From Takakia lepidozioides (Eukaryota > Plantae > Bryophyta): 64,000 nt of DNA. Below are positions 1 to 64,000 of the stretch, one piece after another. Where the stretch lies: contig CM060734.1 in the NCBI GenBank assembly GCA_030704615.1, forward strand, positions 37,200,001-37,264,000. The letters are read 5' to 3'. The translations under genes were made by a program, and so were the position numbers. The notes beneath the pieces are model-generated. The model searched no databases. It saw only the letters and a program-made list of their open reading frames with translations, and was not told where the DNA came from. Within the stretch, counting starts at the first letter, position 1, and every line of letters begins with the position of its first letter.

Positions 1-1849
1 GAATATTTCAGCCTAAATCCTAAACCTGTTTCCCTTTTCTCCATTGTGCGGACCTGATCTGAGCCTTCTATGGACTTCTTCTTCCCTGAATTTCTTGCAT
101 CCTTGTGCATATTTCATATATACACTGTACAAGGATTAGCAATGAATTCGCTCCGGCATGGTAAAACATACAATTTAAACTGATCCATCCAAACATAATT
201 ATACGTTTACTATTAGTAATGGCTCCGTCGTGAATCGCTAACATCCAGTTTCAATGTCATTCCTCATTTTGTCAAGCGAGGTATACAGGGATTTCACCAT
301 TTCCACATTGCTGAGGCCTAGAGGGCCGACCTGTGACATACAGACAAGTTCAATATCAGCATATGGATGTCCCGACAAAAAGCCCAGTAGCCTTAAACTC
401 GGGCTTGCAATATTACTTGTTAAAGGTCATCTTGTAAGAGCTTTGTAGCTCGTCCAATCAAACAAAGGCAAGTTTACTGCAGCTAAAGTTTGCTATCCTC
501 ATCGAAGTCGAACCTCACTTGATATAGAAGAAGATTAGCTGGCGACACAAATGTTGTGGTCGAGTAGTGTTAAGCACTTGCCGAGGTCTAGAAAAAAAGT
601 TCTCATGTGTGATGAACTTTCACCACTAAATCAAATGGAGGCGGTGGGTCGAAGAAACACGGAAAAATTCAGACCAGGGAAATTCCCATTTGACATTCCT
701 CTTCTCAAAAGGACTTGTTCGACTGACCCGAGCAGGCAAACAAGATCACAGTTTTCAATGTAACAACAGTTGAAAACATGAAATTGAAGAGTAGAAATGT
801 TTTAACAATAAAGGAAGGATCAATTACTTGGTACCTTTGTGCTCAACTGCTTGGCACAGAGATTAGTTGAGAAGTCATCATAGAGTTCCATTCGCTTATA
901 GAAGATTTGCCACCTCTCTATCAAAGTCTGCACAGCCACTAATCAACTAGGCCTCCAATGTTTTCACGCCCTCCTAATCCTAAAGATCTTGTGCCTTCCT
1001 AAATAATACAAGCAGTTTTTTGATATTAGTGGTAAGGTGTGCACAAACTATTTCCAAAAATCTGAAGTATCTTCTGAGATCTCATCTGTGCTGAAGGACT
1101 ATGAGAACTCACCCGCATTTCCTGAATGTATGATAGCTTTCCTTGCCGGTCAAACTGTCCAAACTTCCTTCCCTAGTGTACAACCCACACATTTGTTAAA
1201 AACTAACCAAAGTACAAGAACTCAAGCTCGATTTTTTCCCTATCATTTTCTTCTTTATTTCATTTCATTATATTCCCTACGTAGTGTTCGCTTAAATAGC
1301 TTAGTATTTTTTTGTGACTCTTGGTCGTAAAGTTCTTGGTCCCCATATACATGAACATGATTGTCTTAATTTCTAGTTTTGATGAAAGTGTAATTTGTCA
1401 AATCCAATCACATTCTCAATCCTGACAAAGTTCTTGCTTCGCAGAGACTAAATGTATGTACAAAGATCGGTTTTTAATGAAAATCTGAAAATACTTTACT
1501 AGTGTCGCACCCACCAGCTTAAGTAGAGATTTGTAATCAGCTTGGAGACGTCCAATTTCTATGGTCACTATGTTGGAGTCAAAGAAGGCTTCTGGTCCTT
1601 CTGCGGGGAAAGATACGCACACGATAGGACATGCCTTCCTTCCTTTTCTACTCTCTCTTTTAGACAACCATGATCCTCCTGGAGAAACCAACAGAAGGAT
1701 TGTAAGCAAGTGTCGAGATTTTGCATTTGTACATGTATCCATGCAATATAATTACATCTTGTTCAACGGAGATCTGGCTCGTATGGACAACACCAACCGC
1801 TCGAGGGATTCTTGAGGAGGTTCACGACATAAATTACCTCTAATTTTTT

Positions 1850-2842
1850 TGTCATGGTTGGTTGATATAAACAAGATTTAAATTAAAGATTGCACTAGCT
1901 AGAGCCTGTGGATCGAGAGCTCTTAAATGTTGTATGGAGGTAGTACTTAAGTAGAACAGAAACAAGGGACTGAGATACTCAATAAATTTCCCGTGATATT
2001 AAAGATGTCAAGTGTGATTCAATTTAAGGTACAACATTTGGACAAATAGAGGAGTCCCAGAGTCTTGCAACTAAGAAATTAATACAAAAGCGGATTAAGC
2101 TCGCCTATAGAACTGAAGATAAAAGAAAATTCCTGACCAGGATCATATTAATATCTATCATGTATCAGGCTGAAGCCATGGTGTCTCTAATCTACTCTAC
2201 AGTGCATCTCTACAACTTGCATGTATCAAGCATCATCTCGTCGTATCTCCTCCTCTGTGTAAACTCCATCCCTGTGCTCCAAGATCGTGCTCTCCGCCGT
2301 GATGCCAGAAACATGTCCAAGCCATGATCTCCCCCGTGACGTCCAAGAAGTGATCATCCCTCCGTCGCTACTCTGCCTATTCTATTTGCAAGCTGTTCTA
2401 ACCGCCTAACTAACTAACTGCCATCCAAGACAGAACGCACATTCCCTCTGCAGATGTCGTTCCCACACAGTCATTCCCTGCCAATGATAACCGTCCCCTG
2501 TGAACGCTGTGACGGGCTATGCCAAGCTGTGTCGGGCTGTGACTGTGTCGAGCTGTGACTGGCTGTGTCAGACTGTGTTAGGCTGTGTCTGACTATGTCG
2601 GGCTGTGTCTGACTGTGGCAGGTTGTGATAGACTGTGATAGACTGTGATAGACTGTGTCGGGCTGTGATAGGCTGTATAAGCCTGTGACTGACTGTGTGA
2701 ACCTGTCTGCCACCCCTAAGGTCTGTGTCTGTCACCCCTAAGGCCTATGTTGGTCTAAGTCTACCATCCGTAAGTCTGCGCAAAATTAAGGGTACCCCAC
2801 AGAACCCGAAAAACTGTCTAAGTCCCAGACAGCCCTCTAACA
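1850..2842 (-). mobile_element. 3' LTR of a conventional Ty3/Gypsy-type element (left boundary approximate)
   Basis: The minus strand reads ...GAGGACACGGCTTTTT-GAGAGGGGGAGGGA (PPT, 2859-2846)-TAA-TGTTAGAGGG, so the LTR starts with TG at 2842. TGTCA at 1850 is only a candidate far end. No partner LTR is in the window. Confidence 0.6.
2505..2700. repeat. Degenerate ~10-bp tandem array (GACTGTGTCG/GGCTGTGATA-like) inside the LTR
   Basis: Directly visible periodic repeats. Confidence 0.85.
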
Positions 2843-3066
2843 TTATCCCTCCCCCTCTCAAAAAGCCGTGTCCTCACGGTTTACTGCTTAGGATCAGCAA
2901 ACCTTTGTGAACGAACACCCTTCTGCCGGTGAGAGTCCCTCGGAGGGCTCTGTGTATGAGCCCGAGCCATGTCGCTGGCTGGTGGGGATGACTGTCGACT
3001 AGATGGATCTGACTGCCTTGCCTTAGGCTGATATGGAGGTAATTTTTCAGGCATAGGAGATCCCCG

Positions 3067-3963
3067 TCATTTCTTCTCCGCCATTTGTATCGCATAATCC
3101 TCAGCCATGTCAAAATTCCCGTCCACAGAACCAGTAGTATCCGAATCATCTTCCCCCCGTTGGCCGTACTGTTTCCTGACCTTCGGTGGCTTCTTAGGAA
3201 TCCTAACTGGCATACAATGTATGCACACCATGTCTGGAAGCTTATATTGTAAAACTTGTGTCAACCTCTTTCGGGCAAGATTAGTATATGCCCGTAGCTC
3301 ATCATCTGTATAGCTGAGTGGTGTGCCAATGACTTTGGAGAAGTGTAGCCACTTCCTGGCTTCATGCCCCTTGGAAAAAATGTGGTCAAGACCCAAGTTC
3401 TCATTGGCCAAGTTCTCCAGAGCAAAAGTAAACCAAGAACGGAGTTGGGGATCCTTCTGAAGCAGGATCCTTACATCATACAGATATGTGTGTGGTGGAA
3501 TTGGAGGTAACGTCCAATGCTCCCCACTGGAATAAGTCTGAAACCTCATCTGCATCTTCTGCTGCTCAATGTGGTAGCGTGAAATAAAACAAGCAGCATA
3601 ATACAGCCCACAATCCATGACCAAAATAGGTACTTCCTTGGTTTTGGTGTAGATGAATCCATGAACAATCTGGAAGGCAATTAATTCCTTCAGCATGGTT
3701 CCTGCCTCAGACCAGTACCGTGCAAAATGGTGATCTTCAATGGGTCGGTCAATTGGGAGAACTTTAGTCCGAGTTGCCACTGGCAACCAAATGCGCATAA
3801 TATGGTAATAGAGTGCCAAAGACTCTGGAGGACTGAATTCTTTCCAAGCCAAATCCATAACGATGGGAATTTGGTTGAAGGGTAGAATCATAGCCCGATT
3901 ATATTCAAGTGCAGCAGGAGTGGTAGGTGGGTTAAAAGAAGCATCACCCCAAACCTCAGACAA
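3067..3963 (-). CDS. Uninterrupted 298-aa ORF of unknown function; probable 3' accessory ORF of the LTR element
   Basis: Intronless ORF about 200 bp upstream of the PPT and in the same orientation. No recognised domain. Confidence 0.45.
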   Translation of the reverse strand: MSEVWGDASFNPPTTPAALEYNRAMILPFNQIPIVMDLAWKEFSPPESLALYYHIMRIWLPVATRTKVLPIDRPIEDHHFARYWSEAGTMLKELIAFQIVHGFIYTKTKEVPILVMDCGLYYAACFISRYHIEQQKMQMRFQTYSSGEHWTLPPIPPHTYLYDVRILLQKDPQLRSWFTFALENLANENLGLDHIFSKGHEARKWLHFSKVIGTPLSYTDDELRAYTNLARKRLTQVLQYKLPDMVCIHCMPVRIPKKPPKVRKQYGQRGEDDSDTTGSVDGNFDMAEDYAIQMAEKK

Positions 3964-4055
3964 TGATTGTTGCAGTGCCCCATGGTATCAACACTGTCGA
4001 CCTGGTGTGGCTGCTATGATGTTGTTGTCACAGTCCCTCCTGATGTTGGCAAGTC

Positions 4056-4650
4056 CTACACTTCCTGTGCTGAAGATTGGAAAATCAACGTCATTCTCTG
4101 CAAATAAGTAGCCATGAGCTGTTCCTCAGGAACAAAGGTTCTTTTCTCAATGTTGAAGCTCAAGTCATCTACTTGAGTCTGAAGCCCTTCCACATCCTCT
4201 TGCAACTCAGCTATTCGACTATAGACATTGTCTATAATGGTTGTGGCAATGTTCTGCACCCGTAACCTGAGATCATTCATATCGTCTTGGGTGAGCTTCC
4301 TTGGTTTTTTCCCCTCCACTGACCCTTGTGTTAACCATTCTTGCAAAAGATGATTATCCACCAAGTCTTGTGTAACACCACAGAGATCCTGCTCCTCCTT
4401 GAGCCTGTATGTTTCCAACTGCTGTTGTAAAGTCTCCATGCGCTTCGCATGAGGCTCAGCCAGAGCTGCATAGGCAGCTGACAGATTATTGGCTTCTTTC
4501 CAGGCCCTTTCACTCACAGAAAGTTCATTCTCCCGTACTGTGATTGTTTGTTGCAACTCAAAGATGTACCGGTCTTTCTGGGCATCGACCTGGTGCAACT
4601 GCTGAATGGTATCCTCATTGCGACAGAGAGTATCCTTCATGTCAGCAATG
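4056..4650 (-). CDS. 5'-truncated coiled-coil ORF, probably retroelement-encoded
   Basis: Heptad-like Q/E/L-rich translation, colinear with the 3067-3963 ORF. Its apparent N-terminus comes from a PDF-exon fragment. Confidence 0.4.
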
Positions 4651-4659
4651 AGTTTCCTC

Positions 4660-4930
4660 TCATGATGACTTGCGTCTGCTTCCAACAGGCATTTACCCTC
4701 GATTGTTCCACCATTGACTGGGGCGGAAACGTATTCATTCCAGAGCTTCTCCTCGTCTCTATTATCTGTTTTCCGATACTTTCCTGTTGCCACATTGGTA
4801 GTGACATGTCAAAATCACTCCAAAACCACCATAGATCCACCAACGAGCTAACTTGCAGAATTCGACATGAAAATTTAGGGACGACTTTGATAACAGGAAA
4901 AAAAATAGGGTGAAATGTATTGAAGAACAC
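4660..4930 (-). pseudogene. Fragment of the PDF-motif exon and flanking introns of the PPR gene family
   Basis: Matches 29850-30080 and 30390-30540 (GKYRKTDNRDEEKLWNEY, then frameshifted into the QWW-NR segment), including intron sequence. Confidence 0.8.
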
Positions 4931-5099
4931 AACAAGCATTCGTGTCTTTTCCGAATCGATTGCATGTCCGAAACCACTGAGGGAACAACTTCGAGATGAC
5001 GGTTACTACTGCACAGTCGTAACGGACAATTTCGGCCCACCGGGGCATTTCTACTAGCGGATAGAAATTGCGTCAATGACTCCGTAGTCGGCGCAATCT

Positions 5100-8000
5100 A
5101 CCCTGGAACAAGGGGTGGCAGCAGACAAATGGTCCTTGACCAATGCAAAAACACCTAGGAACCACTTGGCAAGCAGTGCCAAAATTTGGGCTTGAGGATC
5201 TATAACGCCCAGCCCTCCATGTTTCTTTTTGGACAAAGCTGATTACAGCTTACCAAAGCTCTTTTGTTGGGGGCTGCAGTAGTTGCACCCCATTGAAGTT
5301 GCGCATAAGCTTTTTAATATACTTAATATAAAGAGCTGAGCCAGGGGACCACACAGAAGCCATAAACCAAGTAGAGGCAACCTAAGCCGTGATATAAGAG
5401 CTCTGTCCGCAACGGATATGTGAATGGAGCTCCAGTAGGCAAGTTTTCTTTTGAGTTTAGCAATGACAGGGCTGGCCAAAACTGACACCGTCATCTAGAT
5501 CATGACCCACTTGATGGCCGAGAAGGAGGTGGCTTTGTCCATCTTGAAGCCATCTTAACCCGAGATCAGAACCCCAAGAGGCACAATGAGAAACTGAGGT
5601 CGAATCAAAGAGGCGACTCAGTCGAAGACCAACACACTTCCCCCATTTAACTTTCAGACCAGACGCAAAGTAGAAGGAATTGAGAGCATTAAGAACAGAA
5701 TTGACATTTGCAGCAGAGTTGTTGTCAATGAATAAGGAAGTATCATCAGCATAAAGTGAGGCAGCTTTAATGGAGGAACGAGACGAGGTAGGAGAAGAAG
5801 GTTGGTGAGGGAGGAGGAGGCCACAGGAATCCTGTCTTTTGTCCATTAAATGACCGAGACCATCAGCAGTTGCTATAAGAAAAAGAAAATGTACTGCAAA
5901 AGGGCATCCTTGTCTCACCGATTTGAAGAGAATCTAAAAGGACTTAGAGATAACGCCATTAACAGAAACTTTACTAGAAGCCGATCAGGAGAGAAGGATT
6001 CGAATCCACTTGAGGAAATTGCCAGTGATACATGTAGCTTTGAGTGCCCCCGGAAGGACCTGGTATTGCCAATTTATATTGTCAAGGCTTTTTCGAAGTC
6101 AAGCATGAGGATCGCCAGAGGTTGATTCGAGAACTCAGCATAGTGCAATGCTTCATTGACAAGGAGGATTTTATCAAGAATCGTTCTCTTGTTCAAGAAC
6201 CCAGTCTGCCCAGGCCGAATGAACTTGGCCAAGAGCGGTTGAAGACGAATTGCAAGAGCCTTTGCAATTATCTTGAACGAGGAATTGACGAGAGTAATTG
6301 GTCTGTAATTAGACAGATTTCCAGCTCGATCACCTTTCTTAAAGATAAGGGTAATGACTCCCTGAGAGAATTGTGAGGGCATAATGCCCTTATGAAGAAT
6401 GTCATTAGCCATAGCAAGGAAATCGTCACCCATAACTGGCCATGCACACATGTTTGAAGAACTCAATTGGAAGACCATCCAATCCAAGAGTTTTGAGAGG
6501 ATTAAGTGCTTCCACAGCTTCCAAAAGCTCCAATGCAGAGAATGGACCAAATAAAAGATCTTGGTCTCTTGGCGAGAGCAAAGGAGGGATAGTTGCGATG
6601 GCTTCCTCTGTGGAAGCTAAAACAGAAGTGTCTTCCACCTGTCTCGAAAAAAGGTTCCTGAAGTGAAGCCATCTCCTTAGGGCTGGAAACCAAAACGCCG
6701 GAACTATTAGTGAGAGAACTGATCAAAGCAGCATTACGATGCTGTTTGGCCTTCTAAAAGACTTAACCGGTCATCTTTTCACCCTTGAGTGACCAATTAA
6801 CTCCTGCCTTGATCCTCATCACGTTCTCCTTTTCCTTGGAAAGGACAGCCAGATTTCGTTTGGCAGTGAGATACGAGTCCATGGTTTGTGGGCCCTGAGC
6901 ACCAATTTCAAGCCTTGATTGACACTGCTTAAGACAATTAATGAGGGCTTTCAGCTCTCTTTGAGATCTAGCAAGAGTGAAAGACCGTGAAAGAGATTAT
7001 GCGAGCAGCCTGATCTCAGTGACCTTGTGAAGGAAGAAGATTGTCGGTGAGGCGAATTCAGAGCCTGAAGATTGCCAGCAGTCTTTCAACTGCTGCACTA
7101 TCTCGGGCTTACTTAGAATCGAAGGATTTAGTTTGAAATAACTACGTCCTTTTTTATGATGGCCAGGAGGAAGGAAGGTCACTGCTACTGAAGCATGATC
7201 GAAATGGGAGGATCGGGCCTTGAGGCAAACATTTTGACCAAGCAAGGGGGGCTTATGAACCATAAATCCTGTCAAGTCGAGCCATACTAAGATCAAGGGG
7301 TTGTCTCAGATTGGACCAAGTAAAGTTAACCCCCGAGGACTCCCGAAAAGTATCAGCTAAACCCACCGAGAAGCAAAGCATGTCCAGGCATATTGCTCAG
7401 CATCAGAAAGACGATAAGAGGAGGAGTCGGAACGGTCAGCGAAATTGTCTACCATATTGAAGCCACCAGCAATGACCCAGTTCTGCACAAGCGGGAGATC
7501 AAAGATCTTAATGAGGTCCCAAAGGGCAGCACGCTCAATAGAAAGATTAGGTGCGTAGACATTAATGAAGGCAGACATTGTGAAAGAAGAGGAAGCAATG
7601 GTGATTGCACATTGAACACGACCTTGAACCCAGATTTGAACTTCCTGAATAGGAGAAGAGAGAGATGGAGAGGCTAAAATGGCCGTTCCCCCTCTAGAGC
7701 TAGCAATTGTGGGATTCCACCATGCTACATGCGCCGGCCAGAAGGAGCTGCCTATGGACTGAATTTTGGCATCATCTAACGATGTCTCTTGTAAAAAGAT
7801 TAGATAATCAGAGGTCTGCAGAGAAGATGCCCAAGTCCTAATGCGTCGACGTTTGGGCATTGAAGCATGGAGCCAATGCCCCTAATATTCTGGGAGTGAA
7901 GAGACCAACTCATGTTGGAAGTAACAGACAGCCCGTGGAAAACACACGATTTGATGGTTGTGTCGGTAGGACCATGTTGAAAAGCGTATGAGAGTCGAAA

Positions 8001-8290
8001 GGAGGAGGAGTGTGGAGCCAACCGATTCCTTACGGAGGAAGAAGGACGTAGATATCATGGACGTCGAAGCAAATCAACAGAGAACCGATATGAGCTCTTG
8101 GACCAACCTTTATTTGGAATTGGCGGTTTTTCCTTTTTTGGAAGGAAATAGAAGTCGGGGGGATTGGGGAGCCCATGAAACAAGAGAGAGTAGCAATAGC
8201 TGAAGAAGTAAGCAGTCCGTTAGGAACGGTCAAGGCAGGAAGAGTCTTGGATGGATAGCTATCCACACAGAGGGTTAGGTTGGACTAGGA
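5100..8290 (-). mobile_element. Degenerate L1/Tx1-like LINE (APE endonuclease + RT)
   Basis: Motifs in order: SQNIRGIG, IFLQET, NVYAPN, GGFN, FDHASV, FKLNPSIL, GLDGLPIEFF, NYRPITLVNSSFKIIAK, LDFEKA, RQGCP, LYADD. Many frameshifts and stops. Confidence 0.92.
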
Positions 8291-8378
8291 TATAGGGTCT
8301 GGCCGGGTATCAACCATGGTATTGAATAACCGACCCGGCTGGTATTGGCTATTGTAATAGCTTCTCATTGAACAATAT

Positions 8379-8942
8379 TAGGGTCTTGAATGCCCGCGCA
8401 TGTGGCTGCGGCGGGGCGTGCATATGGCAGAGGGGGTCACGGAGGGTGGGAGCGCCCCTACCCGGACCCCGCCAGTCTGCTGCTGGGTGGGCCCGGCAAG
8501 CTAGTCTGCCGGGGCCCACAATATACACATAAAGCATTAGTTATTGCAAGGGTTTGTAGAAAGTGTTGGGTAGTGTGGTGGTTAAGAGCAATGAACAATA
8601 AATATGTGATTTGGTGTTCAAATCCTGTCAAGTTGTATGTGGTTGTAATGTATGTTATTAAATATATATTTTGTCGAAGGGTCTGCTAGTCCGCTCGTCG
8701 GTCTACTGGAGGGTCTGTTGGAGGAGGGCCTGCCCAGTCGGCTCGTCAGTCTGCTGGAGGGTCTGCCTGTCCGCTAGAAGGTTGGAGTCGGTGTGTTGGA
8801 GGGTCTGCCCAGTCCGCTAGAAGGTCCGCCGCGGTAGATGAACAAGGACTTAGAAAAATTTCGGAATCTGGCCGACCCGGTGAATGGGCGGTACCGCCCA
8901 TGGGCCGTACTGGCGGGGCCCATAGGTGCATTCAAGACGTTA
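8379..8942. mobile_element. MITE-like non-autonomous DNA element
   Basis: Imperfect TIRs TAGGGTCTTGAATGC / GCATTCAAGACGTTA. Internal short repeats at 8680-8830 and an 18-bp perfect palindrome ATGGGCGGTACCGCCCAT at 8884-8901. TSD not clear. Confidence 0.6.
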
Positions 8943-10179
8943 ATATTAAAAAATGAGAGGCATTATAATACTATGGTTAATAACCGAACCGGCTGATATT
9001 GGCAATTCCAATACTATGGTTGATAACCGGACCGGCTGGTATTGCCAAAGCAATACCCGTCCAATACCCGTATTATGGGCAAAAACAAGGATTATAACAT
9101 GGTATGGATAGGAAATTGGGCAGGTGCACATGATGCCAGGGGTGAGGGGTAAGAGGGTGCACATGTCATGTCCAGCCGGGCTATAAAACTAAAATCAATA
9201 ACTCTGCAACCAGGCTGTTGAGTTTGCATGTGGACAAGTGCTTCGGTGGAAAATAAGGTGATACCTGCTGCTGCAGAGACACTAGAAGAGAAACCGGCTT
9301 TTTCCACGGCTCTGCCATCTCACACCTGGCACATTCCACGGCTTTTATCACGGGTCTGTAGACTGAGCCAAGGTGTGGGTCTAAATATGCACTAACTGTG
9401 GGGTGTCTCACATGTGGTCCACACCCCAGGCAAGAACGGTGTGAAAACAGCCATGACCGTGGCAGGGGTTGGCTTAGTTTACATGGCATGTTACACACCT
9501 GTGTGAAATGGGACCATACAATTATTTCCACTGATTGTGGTGTATGGGTTTAGTTAGTACTCCGCTGCAAATGGAATAAATCATGAACTTCAGAAATCTG
9601 CCCTCGGAAAGACGAAGAGGTGGTCGTCACACTTTGCAATGTAAACCGAATGCAATGCAAGCTTAACAGTCTTCATATTATGATTGAAGGGAGTCAAATT
9701 AAGTGTGACCATATCAGTGCAGGGACATAAATATGAATCATTCAACATTGTAAAATGAAAACAGGGTAGAGCTAGTACATGGTACCTTTAAAACTTGTTG
9801 CAGAGTGCAAAAGGTTTAAAGATCAAAGTGCAAAAGGTTTAATTTTTTTTGCAAAAGTTGCTTGTAGGGTTTGCAAAAGGTTAATTTTTTTAAAAAGTTG
9901 CCCATCCCGGTAGCTGTGAACAGAGGGTTGGGACTTAGAGTAGCGAGCGGGAGGGAGGGCAAACATGGGAGGCCCGCAGTTGGAGCAACCTTCGCATCTG
10001 AATAGCAAGCAACCCGACAAACGCTAGGGTATGTGTGCGAGGACTAGGTGTCGGCTGAGAGCTCGCCGTTCTGGGGAGAGTCAGCTTGGTCTTAGGTCGA
10101 GGACAATGTGGTGAGGGCACCTTCTTCTTCGACCTATTTCAGCCTGTTTTGCGCTCTCATCAACCTCAGCCTTAAATTT

Positions 10180-13100
10180 GTAGCACGGAGCAGAGCTGGC
10201 ATGAGTTTTTAAAGATCCTTCACGATGGTGGAACAACCGCAATCGCAAGGTGTGGCTTTTTCTTAATGTACAATGTGAAGAAGTTTGTCCATCCTGCAAA
10301 TGTCCTGTTAGTACCGTGCTTTGGTATCCTTCCTGATGTTTACAAGGTTCTTGGCAGAGTCAGCTTGGTCTTAGCAGGCCGTGCTTCAATTTCTACCCGT
10401 TCAGCTGCACCGTGGTGGTTCTCATAGACCAATCAGACATTACCTGACTACAAACACAAGCAGCACACACAAGAGGTTCTCTTAGGTTCATGGTCAGTCA
10501 AATCCTCCATGGGTCATGACACAAGGTCGAGGACAATGTGGTGAGGGCACCTTCTTCTTTGACCTATTTCAGCCTGTTTTTCCCTCCCATCAGACTCGGT
10601 TGATAGAACTAGGCAGCGGTAACGGAGGTACCTGCTTCAATACATTTCAGCCTGTTTTCCTTGTTATCAGAGTTGTCCCTAATTTTCATGTTGAATTCTG
10701 CAAGTTAGCTCTTGGTGGATCTATGGTATTGGGGGTTTTGAAGTGATTTGACATGTTACTGCCTATGTGGCAACATGAAAGTATTGAAAACAGATAACAA
10801 AAACTAAGAGAAGCTCTGGAATGAAGGAGCAGGGATAGAGTGTGGGTTGAGATTCATCGAAGCGGGCCGGATTTCAAGCTCCAGATCACCTATGATTCCA
10901 TGTGGAAGGATAGCTACAAGAAACCTGCATGGGTAGATGGTCAATTGGAAGCCGCGGCAGCAACGGCACAAATGATCAAATCAGGCACCTCAACCATGAC
11001 CACAACTTCTGGAAGAGGATCAAGAGAGGGAGTCCACAGTGCCTGTTCTGGCACTTCTGGGCATGTCAAGATGCTTTGTGAGGTAGGCAGACTGAATGAG
11101 GCTCTACAGACTTTAAACCAATGAGGAATTTCAGCAGATTTAGATAAGTATGTCTGTCTCTTGCTTAAGTGCATCAAGAGGAAAGGTTTGGAAGCTGGAA
11201 AGCATGTGCACACTCACATTATGATCCAAAGTGGACTCACGCCAACTGTTTTTCTCCTCAACTCCCTTGTCAACCTGTATGTTAAGTGCGGGAGCATCAT
11301 GAATGCTCACCAAGTTTTCAACAGAATGCCTCAACGATCTTTGATCTCATGGAATACAATGCTGGAAGGATTTACCACGCGTGGGTGTTTGTGTTTGCAA
11401 AAGCGTGTGCAAGCCTGGGACCTCTGGAAAATGGGGGAAAGGGGGCACCTTCTTCAATAGCACAGCGGCTACAAGTGGGTAGATGGTCAATTGGAAACAG
11501 CGGCAACAGCACATTGATAGAACAAGGCACTAGCTAGGATCAATAGCTACAAGAAACTTGCATGGGTAGATGGTCAACTAAAGGCAACAGCTGCAATGTC
11601 ACAGTTGATAAAATCAAGCACCTCAACCAAGACCACAGCTTCTGGAAGAGGATCAAGAGAGGGAGTCCACAAGCCTCTTCTGGCACTTCTGGGCATGTGA
11701 AGATGCCTTGTGAGGCACGCAGACTGAAAGAGGCTCTACAGACTTTAATTTAAACCAAAGAGGCATTTCAGCAGATTCAGAAACGCATGTCTGTCTCTTG
11801 CATAAGTGCATCAAGGTGAAAGGCCTGGAAGTTGGAAAGCAGGTGCACACTCACATTATCCAAAGTGGATTCACGCCAAATGTTTTTCTCCTCCACACCC
11901 TTGTCAACATGTATGTTAAGTGCGGGAGTATCATGGATGCTCACCAAGTGTTCAACAGAATGCCTCAACGATCTTTGGTCACGTGGAATATCATGTTGGT
12001 AGGATTTACCAAGCATGGGTGTGGTAGGAATGCTTTGGAGACCTATGAGCAAATGATGGGGGAAGCGATTTAGCCCAACCACATCACGTTTGTAGCGTTT
12101 GCAGTGCGTGTGCAAGCCTGGCAGCCCTGGAAAAGGGCAAAGAGGTGCATGGCGACATCGTGAGAGCTGGAATTGTACCAGATGTGATCCTGAATACTGC
12201 CCTGGTGGACATGTATGCCAAATGTGGGTGCATCGAGGATGCAAAGGGAGTGTTCGACAATATGGCTGAACAAAATGTGGTGTCGTGGAGTGCGATGCTC
12301 GCAGGATATGCACAGTAGGGGTGCGGGATGGAGGCTTTGGAGACCTATGAGCAAATGATGGGGGAAGGGGTGAAGCCCAACCACATCACGTTTGTGTGCG
12401 TTTGCAGTGCGTGTGCAAGCCTGACAGCCTTGCAAAAGGGCATAGAGGTGCATGGCGACATCGTCAGAGCTAGAATCGTACCAGATGTGATCCTGAACAA
12501 TACCCTGGTGGACATGTATGCCAAATGTGGGAGCATCGAGCATGCAAAGGGAATGTTCGACAATATGGCTGAACGAGATGTGGTGTTGTGGAGTGCGATG
12601 CTCGCAGGATATGCACAGTAGGGGTGCGGGATGGAGGCTTTGGAGACCTATGAGCAAATGATGGGGGAAGGGGTGAAGCCCAACCACATCACGTTTGTGT
12701 GCGTTTGCAGTGCGTGTGCAAGCCTGACAGCGTTGCAAAAGGGCATAGAGGTGCATGGCGACATCGTCAGAGCTAGAATCGTACCAGATGTGATCCTGAA
12801 CAATACCCTGGTGGACATGTATGCCAAATGTGGGGGCATCGAGCATGCAAAGGGAGTGTTCGACAATATGGCTGAACGAGATGTGGTGTTGTGGAGTGCG
12901 ATGATTGCAGGATATGCACAGCAAGGGCGCGAGATAGAGGTTTTGGAGACCTATGAGCAAATGATCTGCGAAGGGGTGAAGCCCAACCATGTCACATTTG
13001 TGTGCGTTTGCAAGCCTGGCAGCCCTAGAAAAGGGCAAAGAGGTCCATGGTGACATTGTCAAAGCTGGAATTGTACCCAATGTCATTCTGAACTCTGCCC

Positions 13101-14710
13101 TGGTAGACATGTATGCCAAATGTGGGAGCATTGAGGATGCGAAGGGATTGTTCAACACTATGGCTGAAGGAGATTTGGTGTCGTGGAACACGATGCTTGC
13201 AGGGTATGCACAGCAGGGGCGCGAGATGGAGGCCTTGGAGACGCATGAGCAATTGATGGGGGAAGGGGTGAAGTGCAACCACATCACGTTTTGTGTGCGT
13301 TCACAATGGTTGTGCAAGCCTAGCAGCCCTGGAAAAGGGCAAAGAGGTGCATGGTGACATCGCCAAAGCTAGAATTGTACCAGATGTGATTCTGAACAAT
13401 ACCCTCGTGGACTTTTATGCCAAATGTGGGTCCATCGAGGATGCAAAGGCAGTGTTTGATAAGATGGCTGCACATTCACGGGATGGAGGCTTTGGATACC
13501 TATGAGCAAATGATGGGCAAAGGGCGACAGTTTGGAGGCTGTGATGGCTGCATATGTGTGGGGGAAAAGAAGCGAAGGGATAGAGTGTGGCCAGATTTCA
13601 GGCACAAGATTACTTATGATTCCCTGTGAACCAATAGCTACTAGCACCCTGCATGGGTAGATGGTCAACTGGAAGCTGTAGCAGCAACAACACAATAGAT
13701 AAATTCAGGCACTGCTAATGAAGGCACCTTCTTCAACACATTTCACCCTGTTTTTCCCTCTTATCAGAATCGGCCCTGAATTTTCATGTTGAATTCTGCA
13801 AGGTGTTGGTTGAGTAAACCTTTGATAGTTTGGAGTGACTGACTGATATTGCCAATGTGACAACAAGAAAGTATCCAGAAACAAGTAACAGAGACAAGGA
13901 GACCAGGAGCTGTGGAATGAATACTTTTCTCACCCCAGTCAATGGTGGGACAATCGAGGCAAAAGGTAAATGCTTGTTGGATTACAGAGAGTAGCAAATG
14001 CAATTGAGCATAGGAACTAGTGTGATAAGTTGAGTTGGGTGTTTCCTAGAACAATTCTAGGCTTTCATTGTCAGTTGCTAGCAGCACAGAAAGGGTGAAT
14101 GCATGATTTGTGCAGAGGCATGGATAGCTGAAGGAGCAGGGATAGAGTGTGGGTCCAGATTCATCTACGAGGGCCAGATTTCAAGCTCCACATTACCTGT
14201 GATTCCCTGTGGATCAATAGCTACCAGAAACCTGCATGGGTAGATGGTCAACTGGCAGCAGCGGCACAATTGATATAATCAGGCACTGCTAATGAAAGCA
14301 TCTTCTTCATTACATTTCCCTCTTATTAGAATCGGCCCTAACTTTCCATGTTGAATTCTGCAAGTTAGCTGGTTGAGTGAATCTAGTTTGGAGTGACTTT
14401 GACATGATACTGCCGATGTGACAACAGGAAAGCATCCAGAACTAGGTAACAAAGACGAGGACAAGCTGTGGAATGAATACTTTTCTGACCCCAGTCAATG
14501 GTGGGACAATCGAAGCAAGAAGGTGAATGCTTGTTGGATTATAGAGAGTAGCAGATGCAATTGAGCATAGGAACTAGTGTGATAAGTTGAGTTGGGTGTT
14601 TCCTAGAACAAATCTAGGTTGTCATCGTCAGCTGCTAGCAGCAAGGCAAGGATGTATGCTTGATTTGTGCAGAGGCATGGATAGCTGAAGGAGCAGGGAT
14701 ATAGTGTGGG
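10180..14710 (+). pseudogene. Scrambled pseudogene copy of the PDF-PPR gene (PDF exons, introns, PLS repeats; no E/DYW)
   Basis: High similarity to 27300-31140 in the opposite orientation. Stops at 11122, 12071, 12316 and 12619, frameshifts, a duplicated N-terminal block, and PDF exons re-appearing after the PPR tract. Confidence 0.93.
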
Positions 14711-15765
14711 TCCAAACTCAGGTGTTTCCGCCTTGGTAGGTTGCTCAGTGACCTTCCCTGATAGCTTTGGAGTATAGTGAGTGTCTCACAATGCAATGTT
14801 GGTTGGTGCATCTTATGCAGGAACTTAGAAAACAAACAAATGTCGTTTTTTGGAGCTTTAGGCTGAACCTCTGTGCTGGGCTGCATTGTGCAGCCTGGCC
14901 TCTGCCTCAGACTCAGACTCAGATCTTTGATCTCAGACTCAGACTCAGACTCTTTGATGTCAGACTGAAGTGTATTTGGGCACTGAAGCATTTATGTAAT
15001 TTTGAATTATCGTTGCATCTACTCATTCTATCTGTTGTTCTGGCCATGCTTAGTTAGTTCTTCATGTCATGAGCAGGTTATTGCCGTGATGCTTTGGAAT
15101 TGTGTTTAGGTGTCTTTAGATCGTGATACTGACCACAAGCAACCTACGGTGAACTGTGGTATCCTCCACATTTATGTGGAATGTCCTACAACGTAGGTCG
15201 TAGTATATTTCACACCCGCTATGGTTGTAGTGTGAAAAAGAAGGGGCATGAATCCCCTTCTGGGTGATTTCAATTGTACTCCTCTCCAGTTGAAGCAAAT
15301 CAAAAGGAAGGAACGTTATAGTGATCCGACCATCGTCACACGGCTGTGGGTTTCCCTCAGGTCGTTCGTGATCAGAGTTCATGCAATCCTCATCCACGCC
15401 GCAGCGGAAGAGAAGACATGGATGGGGAGTCTGGGTTCTTCCTTCTCTTGGTTCTACTTTTATACAGCAGCCTTGCCCTACTTGTACAGCACCAGCAGTG
15501 CTGCCGTGATGTCTTCAGTGATGCAACCAGCCCTATGTCAAAGTTGAATGCGACCCATGTGGGCAGCTCCCTTGAGCAGCAACACGTCGGAAGCCCCCTT
15601 TTGACAATGAGATCACGGATTTAGAGGGAGGCAGCTCAGATCTGCCATGAACTGCAAGCCTACTGGTGTTCTTCAGAGATCATGTTTTCTTCATCTTATC
15701 TCCCCAATTGGCCATCCCTCATTAACCCCTTTTACTGGGCAACTCTCTCCCTTCCCAAACCTTTT

Positions 15766-15772
<7 letters not shown>

Positions 15773-15824
<52 letters not shown>
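15773..15824. repeat. (CT)n microsatellite within the E1 LTR
   Basis: Directly visible. Confidence 0.98.
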
Positions 15825-15830
<6 letters not shown>

Positions 15831-17645
15831 TACAAATTCCTCACTTTTCAACAGCAGCCTATCTACAATGCAATGCAAGACACATTCAGCCATGCATCCA
15901 GTGCACCCAGCCTTGGAATCAACCTTGGTCACACAAGACATGATCAACTCCTTCATCAGTCTCTCTCATACCAATTACTGACCCTTCACACTACCTTTCC
16001 CAAAGGAGACCCATTTGCCCAAACAGTTCCCAACCCTTCTACAGGTCTCAAACTAAAACACCCCAACAGCTCTCTTTTTCCCCTTCAACTGTGAACCTCA
16101 GTTGTTCATTGCTGAGACCACTCTGAAAATCAGTTCTAGACCCCAAATCAGTGTGGGTTTTGCTGCCCCATCCACATCATCATTTCTTTGATTTCAAGCA
16201 GTTATAGCTAACCCTCACTGGTGCCCTCAATCAGCTAAGCTAGGTCTGCATTGGCTCCAATGCATCAAACCCAGGGCAGCATTGTGTGCAGGCTCATGAC
16301 ACTGAAACAAAAGGAAAAAAAAAAAGACAAGACAAACATCAACCCTTCTGTCTCTGTGATGAGCTACCTCTGTCCCCACTCATTTCTCCTACTATGCAAT
16401 GTAACATCGGATCCATCCATCTCCACCCTATCCTGGTTTGAAGTCCATAGTCTCCATTCCATTTCTCAAAATCTTTTTCCCTTCCTCATCTCTCTCTCTC
16501 TCTCTTTCTCAATTCAAAGAGTCACTCCCAAAATTTCACAAAATGATTTCTAAGTGCCAAAAAAAAGAAGCCATCAATCTACGAACTTATCTGTCTTATA
16601 CTCCAGTGAAGCGGTGGGTCTGCCTGCCAAGATGGCACCTCACCATCTCCGTCATCAGCCCCATTAACTCCTCTTCTTGTCTTGATTCCAGTGTTCATCA
16701 TGCCATGACGGCTCTGCTTCAGCCCATGGCAACATCCTTGTGGCTTGCCAACTAATTACCCTATCCTTCTACATGTGCAATTCTTCCCTAAGAATTGATA
16801 TGGTCCTATAGCAAGAAGACAGAAAGCATCTATAAGCCTTAATTACAGATAACCTGAGTTGCCATCCACACAAGCCAACACTTCACATGCCTTGGCAGCT
16901 GTTGAGCCGCTCCATCCCCTCCATTGATTGTGCCCACAACTGCACTTCTCTGTTCTCTGGCAGCTGGCCGTTTTCCTTGCATGCTCATCCTCTCATAACT
17001 GTGTTCTTCAAGGCAATGGCGGCAGCGGTGGTGCACCGCTCTCCTTACATGCTCATCCTTCAGAAATTGATCATTATCATGAAGAAAACGACACCGCTTC
17101 CCTTTGCACAGACTACCAAGCAGAAGCCCTTAACGCCGCTCTTAAAGCAAGTAGAGTCCCCTAGCGTAGGTGCAACTTTCTAAGACAGACTGCCCTGCCA
17201 ACACCACTGCTCGCAGCAGCTACTAAGAGTTGCCCGTCATCTTCCTCTTCGTCTTCCTCAACCCGCATTTCTAGGTTAAACATCTGCGATGAAAACATTC
17301 ATCCCAAGGATGAAAATACGCATGGTCATGACTTAGCCACTTTTTATCCCGGCAGAGCATTAGCATAGCGTGCCCATGAAATTACCTATATGCAGGGATA
17401 AATCCCTCCCGCAATTGGTACTAGGGCACTCCCTTTGCAGAATCTAAACAAAAATTTAATGTTACTCCCCTGCATTCACACTACATATGTAGTGTGTCTC
17501 CCTTTTTAAGTGTCAGGGTCCTCACTGACCACCTTCACCGGCTAACCATGAAGGGTTTCAAATCCCGCCTACTTCTCACCCATTCCTTGTTTGCCCCATC
17601 TCGCAGCCTGCATCTGCGTGCAGCTTCCCCTGTCCTTGTGGTGCT

Positions 17646-20600
17646 TCATGTATCTTTGTACCCCAAAAAGTCATAGGGTCCCTCCCATGGAGATGTCATG
17701 GAAGACCTCTTTCCAGGTCTCAACATCATTACCTTGCTGTTCTCCATCAACTTGCAGTAGCTATGCCCTGCTTGATGCCTCCTTGCATAATCCCTTGCCT
17801 GCTGACGCTGCCCTTTCTTCACACTTTTCCGCAGCTTAGTTTTCATCTATGTGAGGAGCTGGATTTTCTGTTGCATCATAAGTGTGACTTCTATAACAGA
17901 TCCATCAAAATTTACTGCTGCTGTAAGAAAATGCAATCTGTTGTCGACTCCTTGTGCTGCCAAGTTTTCACACATCTTGCAGTACAGTTGGTTGGTTTTC
18001 ACCTTCTCACTTCCCGGATCCACAAACAGCTCACTTCTTCTCTGATTTACTTCTGCTGGCAATACTGGCTTTACTTTGCTGGTTTGAACAGTACTGATGC
18101 GTGAGAGGTTATTGTAACACCTGGTGCTGCACAACCTTGTTTTCATACGCTGCTGATGGCTGCCCAATGGTGGGCTATTGTTGCAAACACATGTGATGCT
18201 TAAGCTCCCATGGAATCCTTCCATAATATTGACAGGTACCACCCTAGCATACATGTTAATGACGGTGTTGCCCAGCTTGTGATTTAGAAGAATTTCATCC
18301 CTCTTGATGTCATCATAGGCCTGCTCTCCCTCTCTAAGAGATGCAGTGCTGGTGTATACCTCGTAGATGGAAGTGATTCTGACATGGGTAGGCTTTATAT
18401 CCTCCCACACCATCTGCCCATTCATCTCCAGAACCTGAATTTTGCAAGCATGCTGGGCATTTCTCATAATCACCACATTTGGTAACATCCCATCTCGTTC
18501 AGCCATGTTGATGAGCACTCCCTTTGCATTCTTGATACCCCCCCACTTGGTATATATGCGAACAAAGGTAGTGCCCAAGATAATCCTTGGCACAACTCCA
18601 GCCTCAATGACATCAACATGGATTCCCTTGCCTTCACCCATGTTTGCCAGGCTTGCGCATGTATTGCATATACTAAGGAATGTCACTTGGTTGGGCTTTA
18701 CCTTTTTATTTCCAAAATCTGAAGACAGCTCATTACTTCCATATTGAGTTGCCGCTGCTGGTATAGCGCTGACTCCTTCAGATATGTCCACAGAGATTAC
18801 ACTGTAAAGGCAGCTTCCCAAACTTGCTCCCCTCTTGTGCTGGCGTTTTGGTGTGTATGCAAGTCCTTTCTCTGTCCATGTCTGCTTCCATCTTCCACCA
18901 AAGCCAGCCATTCCTTTACAACCTTGCTTCAGATTACTGAGCTGTATATACCAGATGTATTGGCAGCATAAAATTGTAATCAGGATGGCCTGTTCTGACC
19001 AGTTCTTCACCGTTTGCCATAGGCACCTGCAGCACATAATCGATGCCCCCCATCTCCACTGTTGTAATTGCTGATGCACGCCAGTGACGACCCTACAGCA
19101 CATAATCAATATCAAGATGGCCTGTTGCCTCCATGCCTTAACATCCCCCTTTTCCCCTTTCCCCCCCCTTTTTTTTTGTAATTATGTATACAACTTGTGA
19201 ACCGGAGGATGCTGTGGTTAATGAATGATTTCCTTGTGCTTTGCCTCCACCTTTGACACCATTTTTCCTTTGTTTTTGGCAGATTTGTTCCTTGCAGAAT
19301 CACCTCATCGTCATGCATCTTTTCTTTGTGACCCTCCTCTACATAATGCAAGTCTTTGCATGTCCACACTCTTGGCTTCCACACATGGTTTTCTGCCCCT
19401 TCGTATGCCCTAATGACTTCTCCACTCTTCATGTCATCATGTGCAAGCTTAGGTGTTCTCATGCATCGATCTTTCAGGTTATCCCTTCTCCTTTTTACCA
19501 CCTTTTCCATCACTGGAGCGAGTTGTACGCTCCCTCCCTTTAGACAAATTTCTTCTCCAATCTGCAGTGCCTCTCCATTGTATGAATCCTTCCACACCTG
19601 ATACTCCATGTTCCCTTCATCTCCCCCCAACATTTGTCAACGTTTCATCATCCAAAGAAGTTTCAACGTCCTCTTCCTTGTCCTGAATTGGGGTTCCTGG
19701 TGTCCCCATGAACATGTTATTGACTGATGATGTGCATATATCCAAGAGCAGCTGGAGCCATTGCAGCTCTGCCTGAAGATGCTTGTTATCACTACGGAGC
19801 TCATCCCAGTACACTTATCTGGCCTTACTCCGTTCTTGGGTGGATTTCTCGAGTGCCAACTGTAACTGTTGAATTTCCATGACCAAGTTCTCTACCTGGA
19901 TTTTAGTTTCTCTCTGTAGTGCTAGGGCAGCTACAACGCTATCTCGTGCACCCTTTACCTCTAATTTCTCCTCCTGTGCAGTCGCAAGTTTGGTGTGCAG
20001 CCCACTTAGTTCCTTTCCCGTATCCAGAGATGCTCCTCCATTCTCCAACTGTATATGAGTTGAGCTACTTTGTGGCTCACTGTTGCCCCCGTCATCATGT
20101 TGCAGCTTACCTTTGTGAGAACATCTGGAAATCTGAGCCCTGTCGTACTCTTCATTCCCCAACACACTCAGTCCTCTCTTGGAAACACTAATCTTTGGTG
20201 ACATGGTAGCATCATGCCCAAACTTTCCAAGCATGTCTTGATCAAGGTGTGCATCTTTCTCTAGATCCTGTCTAGTTTGAGCAAGCATCGTACACTCTTC
20301 CTCCACCCATTCCATCAGGTCTGTCCAAGATTCGTTGTGATCTTCCTCTACCATGACACTCACTTCACCGGTTGTACCACTATTGCTTGGGGAGTTGGTG
20401 GTGCTATGCCCAGACTCCCCAAGTATGTCTTGCCCTACATGTGTCCTTGTATAAGACCTTGTAAACTGCACATGAACTTGCAATCTAGGTGTACACTCTT
20501 CATTGACACCTGATTGATACTCTGTTGAACAAAAGATGTCTTCCACGATCTCTTTTTCCACATCACAAAACACATTCACAACATTTGTGCCAAGAGAGCT

Positions 20601-20954
20601 TACCCATTCGCACTCCATCCTTCTGCTGCTCCTCGACTCCCATTGTTCCAACATTTCACAGCATGAATCTTGCATTCCACATGTTCCCACTTGCAGCCCC
20701 AGCTGGTGATTCCTTTCGCTTCGGATCTGATTCTGTCTTGATGGACATGCAATGCAACACTCTACTTGCTGCCTTGTGTTGTTCAAGTTGAGAACTCGAG
20801 GAAGCCTTGTAGGGACTTTGCTGGTTTGGTTCTTCTCCCTAAAGCACCTCCGTGACATGGTTTTGTGATCTGGTATAGGTTTATGATCAGTAGAACTCAC
20901 AGGTGTGAACCTGTTGTGATTATCCTTCTCAATCAGAGACAATTTCTCTTCCAT
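17646..20954 (-). pseudogene. Long chimeric, mostly open reading frame inside E1 (coiled-coil + diverged PPR motifs + integrase tail)
   Basis: ORFs starting at 20954, 19814, 19115 and 17846 share one frame, with one shifted segment 19633-19112. 18240-18710 translates as L-S-P-L PPR motifs (KPNQVTFLSICNTCASLANMGEGKGIHVDVIEAG...). Confidence 0.6.
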
Positions 20955-21788
20955 CCCTGTGGCAGACTCTTCTACATTTGTATCTATCCCATCAAACTAG
21001 CGTAGGTGCAACTTTCTAAGACAGACTGTCCTGCCAACACCACTGCTCGCAGCAGCTGCTAAGAGTTGCCCGTCATCTTCCTCTTCGTCTTCCTCAACCC
21101 GCATTTCTAGGTTAAACATCTGCGATGAAAACATTCATCCCAAGGATGAAAATACGCATGGTCATGACTTAGCCACTTTTTATCCCGGCAGAGCATTAGC
21201 ATAGCGTGCCCATGAAATTACCTATATGCAGGGATAAATCCCTCCCGCAATTGGTACCAGGGCACTCCCTTTGCAGAATCTAAACAAAAATTTAATGTTA
21301 CTCCCCTTGCATTCACACCACATGGTCTTCTCCACAGTTATGTGGAATGACCTACAATATAGGCAGTAAAATACTCCACACCCACACCAAGAGTTGCTCC
21401 AAAATACGCCACGTGTTGCCTTGACAAAAATACACGTGGTGCCCATACCGTTGCCCAGATGTCGTCAAGCCATGGTGACAGGCTGTCGCATAATTTTCCC
21501 GTAGGTGTGGACAAGTCCACACCCTTTGTACATCTAGGATCCACGTGGCGGTGTTCGCCAAAGCACACATCGCCCATGGAAAAAGCCATTCACCCCGTGA
21601 AAAAAGCCACCTCTGGATTCAGCCACCCGTGGACTTTTCCACAGGGCCACCCGAGAGCCAGGCCATCCACGGGGTGTCCGAAAGCACTAGTCGTTTCTTA
21701 CACCCACGACAGGTGTGGATTGCGGCTGATTCCACAGCAAAAAGTGTGGAAAAAGCCGTGGAAAAAGCCGGTTTCTCTTCTAGTGAGA

Positions 21789-22200
21789 TAAGATAAAACC
21801 TGGTGGGAGCCAATCCCACAAAAGGCTACCCTTGGCACTAGACTGACATTTAAACCTGGGGCGGGGAGTCTACCTTTGAACAATAAATAGATGCAGAGCG
21901 AAAAAGGGAGATTGTCAATGCCCAATGCGCAGGCGGCCTGAAAACAATATCCAATTTCTCATACAATGCCTATTCCCAACAGAGAGGGACCCTCTTCAGG
22001 ACCATCAAGAACATAGTCCCTGCGTCTTTGTTCACCAACGTCCAAATCTCGAGGCTGAGCCTAAAGCCTCGGGGGTCTAATTGATGGGCAACTCACACAC
22101 AACAGATTCATGCTTGTGTGAAGGGTTTTTTAAGGGATATCTGGAAAGCTTGAACTATTGTTTTTTCCAAGGTTTGTCCCACTACCGGAGTGAGCCCATC
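21789..22200 (+). mobile_element. LINE 3' fragment (C-terminal zinc-knuckle region)
   Basis: Translates TLGTRLTFKPGAGSLPLNNK...GDCQCP, homologous to the minus-strand LINE piece at 47819-48085. Confidence 0.65.
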
Positions 22201-22219
22201 ACAAAGGTAGAGTCTGTTC

Positions 22220-23370
22220 CCTCTTGTTCCTCATCTCTCTTACCTGATTCTGGATACTTTGGCAGTATCATGTCAAAGTCACTCCAACTATCAAAGGTTC
22301 ACCCAACCAGCTAACTTGCAGAATTCAACATGAAAATTTAGGGCCGGTTCTGATAAGAGGGAACCCACACTCCATCCCTGCTCCTTCAGCTATCCATGCC
22401 TCTGCACAAATCATGCATACATCCTTGCCTTGCTGCTAGCAACATACAATGGTAGCCTAGAATTCTTCCAGCAAACACCCAAACCATACTTATCATACTA
22501 GTTCCTATGCTGAGTTGCATCTGCTTCCAACAGGCATTCACCTTTTTGTCTCCATTGTCCCACAATTGACTGGCTTCGGAGAAGTGTTCATTCCAAAGCT
22601 TCTCCATGTTTGATAGCAACACATAAGTCGCGGCATCCTGTTCATCCTACTTGAGGATAGATGTTGCCACACATTTAGCCATCTCCACATTGCCATGGAT
22701 TCTGCAGGCACCAAGCAAGGCCTTCCAGACCACAACATCTGGATTGATTGGCATTTTATTAACCAGGTCCACTGCCTCATCCAGTTGTCCCGCACGTCCA
22801 AGAAGGTCCACCATGCAGCCAAAGTGCTTTACTGTTAGAGTGATACCATGAACTTGACTCAGGGAATCGAAGTAGTGTCTTCCTTCATCCAGTAGGCCAG
22901 TGTGGTTGCATGCAGAGAGAACACATATAAAGGCTGTCCACCTTCAAGCCGTTCTTGTGCATTCCTTCAAATAGTTGCAGGACCTCCCTATGACAACATA
23001 CTGGGCATATCCTGCGATCATCGCATTCCACATCTGGCATACATGTCCACGAGGGTATTGTTCAGAACCACATCTGGTACAATTCCAGCTTTGGCGATGC
23101 AACCATGCCATTTTCCAGGGCTGCCAGGCTTGCATACGCACTGCAAATGCACACAAACGTGATGAGGTCAGGCTTCACCACTTCCCCCATCATTTGTTCA
23201 TAGGTCTCCAAAGCCTCCATCCCGTGCCCCTGCTGTGCATACCCTGCAAGCATCGCGTTCCACGACACCACATCTCGTTCAGCCACAGTGTAGAAAACTC
23301 CCTTCGCATCCTCGATTCACCCACATTTGGCATATGTCCACCAGGGCAGTGTTTAGGATGAATCTGGTGC
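22220..23370 (-). pseudogene. Deleted PPR pseudogene (P/L/S, L2-S2-E fragments) joined to PDF-exon fragments
   Basis: Matches 26920-27700 with deletions. After YVLLSN the sequence jumps to EKLWNEHFSEASQLWDNGDKK. Confidence 0.9.
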
Positions 23371-23588
23371 AATAAGTTAGACAACCACCAGTCTTTGATG
23401 TTCGCCTTATTCTACACAAGGTTGCAATGCTCCATGGATATGGCGGAAAGGTGAACGATGGCGGAAAACATTCATTATGCTTTTAAAACTAGCATTCTGT
23501 TGAGGTGGTGACCCCCTGTCCCTAGGCATCAATGTTTTGCTTCCTGCTATGTTGGAGCTCTGATTTTTGTAGTCCACAGCTGGCGCTC

Positions 23589-23892
23589 CTATCTTATGTT
23601 AATACTTCGCAATGACAGATCACCAGTTCCTCCCATGGAGACCTTCTTGACAGGTTGTGCCATCCCAAATACCTTCCAAAAGCGAAGTGTCTCATCCGCA
23701 GCAGCGGAGATTACCATTGTGTAGATAGACTGCTGACTCAGGTGATGTTGATGTGACAGCTGCATCCCAAATGTAGAGCAAGTTGTCATTGCCTCCACTT
23801 GCTAGCTGTTGGCCTGACGGTGACCACTTGAGGCCACACACCTCCTGATTGTGCCCTATCAGACGGGAGGTGACATGATCTCTCACCCGTAC
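23589..23892 (-). pseudogene. CDC20: Internally deleted CDC20/Fizzy fragment
   Basis: GHNQEVCGLKWSPSGQQLASGGNDNLLYIWD is followed, in another frame, by SAAADETLRFWKVF and the C-terminal IR tail. The intervening WD40 repeats are missing. Confidence 0.88.
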
Positions 23893-24670
23893 TGCCAATT
23901 CAAAACACACTCTTTAGCAAGTCATATTTTGAAGGAAGACATGTCTGTAGTATCCATTTAAGCCTCTTTCTCCTTCTGGTACTTTCAGTAATCTCCACTG
24001 CCTTCAAAGTTCCCCGTCTGAATGCTCAGTTATTGAATGTGTCTGTGACAACCATTGTTGAGTTTCAGAAACATCTCACTCCATCAGAAAAACATTGTTA
24101 TGCTGATCAGCATACTTTGTATCACTTCTTGTTGATTCCTTACCCCAAACTTTCTCTGCCTCACAGAAGCTATTCAATGCTTGGAAAAGGGCCCAAAAGC
24201 AAACAACCTTACCATCATGGTTGATGATGTGGCTGTCACGACCAAAACACGTTCACAAGCCTAAGCAAGCAAAATGATGTGATCTGCGGAGCCTTTGCAC
24301 GAAAATCGAAGCTGATCGAACGTGGGAAAGGCCACGGTTTGCATTGAGCAGCGAGACTGTTGAGAGCTTGCAAGGTGCACGATGGCGGAAAACGCAGAGC
24401 TCCTGCAGTTCAAGAACTTCAAGAACCGGGCAGTCCGGGCAATTCCAAAACAACTTGGCGCTTTGGGGATTTTTGGGCGGGCTGTCCGGGCAGACTCCAA
24501 AGAAATTGACGACGACGATGACCTGGCTACGATGACGTGGTGACGATGATGTGGCGATGATGACATGGCACTATGGCACCCTATTCCTGCTCTACGCTAA
24601 ACTAGCTTCCCACCTTCGGTCATCGCTAGAATTCCCTTAGATATGTACAATATATGGTATCATTAGTATG

Positions 24671-24906
24671 ACCAACAGTCACTAGCTCAGTTGGTAAAGT
24701 GCGCTGAGTGCCATCCGGATGACGCTGGGGTCAAATCTTGCTACTTGACGGGTGTGGTACGCTCTTCTCCCCCTTCCCTGTGCAGTGTCGCATCGGAAAG
24801 CCTTACGGCGAGGTTATTGAGAGGTGAGGTTATTTTCCCCTCTTTATCAAGGCTGTCGCTCCCAAGTGTTTCCCTTTGAAAAAATAAAATAAAAAATAAA
24901 ATAAAA
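24671..24906 (+). mobile_element. tRNA-derived SINE
   Basis: A-box TAGCTCAGTTGG, degenerate B-box GGGTCAAATC, A-rich tail (AAAAT)n, and a flanking direct repeat TAGTATG (24664-24670, 24907-24913). Confidence 0.7.
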
Positions 24907-26437
24907 TAGTATGGGTTCTTTTTTTTTACCCTTAACTTCCTACGCAACCTGTTTCAGGTCGCTCTCTTTGGGGGACCATCCTACCTTTTGCAGATGAACT
25001 TTTTTGACATTAATTCCTTCTAAGCATTTATAGCGCATGAGGTCCTCCAATTTATTGCATGCCATTTGGAGCAGGACCTCCAGATTTTTCTAAGGCACAT
25101 GGGTCAAAAATTTATTGGGTGGAGGGAGTTATCTAGAAACGTGGGGCCCCCCTCATTAGGCCATTGAAGCATACCAGGCTACTGATGCCAAAATTGTTCG
25201 ACCTATTTTAATTTCGGTTTTCACCAATAGATTCTCTTGAAAAATCTCCTGATGCTTATCGGCATTGTAAGAAGCCCCTCGCCGGGATTTGTGTAATTAT
25301 GGTTTTTGGGATGACATGGTTTGGAGGTAAGCTTTAGGCTTGAATGTGCTTGCTAAGGATGGACATGTCCACCCTCACGGGGTAGCCCTTTTGGAAAATT
25401 CAAAAAGCGCTTGGTCAAAGCAAATAAAGGTTTTTTTCAAACCAAAAGAAAAAAAAAACTTTCCCAAAAAAAAATATAATCTCTCAAATGCAAGGGTGAA
25501 AATTCTTAAAATTTAGGGAGATGGTGTAAAGGCCAGGTAGGCATGTATGTTAGCAGTCAATTTTTGTGGATGAATGCTGATAGGTGGTTAGCCTCCGTTA
25601 GTTAGCTGCAAGGGGTAGTAATTTTTTGAAGTGAAAAAATTCACCTTGTAGAAAGTTAAGGATTAATATCAGTTGAATGTCAATACAGATATCAATATGA
25701 CTTTTTTTTAATAAAAATGGGGCTGAGGCAAGTGCAAGCATTTAAATCATATTGATAATAAAAGGCCGAAGCAAGTGAACACATAGAAAAGTTCAGCAAA
25801 TAAAAGGAAAAAACAACCCTGTGGAGGCCATGAAGGTAGTACGACACCGACACTGTCGTACGGCCACCCGCAACCAAGGAAGAAGAGAAGAGCGCGACAA
25901 CAGAGGGGCCAACACCAAGGCCACCATAGCCCACAGGCAAGAGACCAACAAAAAACAGGGCGAAGCACCACAAGGCAGTATTAGGGGAAGGAAAAGGAAA
26001 ACAAGCTCCAATAATTGAATAGCTTAGATCGCGGAACTCCAAATTTGAAATGGTCATTTGAACTATTCAAATGGCTCATTCCAATATTTAAATGGCCATT
26101 TGAATATCATTTGAACTATTCAAATGGCCCATTCCAATATTGAAATGCCAAGCCGGGGGCAAACGGAAGGGCGAAGCATGGCCCTAAGCACCAAACTCGC
26201 AACTGCAGCCATTACGTGCCTTTAGTGTTTGCAATAACCTACCCACGATGCACAACCAAATCCGAGCGACCCCACTATGCCGGGTAGACCCCACTATCAT
26301 TTCCCGTGGATATGCCACAGGAAATGCACTCAACAGTACCTCATGGTCGATACTCTCAGGAAATGGTGGATGCTCTGAGTAGCTACACAGATCACTGAAT
26401 GAAGCAAGACAATCGCATCTTTCCAAGAAAACACCTT

Positions 26438-29400
26438 TCACCAGTAATCCCCACAAGAACAAATCCCATCTTCAAAGTGGTGAAAGCGGTTAGCGTCCCG
26501 TACAACAATTGCTCGGCCAACAATCTTTGAGATGAATTTGGTGGAGGTGTGGCAATCACCACACACTCGAAGATTCTTGATGAGACGGAGAGGCGTCCTG
26601 GGGGTCGTGCTGATCAGCCCAAAACCAATGGCCAGCTTCTCACTGTGGTGGCAAAGAGAAAATTCCTTTTCCTCCTCCCCCACATCATGCAATACAAAGC
26701 GCGTGTCAGGCACATACCCCGCCTCCTTCATCTGCCCAGACAATCTTCTCAGCTCAGCATGGATTTCCTTAATTCTGGGATGCAACTTGTCATCTACAAC
26801 GAAGGTGTGCACCCTGTTGCCAACCTCAATGCAGCAGCAACCTGGCTCCTTTCTAACCCCTTTGACCTTCATCATTTTTCTCACCTTTGCAGTATCATCC
26901 CACCTGCCAGCTGCAGCATAGATGTTTGAGAGCAACACATAAGTCGCGGCATCCTGTTCATCCCACGTGAGGATAGATGTTGCTGCTCGTTCAGCCATCT
27001 CCACATTGCCATGGATTCTGCAAGCACCAAGCAAGGCCCTCCACACCATAGCATCTGGATTGATGGGCATTTTATTAATCAGGTCCACTGCCTCATCCAG
27101 TTGTCCCGCACGTCCAAGAAGGTCCACCATGCAGCCAAAATGCTTTACTGTCGGAGTGACACCATGATCTTGACTCAGGGAATCAAAGTAGCGTCTTCCT
27201 TCATTCAGTAGGCCAGCGTGGCTGCATGCAGAGAGAACACATATAAAGGTGATACTGTCCGGCTTCAAGCTGTTCTTTTGCATTCCTTCAAATAGTTGCA
27301 TGACCTCCCTATGACAACCATGCTGTGCATATCCTGCGATCATCGCGTTCCACGACACCACATTTCGTTCAACCATATTGTCGAACACTCCCTTTGCATC
27401 CTCGATGCTCCCACATTTTGCATACATGTCCACCAGGGCAGTGTTCAGGATCACATCTGGTACAATTCCAGCTCTGACGATGTCGCCATGCGCCTCTATG
27501 CCCTTTTCCAGGGCTGCCAAGCTTGCACACGCACTGCAAACGCACACAAACGTGATGTGGTTGGGCTTCACCCCTTCCCCCATCATTTGCTCATAGGTCT
27601 CCAAAGCCTCCATCCCGCGCCCCTGCTGTGCATATCCTGCAAGCATTGCGTTCCACGACACCACATCTCGTTCAGCCATATTGTCGAACACTCCCTTTGC
27701 ATCCTTGATGCTCCCACATTTTGCATACATGTCCACGAGGGCAGTGTTCAGGATCACATCTGGTACAATTCCAGCTCTGACGATGTCGCCATGCACCTCT
27801 TTGCCCTTTTCCAGGGCTGCCAGGCTTGCACACGCGCTGCAAACGCACACAAACGTGATTTGGTCGGGCTTCACCCCTTCGCACATCATTTGCTCATACG
27901 TCTCCAAAGCCTCCATTCCGCGCCCCTGCTGTGCATAGCCTGCAAGCATCGCGTTCCACGATACCACATTTCGTTCAGCCATACTGTCGAACACTCCCTT
28001 TGCATCCTCGATGCTCCCACATTTGGCATACATGTCCACCAGGGCAGTGTTCAGGATGACATTTGGTACAATTCCAGCTCTGATGATGTCGCCATGCGCC
28101 TCTTTGCCCTTTTCCAGGGCTGCCAGGCTTGCACATGCATTGCAAACGCACACAAACGTGATGTGGTTGGGCTTCACCCCTTCCCCCATCATTTGCTCAT
28201 AGGTCTCCAAAGCCTCCATCCCGCACCCCTGCTGTGCATATCCTGCAAGCATCGCACTCCACGACACCACATTTCGTTCAGCCATACTGTCGAACACTCC
28301 CTTTGCATCCTGGATGCTCCCACATTTGGCATACATGTCCACGAGGGCAGTGTTCAAGATCACGTCTGGTACAATTCCAGCTCTGACGATGTCGCCATGC
28401 ACCTCTTTGCCCTTATCCAGGGCTGCCATGCTTGCACACGCACTGCAAACGGACACAAACGTGATGTGGTCGGGCTTCACCCCTTCCCCCATCATTTGCT
28501 CATATGTCTGCAAAGCCTCCATCCCGCGCCCCTGCTGCGCATACCCTGCAAGCATCGCGTTCCACGACACCACATTTCGTTCAGCCATACTGTCGAACAC
28601 TCCCTTTGCATCCTCGATGCTCCCACATTTTGCATACATGTCCACCAGGGCAGTGTTCAGGATGACATTTGGTACAATTCCAGCTCTGACGATGTCGCCA
28701 TGCGCCCCTTTGCCCTTTTCCAAGGCTGCCAGGCTTGCACATGCATTGCAAACGCACACAAACGTGATGTGGTTGGGCTTCACCCCTTCCCCCATCATTT
28801 GCTCATAGGTCTCCAAAGCCTCCATCCCGCGCCCCTGCTGTGCATATCCTGCAAGCATCGCACTCCACGACACCACATTTCGTTCAGCCATATTGTCGAA
28901 CACTCCCTTTGCATCCTCGATGCTCCCACATTTGGCATACATGTCCACCAGGGCAGTGTTCAGGATCACATCTGGTACAATTCCAGCTCTGACGATGTCG
29001 CCATGCACCTCTTTGCCCTTATCCAGGGCTGCCAGGCTTGCACACGCACTGCAAACGGACACAAACGTGATGGGGTCGGGCTTCACCCCTTCCCCCATCA
29101 TTTGCTCATACGTCTCCAAAGCATTCCTACCACACCCATGCTTGGTAAATCCTGCCAACATTATATTCCACGTGAACAAAGATCGTTGATGCATTCTGTT
29201 GAACACTTGGTGAGCATCCATGATGCTCCCGCACTTAACATACATGTTGACAAGGGTGTTGAGGAGAAAAACATTTGGCGTGAATCCACTTTGGATCATG
29301 TGAGTGTGCACCTGCTTTCCAGCTTCCAGGCCTTTCACCTTGATGCACATATGCAAGAGACAGACATACGTTTCTGAATCTGCTGAAATGCCTCCTTGGT

Positions 29401-29665
29401 TTAAAGTCTGTAGAGCCTCTTTCAGTCTGCCTGCCTCACAAAGCATCTTCACATGCCCAGAAGTGCCAGAAGAGGCATTGTGGTCTCCCTCTCTTGATCC
29501 TCTTCCAGAAGCTGTGGTCATGGTTGAGGTGCCTGATTTTATCAACCGTGCCGCTGCAGCTGCTGCCTTTAGTTGACCATCTACCCATGCAGGTTTCTTG
29601 TAGCTATTGATCCACAGGGAATCATAGGTAATCTTGTGCTTGAAATCTGGCCCTCTTGGATGAAT
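26438..29665 (-). CDS. PLS-class PPR protein with E1-E2-DYW cytidine deaminase domain (organellar C-to-U RNA editing factor); large last exon
   Basis: Uninterrupted frame with L-S-P triplets, P2-L2-S2, PG box PGCCCIEV, HSEKLA, CGDC and terminal DYW. The frame extends upstream of the called TTG to an AG acceptor at 29667/29666 and encodes IHPRGPDFKHKITYDSLWINSYKKPAWV. Confidence 0.97.
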   Translation of the reverse strand: MHPRGPDFKHKITYDSLWINSYKKPAWVDGQLKAAAAAARLIKSGTSTMTTASGRGSREGDHNASSGTSGHVKMLCEAGRLKEALQTLNQGGISADSETYVCLLHMCIKVKGLEAGKQVHTHMIQSGFTPNVFLLNTLVNMYVKCGSIMDAHQVFNRMHQRSLFTWNIMLAGFTKHGCGRNALETYEQMMGEGVKPDPITFVSVCSACASLAALDKGKEVHGDIVRAGIVPDVILNTALVDMYAKCGSIEDAKGVFDNMAERNVVSWSAMLAGYAQQGRGMEALETYEQMMGEGVKPNHITFVCVCNACASLAALEKGKGAHGDIVRAGIVPNVILNTALVDMYAKCGSIEDAKGVFDSMAERNVVSWNAMLAGYAQQGRGMEALQTYEQMMGEGVKPDHITFVSVCSACASMAALDKGKEVHGDIVRAGIVPDVILNTALVDMYAKCGSIQDAKGVFDSMAERNVVSWSAMLAGYAQQGCGMEALETYEQMMGEGVKPNHITFVCVCNACASLAALEKGKEAHGDIIRAGIVPNVILNTALVDMYAKCGSIEDAKGVFDSMAERNVVSWNAMLAGYAQQGRGMEALETYEQMMCEGVKPDQITFVCVCSACASLAALEKGKEVHGDIVRAGIVPDVILNTALVDMYAKCGSIKDAKGVFDNMAERDVVSWNAMLAGYAQQGRGMEALETYEQMMGEGVKPNHITFVCVCSACASLAALEKGIEAHGDIVRAGIVPDVILNTALVDMYAKCGSIEDAKGVFDNMVERNVVSWNAMIAGYAQHGCHREVMQLFEGMQKNSLKPDSITFICVLSACSHAGLLNEGRRYFDSLSQDHGVTPTVKHFGCMVDLLGRAGQLDEAVDLINKMPINPDAMVWRALLGACRIHGNVEMAERAATSILTWDEQDAATYVLLSNIYAAAGRWDDTAKVRKMMKVKGVRKEPGCCCIEVGNRVHTFVVDDKLHPRIKEIHAELRRLSGQMKEAGYVPDTRFVLHDVGEEEKEFSLCHHSEKLAIGFGLISTTPRTPLRLIKNLRVCGDCHTSTKFISKIVGRAIVVRDANRFHHFEDGICSCGDYW
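27370..29130 (-). repeat. Near-identical 303-nt tandem repeats (101-aa L-S-P units, about six copies)
   Basis: Directly visible periodicity in DNA and protein. Confidence 0.97.
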
Positions 29666-29853
29666 CTGTACCCACAGTCTACCCCTGCTCCTTCAGCTAT
29701 CCATGTTTTTGCACAAATCATGTGTTCATCCTTGTCTTGCTGCTAGCAGCTGACAATGACAGCCTAGATTGTTCTAGGAAACACTCAACTTAGCTTATCA
29801 CACTAGTTCCTATGCTGAATTCTGCTACTCTCTGTAATCTAACAGGCATTAAC

Positions 29854-30520
29854 CTTTTGGCCTCGGTTGTCCCACCATTGACTGGGGTCAGAAAAGTATG
29901 CATTCCACAGCTTCTCCTCCTCTCTGTTACCTGTTTTTGGATACTTTCCTGTTCTCACATTGGCAGTATCATGTCAAAGTCACTCCAAACTAGATTCACT
30001 CAACCAGCTAACTTGCAGAATTCAACATGGAAATTTAGGGCCGGTTCTGATAAGAGGGAAAAACAGGGTGAAATGTGTTGAAGAAGGTGCCTTCATGAGC
30101 AGTGCCTGATTTTATCAATTGTGCCGCTGCTGCTGCGGCTTCCAGTTGACCATCTACCCATGCAGGTTTCTCGTAGCTATCCTTCCACATGGAATCATCG
30201 GTAATCTTGTGCTTGAAATCTGGCCCTCTTGAATGAATCTGGACCCACACTCCATCCCTGCTCCTTCAGCTATCCATGCCTCTGCACAAATCATGCATGC
30301 ATCCTTGCCTTGCTGCTAGCAACTGACAATGACAGCCTAGATTTGTTCCAGCAATCACCCCAACCATACTTATCACACTAGTTCCTATGCTGACTTGCGT
30401 CTGCTTCCAAAAGGCATTCACCTTTTTGTCTCCATTGTCCCACCATTGATTGGGGTCGGAAAACTGTTCATTCCAAAGCTTCTCGTCATCTCTGTTATCT
30501 GATTCTGGATACTTTCCTGC
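29854..30520 (-). CDS. Upstream exons encoding OSB-type PDF motifs, predicted to splice in frame to the PPR-DYW exon
   Basis: Exons ~30516-30422, 30238-30091 and 29948-29854. Phase-0 GT-AG introns 30421-30239 and 29853-29666 rejoin WWDNxxxK|IHxRGPDFKHKITxDSxW...PAWV. Intron 30090-29949 would be GC-AG (GT in the paralogous copy at 10628). Confidence 0.72.
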
Positions 30521-30739
30521 TGCCACATCGGCACTAACTTGTCAAAGTCATTCCCCATAAATACTTTTTTTTATTGTACGTGGTTTTTTAGTCGGGGGAG
30601 CCTATAAGCATTCCAAACCACCCCAGATCCACTGCAACATATGGCAATTGAAAGGCTACAACTTGGATGCAGACACCATATTCAATATGCAAATTCAGGG
30701 CCGAGTCTGATGAGAGCGCAAAACAGGCTGAAATAGGTC

Positions 30740-31150
30740 GAAGAAGAAGGTGCCCTCACCACACTGTCCTTGACCTTGTGTCACGACCCATGGAGGATTT
30801 GACCGACCATCTACCCAAAAGGACCTCTTGTGTGTGCTGCTTGTGTCTGTAGTCAGGTAATGTCGGATTGGTCTGTGAGAACCACCACGGTGCAGCTGAG
30901 CAGGCAGAGATTGAAACACGGCCTGCTAAGACCAAGCTGACTCTCCCAAGAACCTTGTAAACATCAAGAAGAATACCAAATCATGGTACTAACAGGAGCC
31001 AAGCGCCCACATTTGCAGGATGGACAAACTTCTTCACATCGTACATTAAGAAAAAGCCACACCTTGCGATTGCGGTTGCAATTGCGGTTGTCCCACCATC
31101 GTGAAGGATCTTTAAAAAACTCATGCCAGCTCTGCTCCGTGCTCCAAGGT
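30740..31150 (-). pseudogene. A third, more diverged PDF motif (EQSWHEFFKDPSRWWDNRN..RK | TNPTLPDYRHK..RSFWVDGRSNPPWV) with a frameshift
   Basis: Same intron position after WWDN..K. The 10-nt CAGCACACAC segment shifts the frame between PDYRHK and KRSFWV. Confidence 0.7.
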
Positions 31151-31364
31151 AGAGGTTCGTGGTCGAAAATCCGACTGCATCAACACTTTGACGAGGTCCT
31201 TTACTGAGGGGTGCAAGTGAGCTTTCAACAACATTCATGCAAGTTGTCTTGGGCTCCATTGGGCTCTACACGATGAGGAACAACGAACTCCAAACTCTGC
31301 TCAAGAAACATGTGCTTTTACCGAACTTTCAACAAGGATATATCTGTGCTCTTCCAAGGTGGCA

Positions 31365-31666
31365 GAAGCAGAGACGAGGAGAAGCTGTGGAATGAGTACT
31401 TCTTCGACCCCAGTCAATGGTGGGACAATCGACCTACAAAGGTGAATGCCCCGTTGGAGTACAGAGAGTAGCAGATGCAAATATTGAGCATATGGATTAT
31501 TAGTGTGATAAGCTGAGTTGGGGTGTTTCGCAGAAGAAATCTAGGTTGTCATTGTCAGCTGCTAGCAGCAAGGCAAGGATGTATGCATGATTTGTGCGGA
31601 GGCACGAATAGCTGAAGGAGAAGGGATGGAGTGTGGGTCCAGATTCATCCAAAAGGGCCAGATTTC
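31365..31666 (+). pseudogene. Inverted PDF exon-intron-exon fragment
   Basis: RDEEKLWNEYFFDPSQWWDNRPTK|GT...AG|IHPKGPDF on the plus strand. Confidence 0.85.
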
Positions 31667-31667
31667 C

Positions 31668-31727
31668 AGGATTTGAACCCAGTATCGGTCGCAATCAACT
31701 GAGCAGTAGCCAATTGAGCTACAGAAG
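31668..31727 (-). mobile_element. tRNA-like SINE head
   Basis: The minus strand has A-box TAGCTCAATTGG and B-box GGTTCAAATCC but no complete cloverleaf. Confidence 0.55.
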
Positions 31728-31789
31728 TTGAGTTCCACCTTTGATTTTTTATTTCTAGCAACCAATTATTTTTTTGAATCAACAAAAGA

Positions 31790-32400
31790 GACCGCTCTCT
31801 TTTGTTTGGAGAGCGGTCTCTGTCTTCTATAGATCGTGGATAACTGAGCTGTCTCTTTGCATTCCAGTCTTGCTTCTAAACTTGAATGAAAGGAGAATGT
31901 GGAATTCTTGCCCATTATGGGCTGCCTTGAGGGGTCATACTCTATGGCATATCTGGAAAAGTAGATGTTCCTTGGTGTTTGGGGAGTTCTTCCTTCGGCA
32001 ATTGCGGTCCTTAGCAGGGTTCAGTCATGTTGTCTGAAGCTAGAAAGGCTTGGCGGGTCTTATGTGCAGCTTCTGCTAGATGCTTGAATGGACAAAGGAT
32101 GCAGCTTCTCGCTCGCTTTGATAATTCCTGGGGACAAGGAGGGCATCGTTGCACACAAACCTCTGAATCAGAGGTTATCTGGCACAACCGCCTCCCGGCA
32201 TGTTGGGAGCTCGGTCAGCGCAACAATCTAAGGAGCCTAAGGAACCAGACGTCAACTAGCGCCACAAGCGAACTGCAAGGAAGGGAAAGTCGAAGGCACA
32301 CCTCTCCTTCGATTCAGCCAAGCGTAGGAATGCCATAATCTAGAGGCCTTTCTTTGACAGTAGAATCTATCCCTAGTTTTTGCTGCAACCTGCGTATTTT
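31790..32400 (+). mobile_element. LINE ORF2 C-terminal remnant
   Basis: TLWHIWKSRCSLVF resembles the conserved WxxWxxRN..VF motif at the end of L1-like ORF2. Confidence 0.55.
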
Positions 32401-33332
32401 GTGTAGGGTAAGAACCGGGCGGAGTATAAGGGGCTTAAATTGGTGAACCCCCGTGCCCCGGTTCTTTACTGAGCATGAACAACGTTGGCCCTGCGCCCCG
32501 TAGCGCACTGGGCCGACTCTCGCCTACGTGCCACTCTGGCGCTAGTGAAGAGGTGAGCCGGCTACATGCCGCAGTGAACTACCTTCTGAAGCGCTTTGCA
32601 ACCTACCGAGAGCACTTTCTTGATTTCAATTGCGTTCAAAGATTTCACAGCTACCTATCGCCTGAAAAAACAAGGTACCTACCTGATTTTTACAAAGTAG
32701 GGGACGACTCGAGTTGGGCCTGCGTGCGCTACGTACGGTAGCGCCCCGCGTGGCGCTTAGCTATTGGGTGTATCATGTTCCTAACTGCCCTCGACCCTGC
32801 GGGTCTCGGAGCGCAGGTAGGAACATGATACCCCTAGTAGCAGTGCCCCTTGTGGAGCTCCAGATTCCATGGCGGTGCATATGCTATCCTGTCAGTCCCT
32901 TGGATGAAAAGCATGGGGTTGTTGGACATTAATGATAACAGGGACTATCTTTGGTTATATGATTGTCCTACGTTAACAGTCACGAGATAAGCCAACCTGG
33001 AAACTGAGCTGGCTGATGTGAGGTCTTGTAATCTGCATGTCCAATATGAGTGCTGCGTCTGGAACTCCAGATTAGCCTCTCCCGATTATTTAAATGAAGA
33101 GATCATCAGGCTTAGGCAGGATGTTTTTGGTGTACAAACTGGTGTAGTGGTTGTGTGAAGGACGCTGGATGAAACTGTGTTGATGTTTTGCTGCGTGCAA
33201 CGATTGGCTTAGATTGTATGTGTGCTCTGCAATAGATCCTTCCCTGTCAGCTTGACAAAGTTCTATAGCTTACAATCCCTTGTGCATGACTTAACTCGCA
33301 GAGACGAGAGCATATCCTTGTGTCGGGGTTCT

Positions 33333-33351
33333 TGGTGGAGATGGGGGGCAT
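33333..33351 (+). promoter_or_regulatory. Primer-binding site complementary to the 3' end of tRNA-Ala
   Basis: TGGTGGAGATGGGGGGCAT directly abuts repeat A. tRNA-Ala ends ...CATCTCCACCA. Confidence 0.8.
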
Positions 33352-33504
33352 GATGGCCTAGGTTCGGTGTGGCTATGGTGGAAAGACGGTTGTACGGGAA
33401 ATCTAGAAAGATGATAGCGCAATCCACTATGTTCAATCATTTGTCTCTCCTGGTGTATGTTGTTTATGCTGATTTTGTGTATTTTGTGTCTTCCTGCTTT
33501 GTGA

Positions 33505-34428
33505 GTGAACACTGTGCAAACGGCGGCCATGGCTTCCAGTTCGAATGATACTGCTTCATTTGAGATGGACGACGATTCGTTTGAAGCTGTCTTCCTGAGT
33601 GTTGTGCATGATATTGCGTCCCCTGAAGTGCTAAGGCCTTATGAGGGAGAACCGTCACTGAGGGGAGACGCGGAGATTCCACTTGACGTGCCCTCGGCTT
33701 ACTGGATAGAGAAGTTTGAGCAAACGGCCGTTGATGAAGCGCGCAAGACTGTGAGTTCTGAAGGAGAAAAACGCAAGCAGCGTCGCAAGATTGCTGAAGC
33801 TAAGCAAGGTGCGTTTGCTGGCAGATTGCTGTAGAAGCTGCATGCAAAGGAAATCGTCAAGTGCTTACCTCGGGAGGTCATCCGTGAGCGACTTGGACAA
33901 GGCAAGCTGCTCATTTGGCCACAGATTGGAGTGCCTAAGTTTGTTGTCACGCGAGATCACACCAACAACCTTGAGAGCTTTCTGCACCCGAAGGTTCCTA
34001 GTGGCTATCGCTTTTGGGAGCTTGTCCGAGGTGGGAGTGCAGCGGCGCTGACAAACATACGCCCTGCCTGGACTGCCGATCAGCCTGTTGATGATTTTTC
34101 GTGGGAACAATCCATCACTGGCGTCCCACAACACTTATTTCACCTCTCTGCGCGAGATATTGTAATTTTTCCTAGCAAAACCTTTGATCAAGAGAAGGTT
34201 GGGCTCTGTCGAGTCCAGACTCCTGTTGACAAGTACCCGTTGCACTCCCTGGTAGTCAAGGAGAGGGTAGTGCGCACGGTGACTCGTGTTGCATTTTGGC
34301 TGAAGGTGGCTCAGTCACTCTGGCATCTACAGGACGAAGCTGTGTATCTCAGTTATAATCATCGTTTCATCTCTTCCTACACCATGACGGATTGGGAGAA
34401 GTGCATGCTGCATCCCAATGACAGGTGA
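33505..34428 (+). pseudogene. ORF0 of unknown function upstream of gag
   Basis: ORFs 33505-33834 and 33931-34428 are the same frame, separated by a single TAG. Confidence 0.65.
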
Positions 34429-34469
34429 TTTTCTCTGTGCCTTGATCTTCATTTACGTTATCTTAGTGG

Positions 34470-35592
34470 ATGCTGACCAGACGACGTGCTAAACTGTTGG
34501 AGTCTGAGAGTGCTAAGATGAGTGAATGGAAGGAAGGGATAGAGGAGATCTTTGGTGATGACTTAGTTCCTGGTCCTGAGACACAACCTACTGCGACATC
34601 AAGAGGCATCAATCATCCGGACGGCTTGGACTTACAAGATCTTTGTGATGCCATGAAAACTATCTCTGATTGTCCTGCTCTGTTGGAACTTTTGTTGAAC
34701 AAACAAACTAATTCTACACAAACAGTTGCCAAACCTCATGAATTCAAACCTGTCAAGCAGCCATACCCGGAGTTTAAGCTGGGTGACCATTTTGATAATT
34801 TTTTGAGGTTCTTTGAATTAAGCATGAAGATGAATGTTGTGCCAGAGGAATTTATTTCTAGCACGTTCAAGTTTTGTTTAAAAGGAGAGGCTCAGATTAT
34901 GTTTGAAGCTAGTATCCAGGATATGGGAGGTTTCTCCTGGAAGATGGCCAAAGAACTGGCTCATCAGCTGTTTCAGGAGATTAAACCCACCCACTATGCC
35001 ATTCCTGAAAGAAAGTTTTGCAGAAACTTTTAGGAGAAAGTGTGTGGAAGTACTATGCAAAAATCAGGACTTCAGTATGCAAGGCAGTGCAAGTGGTGGC
35101 TGAGAGACCATTGGCCACCAAGATTTCTTTCATCAAAGGGTTACCACCAGCTGAACAAGTGTTCTTGGAGAAAAGCTCATACAAAACGGACAAGGAGATG
35201 TTCAGCTCATTGAGGAAAGAGCTCGCATCAAGGTAGCAAAGAGGGGTTTAGCTCCTGCCAAAAAGTCTCAGGTCATGTTACATGATGTTGATACGTGTAC
35301 TGGTACTGATGGGGATGAGGGCTGCCTAGAATTGTTGCCCGCTGTTGTGAGAAATATGCAGAATACTGTAAAGACGGAGCTGTAGGCTTTCAAAGCTGAA
35401 AGTCATTGGCGGACTTCTGATGATGGTGAAAGGAAGGCAGGTCATAGAGGTCAAACCAATATTGGTTTAGGTTATCATGAACGAGTAGCCTGCCTGATTT
35501 GTAAGAGCACTGAGCACTGGACCAGGTTTTGCCCCATGCAGCCAGACTTACCTGCCATAAATGAACAATGGAAACGAGATCAAAAAGGGTAA
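34470..35592 (+). pseudogene. gag (disrupted)
   Basis: Gag-like FLRFFE..M...V......FKFCLKGEA and zinc knuckle CLICKSTEHWTRFC (~35491-35532). Confidence 0.85.
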
Positions 35593-35679
35593 GGGTGCTT
35601 TAAACAAGTAAGGTCATCTGCTACGGAAGGGCCAGATGATCACAGGTGTAGACCTTCTAAACCCTCAGCTACTCTGCTT

Positions 35680-37626
35680 GTGTCCACCAACTTCAAGTTG
35701 CTCCATACTGAGGTGTTGAAAACCAAGAATAGAGAGCGTATTCACCTCTTGATGACACAATGTCATATTGGTCACTTATCTTTTCAATGTGTCATAGACA
35801 CGGGCTGTATAGTATCTGCCATTCCTTTGCATGTGGTTCAAGTTCTGGGTTTGAAAATGTCTCCAACCAAGGGTATTGAGGTCACCATAGCTGATGGTAC
35901 CAGCTATGAACCCCTTGGTTTAGTTAGTGTGCCAGTAAGGATTAGTCGCAAAGTTGTCACCATCATAGGGATTGTAACCATGGGCGAACAACTACTTTTG
36001 GGGTTGGATTGGATGACTGAAGCCATGGCTTCCATTGATCTCTGTACTAATGTCATGACCTTGAAGGATGGTGAAGGTGGCAGCTGCAAAGTCAATTTGA
36101 ATCAGATCCCTATCCTGGCAGGCAGTGGGACCAGACATCTTGCTTGCATGAAGGCTGTCTCACGTGAAGTCAGGCAACGGGCTGGAGACACATACAACTG
36201 GACTCGCTTCTTTGGTTTTCAGAGCAGCCCAACGATGCTTTTCCAGTGGCACATACCTGCTGCTGGCTACAAGACTGGTGCATGCCTGTCGAGGGTGACA
36301 CCCTTCTTCTTAGAGCCCCTGCTAATGTTCAATTACCTGCTATGTCTCAAGTCATTGTGTCTACAGGCCTTGCCTTCATCTGCCCACAAGGCAAATATCT
36401 TGAGATTGAGGGTTGGAAACGCCTGTCATTACAAAAACATTGCTTGGTTGCATCAGGACTTTTGGATAGGGGTTTTAGGGGTCATGTTCGCATTTTGATT
36501 GCCAATCCAGAGCGCATGCTTGTCACCATCAAGAAGGGTCAAGTGCTGGCTAGGCTCACTGCTGTGCCCATTAGTGACATATCCTCGGTGGAGCCAGCTT
36601 TACATCTACGAGATATTGGTCTGGAAGATGATCCTCTGGATGGTCTGATTGCTATGACCAGTTTAGCTGCAGCCCCAACAAGTCACAGCCTCACTACTGA
36701 GCAAGAAGCTCACTTTCAACAGGTATTGGCTGAGATTAAGGTGGGTGAACTGACTGATTCTCAGCAAGCTCAATTACATCTGCTGCTCAAAAGAAACTTG
36801 GACATATTTAGCAAAGGTTCACATGACCTGGGCTGCACAAAGATACTTAAGCATGAAATTATTACTAAAGGAAAGCCAATCAAACAATATGCTTACAGAG
36901 AATATGTCCGTGAAAGAGTAGTTATTCAAGAAGAAATTAGGAAGATGTTGGATTCCGGAGTGATAAAACCTTATGTTTCCCCTTGGACTAGTCCCATTGT
37001 GCTTGTGGGGAAGAAAGATGGCACCACACGCTTCTGTGTGGACTTTTGAAGGTTGAATGCAATGACTAAAAAGGATGTCCATCCCCTGCCACGTATCAAA
37101 TGGGGCAACTATCTTTTCTTCCCTTGATTTAGCCTCTGGGTTCTGGCAAGTTCCACTAACGGAGGACTCCAAAGAAAAGACTGCATTTACCTGCAGATAT
37201 GGTCTGTTTCAGTACGAAACCATGCCGTTTGGGCTTTGTAATGCCACTGCTACCTTCCAAAGGCTCATGGACGTGGTCCTTAGTAATTTAAGATGGTAAT
37301 GTGCTCTTGTATATGTAGATGACATCAATATTTATTCCAGCAGCTTTGCATCTCACCTTTTGGACCTGCAAAGAGTAATGAGCAGGTTATGAAGTGCTGG
37401 ACTTAAAGTTAAGGCAAAGAAATGTGATTTTTGTAGCTGGAGTTACGCTTTTTGGGACACGTTATTTGTGGGGATGGCATCAAACCTGACTTAACCAAAG
37501 TCCAGGCAGTTTGGGATTTTCCTATCCCAAAGGACAAACATTGTGTAAGAGCATTCTTAGGCCTTGCATCTTATTATAGAAGGTTCATCCTTCATTTTGC
37601 TAAGCTAGCTGGTCCCTTGTTTTACT
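35680..37626 (+). pseudogene. pol 5' part: aspartic protease, dUTPase-like domain, reverse transcriptase
   Basis: CVIDTGC...LLLGLDWM; STGLAFICPQG...GLLDRGFRGHVRILIAN...IKKGQVLARL; [44 protein letters not shown]. Confidence 0.93.
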
Positions 37627-38507
37627 TGTCGTGCGCATACATATCGCTACACAACTACATCGCTGTCCAAAACCACACAACACATGTGCACACCACATAC
37701 TAGTATACCACTAGTCCAACCACTAATCCAACCACTAGGCTACAGCTAGTTAGTCACTAGGCTGCCACTATGCTGCCCACTATGGCAGTCACTAGTCCAC
37801 ACAATAGCATAAACTCATGCATATATAACCTCATCACTCAAATACAAGTCAAGTCAAGTGCACCCCACGCCATGGGGAATCCACACTACGGCGCCATAAC
37901 TAGGCGCGGTGAGGCTCAACTCGAGAAAGATGAGCCTCTCGCGCTTGCCGTGAAGATAACCACTCTAGGGCCTAAATTTGCCTTGACCCCTAGATTGACA
38001 CTTGGGCCAATCCCAAATGTCAATATGTAAAAGCTAGCTATTTCCTAGCTAGTTTCACACTAGTGGTAAAATAACTTGACAGCTGTCGTGCATACATATC
38101 GCTACACAACTACGTCGCTGTCCAAAACCACACAACACATGTGCACACCACACACTAGTATACCACTAGTCCAGCCACTAGTCCAACCACTAGGCTACAG
38201 CTAGTCAGTCACTATGCTGCCCACTATGGCAGTCTCTAGTCCACACAATCGCCCCCCTAGCTGGTGCTTAGGTCCCTCTAAGTCCAGGTAGCTACAAGAT
38301 GTGATAGTGACCATAGCCTCACTAAGTCCTCCACCACTATCTCTACTACACTCAAACTCGATAGATCAAGAGGCCGGGTGCAAGAGTTGCCCCATCGTTA
38401 GTCGCCATCTTGCAACCTGTGAACTTGAGCTTGGGATCTCATGTATTGACTCCTATGAGCTTGGCCTCCCATGTCTTGTTAGCTGCCTCCAGTCATGTCC
38501 ATTGCCA

Positions 38508-39233
38508 CTATCCCAAGCAGTGTGGACACAACCAATCTCCGTCAGGAACCTTCTCAAGAGGTGGTGTCAAGCATCCCATATGCCAACCCCTTGAGCATCG
38601 ATCACACACCAGCATGGTGGCTGCCCCTTTGGCAGACCCACAGAGCATGTACCTCAAACCTGCAGGTACCACTGCCAAGTTTGGGTCAACTCTGCGATCG
38701 ACATTGGGAAGGTGACATGGCGCACAATTACGCACATGGTCTTTCCAAGTCATGCCATCCCGACCCTCCAAGATCAGGACCCCTGAGGGCAACACCTCTC
38801 GAACCCTCAGAATAACACGCCCTGCAGTAACATCCAGAGTCGTAGGAGCAGTCTGCTGCAAATAAACATAGTCACCAGGGCTAAACCTCCGAACCCCAGG
38901 ACGATATCCTCCACCACGTATAGTGGCATACCTCAACGTATCACGGTGCTGTGCAATGGCAATGTTCTCAAAAGCCATGGGCATGACTTTCTTGAACAAC
39001 TCTGCACGCTGATCACATGCACGTACCCACACGTCCGGATCGTCAAGGTTAAGGACTTGAGCAGTGTCCCTACGAATGGCTGCAGGCAAATCCGGCTCTC
39101 GGCCAAAGAGAAGTAAATATGGTGAGAAGGAGGCAAGTGATGTTTGTTTGCTGAACATGTAGCCCATGGCTAACCAAGGAACCTGAAGATCCCAATCTCC
39201 TAGGTGTCCCTTCTGCAATCCATACTTGCGCAA
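38508..39233 (-). pseudogene. Integrase C-terminal half fused to a PHD finger
   Basis: DWDLQVPWLAMGY...SPYLLLFGREP...FSPGDYVYL, then YMLC...MLVCDRCSRGWHMGCLTPPLEKVPDGDWLCPHC (C4HC3 pattern, first Cys replaced by Tyr). Confidence 0.9.
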
Positions 39234-39235
39234 AC

Positions 39236-40150
39236 CCCTACCACCATAGTAGCCCTAAGCCATGAGGTGGTTGCCACAAACCAAGCCTTCTTTCTCACTT
39301 AACCTCCCCAAACACAGTTTAGCCATTTCTCCAAGGGGTTTAGCCACGCCAAGCTAAGGTTTGTGTCTCTTGGACTCTAGGCTTCTTTCCACCGAGCTAT
39401 GGCGGCTGTGAGGAAATCAGCAAGGTATTCTTGCTCTTTCGGCTCCCACACACCACCATAGTAGCCCTAAGCCATGAGGTGGTTGCCACAAACCAAGCCT
39501 TCTTTATCACTTAGCCTCCCCAAACACGCCACTAAACTCAATGGCAAACAACCAAGCCCTGCTAGTTCCCAGCCCTTGTGAGCACTCATTCAAGCACTCT
39601 CCTTGGCCATAGCATCTGTCTTAGAGCCTATTCCAGCCCCCTACACCTGCTGCTTCAAGAGTTGCACTCCCTTCAAGCTTGAAGTTGAAACCCCAACTCA
39701 CATAGGCCCTACAAGTGCTTTTCTTTCACTCCAAGTGGAAACCAGCCCTAGACCTTCCGTTCTAGCTCTCTAAAGCTTGAAAACAAGAGCCTCAATGGGC
39801 TGAAGGCATGCTCCACACATGCCCTACTCTCACCATAAGAGAATCAGCTCCTTTGCTTCATTTCTTGCACCCACAAACCTGAAAATACAAGCTTCAGCAG
39901 GCTGAAAGCATGCTCCACATGCCCTACAGGGAAACCAGCCCCTTCCTTCCTTTCTTGCACTCCCACATCTGAAAGTGCAAGCCTTCACCAGGCTGATAGC
40001 ATGCTCCACACATGCATTGCCCTCACATAAGGGAAGTCAGCCCTTCCTCTTCCTTGCTTGCCCTCCAAGCTCGAAGATGGAAGCTTCAATGAGCTGAATA
40101 CATGCTCCACACATGCAACCTCTTCACACAAGAGATATCAGCCCCCTATC
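39236..40150. repeat. Internal repeats of E3 (an ~75-bp duplication and ~100-bp imperfect tandem units)
   Basis: ACCACCATAGTAGCCCTAAGCCATGAGG occurs near 39239 and 39452. GCTGA..GCATGCTCCACA recurs four times between 39798 and 40112. Confidence 0.8.
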
Positions 40151-41197
40151 TTGGCTCCTTGGCTCCTTGATGCTCTCTAAGACAAGACTAAGCACTCCAC
40201 AGCCCTTGCCAAGCTCCTGAAACCCTAAGGCTTACATTTCCAGCCACAAGACACTCCTCTTGTGGTGCAAGAACTTTTCTTCCAAGCTCTGAAACCCTAG
40301 GTGCACATTCCATGGCCTTGCCGCACCTCTTAGCTCCTGTTCTAGCCCCGCTCTTGCCATGGCAAGAGCCCTCATACCGCTGGAGTTTCAGATTTGAAAC
40401 CCCCAACTCAACATAGCCACAAATGCATTGGCTTGCATACAAGAGAAATCAGCCATCTCTCTTCACTCATACCTCCTTATGAGCTTGAAGTTGGAGCTCC
40501 TGATAACTGTGACTTACATCTAACACCCTCGCAGCTCCACATTGTTGCAGCTCCTTAACTTGGCCTACAGCTGAAGAAGACGTCCACCAGTTCACCCACT
40601 CGAGACCAGCATCTCCCCCGCTTCACACTAGAAGCCCAAACTTGGTTGCCATAGCGTTGAGCTATGCAACGCCGCTCTTCAATATAGACTACCCGCCTCT
40701 CTATCCATTGCAAACCTGCAACCTGTTTGCCTTTGCACTCTATCCACTTTGGATAGGCTCATGCATGGATCCCTGCACTCTAGGCTGAACCACTTCTCAT
40801 GAAAACATAAGTGCTACAAAACAACTCGAACCTGACACTCATAGACTCGAGCTGATCTTTCTCAAGTGATAACGAAAAAGAATACAAGCACAAGCTCATG
40901 CGAGCTCACAAAGCTGAAGCATAAACTCATGCGTATATAACCTCATCACTCAAATACAAGTCAAGCCAAGTGCACCCCACGCCATGGGGAATCCACACTA
41001 CGACGCCATAGCTAGGCGCAGTGAGGCTCAACTCGAGAAAGATGAGCGTCCCGCACTTGCCGTGAAGATAACCACTCCAGGGCCTAAATCTGCCTTGACC
41101 CCTAGATTGACACTTGGGCCAATCCCAAATGTCAATATGTAAAAGCTAGCTATTTCTTAGCTAGTTTCACACTAGTGGTAAAATAACTTGACATACT

Positions 41198-43416
41198 TGC
41201 TTTGCAAAGATGTTAAATTTTAGTGGGGTAAGGCAGAAGCGTTGGCCTTGAGAGACTCAAGATAGCCTTGACTTCTGCTCCTATACTCATATTTCCTGAT
41301 TTCTTCATTCCCTTTCTGCTGCAGACTGATGCTAGTGACCTAGCTGTTTCAGCCATCCTAAGCCAAAAGAAGGATGGTCGTGAGCATGTTGTTGCTTATG
41401 CATCTAGAAGGCTAGATAAGCATGAGAGAAATTATAGCATTACCGATAAGGAAGACCTAGCAGTTATATTTGGTGTCAAGCATTTCCGTCAGTATTTACA
41501 TGGTTGTTATTTTACTGTTGAGACTGACCACCTGCCTCTCAAAGCCTTGAAAACTCCACGAGAATTATCAGGTAGATTGGCTCGCTGGTCTCTTCTTCTA
41601 CAAGGGTTTGAATATGACATTGCATATAAAAAGGGCAAAGAAAATGGTAACGCTGATGCATTGACAAGAGGGGAAACAAAGGTTCCCACCCCTTACTCTT
41701 CTCTTGATGATTTAATTGCTTTACCTGCATCTGTTCCTAGTTCTACCATCACTGCAGATCAGCTTTTGTTTTGTAGCTTGCTTGATGAGATGCCTAGGTC
41801 CATGAACTTGTTGGATGATTGGAATCTCATGACATTTGACCCTGGTTGATCATCTTGTGGGTGGAAGGGTGTGCAACAGATCGCATCTGCAGATTTCAGA
41901 GTGATTGTATCTTCTTAGTTTATGCATATCCTGTCTTTTCCATAGCTGCAATAATGATTTATTCCCCTTAGGACCTGCGCTTCAGCCCTGCCTGTTACCT
42001 CCATGACCATGTTCAGATGTGGTATGAGACTCTTATGTTATAGGAGAACACAGAGGCTGACACTCCTATCTCCTTATATTAACCCACTGCTCGCTGGTCT
42101 TGCTAAGTGTACAGGTATGGAGAATCAGTTGCATTTGGGTCTACTCCATAAGTGCATGACCGGCACTCAACTTCCAGGCATATCCAAGGCTACTCAAAGA
42201 CAGGTTAACTATCATTTTCCCCATTGTGAGGCACGTGAAGGTAAACTGTTCATGAGGATTGCCTTGGAAGGTCAGACCCATGCTATGGAGGTTCCTAATA
42301 GGGATTCAGTTTCAGAGTTGCTTGAGTTGCATCATTCTTCTGCTTTTGCTGGTCACTTGGGCATCACTAAGACCTTGAAGAGGCTCTAAGAGAGGTATCA
42401 TTGGAAAGGGATGGTTCAAGATGTTACACACTTTATCTCTTGCTGTGTGGAGTGCCATTCTCAGACACTGCTTCCTAGGGCCCATCCTTCACTTGCTTTG
42501 CAACCCATTCTGGTGTCTGAACCATTCGCCAGAGTGGGCCTAGATCTTGTTGGGCCACTCCAACCTACGTTTAAGGGACATTGTTACATTGATGTGGCAA
42601 CTGATTACCTATCTAAGTGGGTGGAGGTTCACCCCTTGGCTGCTAAGGATGCAGACACAGTGGCACAGTTCTTCTTCAACGAGGTCATTTTGCACCATGG
42701 CTGTCCCCATGAGATCCTCACCGATCAAGGCTCTGAATTTTGTAATCAGCTCATGCACATTGTGTGTTTTAATTTGGGTGTTAAGCATCGTACGACTGCA
42801 CCCTATCATCCTCAATGCAATGGCTTGACTGAAAGGCTCAAATCATACCATGTGTGCTATGCTTGAGAAGATAGGGTCACTCTTGGGTGATTGGGATACT
42901 ACTCTACCCACTCTGATTTTTGCTTATCGGACCTTTGTGCACTCTACCACCGGGTGTTCTCCATTTGAGTTACTCTATGGTAGAAATGCTCGCACTCCCC
43001 TGTATAATACTCCGTTGCTCACTCCCATTGCAGAACCCACTGATTGGCAGCAATTTGTGGATGCTATGCTTTCCAAACGGCTTGTCTTTGAAACTAAGGC
43101 CAGGACTAACATTTCTTGGGCTCAGGCTGTGCAGGCTCGTAACTACAACAGGAAAGTTCACTACTCAGAGGAATTCTTGGTGGGCCAAACTGTGTGTATC
43201 CGTCTGCAATCAAGGAAAATTATCTCCAAAGCTTCGAAGCGCATTGAGAGTCCTTATCTCATCACTGAAAATCTTCATGGAAGAAAGTCCTTGTTGCTTC
43301 CCCAACATCATTCCACGCCACCCATAACTCACCCTGTGCATGTGGACTCCCTGGTGCACAGCAGATTGGTCTTCGATCTCACCTGCATCAATGTAGAAGG
43401 CAGGACGACTGGCTGA
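41198..43416 (+). pseudogene. pol 3' part: RNase H and DDE integrase (disrupted)
   Basis: LQTDASD, VAYASR, ETDHLPL, NADAL; HHCC zinc finger (HSSAFAGHLG...CVEC); GLDLVGP, LTDQGSEF, HPQCNGLTER. Confidence 0.95.
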
Positions 43417-45603
43417 TTTTTGTGTGTGATTGAGTGCAGGGATTAAAGGCTGGAGTGTTGCAGTCTTGTGTGTTTTCTGGAGGTCCAAGCTATGGCCTCT
43501 CTTATGTGCTTTCTGATGGTTCAAACAATGGCCATCTCTGGTGTTGTGTGGTGTGCAAATAATGGTCTGCTGCAGACCTGCGACATCTGGTGTTAGAGGA
43601 GGTGGAAGACCTTAGCACAGGCTTTAGCTTCGTGTTAGTGTTTTGCATCACTGTTGTAACGTGATAGGGGTTTTCCCCCCATCGAGTTTTGCCCTTAGCC
43701 CATTTTGCTGGTGCAAGGTTTTCTCGCTGAGGGTTTTTTCATCCCTCTCGCTCCGGATGCTAGTATTAGGTATGGTGTGATTTACTTAGCTTCGGAAGTT
43801 TGATATTTCAGTTAGCTCGCAGGAGCTCGCTTTCTTAGCGGGGGCAAGCTTTACATATGTGGAGCTCCAGATTCCATGGCGGTGCATATGCTCTCCTGTC
43901 AGTCCCTTGGATGAAAAGCATGGGGTTGTTGGACATTAATGATAACAGGGACTATCTTTGGTTATATGATTGTACGTTAACACTCATGAGATAAGCCAAC
44001 CTGGAAACTGAGCTGGCTGATGTGAGGTCTTGTAATATGCATGTCCAATAAGAGTGCTGCATCTGGATCTCCAGATTAGCCTCTCCCGATTATTTAAATG
44101 AAGAGATCATCAGGCTTAGGCAGGATGTTTTTGGTGTACAAACTGGTGCAGTGGATGTGTGAAGGACGCTGGATGAAATTGTGTTGATGCTTTGCTGCGT
44201 GCAACGATTGGCTTAGATTGTATGTGTGCTCTGCAATAGATCCTTCCCTGTCAGCTTGCCAAAGTTCTATAGCTTACAATCCCATGGGCATGACTTAATC
44301 CGCAGAGGACGAGAGCATATCCTTGCGTCGGGGTTCTAGCTTTACACTCTACGGGGCGCTACCTAGTTCGTAACACACCCGCTAGCTTGGCGCGGGCGTT
44401 CCCCACTGCAACGCACTCCAGGTCCCAAACAAGTTAGGATTCACCAATATAAGCCCACGCAAAGAACGAAGAAATATTTGAAGCGTTGTTTATGGTCAGG
44501 GGGCATTGTCCCTTTTCTCTGCCTTATGGTATGTTGCTTGAGGTTATTTTTTCCTCATCCTTTTTTTAATAATAAAGTTAATCCAGGGCCTCTATTCCCT
44601 GTTGGTTAAAAAAAAAAATTAAAATTAAAATTAACCCTTCAGTTCCCAAGCGACCTGAATCGGGTCACTTTGTATTTTCAGATCGACCTAATTTTTGCAG
44701 ATCTAATCTGATGGGGCCCACTCCTGAAGCTTTAATGACAAGGGATTTGTCTTGAGTATGATGTAAAAAACAAAATTAAAAAAAAAACAAAAGCTACGAC
44801 CTACAAAAAATATCTTAGATCTCTCATTTACGTTTTGGGGCGTGAAAAGGGCTTGTTGACCGCTGACGTGGCAGGTAAACAAGCCGAAAACATGTTTGCA
44901 CTCCAAAGGCCATTTTTGGCAGAAAATTAGCAATTTTGGAAAAAGCACTTCACCTTGTCATGTGTGAGCATTACATACACACATCCACCATTGGCTTTTA
45001 AAAAATTTGTAGAAAAAAAAGTACTTCATTTGGAGGCACATTTTCTCTTGTCAATTTTGAGATTTCAACCCCCCCCCCCCCCTGTAATTGCATGAATAGC
45101 AAGCATAGGTGAAAAAAGCAGTTGGACCTGCAATATAGTGGGGTCATAGCCACTCCACTATTGATTTGGAAATGGTGGGTCTTGGGGCAAGCAAAATTGG
45201 ATAAAGCTAGGTTTTGATTTGGTCAAACCAATTTCTTTCTCACTTCTTTTTCGGGACCTGATATTTGAGGTCCGGGCCAACTTTATAATCTCACAATTTC
45301 CACAGTGGACTTGGCTCATTTTTTGGTATGTCATGCATAAATGAGCTGGCCCAATGCTATAAGGAGCGACCACAATAGACAGTAACTGAAGACTGTAGAC
45401 CCTGCTGAAGGGAGCAGAATGATAGCAGGGGACATGGAGGGGGAGAGAGAGGAGGTGAAGGAAGGAGGTAGAGCCTCCTGCAGGGCAGCCAAGAGGAGTG
45501 GACGTAATATCGACTAGGCAGGGATGGAAGCGTGAGTAGGCGGGATTATGCGATTTAGGTTTTCTGCTCAAAATCAAGGAATCTGCATCAACTGCCCTTA
45601 ACG

Positions 45604-48600
45604 ATGCTGGGATCGCTGCGGTTCATTCCACGAGAGGAGGTCGCGGATAAGAAAGTATGATCCGCCTTCTCTTTCGATCAAAACAAATATCCAACGCTTG
45701 ATGGAATTAATTCTTGCAAGTGCGTCTCATTTTCTTCGTGAAACTAAGCATATATGTGGATGTGCAGAATGATGGAGATGTTGTCTCGACGAAGCGGAAA
45801 ACAAAAAAGGAGCATGGGCCCAGACCCAAAGAGAGAAGAAAGCACATGAGCAGCAGAGAACAGGACGACGAGTTGTCAGGTGGCTCAGGTATTTAGGTTT
45901 TGCTTTTCTTTGCTTTAAACCAACTTCTTTGGGGCTCATTCTGAGACAGCACTTGACTCTTCCTCTTTTTATTGCCTCTTCTTTTTGCCGAAGTTGTCCT
46001 GTTGTCGTTGTTTTGATCTTTGAAGGGTCTTGTTTACCTTGGATATGGCCATGTCACTTTATATTCGATCACCTCTCAAATGTGAGTTAGGAGTTTACTA
46101 GGCTCTCACACTGATATACATATATAATGTGCATGCTCTTTAGAGGAGTACAATGCCAGGGGAAATGAGGGGGTGAAACAAGATGATGCGAGGAAGGAAG
46201 CTGGATTAGAGTGGATGATGCGGGCACCGGATCGACCTGCCACTGTTGCAGTTGCCGAGGAGGCCCCAGGTTTCTTGGAGGTATGCTACCTGTGTAACAT
46301 CGGTCCATTGTTCTTTGCAAGGATGTTGGCACAGCCAGAGGGTTAGGATTTTGGCTTATGTTTCTAATGGGACAAATTTTTGGAACTTATCGGTGCAGAC
46401 ACCTCAGCCTTCTGTGAGAGAATTAAACCCCTATTGGAAAGACCATGGCGATGGCTTGCCAGCCAAAAAAGATGAGGGAGGAGGGTTGCGCAAGGTGGCA
46501 CAAAGTGGACTTCCACGACCTCCTGGCGTCGGTGATGGAGGTGCAAGTTGGCGCCTGAAAGCTTTGAAAAGAGCACAAGAGCAAGCCGCTCGTGAAGGTC
46601 GTCAGCTGGATGAGGTCCTAGAAGCTATTGCCAAACTCCATTGCATCATAGGTATTTGAAATGCGCAAGGATATATGCTTTACTGCATTGTTTTGGCTGA
46701 GTCTGAGTGTGGTGTACACCTGTGAGGCTTACCTGTTGACAGAGATTTCATCCCAATTGGATTTCTTCTTTGGGTGGACATGGGTGTGAATGTCTGTCCC
46801 TTCTTTCTGAGGAGATAAGAGTGTTTGGGCAGGTAGTAGAAGAGCGCTGGGGGTCACTGGCAACCCTCACCACCAGTGTTGCAACACGGAGAGCTGCTCA
46901 TGCGAATGCACACTTACATGCTAGAAGAGACAGAAAGCGCGAGACTGAGGGCAGCGATGTCGTGGGAGGACTGGGAAAAGGGGAGGTAGATGTTGAACCA
47001 GGGAATGAGGATGAGAAGAGAATGAAGAAAACAAGTAGAGAGTATCTTCATGATGTCAAAGTGGAAGGCTCTCGCATGAAGGCACCTAAGGTAGATGGCT
47101 CATTATCTTGGAAAAATAAGGGAGGAGGTGGAAACCAACGTATTCGTCCTGAAGATGCGGCAGTTTTACAGGCTGCTGCAGCAACTTATAACAAGTTTGA
47201 TAATGATGGCAACTTTCTCAAGAGTTTGAGAGCCAATGAGGCTAAAGAAGGCAGTGGCTTATCGAACAATGGGACACATGATCAAGTACGCAGTGGTGAA
47301 TCTGACACTAGTGCACGAGTTTCTGACAATAAGGAAGCTTTGCATCCCAGAGGGCATGACCCTGATACCAGGCAAATGCAAGGCCTGAGCAACAATCAAG
47401 TTGCTGCAAAAGTGATGCGATTGCGGTTGCAAGGCAAGCTTCAAGAAGCACAGGACCTCCAGGTATACTTGTGCCTTCCATTCCTTGCAAACGGGGGGAG
47501 AGAGAGAATGTAGACGTTGTTTGCCGTAGCCTTGTGGCATCGACCCCGTGCCCAGTTTGAGCGGAACACAAAGGAACAGAAACTTCATTTGTCAGGGGCT
47601 GACGCAGGTAGTATGACTTACCTTGAAATTGATGCCAGTTTTCCAGGTATCCTCTAGAAATCCCTCACACGAATGTCAATCTGCTGTGTGTGATCTGCCC
47701 AATAACTAGACCCCAAAAGGGCCTGGGCTTCAGGCTCAGTCACGAGATTTGCAAAGTTGGTAAATAGAGGCACAGGAATAATTCCCTTGATGGAATTGCA
47801 AGGGAGTCTCTGGTGAGACTACCCAGGACAATGAATCAGAAAGTGGATATTGTCTTCAGGTTGCTCACACAACGGGCACTTACAATCCCCTTTTCCTCTC
47901 TGCATCTGTTTGCTGTTCAAAGGTGGGCTACCCGCCCTGAGTGTGAATTTCAGTCTAGTGCCAAGCGTGGGTATACCCTTGAGGTCATCCATGATGGCCT
48001 TACCCATGTCACAGACTGGAAACAGGTTCAGGGAAGTTCTCTGCCTAACTTCATTTTCATCAGACAATTTCCTGGCAACAGACATGGCTTTGGAAACTTC
48101 AGCCTCTAAGTCAGATTATCCAGCAGGGTCATGGCTTGCGGACTTAGATTCAGATCCTTGAAAATTTCTTCTACCCTCTTCCTCCAGGACTTGGCCTATT
48201 TGACAGGGCGCTCCTGCTTCCAAAAAATAGAGTCGATTAACTTAGGAGATCTGGGATTAGTCATACGTTGCAGCTGACCCCACCATCGGACCTTGCATTC
48301 ATCATGTCGGGGGCTTAAGGGAGGAATGCCAAACCCGAACAGCCACATTAGCTGTTTTGGAGCATGCTGACATGCACTCCTTGAGCACCCCCACTTTAAT
48401 GGATTCTAGAGACCTGGTTGGGGGTAGAGAGAGAGAGAGAGAATATACTCATAAGATGTTTGCCGTAGCCTTGTGGCCATAGACCCCGCGCCCAGTTTGG
48501 CATAACCTTGGTGAGGGGTCCTACAGTGGTGGGACTTACTTTGGGCTTTCCAGGACAATGCTGGAAATGTTTCTACGAGTGGATCCACAACAATAATGGC

Positions 48601-49767
48601 CAGGCTTGAGCTTGCACAAAGAAAATTCCAAGTGCGGCAGGAGGGAGACAAAAGTATGGCTGCAAGTATAAGTCGGAACAAGTCTTATAACGTGGAGGAC
48701 GAGTATGATGAGTACAGTGCAGCTGCAGAGAGAAAGAAGAAGAAACCAACTCGGGGCAAGGATCATATATCGACACAGGGCAGGGGGTTCATTGTAACAC
48801 AACAAGAACGCTGCCAATTATGTTTTGAGAATGCAGAAAGGCCAAAGCATCTCACTGTTGCCATTGCCAACCATACCTATCTTATGCTGCCGCCTCGCCA
48901 GCCTCTTGTGCCTGGTCATTGCTTCCTGGTTCCTATGCAGGTATGTCAGAACAGTTTGCGAGGAGTTTTATGACAGCATTTTGTGGTGTGTCCAAACTGT
49001 CTGATTAGCTTCCAGGCAAGCATCTCATCTCTGTCATATATTACACGAGCAGTTTAGATAATGTTCCTTCGCTGCAATGTGAGTGGGTGAGTAACATGCT
49101 CATGGTGGGTTGCAGCATGAAGGAGCTACGCGCAACGTTGATGAGGGTGTTTGGGAGGAACTGCGGAACTTCAAAAAATGTCTAGTTGCCATGTTCAAGT
49201 TACAGGAGAAGGGTCTGGTCTTCTTGGAGACAGCCATGCATCTCTCGCGTCAGCGTCGTCATTGTGTGGTCGAGTGTATTCCCTTACCAACTGCTGCTTC
49301 TAAGCAGGCCCCTCTTTACTTCAAAAAGGTCAGTTGGATGTTTTCAGCCCAGCATGCTTTCCCTCTGTCCCAGAATGCCAGCTGTTAAGCAGGCAGATCC
49401 ATGTGCGTGCATTTTGTAACCATTGACTTTGGTGTGGGTGCAGGCGATAGAGGAGGCAGAAAGTGAGTGGAGCCAGCATAATGCAAAGAAGCTAATTGAC
49501 ACCAGCGGCAAAGGCCTGCGTGCTTGCATTCCCAAAAACTTTCCCTATTTTCATGTTGAGTTTGGCCTCAATGCAGGATTTGTCCATGTGATTGACGATG
49601 AAACAACATTTAAGCCTCAATTTGGTGCAGACGTTGTCCGGGGTATTCTACAAATTACAGCAGGAGAATCTCATGGACATTTTTCTTCATTGAAACAGCA
49701 ACAACAGGCTGTACAAGATTTCTCCAAGATGTGGGAGCCTCATGACTGGACCAAAATGCTGGACTGA
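45604..49767 (+). CDS. CWF19L2: CWF19-like protein 2 (CwfJ C-terminal domains; spliceosome-associated), multi-exon
   Basis: MLGSLRFIPREE|GT; ELNPYWKDHGDGLP; GDGGASWRLKALKRAQEQA; EERWGSL; CQLCFEN; GHCFLVPMQH; FKKAIEEAESEWSQH; PYFHVEFG; WEPHDWTKMLD. GT-AG bounded exons; some internal boundaries approximate. Confidence 0.95.
47495..48510 (-). mobile_element. LINE 3' fragments in a CWF19L2 intron
   Basis: CKCPLCEQPEDNIHFLIHC zinc knuckle. Two copies of a 3'-end repeat ending in (TC)n (47495-47620, 48425-48500). Confidence 0.75.
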
Positions 49768-52700
49768 CTTACTGCTCTTCCCATATTATTGAGAGATCCT
49801 GACAGCTTCAGAGAGCCTGGGTGGCTGGTGAGAAGGATCCTGGTGAGATATTTCTCACTTCCTTGCTAACAGACAAGAAGTTCAATTCCATGTCAAGTGC
49901 TGGTGATATCTGAGTGGTCAGACTCCTGAAGCTGTGTGAGTTATGGTCCCTTTATATGGATCCACTTTGCTTTATGCTCGTCTGCTCCAGATTTGTGCAG
50001 TCAGTAGTACTTGTTTGTCAGATAATCTCTGCAAGATGCTGCAGATGGCATGTATTTTTCAAAGACAATCCAAAAAATGAGAAGGTCAAACTGTTGACCA
50101 TTCTGTAATTCCCCAACATTTTTACAAAGCAGAAGTGTGAATGCTTAGCTATGAGAGGTATGTGATCCCTCCATGGAAGCCTATGCTTGTGGGCCATGTT
50201 GGCGAGGTATTTCAAAAAGACGATTCTATGCAGTTGGACGTGCAACACTTGATCACCTCTGATAGCAGCAGCTAACAAACAGAGCTGGGTTATTATGCGG
50301 CTTCTCTTAGTTGGAAAGTCCGGAGTGAGTTTGCAAATTGAGGGTAGACTCTGGGCAGCCATCTTCATACTATTTGTAATTGTTAGTTCTCCTGCTCACT
50401 GCCTTTGATACCTTCCTAATTGACCACTGTGCATAGCTGTTACAATGTTAAGCCTCCTTAAGAGCAATTCTTTTGGTACCTCTGAGTACTAACATGAATA
50501 ATTAAAAGCTAGACTTCTGTATTCTTTTTTTGGAACTTCACTTCCAAGTAACTCAGCATGTGAGGGTGGAGTTTCCAAGGGGGTTAATTTTTCCCCCTTC
50601 TCTGTCGAGTATAGATAATTTTTCTACCAAATCACAGTACGAGTCTGGAGTTCGGAGAGCTGGTGATCTCCGTGTTCGACCATCAGTAGGTGAGGGGTTC
50701 AATTCCCAGCCTCCTTTCCTTATATTGTATCATTTTCCACCCTAAAACCTCACTAGATTCTTAGCATGTATTCTTTTCTACCTAAAGACTTCAAACTAGA
50801 TCTGCATGCCAGACCACTTCCATTTCCTAAGTAAGTTCGTTTTTACAGGCTGCCTACCCTGTCCCCAGCTCAGCCTTCAGTAATCACTGTTTTACGGAAC
50901 AGCCTTCAGCAGAAATCTTGAGGCGTTTTTAAATGGGAGGCAGCGGACAAGGTGCTTCCTTGTTTTGTCTTCTACATTTCTTTGATCTTTACGTCTGCAT
51001 GGTCCATCAGCGAAGATCTGGATCGTTGAATTAGTAAACATTTCCGAGAAAAATGATATCACAAAGCATTTCCGAAAGTAATTCAATGCTACCCTGTGGG
51101 GTGCTCTGGGAGATCTTGGTTCTTGTGCAGGTTTGCCTATAGCTTGATGGCATAGATTGCAGTTTACTCTTAGATTTGTGCTCCGGAGGTGTATTTCTAT
51201 GTCTGGTTTTTAGCAGCTGTTCTTATCAGTAAACCATGACTGCTTTTTTCCTGCTCTTGGAGGTTCCCCCCATTGTTCGGCCTTATGGTTTATGGCCCTT
51301 TATGAGGTTATTTTTTCCTCGATCTTAATTCCAAATTCAGGGCTCCGCCCCTTTCTTTTTTTATTTAAAAAAAAAAATCAATCCTATCTTGCTAGGAGAA
51401 TGTGTGCCATTGTGTTTTGAATTTTTCCCCTCCTCGGTAAAGGGCCTGAATTTTGAGCCTGGTTTCCTTTACTCCTTTCCGATTATAACGTACGAATTAC
51501 ATTAGATATACATGTACACGTATCCCGGTACCTACGAGGTAGGTATGTATCCTGGGTCTCAGATACGTACAAGTACGATCCAATCTAGGTACCTTCCTAA
51601 GTTCACCTACCTTCCACCTGACACCGTAGGTAACCTACCTACAACTGCGCTGAATACGTACTTAGGGTTGGTAGGCAGGCAGGTAGGAAGGTAGGTGCAT
51701 CACTTTCCTCGTGCTGTACCTGTCGTATCGTATTATTCTTCATGTCATGTATAGCTACGTATAGCTCCAAATGGCGCGTGGTGCACTGCGATAGGTTGAT
51801 ATCGGGTCCACCCCACATCCTCATAACTGCATGCACACGTGCCGCACTCCGATCGAGGAGCCAGATATGATAAATAACAAACAATTCCGTCGAGGCGACC
51901 GTCTTGGGGCCCGTTCGACATCATTCTTCCGTTCATCATAGCTATTACTATTATTTTTAATTTTGTTGGATAAACAAAATTAAATATTAAAATATATAGA
52001 CCAGAATAAACCAGATAAGAAAGTAAAAAAAATAGACCAGAATATTGATGCAATAAAAGCAGAGCAGACTGAAGGATTGGTGAATCATTCCACAAAAAGC
52101 TGGGTTGTGTTGTCAGTGCTCATTTGGAGGCCCTAATGTAGTCACTAAACTAGTGCAGTCAATGCCAAGGTGAGCTAAGTGAAGAGTCAAAGGTAACTGA
52201 GCTAATGAGTGGGGTGTGAGGCCATGTAGTCAGGGCTAACTAAAACAGAGAATAGTCACAGCCCCTCTAGTCAAAGTCTCCCTAAAAGTTACAGACTACA
52301 GACCTTCAGTCAGGTAGGTCGTGCGCTAACCAGACACAGTCAGCTACATTTTTTTTTCTTAAAGGAAGGTTCTAAAATGACTCTCTATCAGACTACCTGC
52401 ATACTTACTATAGGTATTAAATTTTCTCACAACAAAAAAGAAAAGAAAAGAAAAAGAAAGTTCACTAGGTACCCGTTGGTTAAGAAAAAAAAAAAAAAAC
52501 CTTCCCACCCTTTTAGGGCAAACATGCTGACCGTCCCATACTGAATCCTCATCATGTGCAAGTTTGGTGGGGCAAGAAGCGATTTGATGAGTGAAGTGGT
52601 AGAAGGGAGATCCTTGTGTAACGTTCCTGCATATCACACAACATGATTGATCTATAATCACCCCAGTATCGATGCCAAGAGGAATGATTGTGATGATCTT

Positions 52701-55700
52701 GGTAATCATAGAATGATGACTGCCCATAAGTCTAATATGCACATATGTAACGTCCTTTTGAAGCGGAGAGGTTCGTAGATGCCTGCATGATTCATCTTTC
52801 AAGTCTTCAAATTCGAACAGTAATAAATGCTACTTCTCATCGTTGTCAACTAGAAGATGGTACTTGAAATGCTGACTGATCAGAAAATACGCTCTAATGA
52901 TGGCCCCACTTTGTTTCCTGAAGTTCGAATTTCTTGCCTTCCAAAACCAAAGCATCTTGAAAAATGGTGTGAGATGATGCCGCTTACCAAACCGTTTCGC
53001 TCCACTCCAATGAAATCTTTAGGTATATGCAGTTGGTGTCTGAGTATTCTAAGGATTTCAGTCCTAGTCTGAAAGAATTCATTCAAGATATTTAGGGATG
53101 TTGTCTCCCACACTGTCAAGTGATATTTTCTCAACTGGTTCTCTACCTACACGCAGAAAAATCTAACGAGGAGTCAACATGAGTACCTTGGTTTGCAGGA
53201 CGTGGGGGTCTGTAAGTAGTCTGTACTCCAAAAAATTCATACCGGGAAGCAATGGCACACTATCAGCCAGCAGGACGGTCGTGAGTGGAATATAATGAGA
53301 GCTCTTATTAGCTTCCTGGTACAAACTACAAACTACACCAATTTCCAAATCTTTGAGAGTCAAGGGGTGGGTGAGCAGTATTCATCGGAAACAACGAGAT
53401 TTTGTTCTGTGGCTCCTGACCCCTGACACTGACATCTCAGAGAATATATTCTCCACTTTTGCAGCAGACCCTGCTCCAAAAGCTTTTCTGTGACCAAGGA
53501 GGACTTCAAAAGGACTTATTAGCGTTGCAACCTGTACGTATGTGCCATGCATGCAGTGTTCAGTAGAAAGCTGGAGAATCATGGTAGCAGAGGGAAGTTA
53601 TGGCAATAGGGACTGGACGAGTGCTGCTGGCCCGCTTGGAGAGAGTCTGCACAGCACTGCCACCACTGCCACAAGTCTCACTCACACCCTCCTCTGTCCA
53701 GATCCTCCTGCGCAGTGGCCGCCCTGCAGCACAAATCCTTCCATGGGGCTCCGTGCCGGAAGCTCCTGACACCACGTTCTGCTCAGAAGCCTGAGCCCCA
53801 ACATTGCTGCATAATGTAACCTCCACTGTTGTGAGCAAAAACACCTTGATCTCGCAGTCCTGCACATTCCTACTCTACCCACACCACCTTCACCCTAGAA
53901 ATTCTGCGAGCTGCTTCCCAGATTTCATAAATTTCTCGTGCCATTTCCCTTCTGCAATCCAGTCTGGGAACGTCGATGTTGAAGACGGTGAATTGCATTG
54001 GGTAGGTAACTATGTGCGGGCTGTTTCCTTGGAGCAAGCAGGTACAAAACTTTATGCTGCCAAGTGTCCTTGCCGGAGCGCTCGCGTGTTCCGAGTAGAT
54101 AGACGGGTAGATGTCGATTTCTTCCGTACCGACCGGTAAATAAAGCGGGCGACGGGAACAAACCCTGCCGGGAAACCGGCTGATCCCGGTGGAAGCCCGC
54201 CGAGTCTTGCCGGTGAGCCACCGGTGGGCGGTGAACGGGACAGGTGGCGCGTAGGTTGGCGACTGGATCGTCCGGTTGTGTAGGCCGGCGGGCCGGTGTG
54301 GCCGGCGCTTTCAAACGAGGGCTGCCACCCCTCGGGTTCCCTAATCAGTCTTTTCATTATGAGCCGAACATATAAACTTGTGGAGGAGAGTGATACAGAG
54401 CTGAACTTCAGCGATGGAGGGAAGTGATGGGGCGCCTCTGATCGAGGAACGCAGTCTGTGCTGCAAGGAGAGATAGAACAATACTATGTGTCGTTTTCAG
54501 CCTGGATGAAGCAGTATGATTTTTGGAGAATGTTGAGACAAGGGAGATTACTAAGAGGGAGAGAGATTAGAGCGAGATGTGATAGATGATACTTGCGCAC
54601 TGGGATCTTATAACTCGGGACGCCGCGAGGTATGGTTTCGGAAAAATCTGAGACCTGCGTTGCGTTTCTGAGTTTGTGCTTGGTAGAGAGAGAGATTGTA
54701 AGAGTGATTGGAGAAGTTCTAGAGAGAACGGTAGGAGGACTTCTCTTGCCTCTGATTTCGATGAATCTTGAATTTTGTTAAGCAGTTTCTATGCTTTCTA
54801 CTGGATAAAATTGTCTTCTGATCAATGTACAAGATTTTGGTGTACATATGGTCTTCGACGTTCGTTGGTGGCTGAGATATCGGGACTCTTTCAAGGAGTT
54901 CATGTGAGCTTACGTTGACGACCATTTCTGCGCCCTGCCTAAGCTACTGAATTGCTTGCCATAGAATGATGTAGCTCGAAAAAATGTTTTGGTGGTGACA
55001 CATGTAGGATGCCTTTTGCAGATTTGGGACGAGGCTATAATTTGTAGCTGCACAAAGTGCGGTTGGTTAATGCAACAGGAGGGAAAAAATTCCTCTTGAG
55101 ATCATCCCCACTCTAACACTTCCCGGTTGTGTTCAGAGCCTGCGGTGCCAGAAGCTTGTCGTCCCATCCATGCTATGAGGTGAGAAATTTATATACACGA
55201 TGTACATCAGGAAGTAGTAGAAGAAGGCTTCCAGCTCTAGGGGTTTCGTGAGGTGTCAGAGAGACAGATAGAGAGATTGTCGAGCAAATTATTCGGGCGG
55301 TTGACCAGTCTCCTTAACTAGACCTGTCTATATAGATGTTACCGAGTAGTATGTCTGTATGTCTACGTTATGCAAAACGGTAAGTATCAGTCCTTTCCCT
55401 ATAACTAGTCCCAGTGGTTTTATTTCTGTCGGCGTATCCAGAACTTTGTGCTTGCTCAACTCAAAACCGAACTTGAGATATCTACACAAGTCTCGTTTAC
55501 ACCAGTTGATCTTCACGGAAGCACAGGGCTACGGAGAAAATTTCCACTTTGAATCGTTAGAAGTAGGCGGAACATGCATTTTGATAGTGTCGCCCCGTCT
55601 TACGTTCTCTATAAATCGTCGGTGCATTTCTCGTTCCGTGGAAAATCAAAATTCGTGGAGTGATTACATGCATTCATGAGGGAGACGTCATCCTTCTTGG

Positions 55701-56044
55701 ATTTATTGATGATGTCTGAAGTCTCATTTTGCAGGGCACTTACAAGCTCAAACTGGCATGGAGTTTCCAGTGTTCAGTCCTGAAATTCCAGCCTGCCATC
55801 TAAAAGCAGAAACGCCACATCGATTTCCCTGTACTTTGTGGACATTGTGAACGCAGCTTACGGTTCGACAGATTTGACATAGGATACCTTTGCTTCCAAT
55901 TCCAGGCTTACGGATCCAACCTTCTTCTTCAAAGCAAATCGTCGACTGATATCTTGCTGCTTAGAAAGAGAATCTGGCCACTCTTAACTCAGTTAAGTAA
56001 CAAAGAAATCAGCGAGTGGTACATAAGACAACGTTCGCTGAACA

Positions 56045-57391
56045 ATGGGCGCCCTCACCAAGCTCACGTTGAATCATATCGAAAAGGATTTTGGGAACTT
56101 GGATGGAAAGCTTATGCTGGTTCCGGCACACAAATCGCGTAGCAAGCTGAAGAAATTGTTTACTATCTTCCGCGCTCTCTTCCATTTTTTCCCGTTTCCT
56201 GTTGTCAGCCAATGCAGTGGCTTAGCATTGCCGGCTCCCTCTGATCATCCGTCGCTGGGCAGCCGTGTCACAGGTACGTATGGTGCTATACGCTTCTACT
56301 TCGTACTTCACCTGCGAAAGCAATTGATCTCATGTGAATGGACTGGAAGTACTACAATTAACTCTGCGACCTTTTCTTTTGTGCACGCAAGAAGGAAAAC
56401 AGGAAACTAGCAGTGGAAGACTAGAATTTCGTGATTTTGATCTCAGAAGCATTGGTAAACTTAACGGAATCACAACATCAACTTTGTATCCAAGTTGTGA
56501 CATCGAAATTATACACGAAAACTTCAGACCTCTCTGAATGCAGCTTCTTTCAAATGACTACCTAGGACTGAACTAGACTGTCTATCGCGATGACTGCGTG
56601 CATCTAGAGGACGGTCACGACTTCGCAGAATGGCGTCAATGGCACTTAACAGAATCTAGGGTGTTTTGTACAATTCATGCTGGCCATTTACTCTACACAT
56701 TAGAGTTTGCAAATCGCTTAAAAATTACTTGTCCGTCGCTGCTCTACCTCAATGTACACGCAAGGTGTTGAAACCTGGTTTTGATCATAGGGACGTTCAC
56801 TGACTGGCCACCGTAACGTAATTTGTCCAACTGGTATAAGTGTAGATCTTAGCTCTTGCATGCAGTGCTTTTTGTTCATTTGTAGGGCCGAGTGAATGTT
56901 AACATCGATCTGCTTTGGTTTTGACAGGTACATTGTATGGACACCGAAAAGGTCATGTTTACTTTGCAGTCCAGGAAGACCCCAAGTCTGGCCCTGTTTT
57001 AATATTGGAGCTTGCAACTCCAACGAGTTCACTGGTCAAGGAGATGGCATCAGGGCTCGTACGAATTGCTCTCGAATGTGAAAGAACAGCAAATCGAGGA
57101 AAACTGTTCCAGGAGCAGATGTGGACAATGTATTGCAATGGCAGAAAGACAGGCTATGCAATCCGGAGGTGCTGTTCTGAGACTGACAGTCACATCCTCA
57201 CGCTAGTACAAGCGGTCTCTATGGGGGCCGGGGTGTTGCCATTGGATGAAGATGGGCCTGATGGAGAGATGATGTACATGAGAGCACGGTTTGAAAGGGT
57301 GGTGGGATCGCGAGATTCTGAGGCATTCTATATGATGAACCCTGATGGCACTGGAGGACCAGAGCTCAGCATCTTTCTGTTGAGAATTTGA
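56045..57391 (+). CDS. MIZ1: MIZU-KUSSEI1-like protein (DUF617), two exons 56045-56273 and 56928-57391
   Basis: Splicing yields SLGSRVTG|TLYGHRKGHV..AVQEDP..LELATPTSSLVKEMASGLVRIALECE...YMRARFERVVGSRDSEAFYMMNPDGTGGPELSIFLLRI. Family member; orthology not established. Confidence 0.93.
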
Positions 57392-58776
57392 CAGGTTATC
57401 TTCGTCCTCAGAAGTGTCTGAGCACCTGTACAATGTTACGTGGAACTTAGCCTGAGCATGCACTTGGGAAAATCTGGCCAATGCTGGCAGCTCTGGAGCT
57501 CTTCTTGTGGAACAGAGTGTTGACATCTCACAAAGGATAGGAGGATGGAAGAGAAAATGATGTTGACGGGCAGGGTCCGAATCTTGAGAGTCCTCTGAAA
57601 ACATATTCCACTGTAAGCTAGTATCACCCTATGAGTGTTCGATGGAAATTGGTACGCTATTGCATGCATGGAGTTGGCTGTGATGTAAGAGAGACGTTGG
57701 TGGTTTACGAGTGGTCTAGATACAAAGGGATGGATAGACATGCATGATATTCCTATCGAATCTGCGTGAGACTTGTTCGGGAAAGAAGAGAAGGCCTCTG
57801 GATATGATCTTGGTTGATGTTAATCCGCCCTATTTATGAAGATGACAGATCCGTTTCAAAGGACCTGAGAGATGACCGTTCAAGAACGGGTAACTGATTT
57901 CTCGAAGGAACGCACCGTGAGGAAGCCAGCAAGAAGACATCGACCTTGAGCGGCGGGAAGGAGAGGCCTCGAGGGTCCAAAAAGTTTTGGAGCGTGAAAG
58001 AGGTCATTCGTTGTAAAGTGGAGAATCAACAAACCCCGATGGACTGAGAAACACAGTGATATCTAGAGAATTATTGCTAGCAATTGCTGCTCGCTAGGAT
58101 TTGTTCCTTTTAAACTACGAGATCTTTACAAAACCTTAGTTTGATCACCTCTACAGCCCCTGACTAGATTGTCCTTAGAAGCACGAGTAGGAGATGGCTT
58201 AACCATGAACGCAGAGCTCCTTGAAGGAGATCCAACATTCCGAGAAGACTTTTCGGGTGGGAATCACAAGTGTGGGCTCCGATTGTGAAGAAAAGCATGC
58301 GTTTTCAATAACTACCGAGCCTGCGACCCAGTCAAGAAGGATGAGAAGACAATCTGTCCATCCCTATTTGTATGGAATCTTGGTGAAGGGAGCGCGCCAA
58401 GAAGCCGTCCCCTCCTTCTCTATTCCCCCCTGAAAGTCTTCTCATGTACATTCTTTCCGAGTTGGCCTTCTTGATCGTTCCATCTGCTTCAGTTCTTTGT
58501 TCCTTCTCTGAATTTCTGTTTCGGACCACTCTCTGGACATGCGTATGATCCACATTCCTCGCTCACTCTATGCATTTCGTTGGAAGGAAATCCAGTACTT
58601 GTTTCTTTCTCTCCATCTATGATGCATCCATCTGTTTTTGCTGCGATGTAATCAGTATTCGGTTTTTGCACTCAATCGTCTTCTGCTTCTTTCCTGTCTA
58701 TCCACGTTCCTAGACAAACCTTCCTTATTGTTGAGTGGATTCAACTTGACTGTCCGCCTAGATCTTGACATGTTGT

Positions 58777-58915
58777 GAGAGAGAGAGAATGTACTCATAA
58801 GGAGCTCATAAGACGTTGTTTGCCGTAGCCTTGTGGCCATTGACCCGGCACTCAGGTTGAGCCGAACACAAAGGGACAGAAACTACCTTTGTCAGGGGCG
58901 GACACCGGAAGTACG

Positions 58916-58946
<31 letters not shown>
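58777..58946 (-). repeat. Short retroposon 3'-end copy bracketed by (GA)n tracts
   Basis: Same sequence as 47500-47620 and 48430-48500 (GTTTGCCGTAGCCTTGTGGC...). Confidence 0.75.
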
Positions 58947-59343
58947 CGCTCATGAAACTGCGGCATCCTCTCCAAATTCGAACCAATAGACTCAGAGATT
59001 CTGGTTCATTGGAACGGGACTGAGCACTTTGAATACGTGTGTTTTCCTCCTGTCAGATACACGAGTTGCTATTCGGCCACGGCTATGATGGATTTATCGT
59101 GGCCACAGTTGTGGCTCCTCATCAATCGGTAACCCCAGCACTCTGAAGTATCTGAGCCTGTATTAGTCTATGAAGGGAGTTCCAAGATGTAGCAATTATG
59201 TGCTCTGGTCACGAGCTTAGTCTTTCCTCGGAAAAAAGCGAAAATTGCTCTATGAGCATGTGACTGCCAATGCCCAGGGGGTGTTGGATTAAGAGGCCTT
59301 ACTGGATAACGGGATGTCCGATACGTTTGGGTGAGGTGAATTC

Positions 59344-62300
59344 ATGGTTGAAGAGCAGCACAAATGCCAGGGGCCGGTGGTGAAACCGCGCACTATGAGG
59401 CTCCAACGGGGGCCATCCCTACCACCAGGAATTGCTGGTCATATCCTTTGTCATTCCCCACACTCGTCCTGTTCCAGTCTTCTGTTTGATTGCGAACTCT
59501 ACAAACCATTAATCCCTTAGTTTCATTTGAAACTACATAGATTAATCTGCAGCTTTTTTAGAACACATGTATCGTCTTATGAGCTCGCATCTTATCATAT
59601 CCACCTGCCATACCGAGCAAAGTAGCTCTAAACTAGTTTGATGAATGTCAACTGGTAGGGCTGATCTGTCATTAGTTCAGGATTTTTTAGCATACAGGTA
59701 TACCTTTTGAAGAAATCAAAGCCCCTACATCTAACTATAGGATTCGAATCTGCGTCATGTAAAGAACCATTGCTATTAGGACTCACCCAAGGGTTGCCTT
59801 TCTCATGAGCCTTGGGTTTTCAATACTTCTTCATTGAACTGAGTAAACTTGACAAGTGGGGCACCCAAGAAGGGAGAGCTCTATATCCAGACGGATGGCT
59901 TGCAATGGGACGGTCCCACCTCCCAGCCCGGGTCTTGCAGCTTACTGATTCCCTGGTGGGGTCAACCTCTGTACAATCACTTGTTGCTGCCGCTGCCTGC
60001 TGGTCCCTCTTCTCCTCATTACGCTGCTGTGTTTGCTCTGCACTCTGGCCCAACACAACTTCAAAGGTACGTGGGCAGGAGAGTGGATGGCTACTGAAGG
60101 CCCAGTGTATAGTTGTCTAACAACTGGAGAAGTATGCAGGTCTTCACAGTTGAAGGCCCGGGACAAAAATGATCGGTGTCTGAAAGGAGAGGAATATCTA
60201 TCTACTCGGAGAAAAAAACTTGTATTAAATGTCGTCGCCTCGAAGGCTGGACACATCCACAGGGAGAGGAAATGGAAAAGCATCGAAGTAAGCAAGAGAG
60301 AACTATAATATCTATAATGTAGCAAGAAATGAAACGAAATTTGGTACTTTAAAACGTCGTCGGGAAGCCTCATATTCGAAAGGACGGTGAAAGAAGAAAA
60401 AGTCCCACCTACCAGTCTCTATCCGCAGACTGTTGGCTGAACCCAATGCCCTTAGAAGAGAATAGAGGGAGATAGAGCTGCAGACAGGTAATTTGGTCGC
60501 TGCATTAGAACTATCGTCAAGAATGTCTCCAGTGGAACTGCAGTTTTGTCGTCAGATTGGCTGGTTTCTCTGTCAGAAAGAAAGATTGACAGAACTGTAA
60601 GTTCAGCGGTAGGCGACCAGCGAAAGCGAGCAAAGAATAAGGACAAGGATGAGAGTAGAGAGAGACACACGCAGAGAGGATCTCCACAAAAAGCCAAAAG
60701 AGAGGAGTACTGAGTTTGTTGGCAATACTCCTGCGGGATGTTACTCCCCAGCCAGCTGTGGGTTTAACACCCCTTCAGCTGGAAACTAATGTGACAAATT
60801 GTCACTGTCATACGGCTGTCATTGCCCTGCCGGTTGCTCTCCAGGCCCGGATAACCTTCAGGGGAGACAAAGAAGAGAAATGAAATGAAGATATACTAAA
60901 TATAATTATAGAAGAGAAATGAAATGAAATGAAGAGAGAGTAGAACCCGTAATATGACAGTTAGAGAAAGCACCCCACCAAGGTAGAGGGTAGAGAGGGA
61001 GGGTATGCAGTATGGCTGCAGTATGCACTCAACTGTGCCACCCATTACCTTTCTAGTCACCCTGCACCCAGTTTGCAGGTTTGCACAGCACAAATCGTAA
61101 GAAGAGGGAAACGTTCTTCTTTATCGTGCTGTTGAACCGTCATGTCATTCTACTCAATTGGACTTTTTTCTTTTCTTTTCTTCTCTTTTTAAAGAACAGG
61201 GGACAGAGGCCCTGGAAACTTATGACTTTTCAAACTCGACAGGTACTTGCAGGACATGGGTTTTTTGGAAATGACTTTGGTGAGAGGAAAGATACTTCCG
61301 GATTTGAAAGACAATTCAAGAAAAGTAATTGGAAATTTCTCCGTAGATGTTACGGGCCTCGATGAGGATCACTCGATCAATGGTGTGTATCCTGTTTTTG
61401 CAAATGGACGGACACTAATTGGATCACTAACTCTAACTATAAGAGTTGAGTTTTCCTCAAACCCATCTGCCAAGAAGGATAACACACAGAAACAAACTAA
61501 TAAGATACGGAAGCCCAAAATTGTTTCATCATTTGAGCAAAATGAAGAGCTTGCTTCTGCAGACTCCACCCTCCCTCTGTATCCCACAACGCATCTTGGC
61601 TCCCTCGGGAAGCTTGCTGCAAGTGTGCGCAATCAAGCCAACAATCCTTTCACCAAATCTGCTCTGAAAAGAGCATTACTATTAGCGAACCGTGAGCCAT
61701 CTATTGAGGAAAACAAGGATGCTGACCCAACCGAAGAAGCTATGAAGAGGGCCTCCATGGAAGAGGGGACCAGTAGCCTGGGTAACAGACACAGCAGGTC
61801 TTCACTCTCAGGGGCCAAACGCGAGAAGTTCCCACCTGAGTGGAACAAAACTTCCAATTCAAGCTTGAATGCTGGTGTTAAAGAACCAGCAACAGGGCAA
61901 TACACCTCACCTTACTGGGAGCAGCATGTGGATGTGCGTAAGCCATCGTCATATGTTGACAATGCTTACTCTGTAGACGAGGCACAGAGCTCAGGTGTGG
62001 CATCTTCAGGTACATCTGAAGGTAGTGTGCATCATGTATTTACCTCTCAGGATATAGGAACTCTGGAAATTGGGGAAATGGAGCACTCTCCAGGAACTGG
62101 CCTTGTCGAGAAATTTTCACCAAGGAAGGTTTCTGAAGACTTAGAAGATGCCTTCAGACCTGGTGAGTTTGAAAGGCTGAAGCAATTTGCGGAAGTGGGT
62201 GAACCAAGACTACTGCGCTCACCAAGGAAGAACGACTCTGTGGACTTTGAAAATGCCTCTGAATTGGGGGAGTTTGAAGGGCTTGTCAGAAGAACTGAAG

Positions 62301-64000
62301 GAGAGGCTGATCCCAGACTCCTGCGGCCACAACAGAAAGTCGGGTGTGCAGGATCCGGATGCATTCTGGATATGCTAAAGCTACCACACCGACAACCTGA
62401 ATCTCATTCCCGTATATCACCGAGAGCAGGTTTTGGCTTTGATCCTGGTGGAGCCGATGGGCGTGATGCTGCCAGAAGTTTCAGAGAAGAGATCGCAAAG
62501 CACGTGGATCCACGGCGTATGACGGAACGGAAAGAGATTCTGTCGTTGCCCAAATCAAGGGATGATCAAAATTCCAGAGATGAGCCGGCTGGGGAGAAAG
62601 TTGCAGGCGAAAGAGCTTCTCCTCAAAATGTGGTTACAGATTCTTTAAGCCAGCTTATAAAGCGTGCTGAGGCATTTCGTGAGGCTTTGAAGGGTTCGAA
62701 ATCTTCTCTCATAGGCTCAAACATTGTCGGATTCTCGTCAGCGGATGCTGAACATGGTAGTGCATTACATACCTCTGGCAAAGGGTCCCATAATGTTAAA
62801 TTCTCGCCAAGAGGTGGTAGCGAACTTCAGCTCGACCGTGGTGACAGCATTGATAGGTTACTCGATGTTCTTCTTGTTGATGACAAATACAAGGGTCATG
62901 GTAGGGGTGATGTTCAGGTAGACTCTATAAACCTGTCAATTGTCCACTGATTTTGGAAATCTGTAGACATATCAGTCAGTTGCAAGGAATTGAAGTCAAG
63001 AATTTTTTATGCTCCTTGTTTCTGCACAAGATTGAGGTGCAAGTTAGACTAAACATATTTTTCTTGTATGGAAGATTTCCACCCCCTATTGACATTTATA
63101 GTTTATGGTTCTCAGCAGGTCTTAATCTCATCATTGCTTCATATTCATACTGAAAACATAGCAGTTTTTTATACCAATTTCAGACAGGAAAAATATATTC
63201 AGAGGCAGTCAACGGGGGTGCAACTATTTGTTCGTGTCTGCAGGAAGATATAGAGGAGTCTGAATATATTGACGAGGGAGAGGTGAGGGCAAGTGATGTT
63301 GCCGAAGCAGCTCTTTTGCAAGCACTTTTCTTCCCTGATCAGAATGGAGACACTGTACACCCAAATCTGGAGCCTACCGTCTGCAGTGGCAACATTTCAG
63401 ATGCATTTGTACATGATGAGTTTGGAACCAGAGAATTGTGTGGGTCTATTCACAGCCCCAGAACTAGAGGGTTCGAAAGTGGTGAAATGCACCGGTCTAT
63501 CCAAAGCCCAAGACTAAGCGAGTCTGAGCCAGAAGATGGCTTGTGCTTGAGAGTAACCGTGGGGAAACTTGTTCTTTGTGGACCAGCTGTCAGGGACCTG
63601 GCTGATGTGATGCCCAATGATTTGTCACGGAAGTTGAACTTGCGCCCAGCATGTAAATGTTTGCTGACGGTCTCCTTCCCAGCCATTGTTCAACCATCCC
63701 CAGAGCAGCGGATTTCTGTCTCCCCTGTGAAGTTGGCTACTCGTGAGGCTCTCTTTGACCATCAGTCCCAGCTGTGCTGGAAGTTACCCTCCAGGCAATG
63801 CCTAAAAGCCTGGAGGTCCCAGGCCATGAGGGTGACTTTGGCCCTGAATTGGCACCCAAATGAGGCCCTAGAGTGTGCTGGCAGCATTCTATTGGACAAT
63901 GTGCTTAACTCAATGCCAGATGCTTATCGAACTAGCTTAGCACTCAGTATAGGGACCGAACCACATGGAAGTGAATACTCTTCAACCAGATGTAGTAGTC
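59344..64000 (+). CDS. C2CD3: C2CD3-like centriolar C2-domain protein, 5' part (runs off the window)
   Basis: SLPPGIAG (~59420), LLIPWWGQ...FALHSGPTQLQR|YLQDMGFLEM...INGVYPV...IGSLTLTIRVE resemble the C2CD3 N-terminal C2 domain. Exons ~59344-59433, ~59857-60066, 61243-62917 and 63244 to the end (open frame). The first splice junction is unresolved. Confidence 0.75.

Follow-up and report, generated by a model that had tools for sequence, protein, structure and literature searches.

The locus examined here lies within a 64,000-nt stretch of Takakia lepidozioides DNA (hereafter the window) and raises the question of whether a PPR-DYW editing factor can carry, N-terminal to its PPR repeats, a PDF motif of the kind found in organellar OSB proteins, and whether such a fusion is a real gene architecture or an accident of this genome. 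In plant organellar RNA editing, PPR-DYW proteins both recognise the site and supply the catalysis; little is understood of how they are recruited to their substrates, above all in plants without the helper proteins of flowering plants. Arabidopsis OSB1–4 are organellar single-stranded (ss) DNA-binding proteins, OSB2 also going by the name pTAC9; to our knowledge, the PDF motif is their only known autonomous ssDNA-binding motif, and we know of it otherwise only from these proteins. The initial annotation of the locus proposed an in-frame fusion of PDF and PPR-DYW, hidden from the list of open reading frames (ORFs). That list indeed conceals it, giving only 26438..29545(-), although the frame is open upstream as far as an AG acceptor at 29666/29665, so that the terminal exon comprises the following features.

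26438..29665, minus strand: terminal exon and its ORF (ORF list, Pfam, TRF and BLASTP)
29665-29582, minus strand: second half of PDF unit A (28 codons), at the start of the terminal exon and followed by the linker
about 29455-27026, minus strand: PLS-type PPR array, including six 303-nt P-L-S blocks
27013-26825, minus strand: E motif (Pfam)
26812-26738, minus strand: E+ motif (Pfam)
26719-26441, minus strand: DYW deaminase domain (Pfam)
26440-26438, minus strand: stop codon

The 1075 codons of this frame are uninterrupted, and the 1075-aa translation (29665 to 26441) matches the Pfam families PPR_2 (8e-123), PPR (5e-101) and other PPR families, as well as E_motif (1.2e-21), Eplus (1.3e-5) and DYW_deaminase (2.8e-43); direct reading of the DYW region finds HSE, CGDCH and CSCGDYW intact. 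Judged by these matches, the ORF 26438-29665 is a complete PLS-PPR/E/E+/DYW protein, predicted from its residues to be catalytically complete. TRF reports a tandem repeat of period 303 at 27321-29122, corresponding to six regular 101-aa P-L-S blocks with about 93% DNA match among them, a pattern indicative of very recent internal amplification of the PPR array, and dN/dS among the blocks is 0.34, by which the PPR part is seen to be under purifying selection. Identity of the PPR protein to database members is 45-57%, with Cryptomeria, Ginkgo and Diphasiastrum the best at no more than 47-57%; the C-terminus is closest to Ginkgo (69%), whereas the PDF architecture suggests non-seed plants, and PDF annotation is absent from these nearest C-terminal relatives in Ginkgo. 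The Ginkgo relatives include Gb_21054, Gb_38248 and Gb_33136. The first in-frame ATG of the terminal ORF, at 29521, lies only ~27 residues ahead of the first PPR motif.

Upstream of the PPR array, the exon and intron borders of three PDF units, designated A, B and C, were checked base by base.

29854..29948, minus strand: PDF unit A exon 1, 95 nt, phase-1 entry, encoding KYPKTGNREEEKLWNAYFSDPSQWWDNRGQK
29666..29853, minus strand: unit A intron, 188 nt, GT..AG, phase 0
30422..30516, minus strand: PDF unit B exon 1, 95 nt, encoding KYPESDNRDDEKLWNEQFSDPNQWWDNGDKK
30239..30421, minus strand: unit B intron, 183 nt, GT..AG
30035..30238, minus strand: exon 2 of PDF unit B, with an intact second motif half
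31063..31137, minus strand: PDF unit C exon 1, encoding EQSWHEFFKDPSRWWDNRNCNRNRK
30873-31062, minus strand: unit C intron, 190 nt
30760..30872, minus strand: PDF unit C exon 2, encoding TNPTLPDYRHKQHTQE and, past a one-base frameshift near 30824, SFWVDGRSNPPWVVTQGQGQC

In unit A, whose splice sites and conserved PDF residues are all intact, exon 1 is bordered by acag/GAAAG and CAAAAG/gttaat, its acceptor (cag/GA AAG) resembling that of Diphasiastrum (cag/GC AAA), and exon 2 begins at 29665 behind the acceptor tacag/ATT; the 29854/29665 splice joins the first half of the motif to the second half in frame with the PPR-DYW ORF. The in-frame fusion thus withstands scrutiny of its borders, of the Pfam matches and of an HMM built from OSB proteins alone, to which unit A scores 84.4 bits. 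Of the three junctions put forward initially, 29854/29665 and 30422/30238 are GT..AG introns by sequence and yield exactly the peptides predicted, whereas for 30091/29948 the acceptor is correct and the donor is GC rather than GT. One intact (B) and one frameshifted (C) motif do lie upstream, as had been described, and all three units share the intron position, after the K five residues before P-D-F/Y. The frame of unit B exon 2 runs on into intron-like sequence as far as a stop codon at 30037-30035, the canonical phase-1 donor of unit C being mutated in unit B (ATGAAG, with AT in place of GT). A phase-1 GT donor at 30151/30150 (GATG/GTCAAC) was also considered, and its use is without support. 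Exon 2 of unit C ends in an intact phase-1 donor (G/GTGAGG), but its 113 nt do not fit the 3n+1 required, a mismatch that reflects the one-base frameshift near 30824; splicing from C to A or from C to B would consequently yield a premature stop.

The start codon and transit peptide, which had not been located initially, still escape detection: in-frame ATGs are absent from the first exons of all three units, and no presequence exon was recovered when the N-termini of relatives served as homology queries. An exon with the start codon could yet lie farther upstream of the unit exons. At 31259 an ATG stands ahead of a phase-1 donor (CTCA/GTAAAG) that could in principle be spliced to 30516 or 29948, but we do not propose this exon, because it is not kept in the paralog described below and encodes no obvious transit peptide.

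The relationship of the spliced motif to OSB proteins was assessed with an HMM of 54 positions constructed from 12 PDF motifs of seven SSB-domain OSB proteins. Both unit A and unit B (67.3 bits) align to positions 1-54 of 54 without gaps, and the top score of 200 shuffles is 8.7 bits. A HMMER search with a profile of the second half among 1.84 billion proteins (E<=1e-3) returned 185 proteins, SSB-domain proteins among them, one of which is named OSB1-like; in many full-length matches, the first half stands exactly 24 residues upstream of P-D-F, the spacing of the spliced window motif. Word-indexed searches restricted to the second half gave no match in the 591-1881 aa or 165-525 aa range, which we put down to limits of the index, since the full HMMER scan found the 185 proteins. 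No Pfam model matches the PDF pieces, and Foldseek found no match for the PDF model in the PDB; AlphaFold2 models the PDF as a compact domain (pLDDT 92.9). The PDF most similar to units A and B (64%) is the terminal one in an OSB-type protein derived from an environmental sample. The HMM and profile matches establish the homology of the window motif with the PDF motif of OSB proteins, in which W, P, W, D, R, P, D and F do not vary. The locus itself is not an OSB gene, since its PDFs are N-terminal of PPR-DYW and no SSB-like OB-fold was found, either by a tblastn search of the full window with six SSB-like domains of OSB proteins (best E=0.3) or as a PF00436 match in the scanned window ORFs.

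Beyond this locus, the profile search found PDF+PPR+DYW architectures in non-seed plants. Six matched proteins (P0001, P0023, P0102, P0103, P0144 and P0110), from Diphasiastrum, Sphagnum (four species), Adiantum and a Logan contig, contain PDF and PPR domains, some with E or DYW; the Logan contig is intron-free and transcript-like, with a single ORF of 1371 aa. Conversely, PDF motifs occur in 27 of the 120 best PPR homologs, including Calypogeia, many of them also with DYW (PF14432). The order PDF-then-PPR is found with DYW in Diphasiastrum, Sphagnum and Calypogeia and also occurs in Adiantum, so that the fusion recurs in many annotated genes across liverworts, mosses, lycophytes and ferns. 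Gene structure is shared as well: Sphagnum, Diphasiastrum, a Drosera OSB1-like gene and the window have in common the phase-0 intron at ...K/xxxxxPDF; the first-half exon is entered in phase 1 at a Gly codon. In Sphagnum and the window, the second half of the PDF and the PPR array reside in one exon, which argues against merged models of neighbouring genes, and in Diphasiastrum P0312 a single BLASTP alignment (E=2e-92) runs from PDFKHK into the PPR array through a collinear linker. By these sequence and gene-structure criteria, the fusion is a real architecture rather than a local accident. In public proteomes the family is labelled merely 'hypothetical' or plain 'PPR'. A literature search found no paper linking PDF and PPR, and a PDF-PPR family goes unmentioned in a survey of OSB and PDF evolution from 2026. 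Exact-product look-ups of the protein from ATG 29521, of P0144 and of another window ORF gave no match. The best PDF-PPR contig comes from SRR4210093, of which the literature search found no mention.

The surroundings of the locus bear on the condition of this particular copy. Three duplicated segments were delineated.

31369..31669, plus strand: inverted partial PDF unit (D), with exon 2 cut after IHPKGPDF by a tRNA-like stretch
10068..14720, plus strand: degenerate paralog (84-91% identity by self-BLAST)
22228..23373, minus strand: chimeric fragment, in which a PDF exon 1 and intron directly adjoin a PPR block and partial E motif

The paralog comprises, in order, a C-type unit, an A-type second half, a broken PPR array and two further PDF units; E and DYW are absent from its PPR array, tblastn reveals repeated frame changes and stops at about 10% divergence, and the frameshift of unit C recurs in it at about 10.4 kb. 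Neither ARAGORN nor Rfam called anything in the window, including the tRNA-like stretch of unit D. Fragments of PDF units are scattered at 4650-4930, 22228-22605 and 31369-31669. Conservation within the window is 0.81 for PDF exon 1, about 0.85-0.92 for exon 2 where alignable (0.64 when pooled, a value pulled down by broken copies) and 0.87 for the intron; that is, the PDF exons are not better conserved here than the introns. Units A and B give a pN/pS of 0.62, a value based on few sites. Judged by its sequence context, the locus, itself damaged in its 5' part, is surrounded by duplicates in decay.

This state of decay makes it a real, if doubtful, possibility that the locus as a whole is, like the copies around it, a pseudogene, unprocessed and damaged at the 5' end, that descends from a PDF-PPR-DYW gene, without a targeted product, in which the damage is recent, so that the long ORF survives. 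The dead copies in the same cluster, the frameshift of unit C and the donor loss of unit B, the inverted partial unit with its tRNA-like insertion directly upstream, the failure to find either an ATG or a presequence, and the lack of excess conservation of the PDF exons over the introns are all compatible with such a fate. Against it stand the 1075 open codons with intact catalytic residues and the dN/dS of 0.34 among the internal blocks; moreover, the paralog has accumulated many stops and frame changes at about 10% divergence, whereas the terminal ORF has none. A different account, which we regard as unlikely, would have the PPR-DYW part alone expressed from ATG 29521, leaving the PDF exons as functionless relics. 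No other in-frame ATG of the ORF comes before that codon, and the Ginkgo relatives share the linker (..TMTAS..VRMLCEQGRL..) without an annotated PDF. Editing factors require an organelle presequence, however, for which the ~27 residues before the first PPR are too short; in all the homologs, a presequence and PDF precede the same linker, and the splice sites and conserved PDF residues of unit A have remained intact.

The scattering of PDF-unit fragments across the window might also suggest that a chance event, such as capture by a mobile element, brought PDF-like exons next to a PPR gene and that a functional fusion never existed; PDF motifs occur likewise in kinesin or ICR2-like gene models, which may themselves be merged models. 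This account is already disfavoured, and we deem it very improbable, given that order, intron position and linker are alike in the genes of liverworts, mosses, lycophytes and ferns and in the intron-free contig, and that the second half of the motif lies within the exon of the PPR array.

We consider it highly probable that the locus belongs to an ancient PDF-PPR-E-DYW editing-factor family that is new to the searchable literature; the sequences establish homology, architecture, gene structure and a PPR part under purifying selection. That the copy at this locus still makes the full PDF-PPR-DYW protein is put forward more tentatively, at somewhat short of an even chance. Members of the family would carry one to three PDF motifs between an N-terminal presequence and the PPR array, each PDF being a putative ssDNA-binding module of roughly 50 residues encoded by two exons split by the conserved phase-0 intron. 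In the window, a single uninterrupted exon encodes the last PDF's second half together with linker, entire PPR array and deaminase, and the first half is joined to it by the predicted 29854/29665 splice. As in other editing factors, the PPR array would read the RNA target and the DYW domain deaminate C to U, while the PDF would presumably add sequence-independent binding of single-stranded nucleic acid. The PDF of AtOSB1 has been reported to be sufficient for ssDNA binding (PMC6963530), and OSB1 and OSB2 prefer ssDNA over dsDNA and RNA (PMC4166229). By analogy to these OSB proteins, tethering to nucleoid ssDNA or R-loops is plausible, and PDF binding would most likely hold the factor at the nucleoid or at transcribing DNA; alternatively, it may merely provide extra affinity for the transcript. 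A bolder and rather improbable extension is that PDF-PPR-DYW proteins constitute an ancient class coupled to organellar ssDNA (transcription bubbles, R-loops, replication intermediates), with editing in bryophytes, lycophytes and ferns being co-transcriptional at the nucleoid and, in the extreme version, the DYW domain reaching ssDNA. The DNA deamination suggested initially finds no support in any of the results. The conserved PDF fusion offers a concrete, testable link of editing factors to the nucleoid and shows the PDF motif to be a mobile module not restricted to OSB proteins.

The predicted protein is worth comparing with three groups of known proteins. With the OSB proteins it has in common the PDF motif with its invariant W/P/W/D/R/P/D/F residues and, as the Drosera OSB1-like gene illustrates, the phase-0 intron within the motif, whereas its PDFs are N-terminal of PPR-DYW and those of OSB proteins C-terminal of the OB-fold. 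With the PLS-class PPR-E-DYW factors (Funaria PPR77, P0236, and the Ginkgo, Cryptomeria and Diphasiastrum homologs) it shares the PLS, E, E+ and DYW parts; it differs from them in its N-terminal PDF module, which we found described in no paper on this class, and in the very recent internal amplification of its array. The third group comprises the hypothetical PDF-PPR proteins of Diphasiastrum complanatum (O6H91_01G051500, 09G020300, 01G119900 and others), Sphagnum fallax (BDL97_10G099700), Calypogeia fissa and Adiantum (GOP47_0023879). Their models include an ATG and a presequence, neither of which was found at the window locus, and their identity to the window protein is 43-57%; in architecture, intron position, phase pattern and linker, they and the window locus are alike.

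The locus ends in a large minus-strand exon whose 1075-residue translation contains, according to Pfam, many PPR repeats (PPR_2, E = 8e-123), an E motif, an E+ motif and a DYW deaminase domain (DYW_deaminase, E = 2.8e-43), with the HSE, CGDCH and terminal CSCGDYW signatures all unbroken. The PPR array (27026-29455, minus strand) includes six highly regular, near-identical 101-residue P-L-S blocks (TRF period 303, 93% matches), which differ mostly at a few recurring positions, such as S/N in ..VCSAC/..VCNAC and D/N in VPD/VPN, and which indicate that the RNA-reading array has recently expanded from within. The closest protein identities, 47-57%, are to gymnosperm and lycophyte PPRs; the window itself is repeat-rich, with a GC content of about 46%. 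The opening 28 codons of this exon, IHPRGPDFKHKITYDSLWINSYKKPAWV, encode the second half of a PDF motif (unit A), the nearest of three two-exon copies (units A, B and C), with a slash marking splice borders in the sequences below:

29665 (AG acceptor 29666/29665) to stop 26440-26438, minus strand: PPR-DYW terminal exon, uninterrupted frame
29948-29854, minus strand: unit A exon 1, 95 nt, 188 nt upstream of the PPR-DYW exon, encoding ...EEKLWNAYFSDPSQWWDNRGQK and ending AAG/GTTAAT
30516-30422 and from 30238, minus strand: unit B, structured as unit A and intact
31137-31063 and 30872-30760, minus strand: unit C, intron position as in unit A, one-base frameshift in exon 2

The initial annotation had spliced the PDF halves in frame with the PPR-DYW exon and placed one intact and one frameshifted motif upstream, all with the same intron position. 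The unit A borders are confirmed base by base, units B and C are the two further motifs, and that description is exact to the base except for its junction 30091/29948: unit B reads ATGAAG at the site of the unit C phase-1 donor G/GTGAGG, so this junction would require a GC donor at 30091 (minus strand). The same ATGAAG is common to B-type units, namely unit B and copies at 13.7 and 14.3 kb (30035-30130 compared with 30740-30770), whose sequence beyond GGCACC shares homology with the intron that follows unit C. By these two features, B-type units appear to join an A-type exon 2 to a C-type intron through recombination.

Because Pfam holds no model for the PDF motif, homology was tested directly by profiles. 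A profile of the second half only, built from the window copies and scored against 1.84 billion representative proteins, matched 185 of them at E ≤ 1e-3, including proteins that combine a Pfam SSB domain with motif copies C-terminal to it (one named 'OSB1, mitochondrial-like' from Drosera, one from Ginkgo). Although found by the second half alone, many full-length matches carry W..F..P..WWD exactly 24 residues before P-D-F, the spacing given by the proposed unit A splice. An HMM built only from OSB proteins (12 PDF motifs from seven SSB-domain proteins) scored 84.4 bits against spliced unit A, gap-free over 54/54 positions, versus 32.0 and 45.7 bits for its two exons singly; unit B scored 67.3 bits, and the best of 200 shuffles 8.7 bits. 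The earlier identification of the motif is borne out by these scores; as the window contains no SSB-like domain, the PDF motif here belongs to a protein other than an OSB.

Among the matches to the second-half profile are several long proteins with N-terminal PDF motifs, PPR domains behind them and, in some, E or DYW:

Diphasiastrum complanatum: PDF-PPR proteins from several loci, with many annotated isoforms per locus
Sphagnum fallax, S. jensenii, S. tenellum and S. troendelagicum: PDF-PPR proteins
Adiantum capillus-veneris: PDF-PPR protein
Logan, contig of 4755 nt: single 1371-residue ORF with three uninterrupted PDFs and PPRs

The Logan contig has the appearance of a spliced transcript. When the entire PPR protein served as query, complete N-terminal PDFs were counted in 27 of the 120 best homologs; these 27 include three proteins of the liverwort Calypogeia fissa (two with a complete PDF). 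The PDF+PPR+DYW architecture, for which an HMM search across plants had been proposed, thus occurs elsewhere, many PDF-bearing homologs also having PF14432. When annotated proteins from Sphagnum, Diphasiastrum and Drosera were mapped back to their genomic loci, the motif-internal intron position proved identical (Sphagnum ...WFDHRLEK/VNARYPDFKHK; Diphasiastrum ...SDNRFTK/KNSKYPDFKHK; window ...WWDNRGQK/IHPRGPDFKHK), and in each of these genes, Drosera included, the exon for the first half is entered at a Gly codon, in phase 1, in agreement with acceptor 29948. A single exon encodes the PDF second half together with the whole PPR array both in Sphagnum and in the window, and the fusion is therefore independent of any gene-model join; BLASTP aligns the window product with a Diphasiastrum protein in one stretch, from PDFKHK across the linker and on into the PPR array (E = 2e-92).

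For the linker region (..ATMTAS..VRMLCEQGRLNEAL), the closest relatives are the Ginkgo proteins P0272, P0250 and P0310, which have short N-termini (MRIGKPLWNRKKK...) without PDF; either the motif was lost in that lineage or annotation missed upstream exons. Among the database matches P0137, P0043, P0002 and P0004, PDF motifs are present in a kinesin-motor gene model of Coptis, an 'ICR2-like' model of Striga, a Welwitschia transcript (three PDFs, no other domain) and a Kingdonia protein (12 PDF stretches). Either the module is promiscuous, or gene merging accounts for part of these models.

Descent of the locus from a PDF-PPR-DYW gene is certain, and unit A with the PPR-DYW exon is structurally intact. 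It lies amid a cluster of related debris:

10068-14720, plus strand (inverted): degenerate paralog of the whole PDF-PPR locus, 84-91% DNA identity
22228-23373, minus strand: chimeric fragment, a PPR block and part of an E motif abutting PDF exon 1 and intron
4650-4930: lone PDF unit fragment
31369-31669, plus strand: inverted partial PDF unit D, cut inside exon 2 by a tRNA-like stretch

The paralog is broken by repeated frame changes and stops, has neither an E nor a DYW domain and carries two more PDF units behind its truncated PPR array. In the chimeric fragment, the PPR/E part is equivalent to 26922-27353 and the PDF part to 30243-30484; the fragment appears to have arisen through a deletion or through unequal crossover of tandemly arranged members of the family. 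The stretch truncating unit D (about 31640-31760, minus strand; GTAGCTCAATTGG...GGTTCAAATCC) received no ARAGORN or Rfam call and may be a SINE remnant. Long minus-strand ORFs lie between direct repeats of 327 bp (17161-17486 and 20997-21323, 98.5% identical). One of these ORFs (17847-19115) contains a decayed PLS block, KKVKPNQVTFLSICNTCASL..., no longer recognised by Pfam; the interval 17161-21323 may be an LTR-like element with a PPR relic. A retroelement-type gag aspartyl-protease ORF at 35680-36498 (plus strand), a PHD-finger ORF at 38508-39233 (minus strand) and further dispersed repeats at 32851-33332 and 43858-44337 (95-96% identity) are ordinary repeat-rich plant genomic background.

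Against this debris, the 1075-codon open frame and the mean pairwise dN/dS of 0.34 among the six P-L-S blocks argue for past selection on the PPR-DYW part. The 5' part is less convincing. No in-frame ATG occurs in the first-half exons of units A, B and C, a homology search of the window found no presequence exon, and a start at ATG 29521 would leave no room for a targeting peptide. Splicing unit C into B or A would give a premature stop; its frameshift is common to the paralog and therefore predates the duplication. Conservation inside the window is no higher for the PDF exons than for their intron, and comparison of units A and B gives a pN/pS of 0.62, from few sites. That the full protein is at present expressed from this copy seems to us possible, at somewhat below even chances.

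Proteins of this class bind a specific RNA sequence through the PLS array and, through the DYW domain, deaminate a cytidine immediately beyond it on the 3' side; by homology, the window protein would read and edit its RNA target in this manner. AlphaFold2, given 58 motif instances, predicts the PDF motif as a compact domain of a helix, three short strands and a helix (pLDDT 92.9), for which no relatives were found among solved structures; aromatic and basic residues occupy its invariant positions. For AtOSB1, the PDF motif is reported to suffice for binding ssDNA, and OSB1 and OSB2 are reported to prefer ssDNA over dsDNA or RNA (PMC6963530, PMC4166229). The simplest reading is a bipartite protein combining a sequence-specific RNA reader/editor with a sequence-independent module for single-stranded nucleic acid, through which the protein would accumulate at the nucleoid or transcribing DNA. 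Alternatively, the module may add non-specific RNA affinity 5' of the target, and the results favour neither role over the other. The further idea of DNA deamination gains no support from any result.

Full-text searches, of incomplete coverage, found no literature linking the PDF motif or OSB with PPR or DYW, and PPR is nowhere mentioned in a 2026 survey of how OSB proteins and PDF motifs evolved. The interest rests more on the PDF-PPR family than on the possibly decaying window copy. OSB proteins have an SSB domain followed by C-terminal PDFs, whereas the window gene has its PDF ahead of PPR-DYW, with no SSB-like domain anywhere in the window; the Drosera OSB1-like gene, a true OSB, and the window gene have the motif-internal intron at the identical place (Drosera ...WWDNRTTK/RNPRGPDFKHK).
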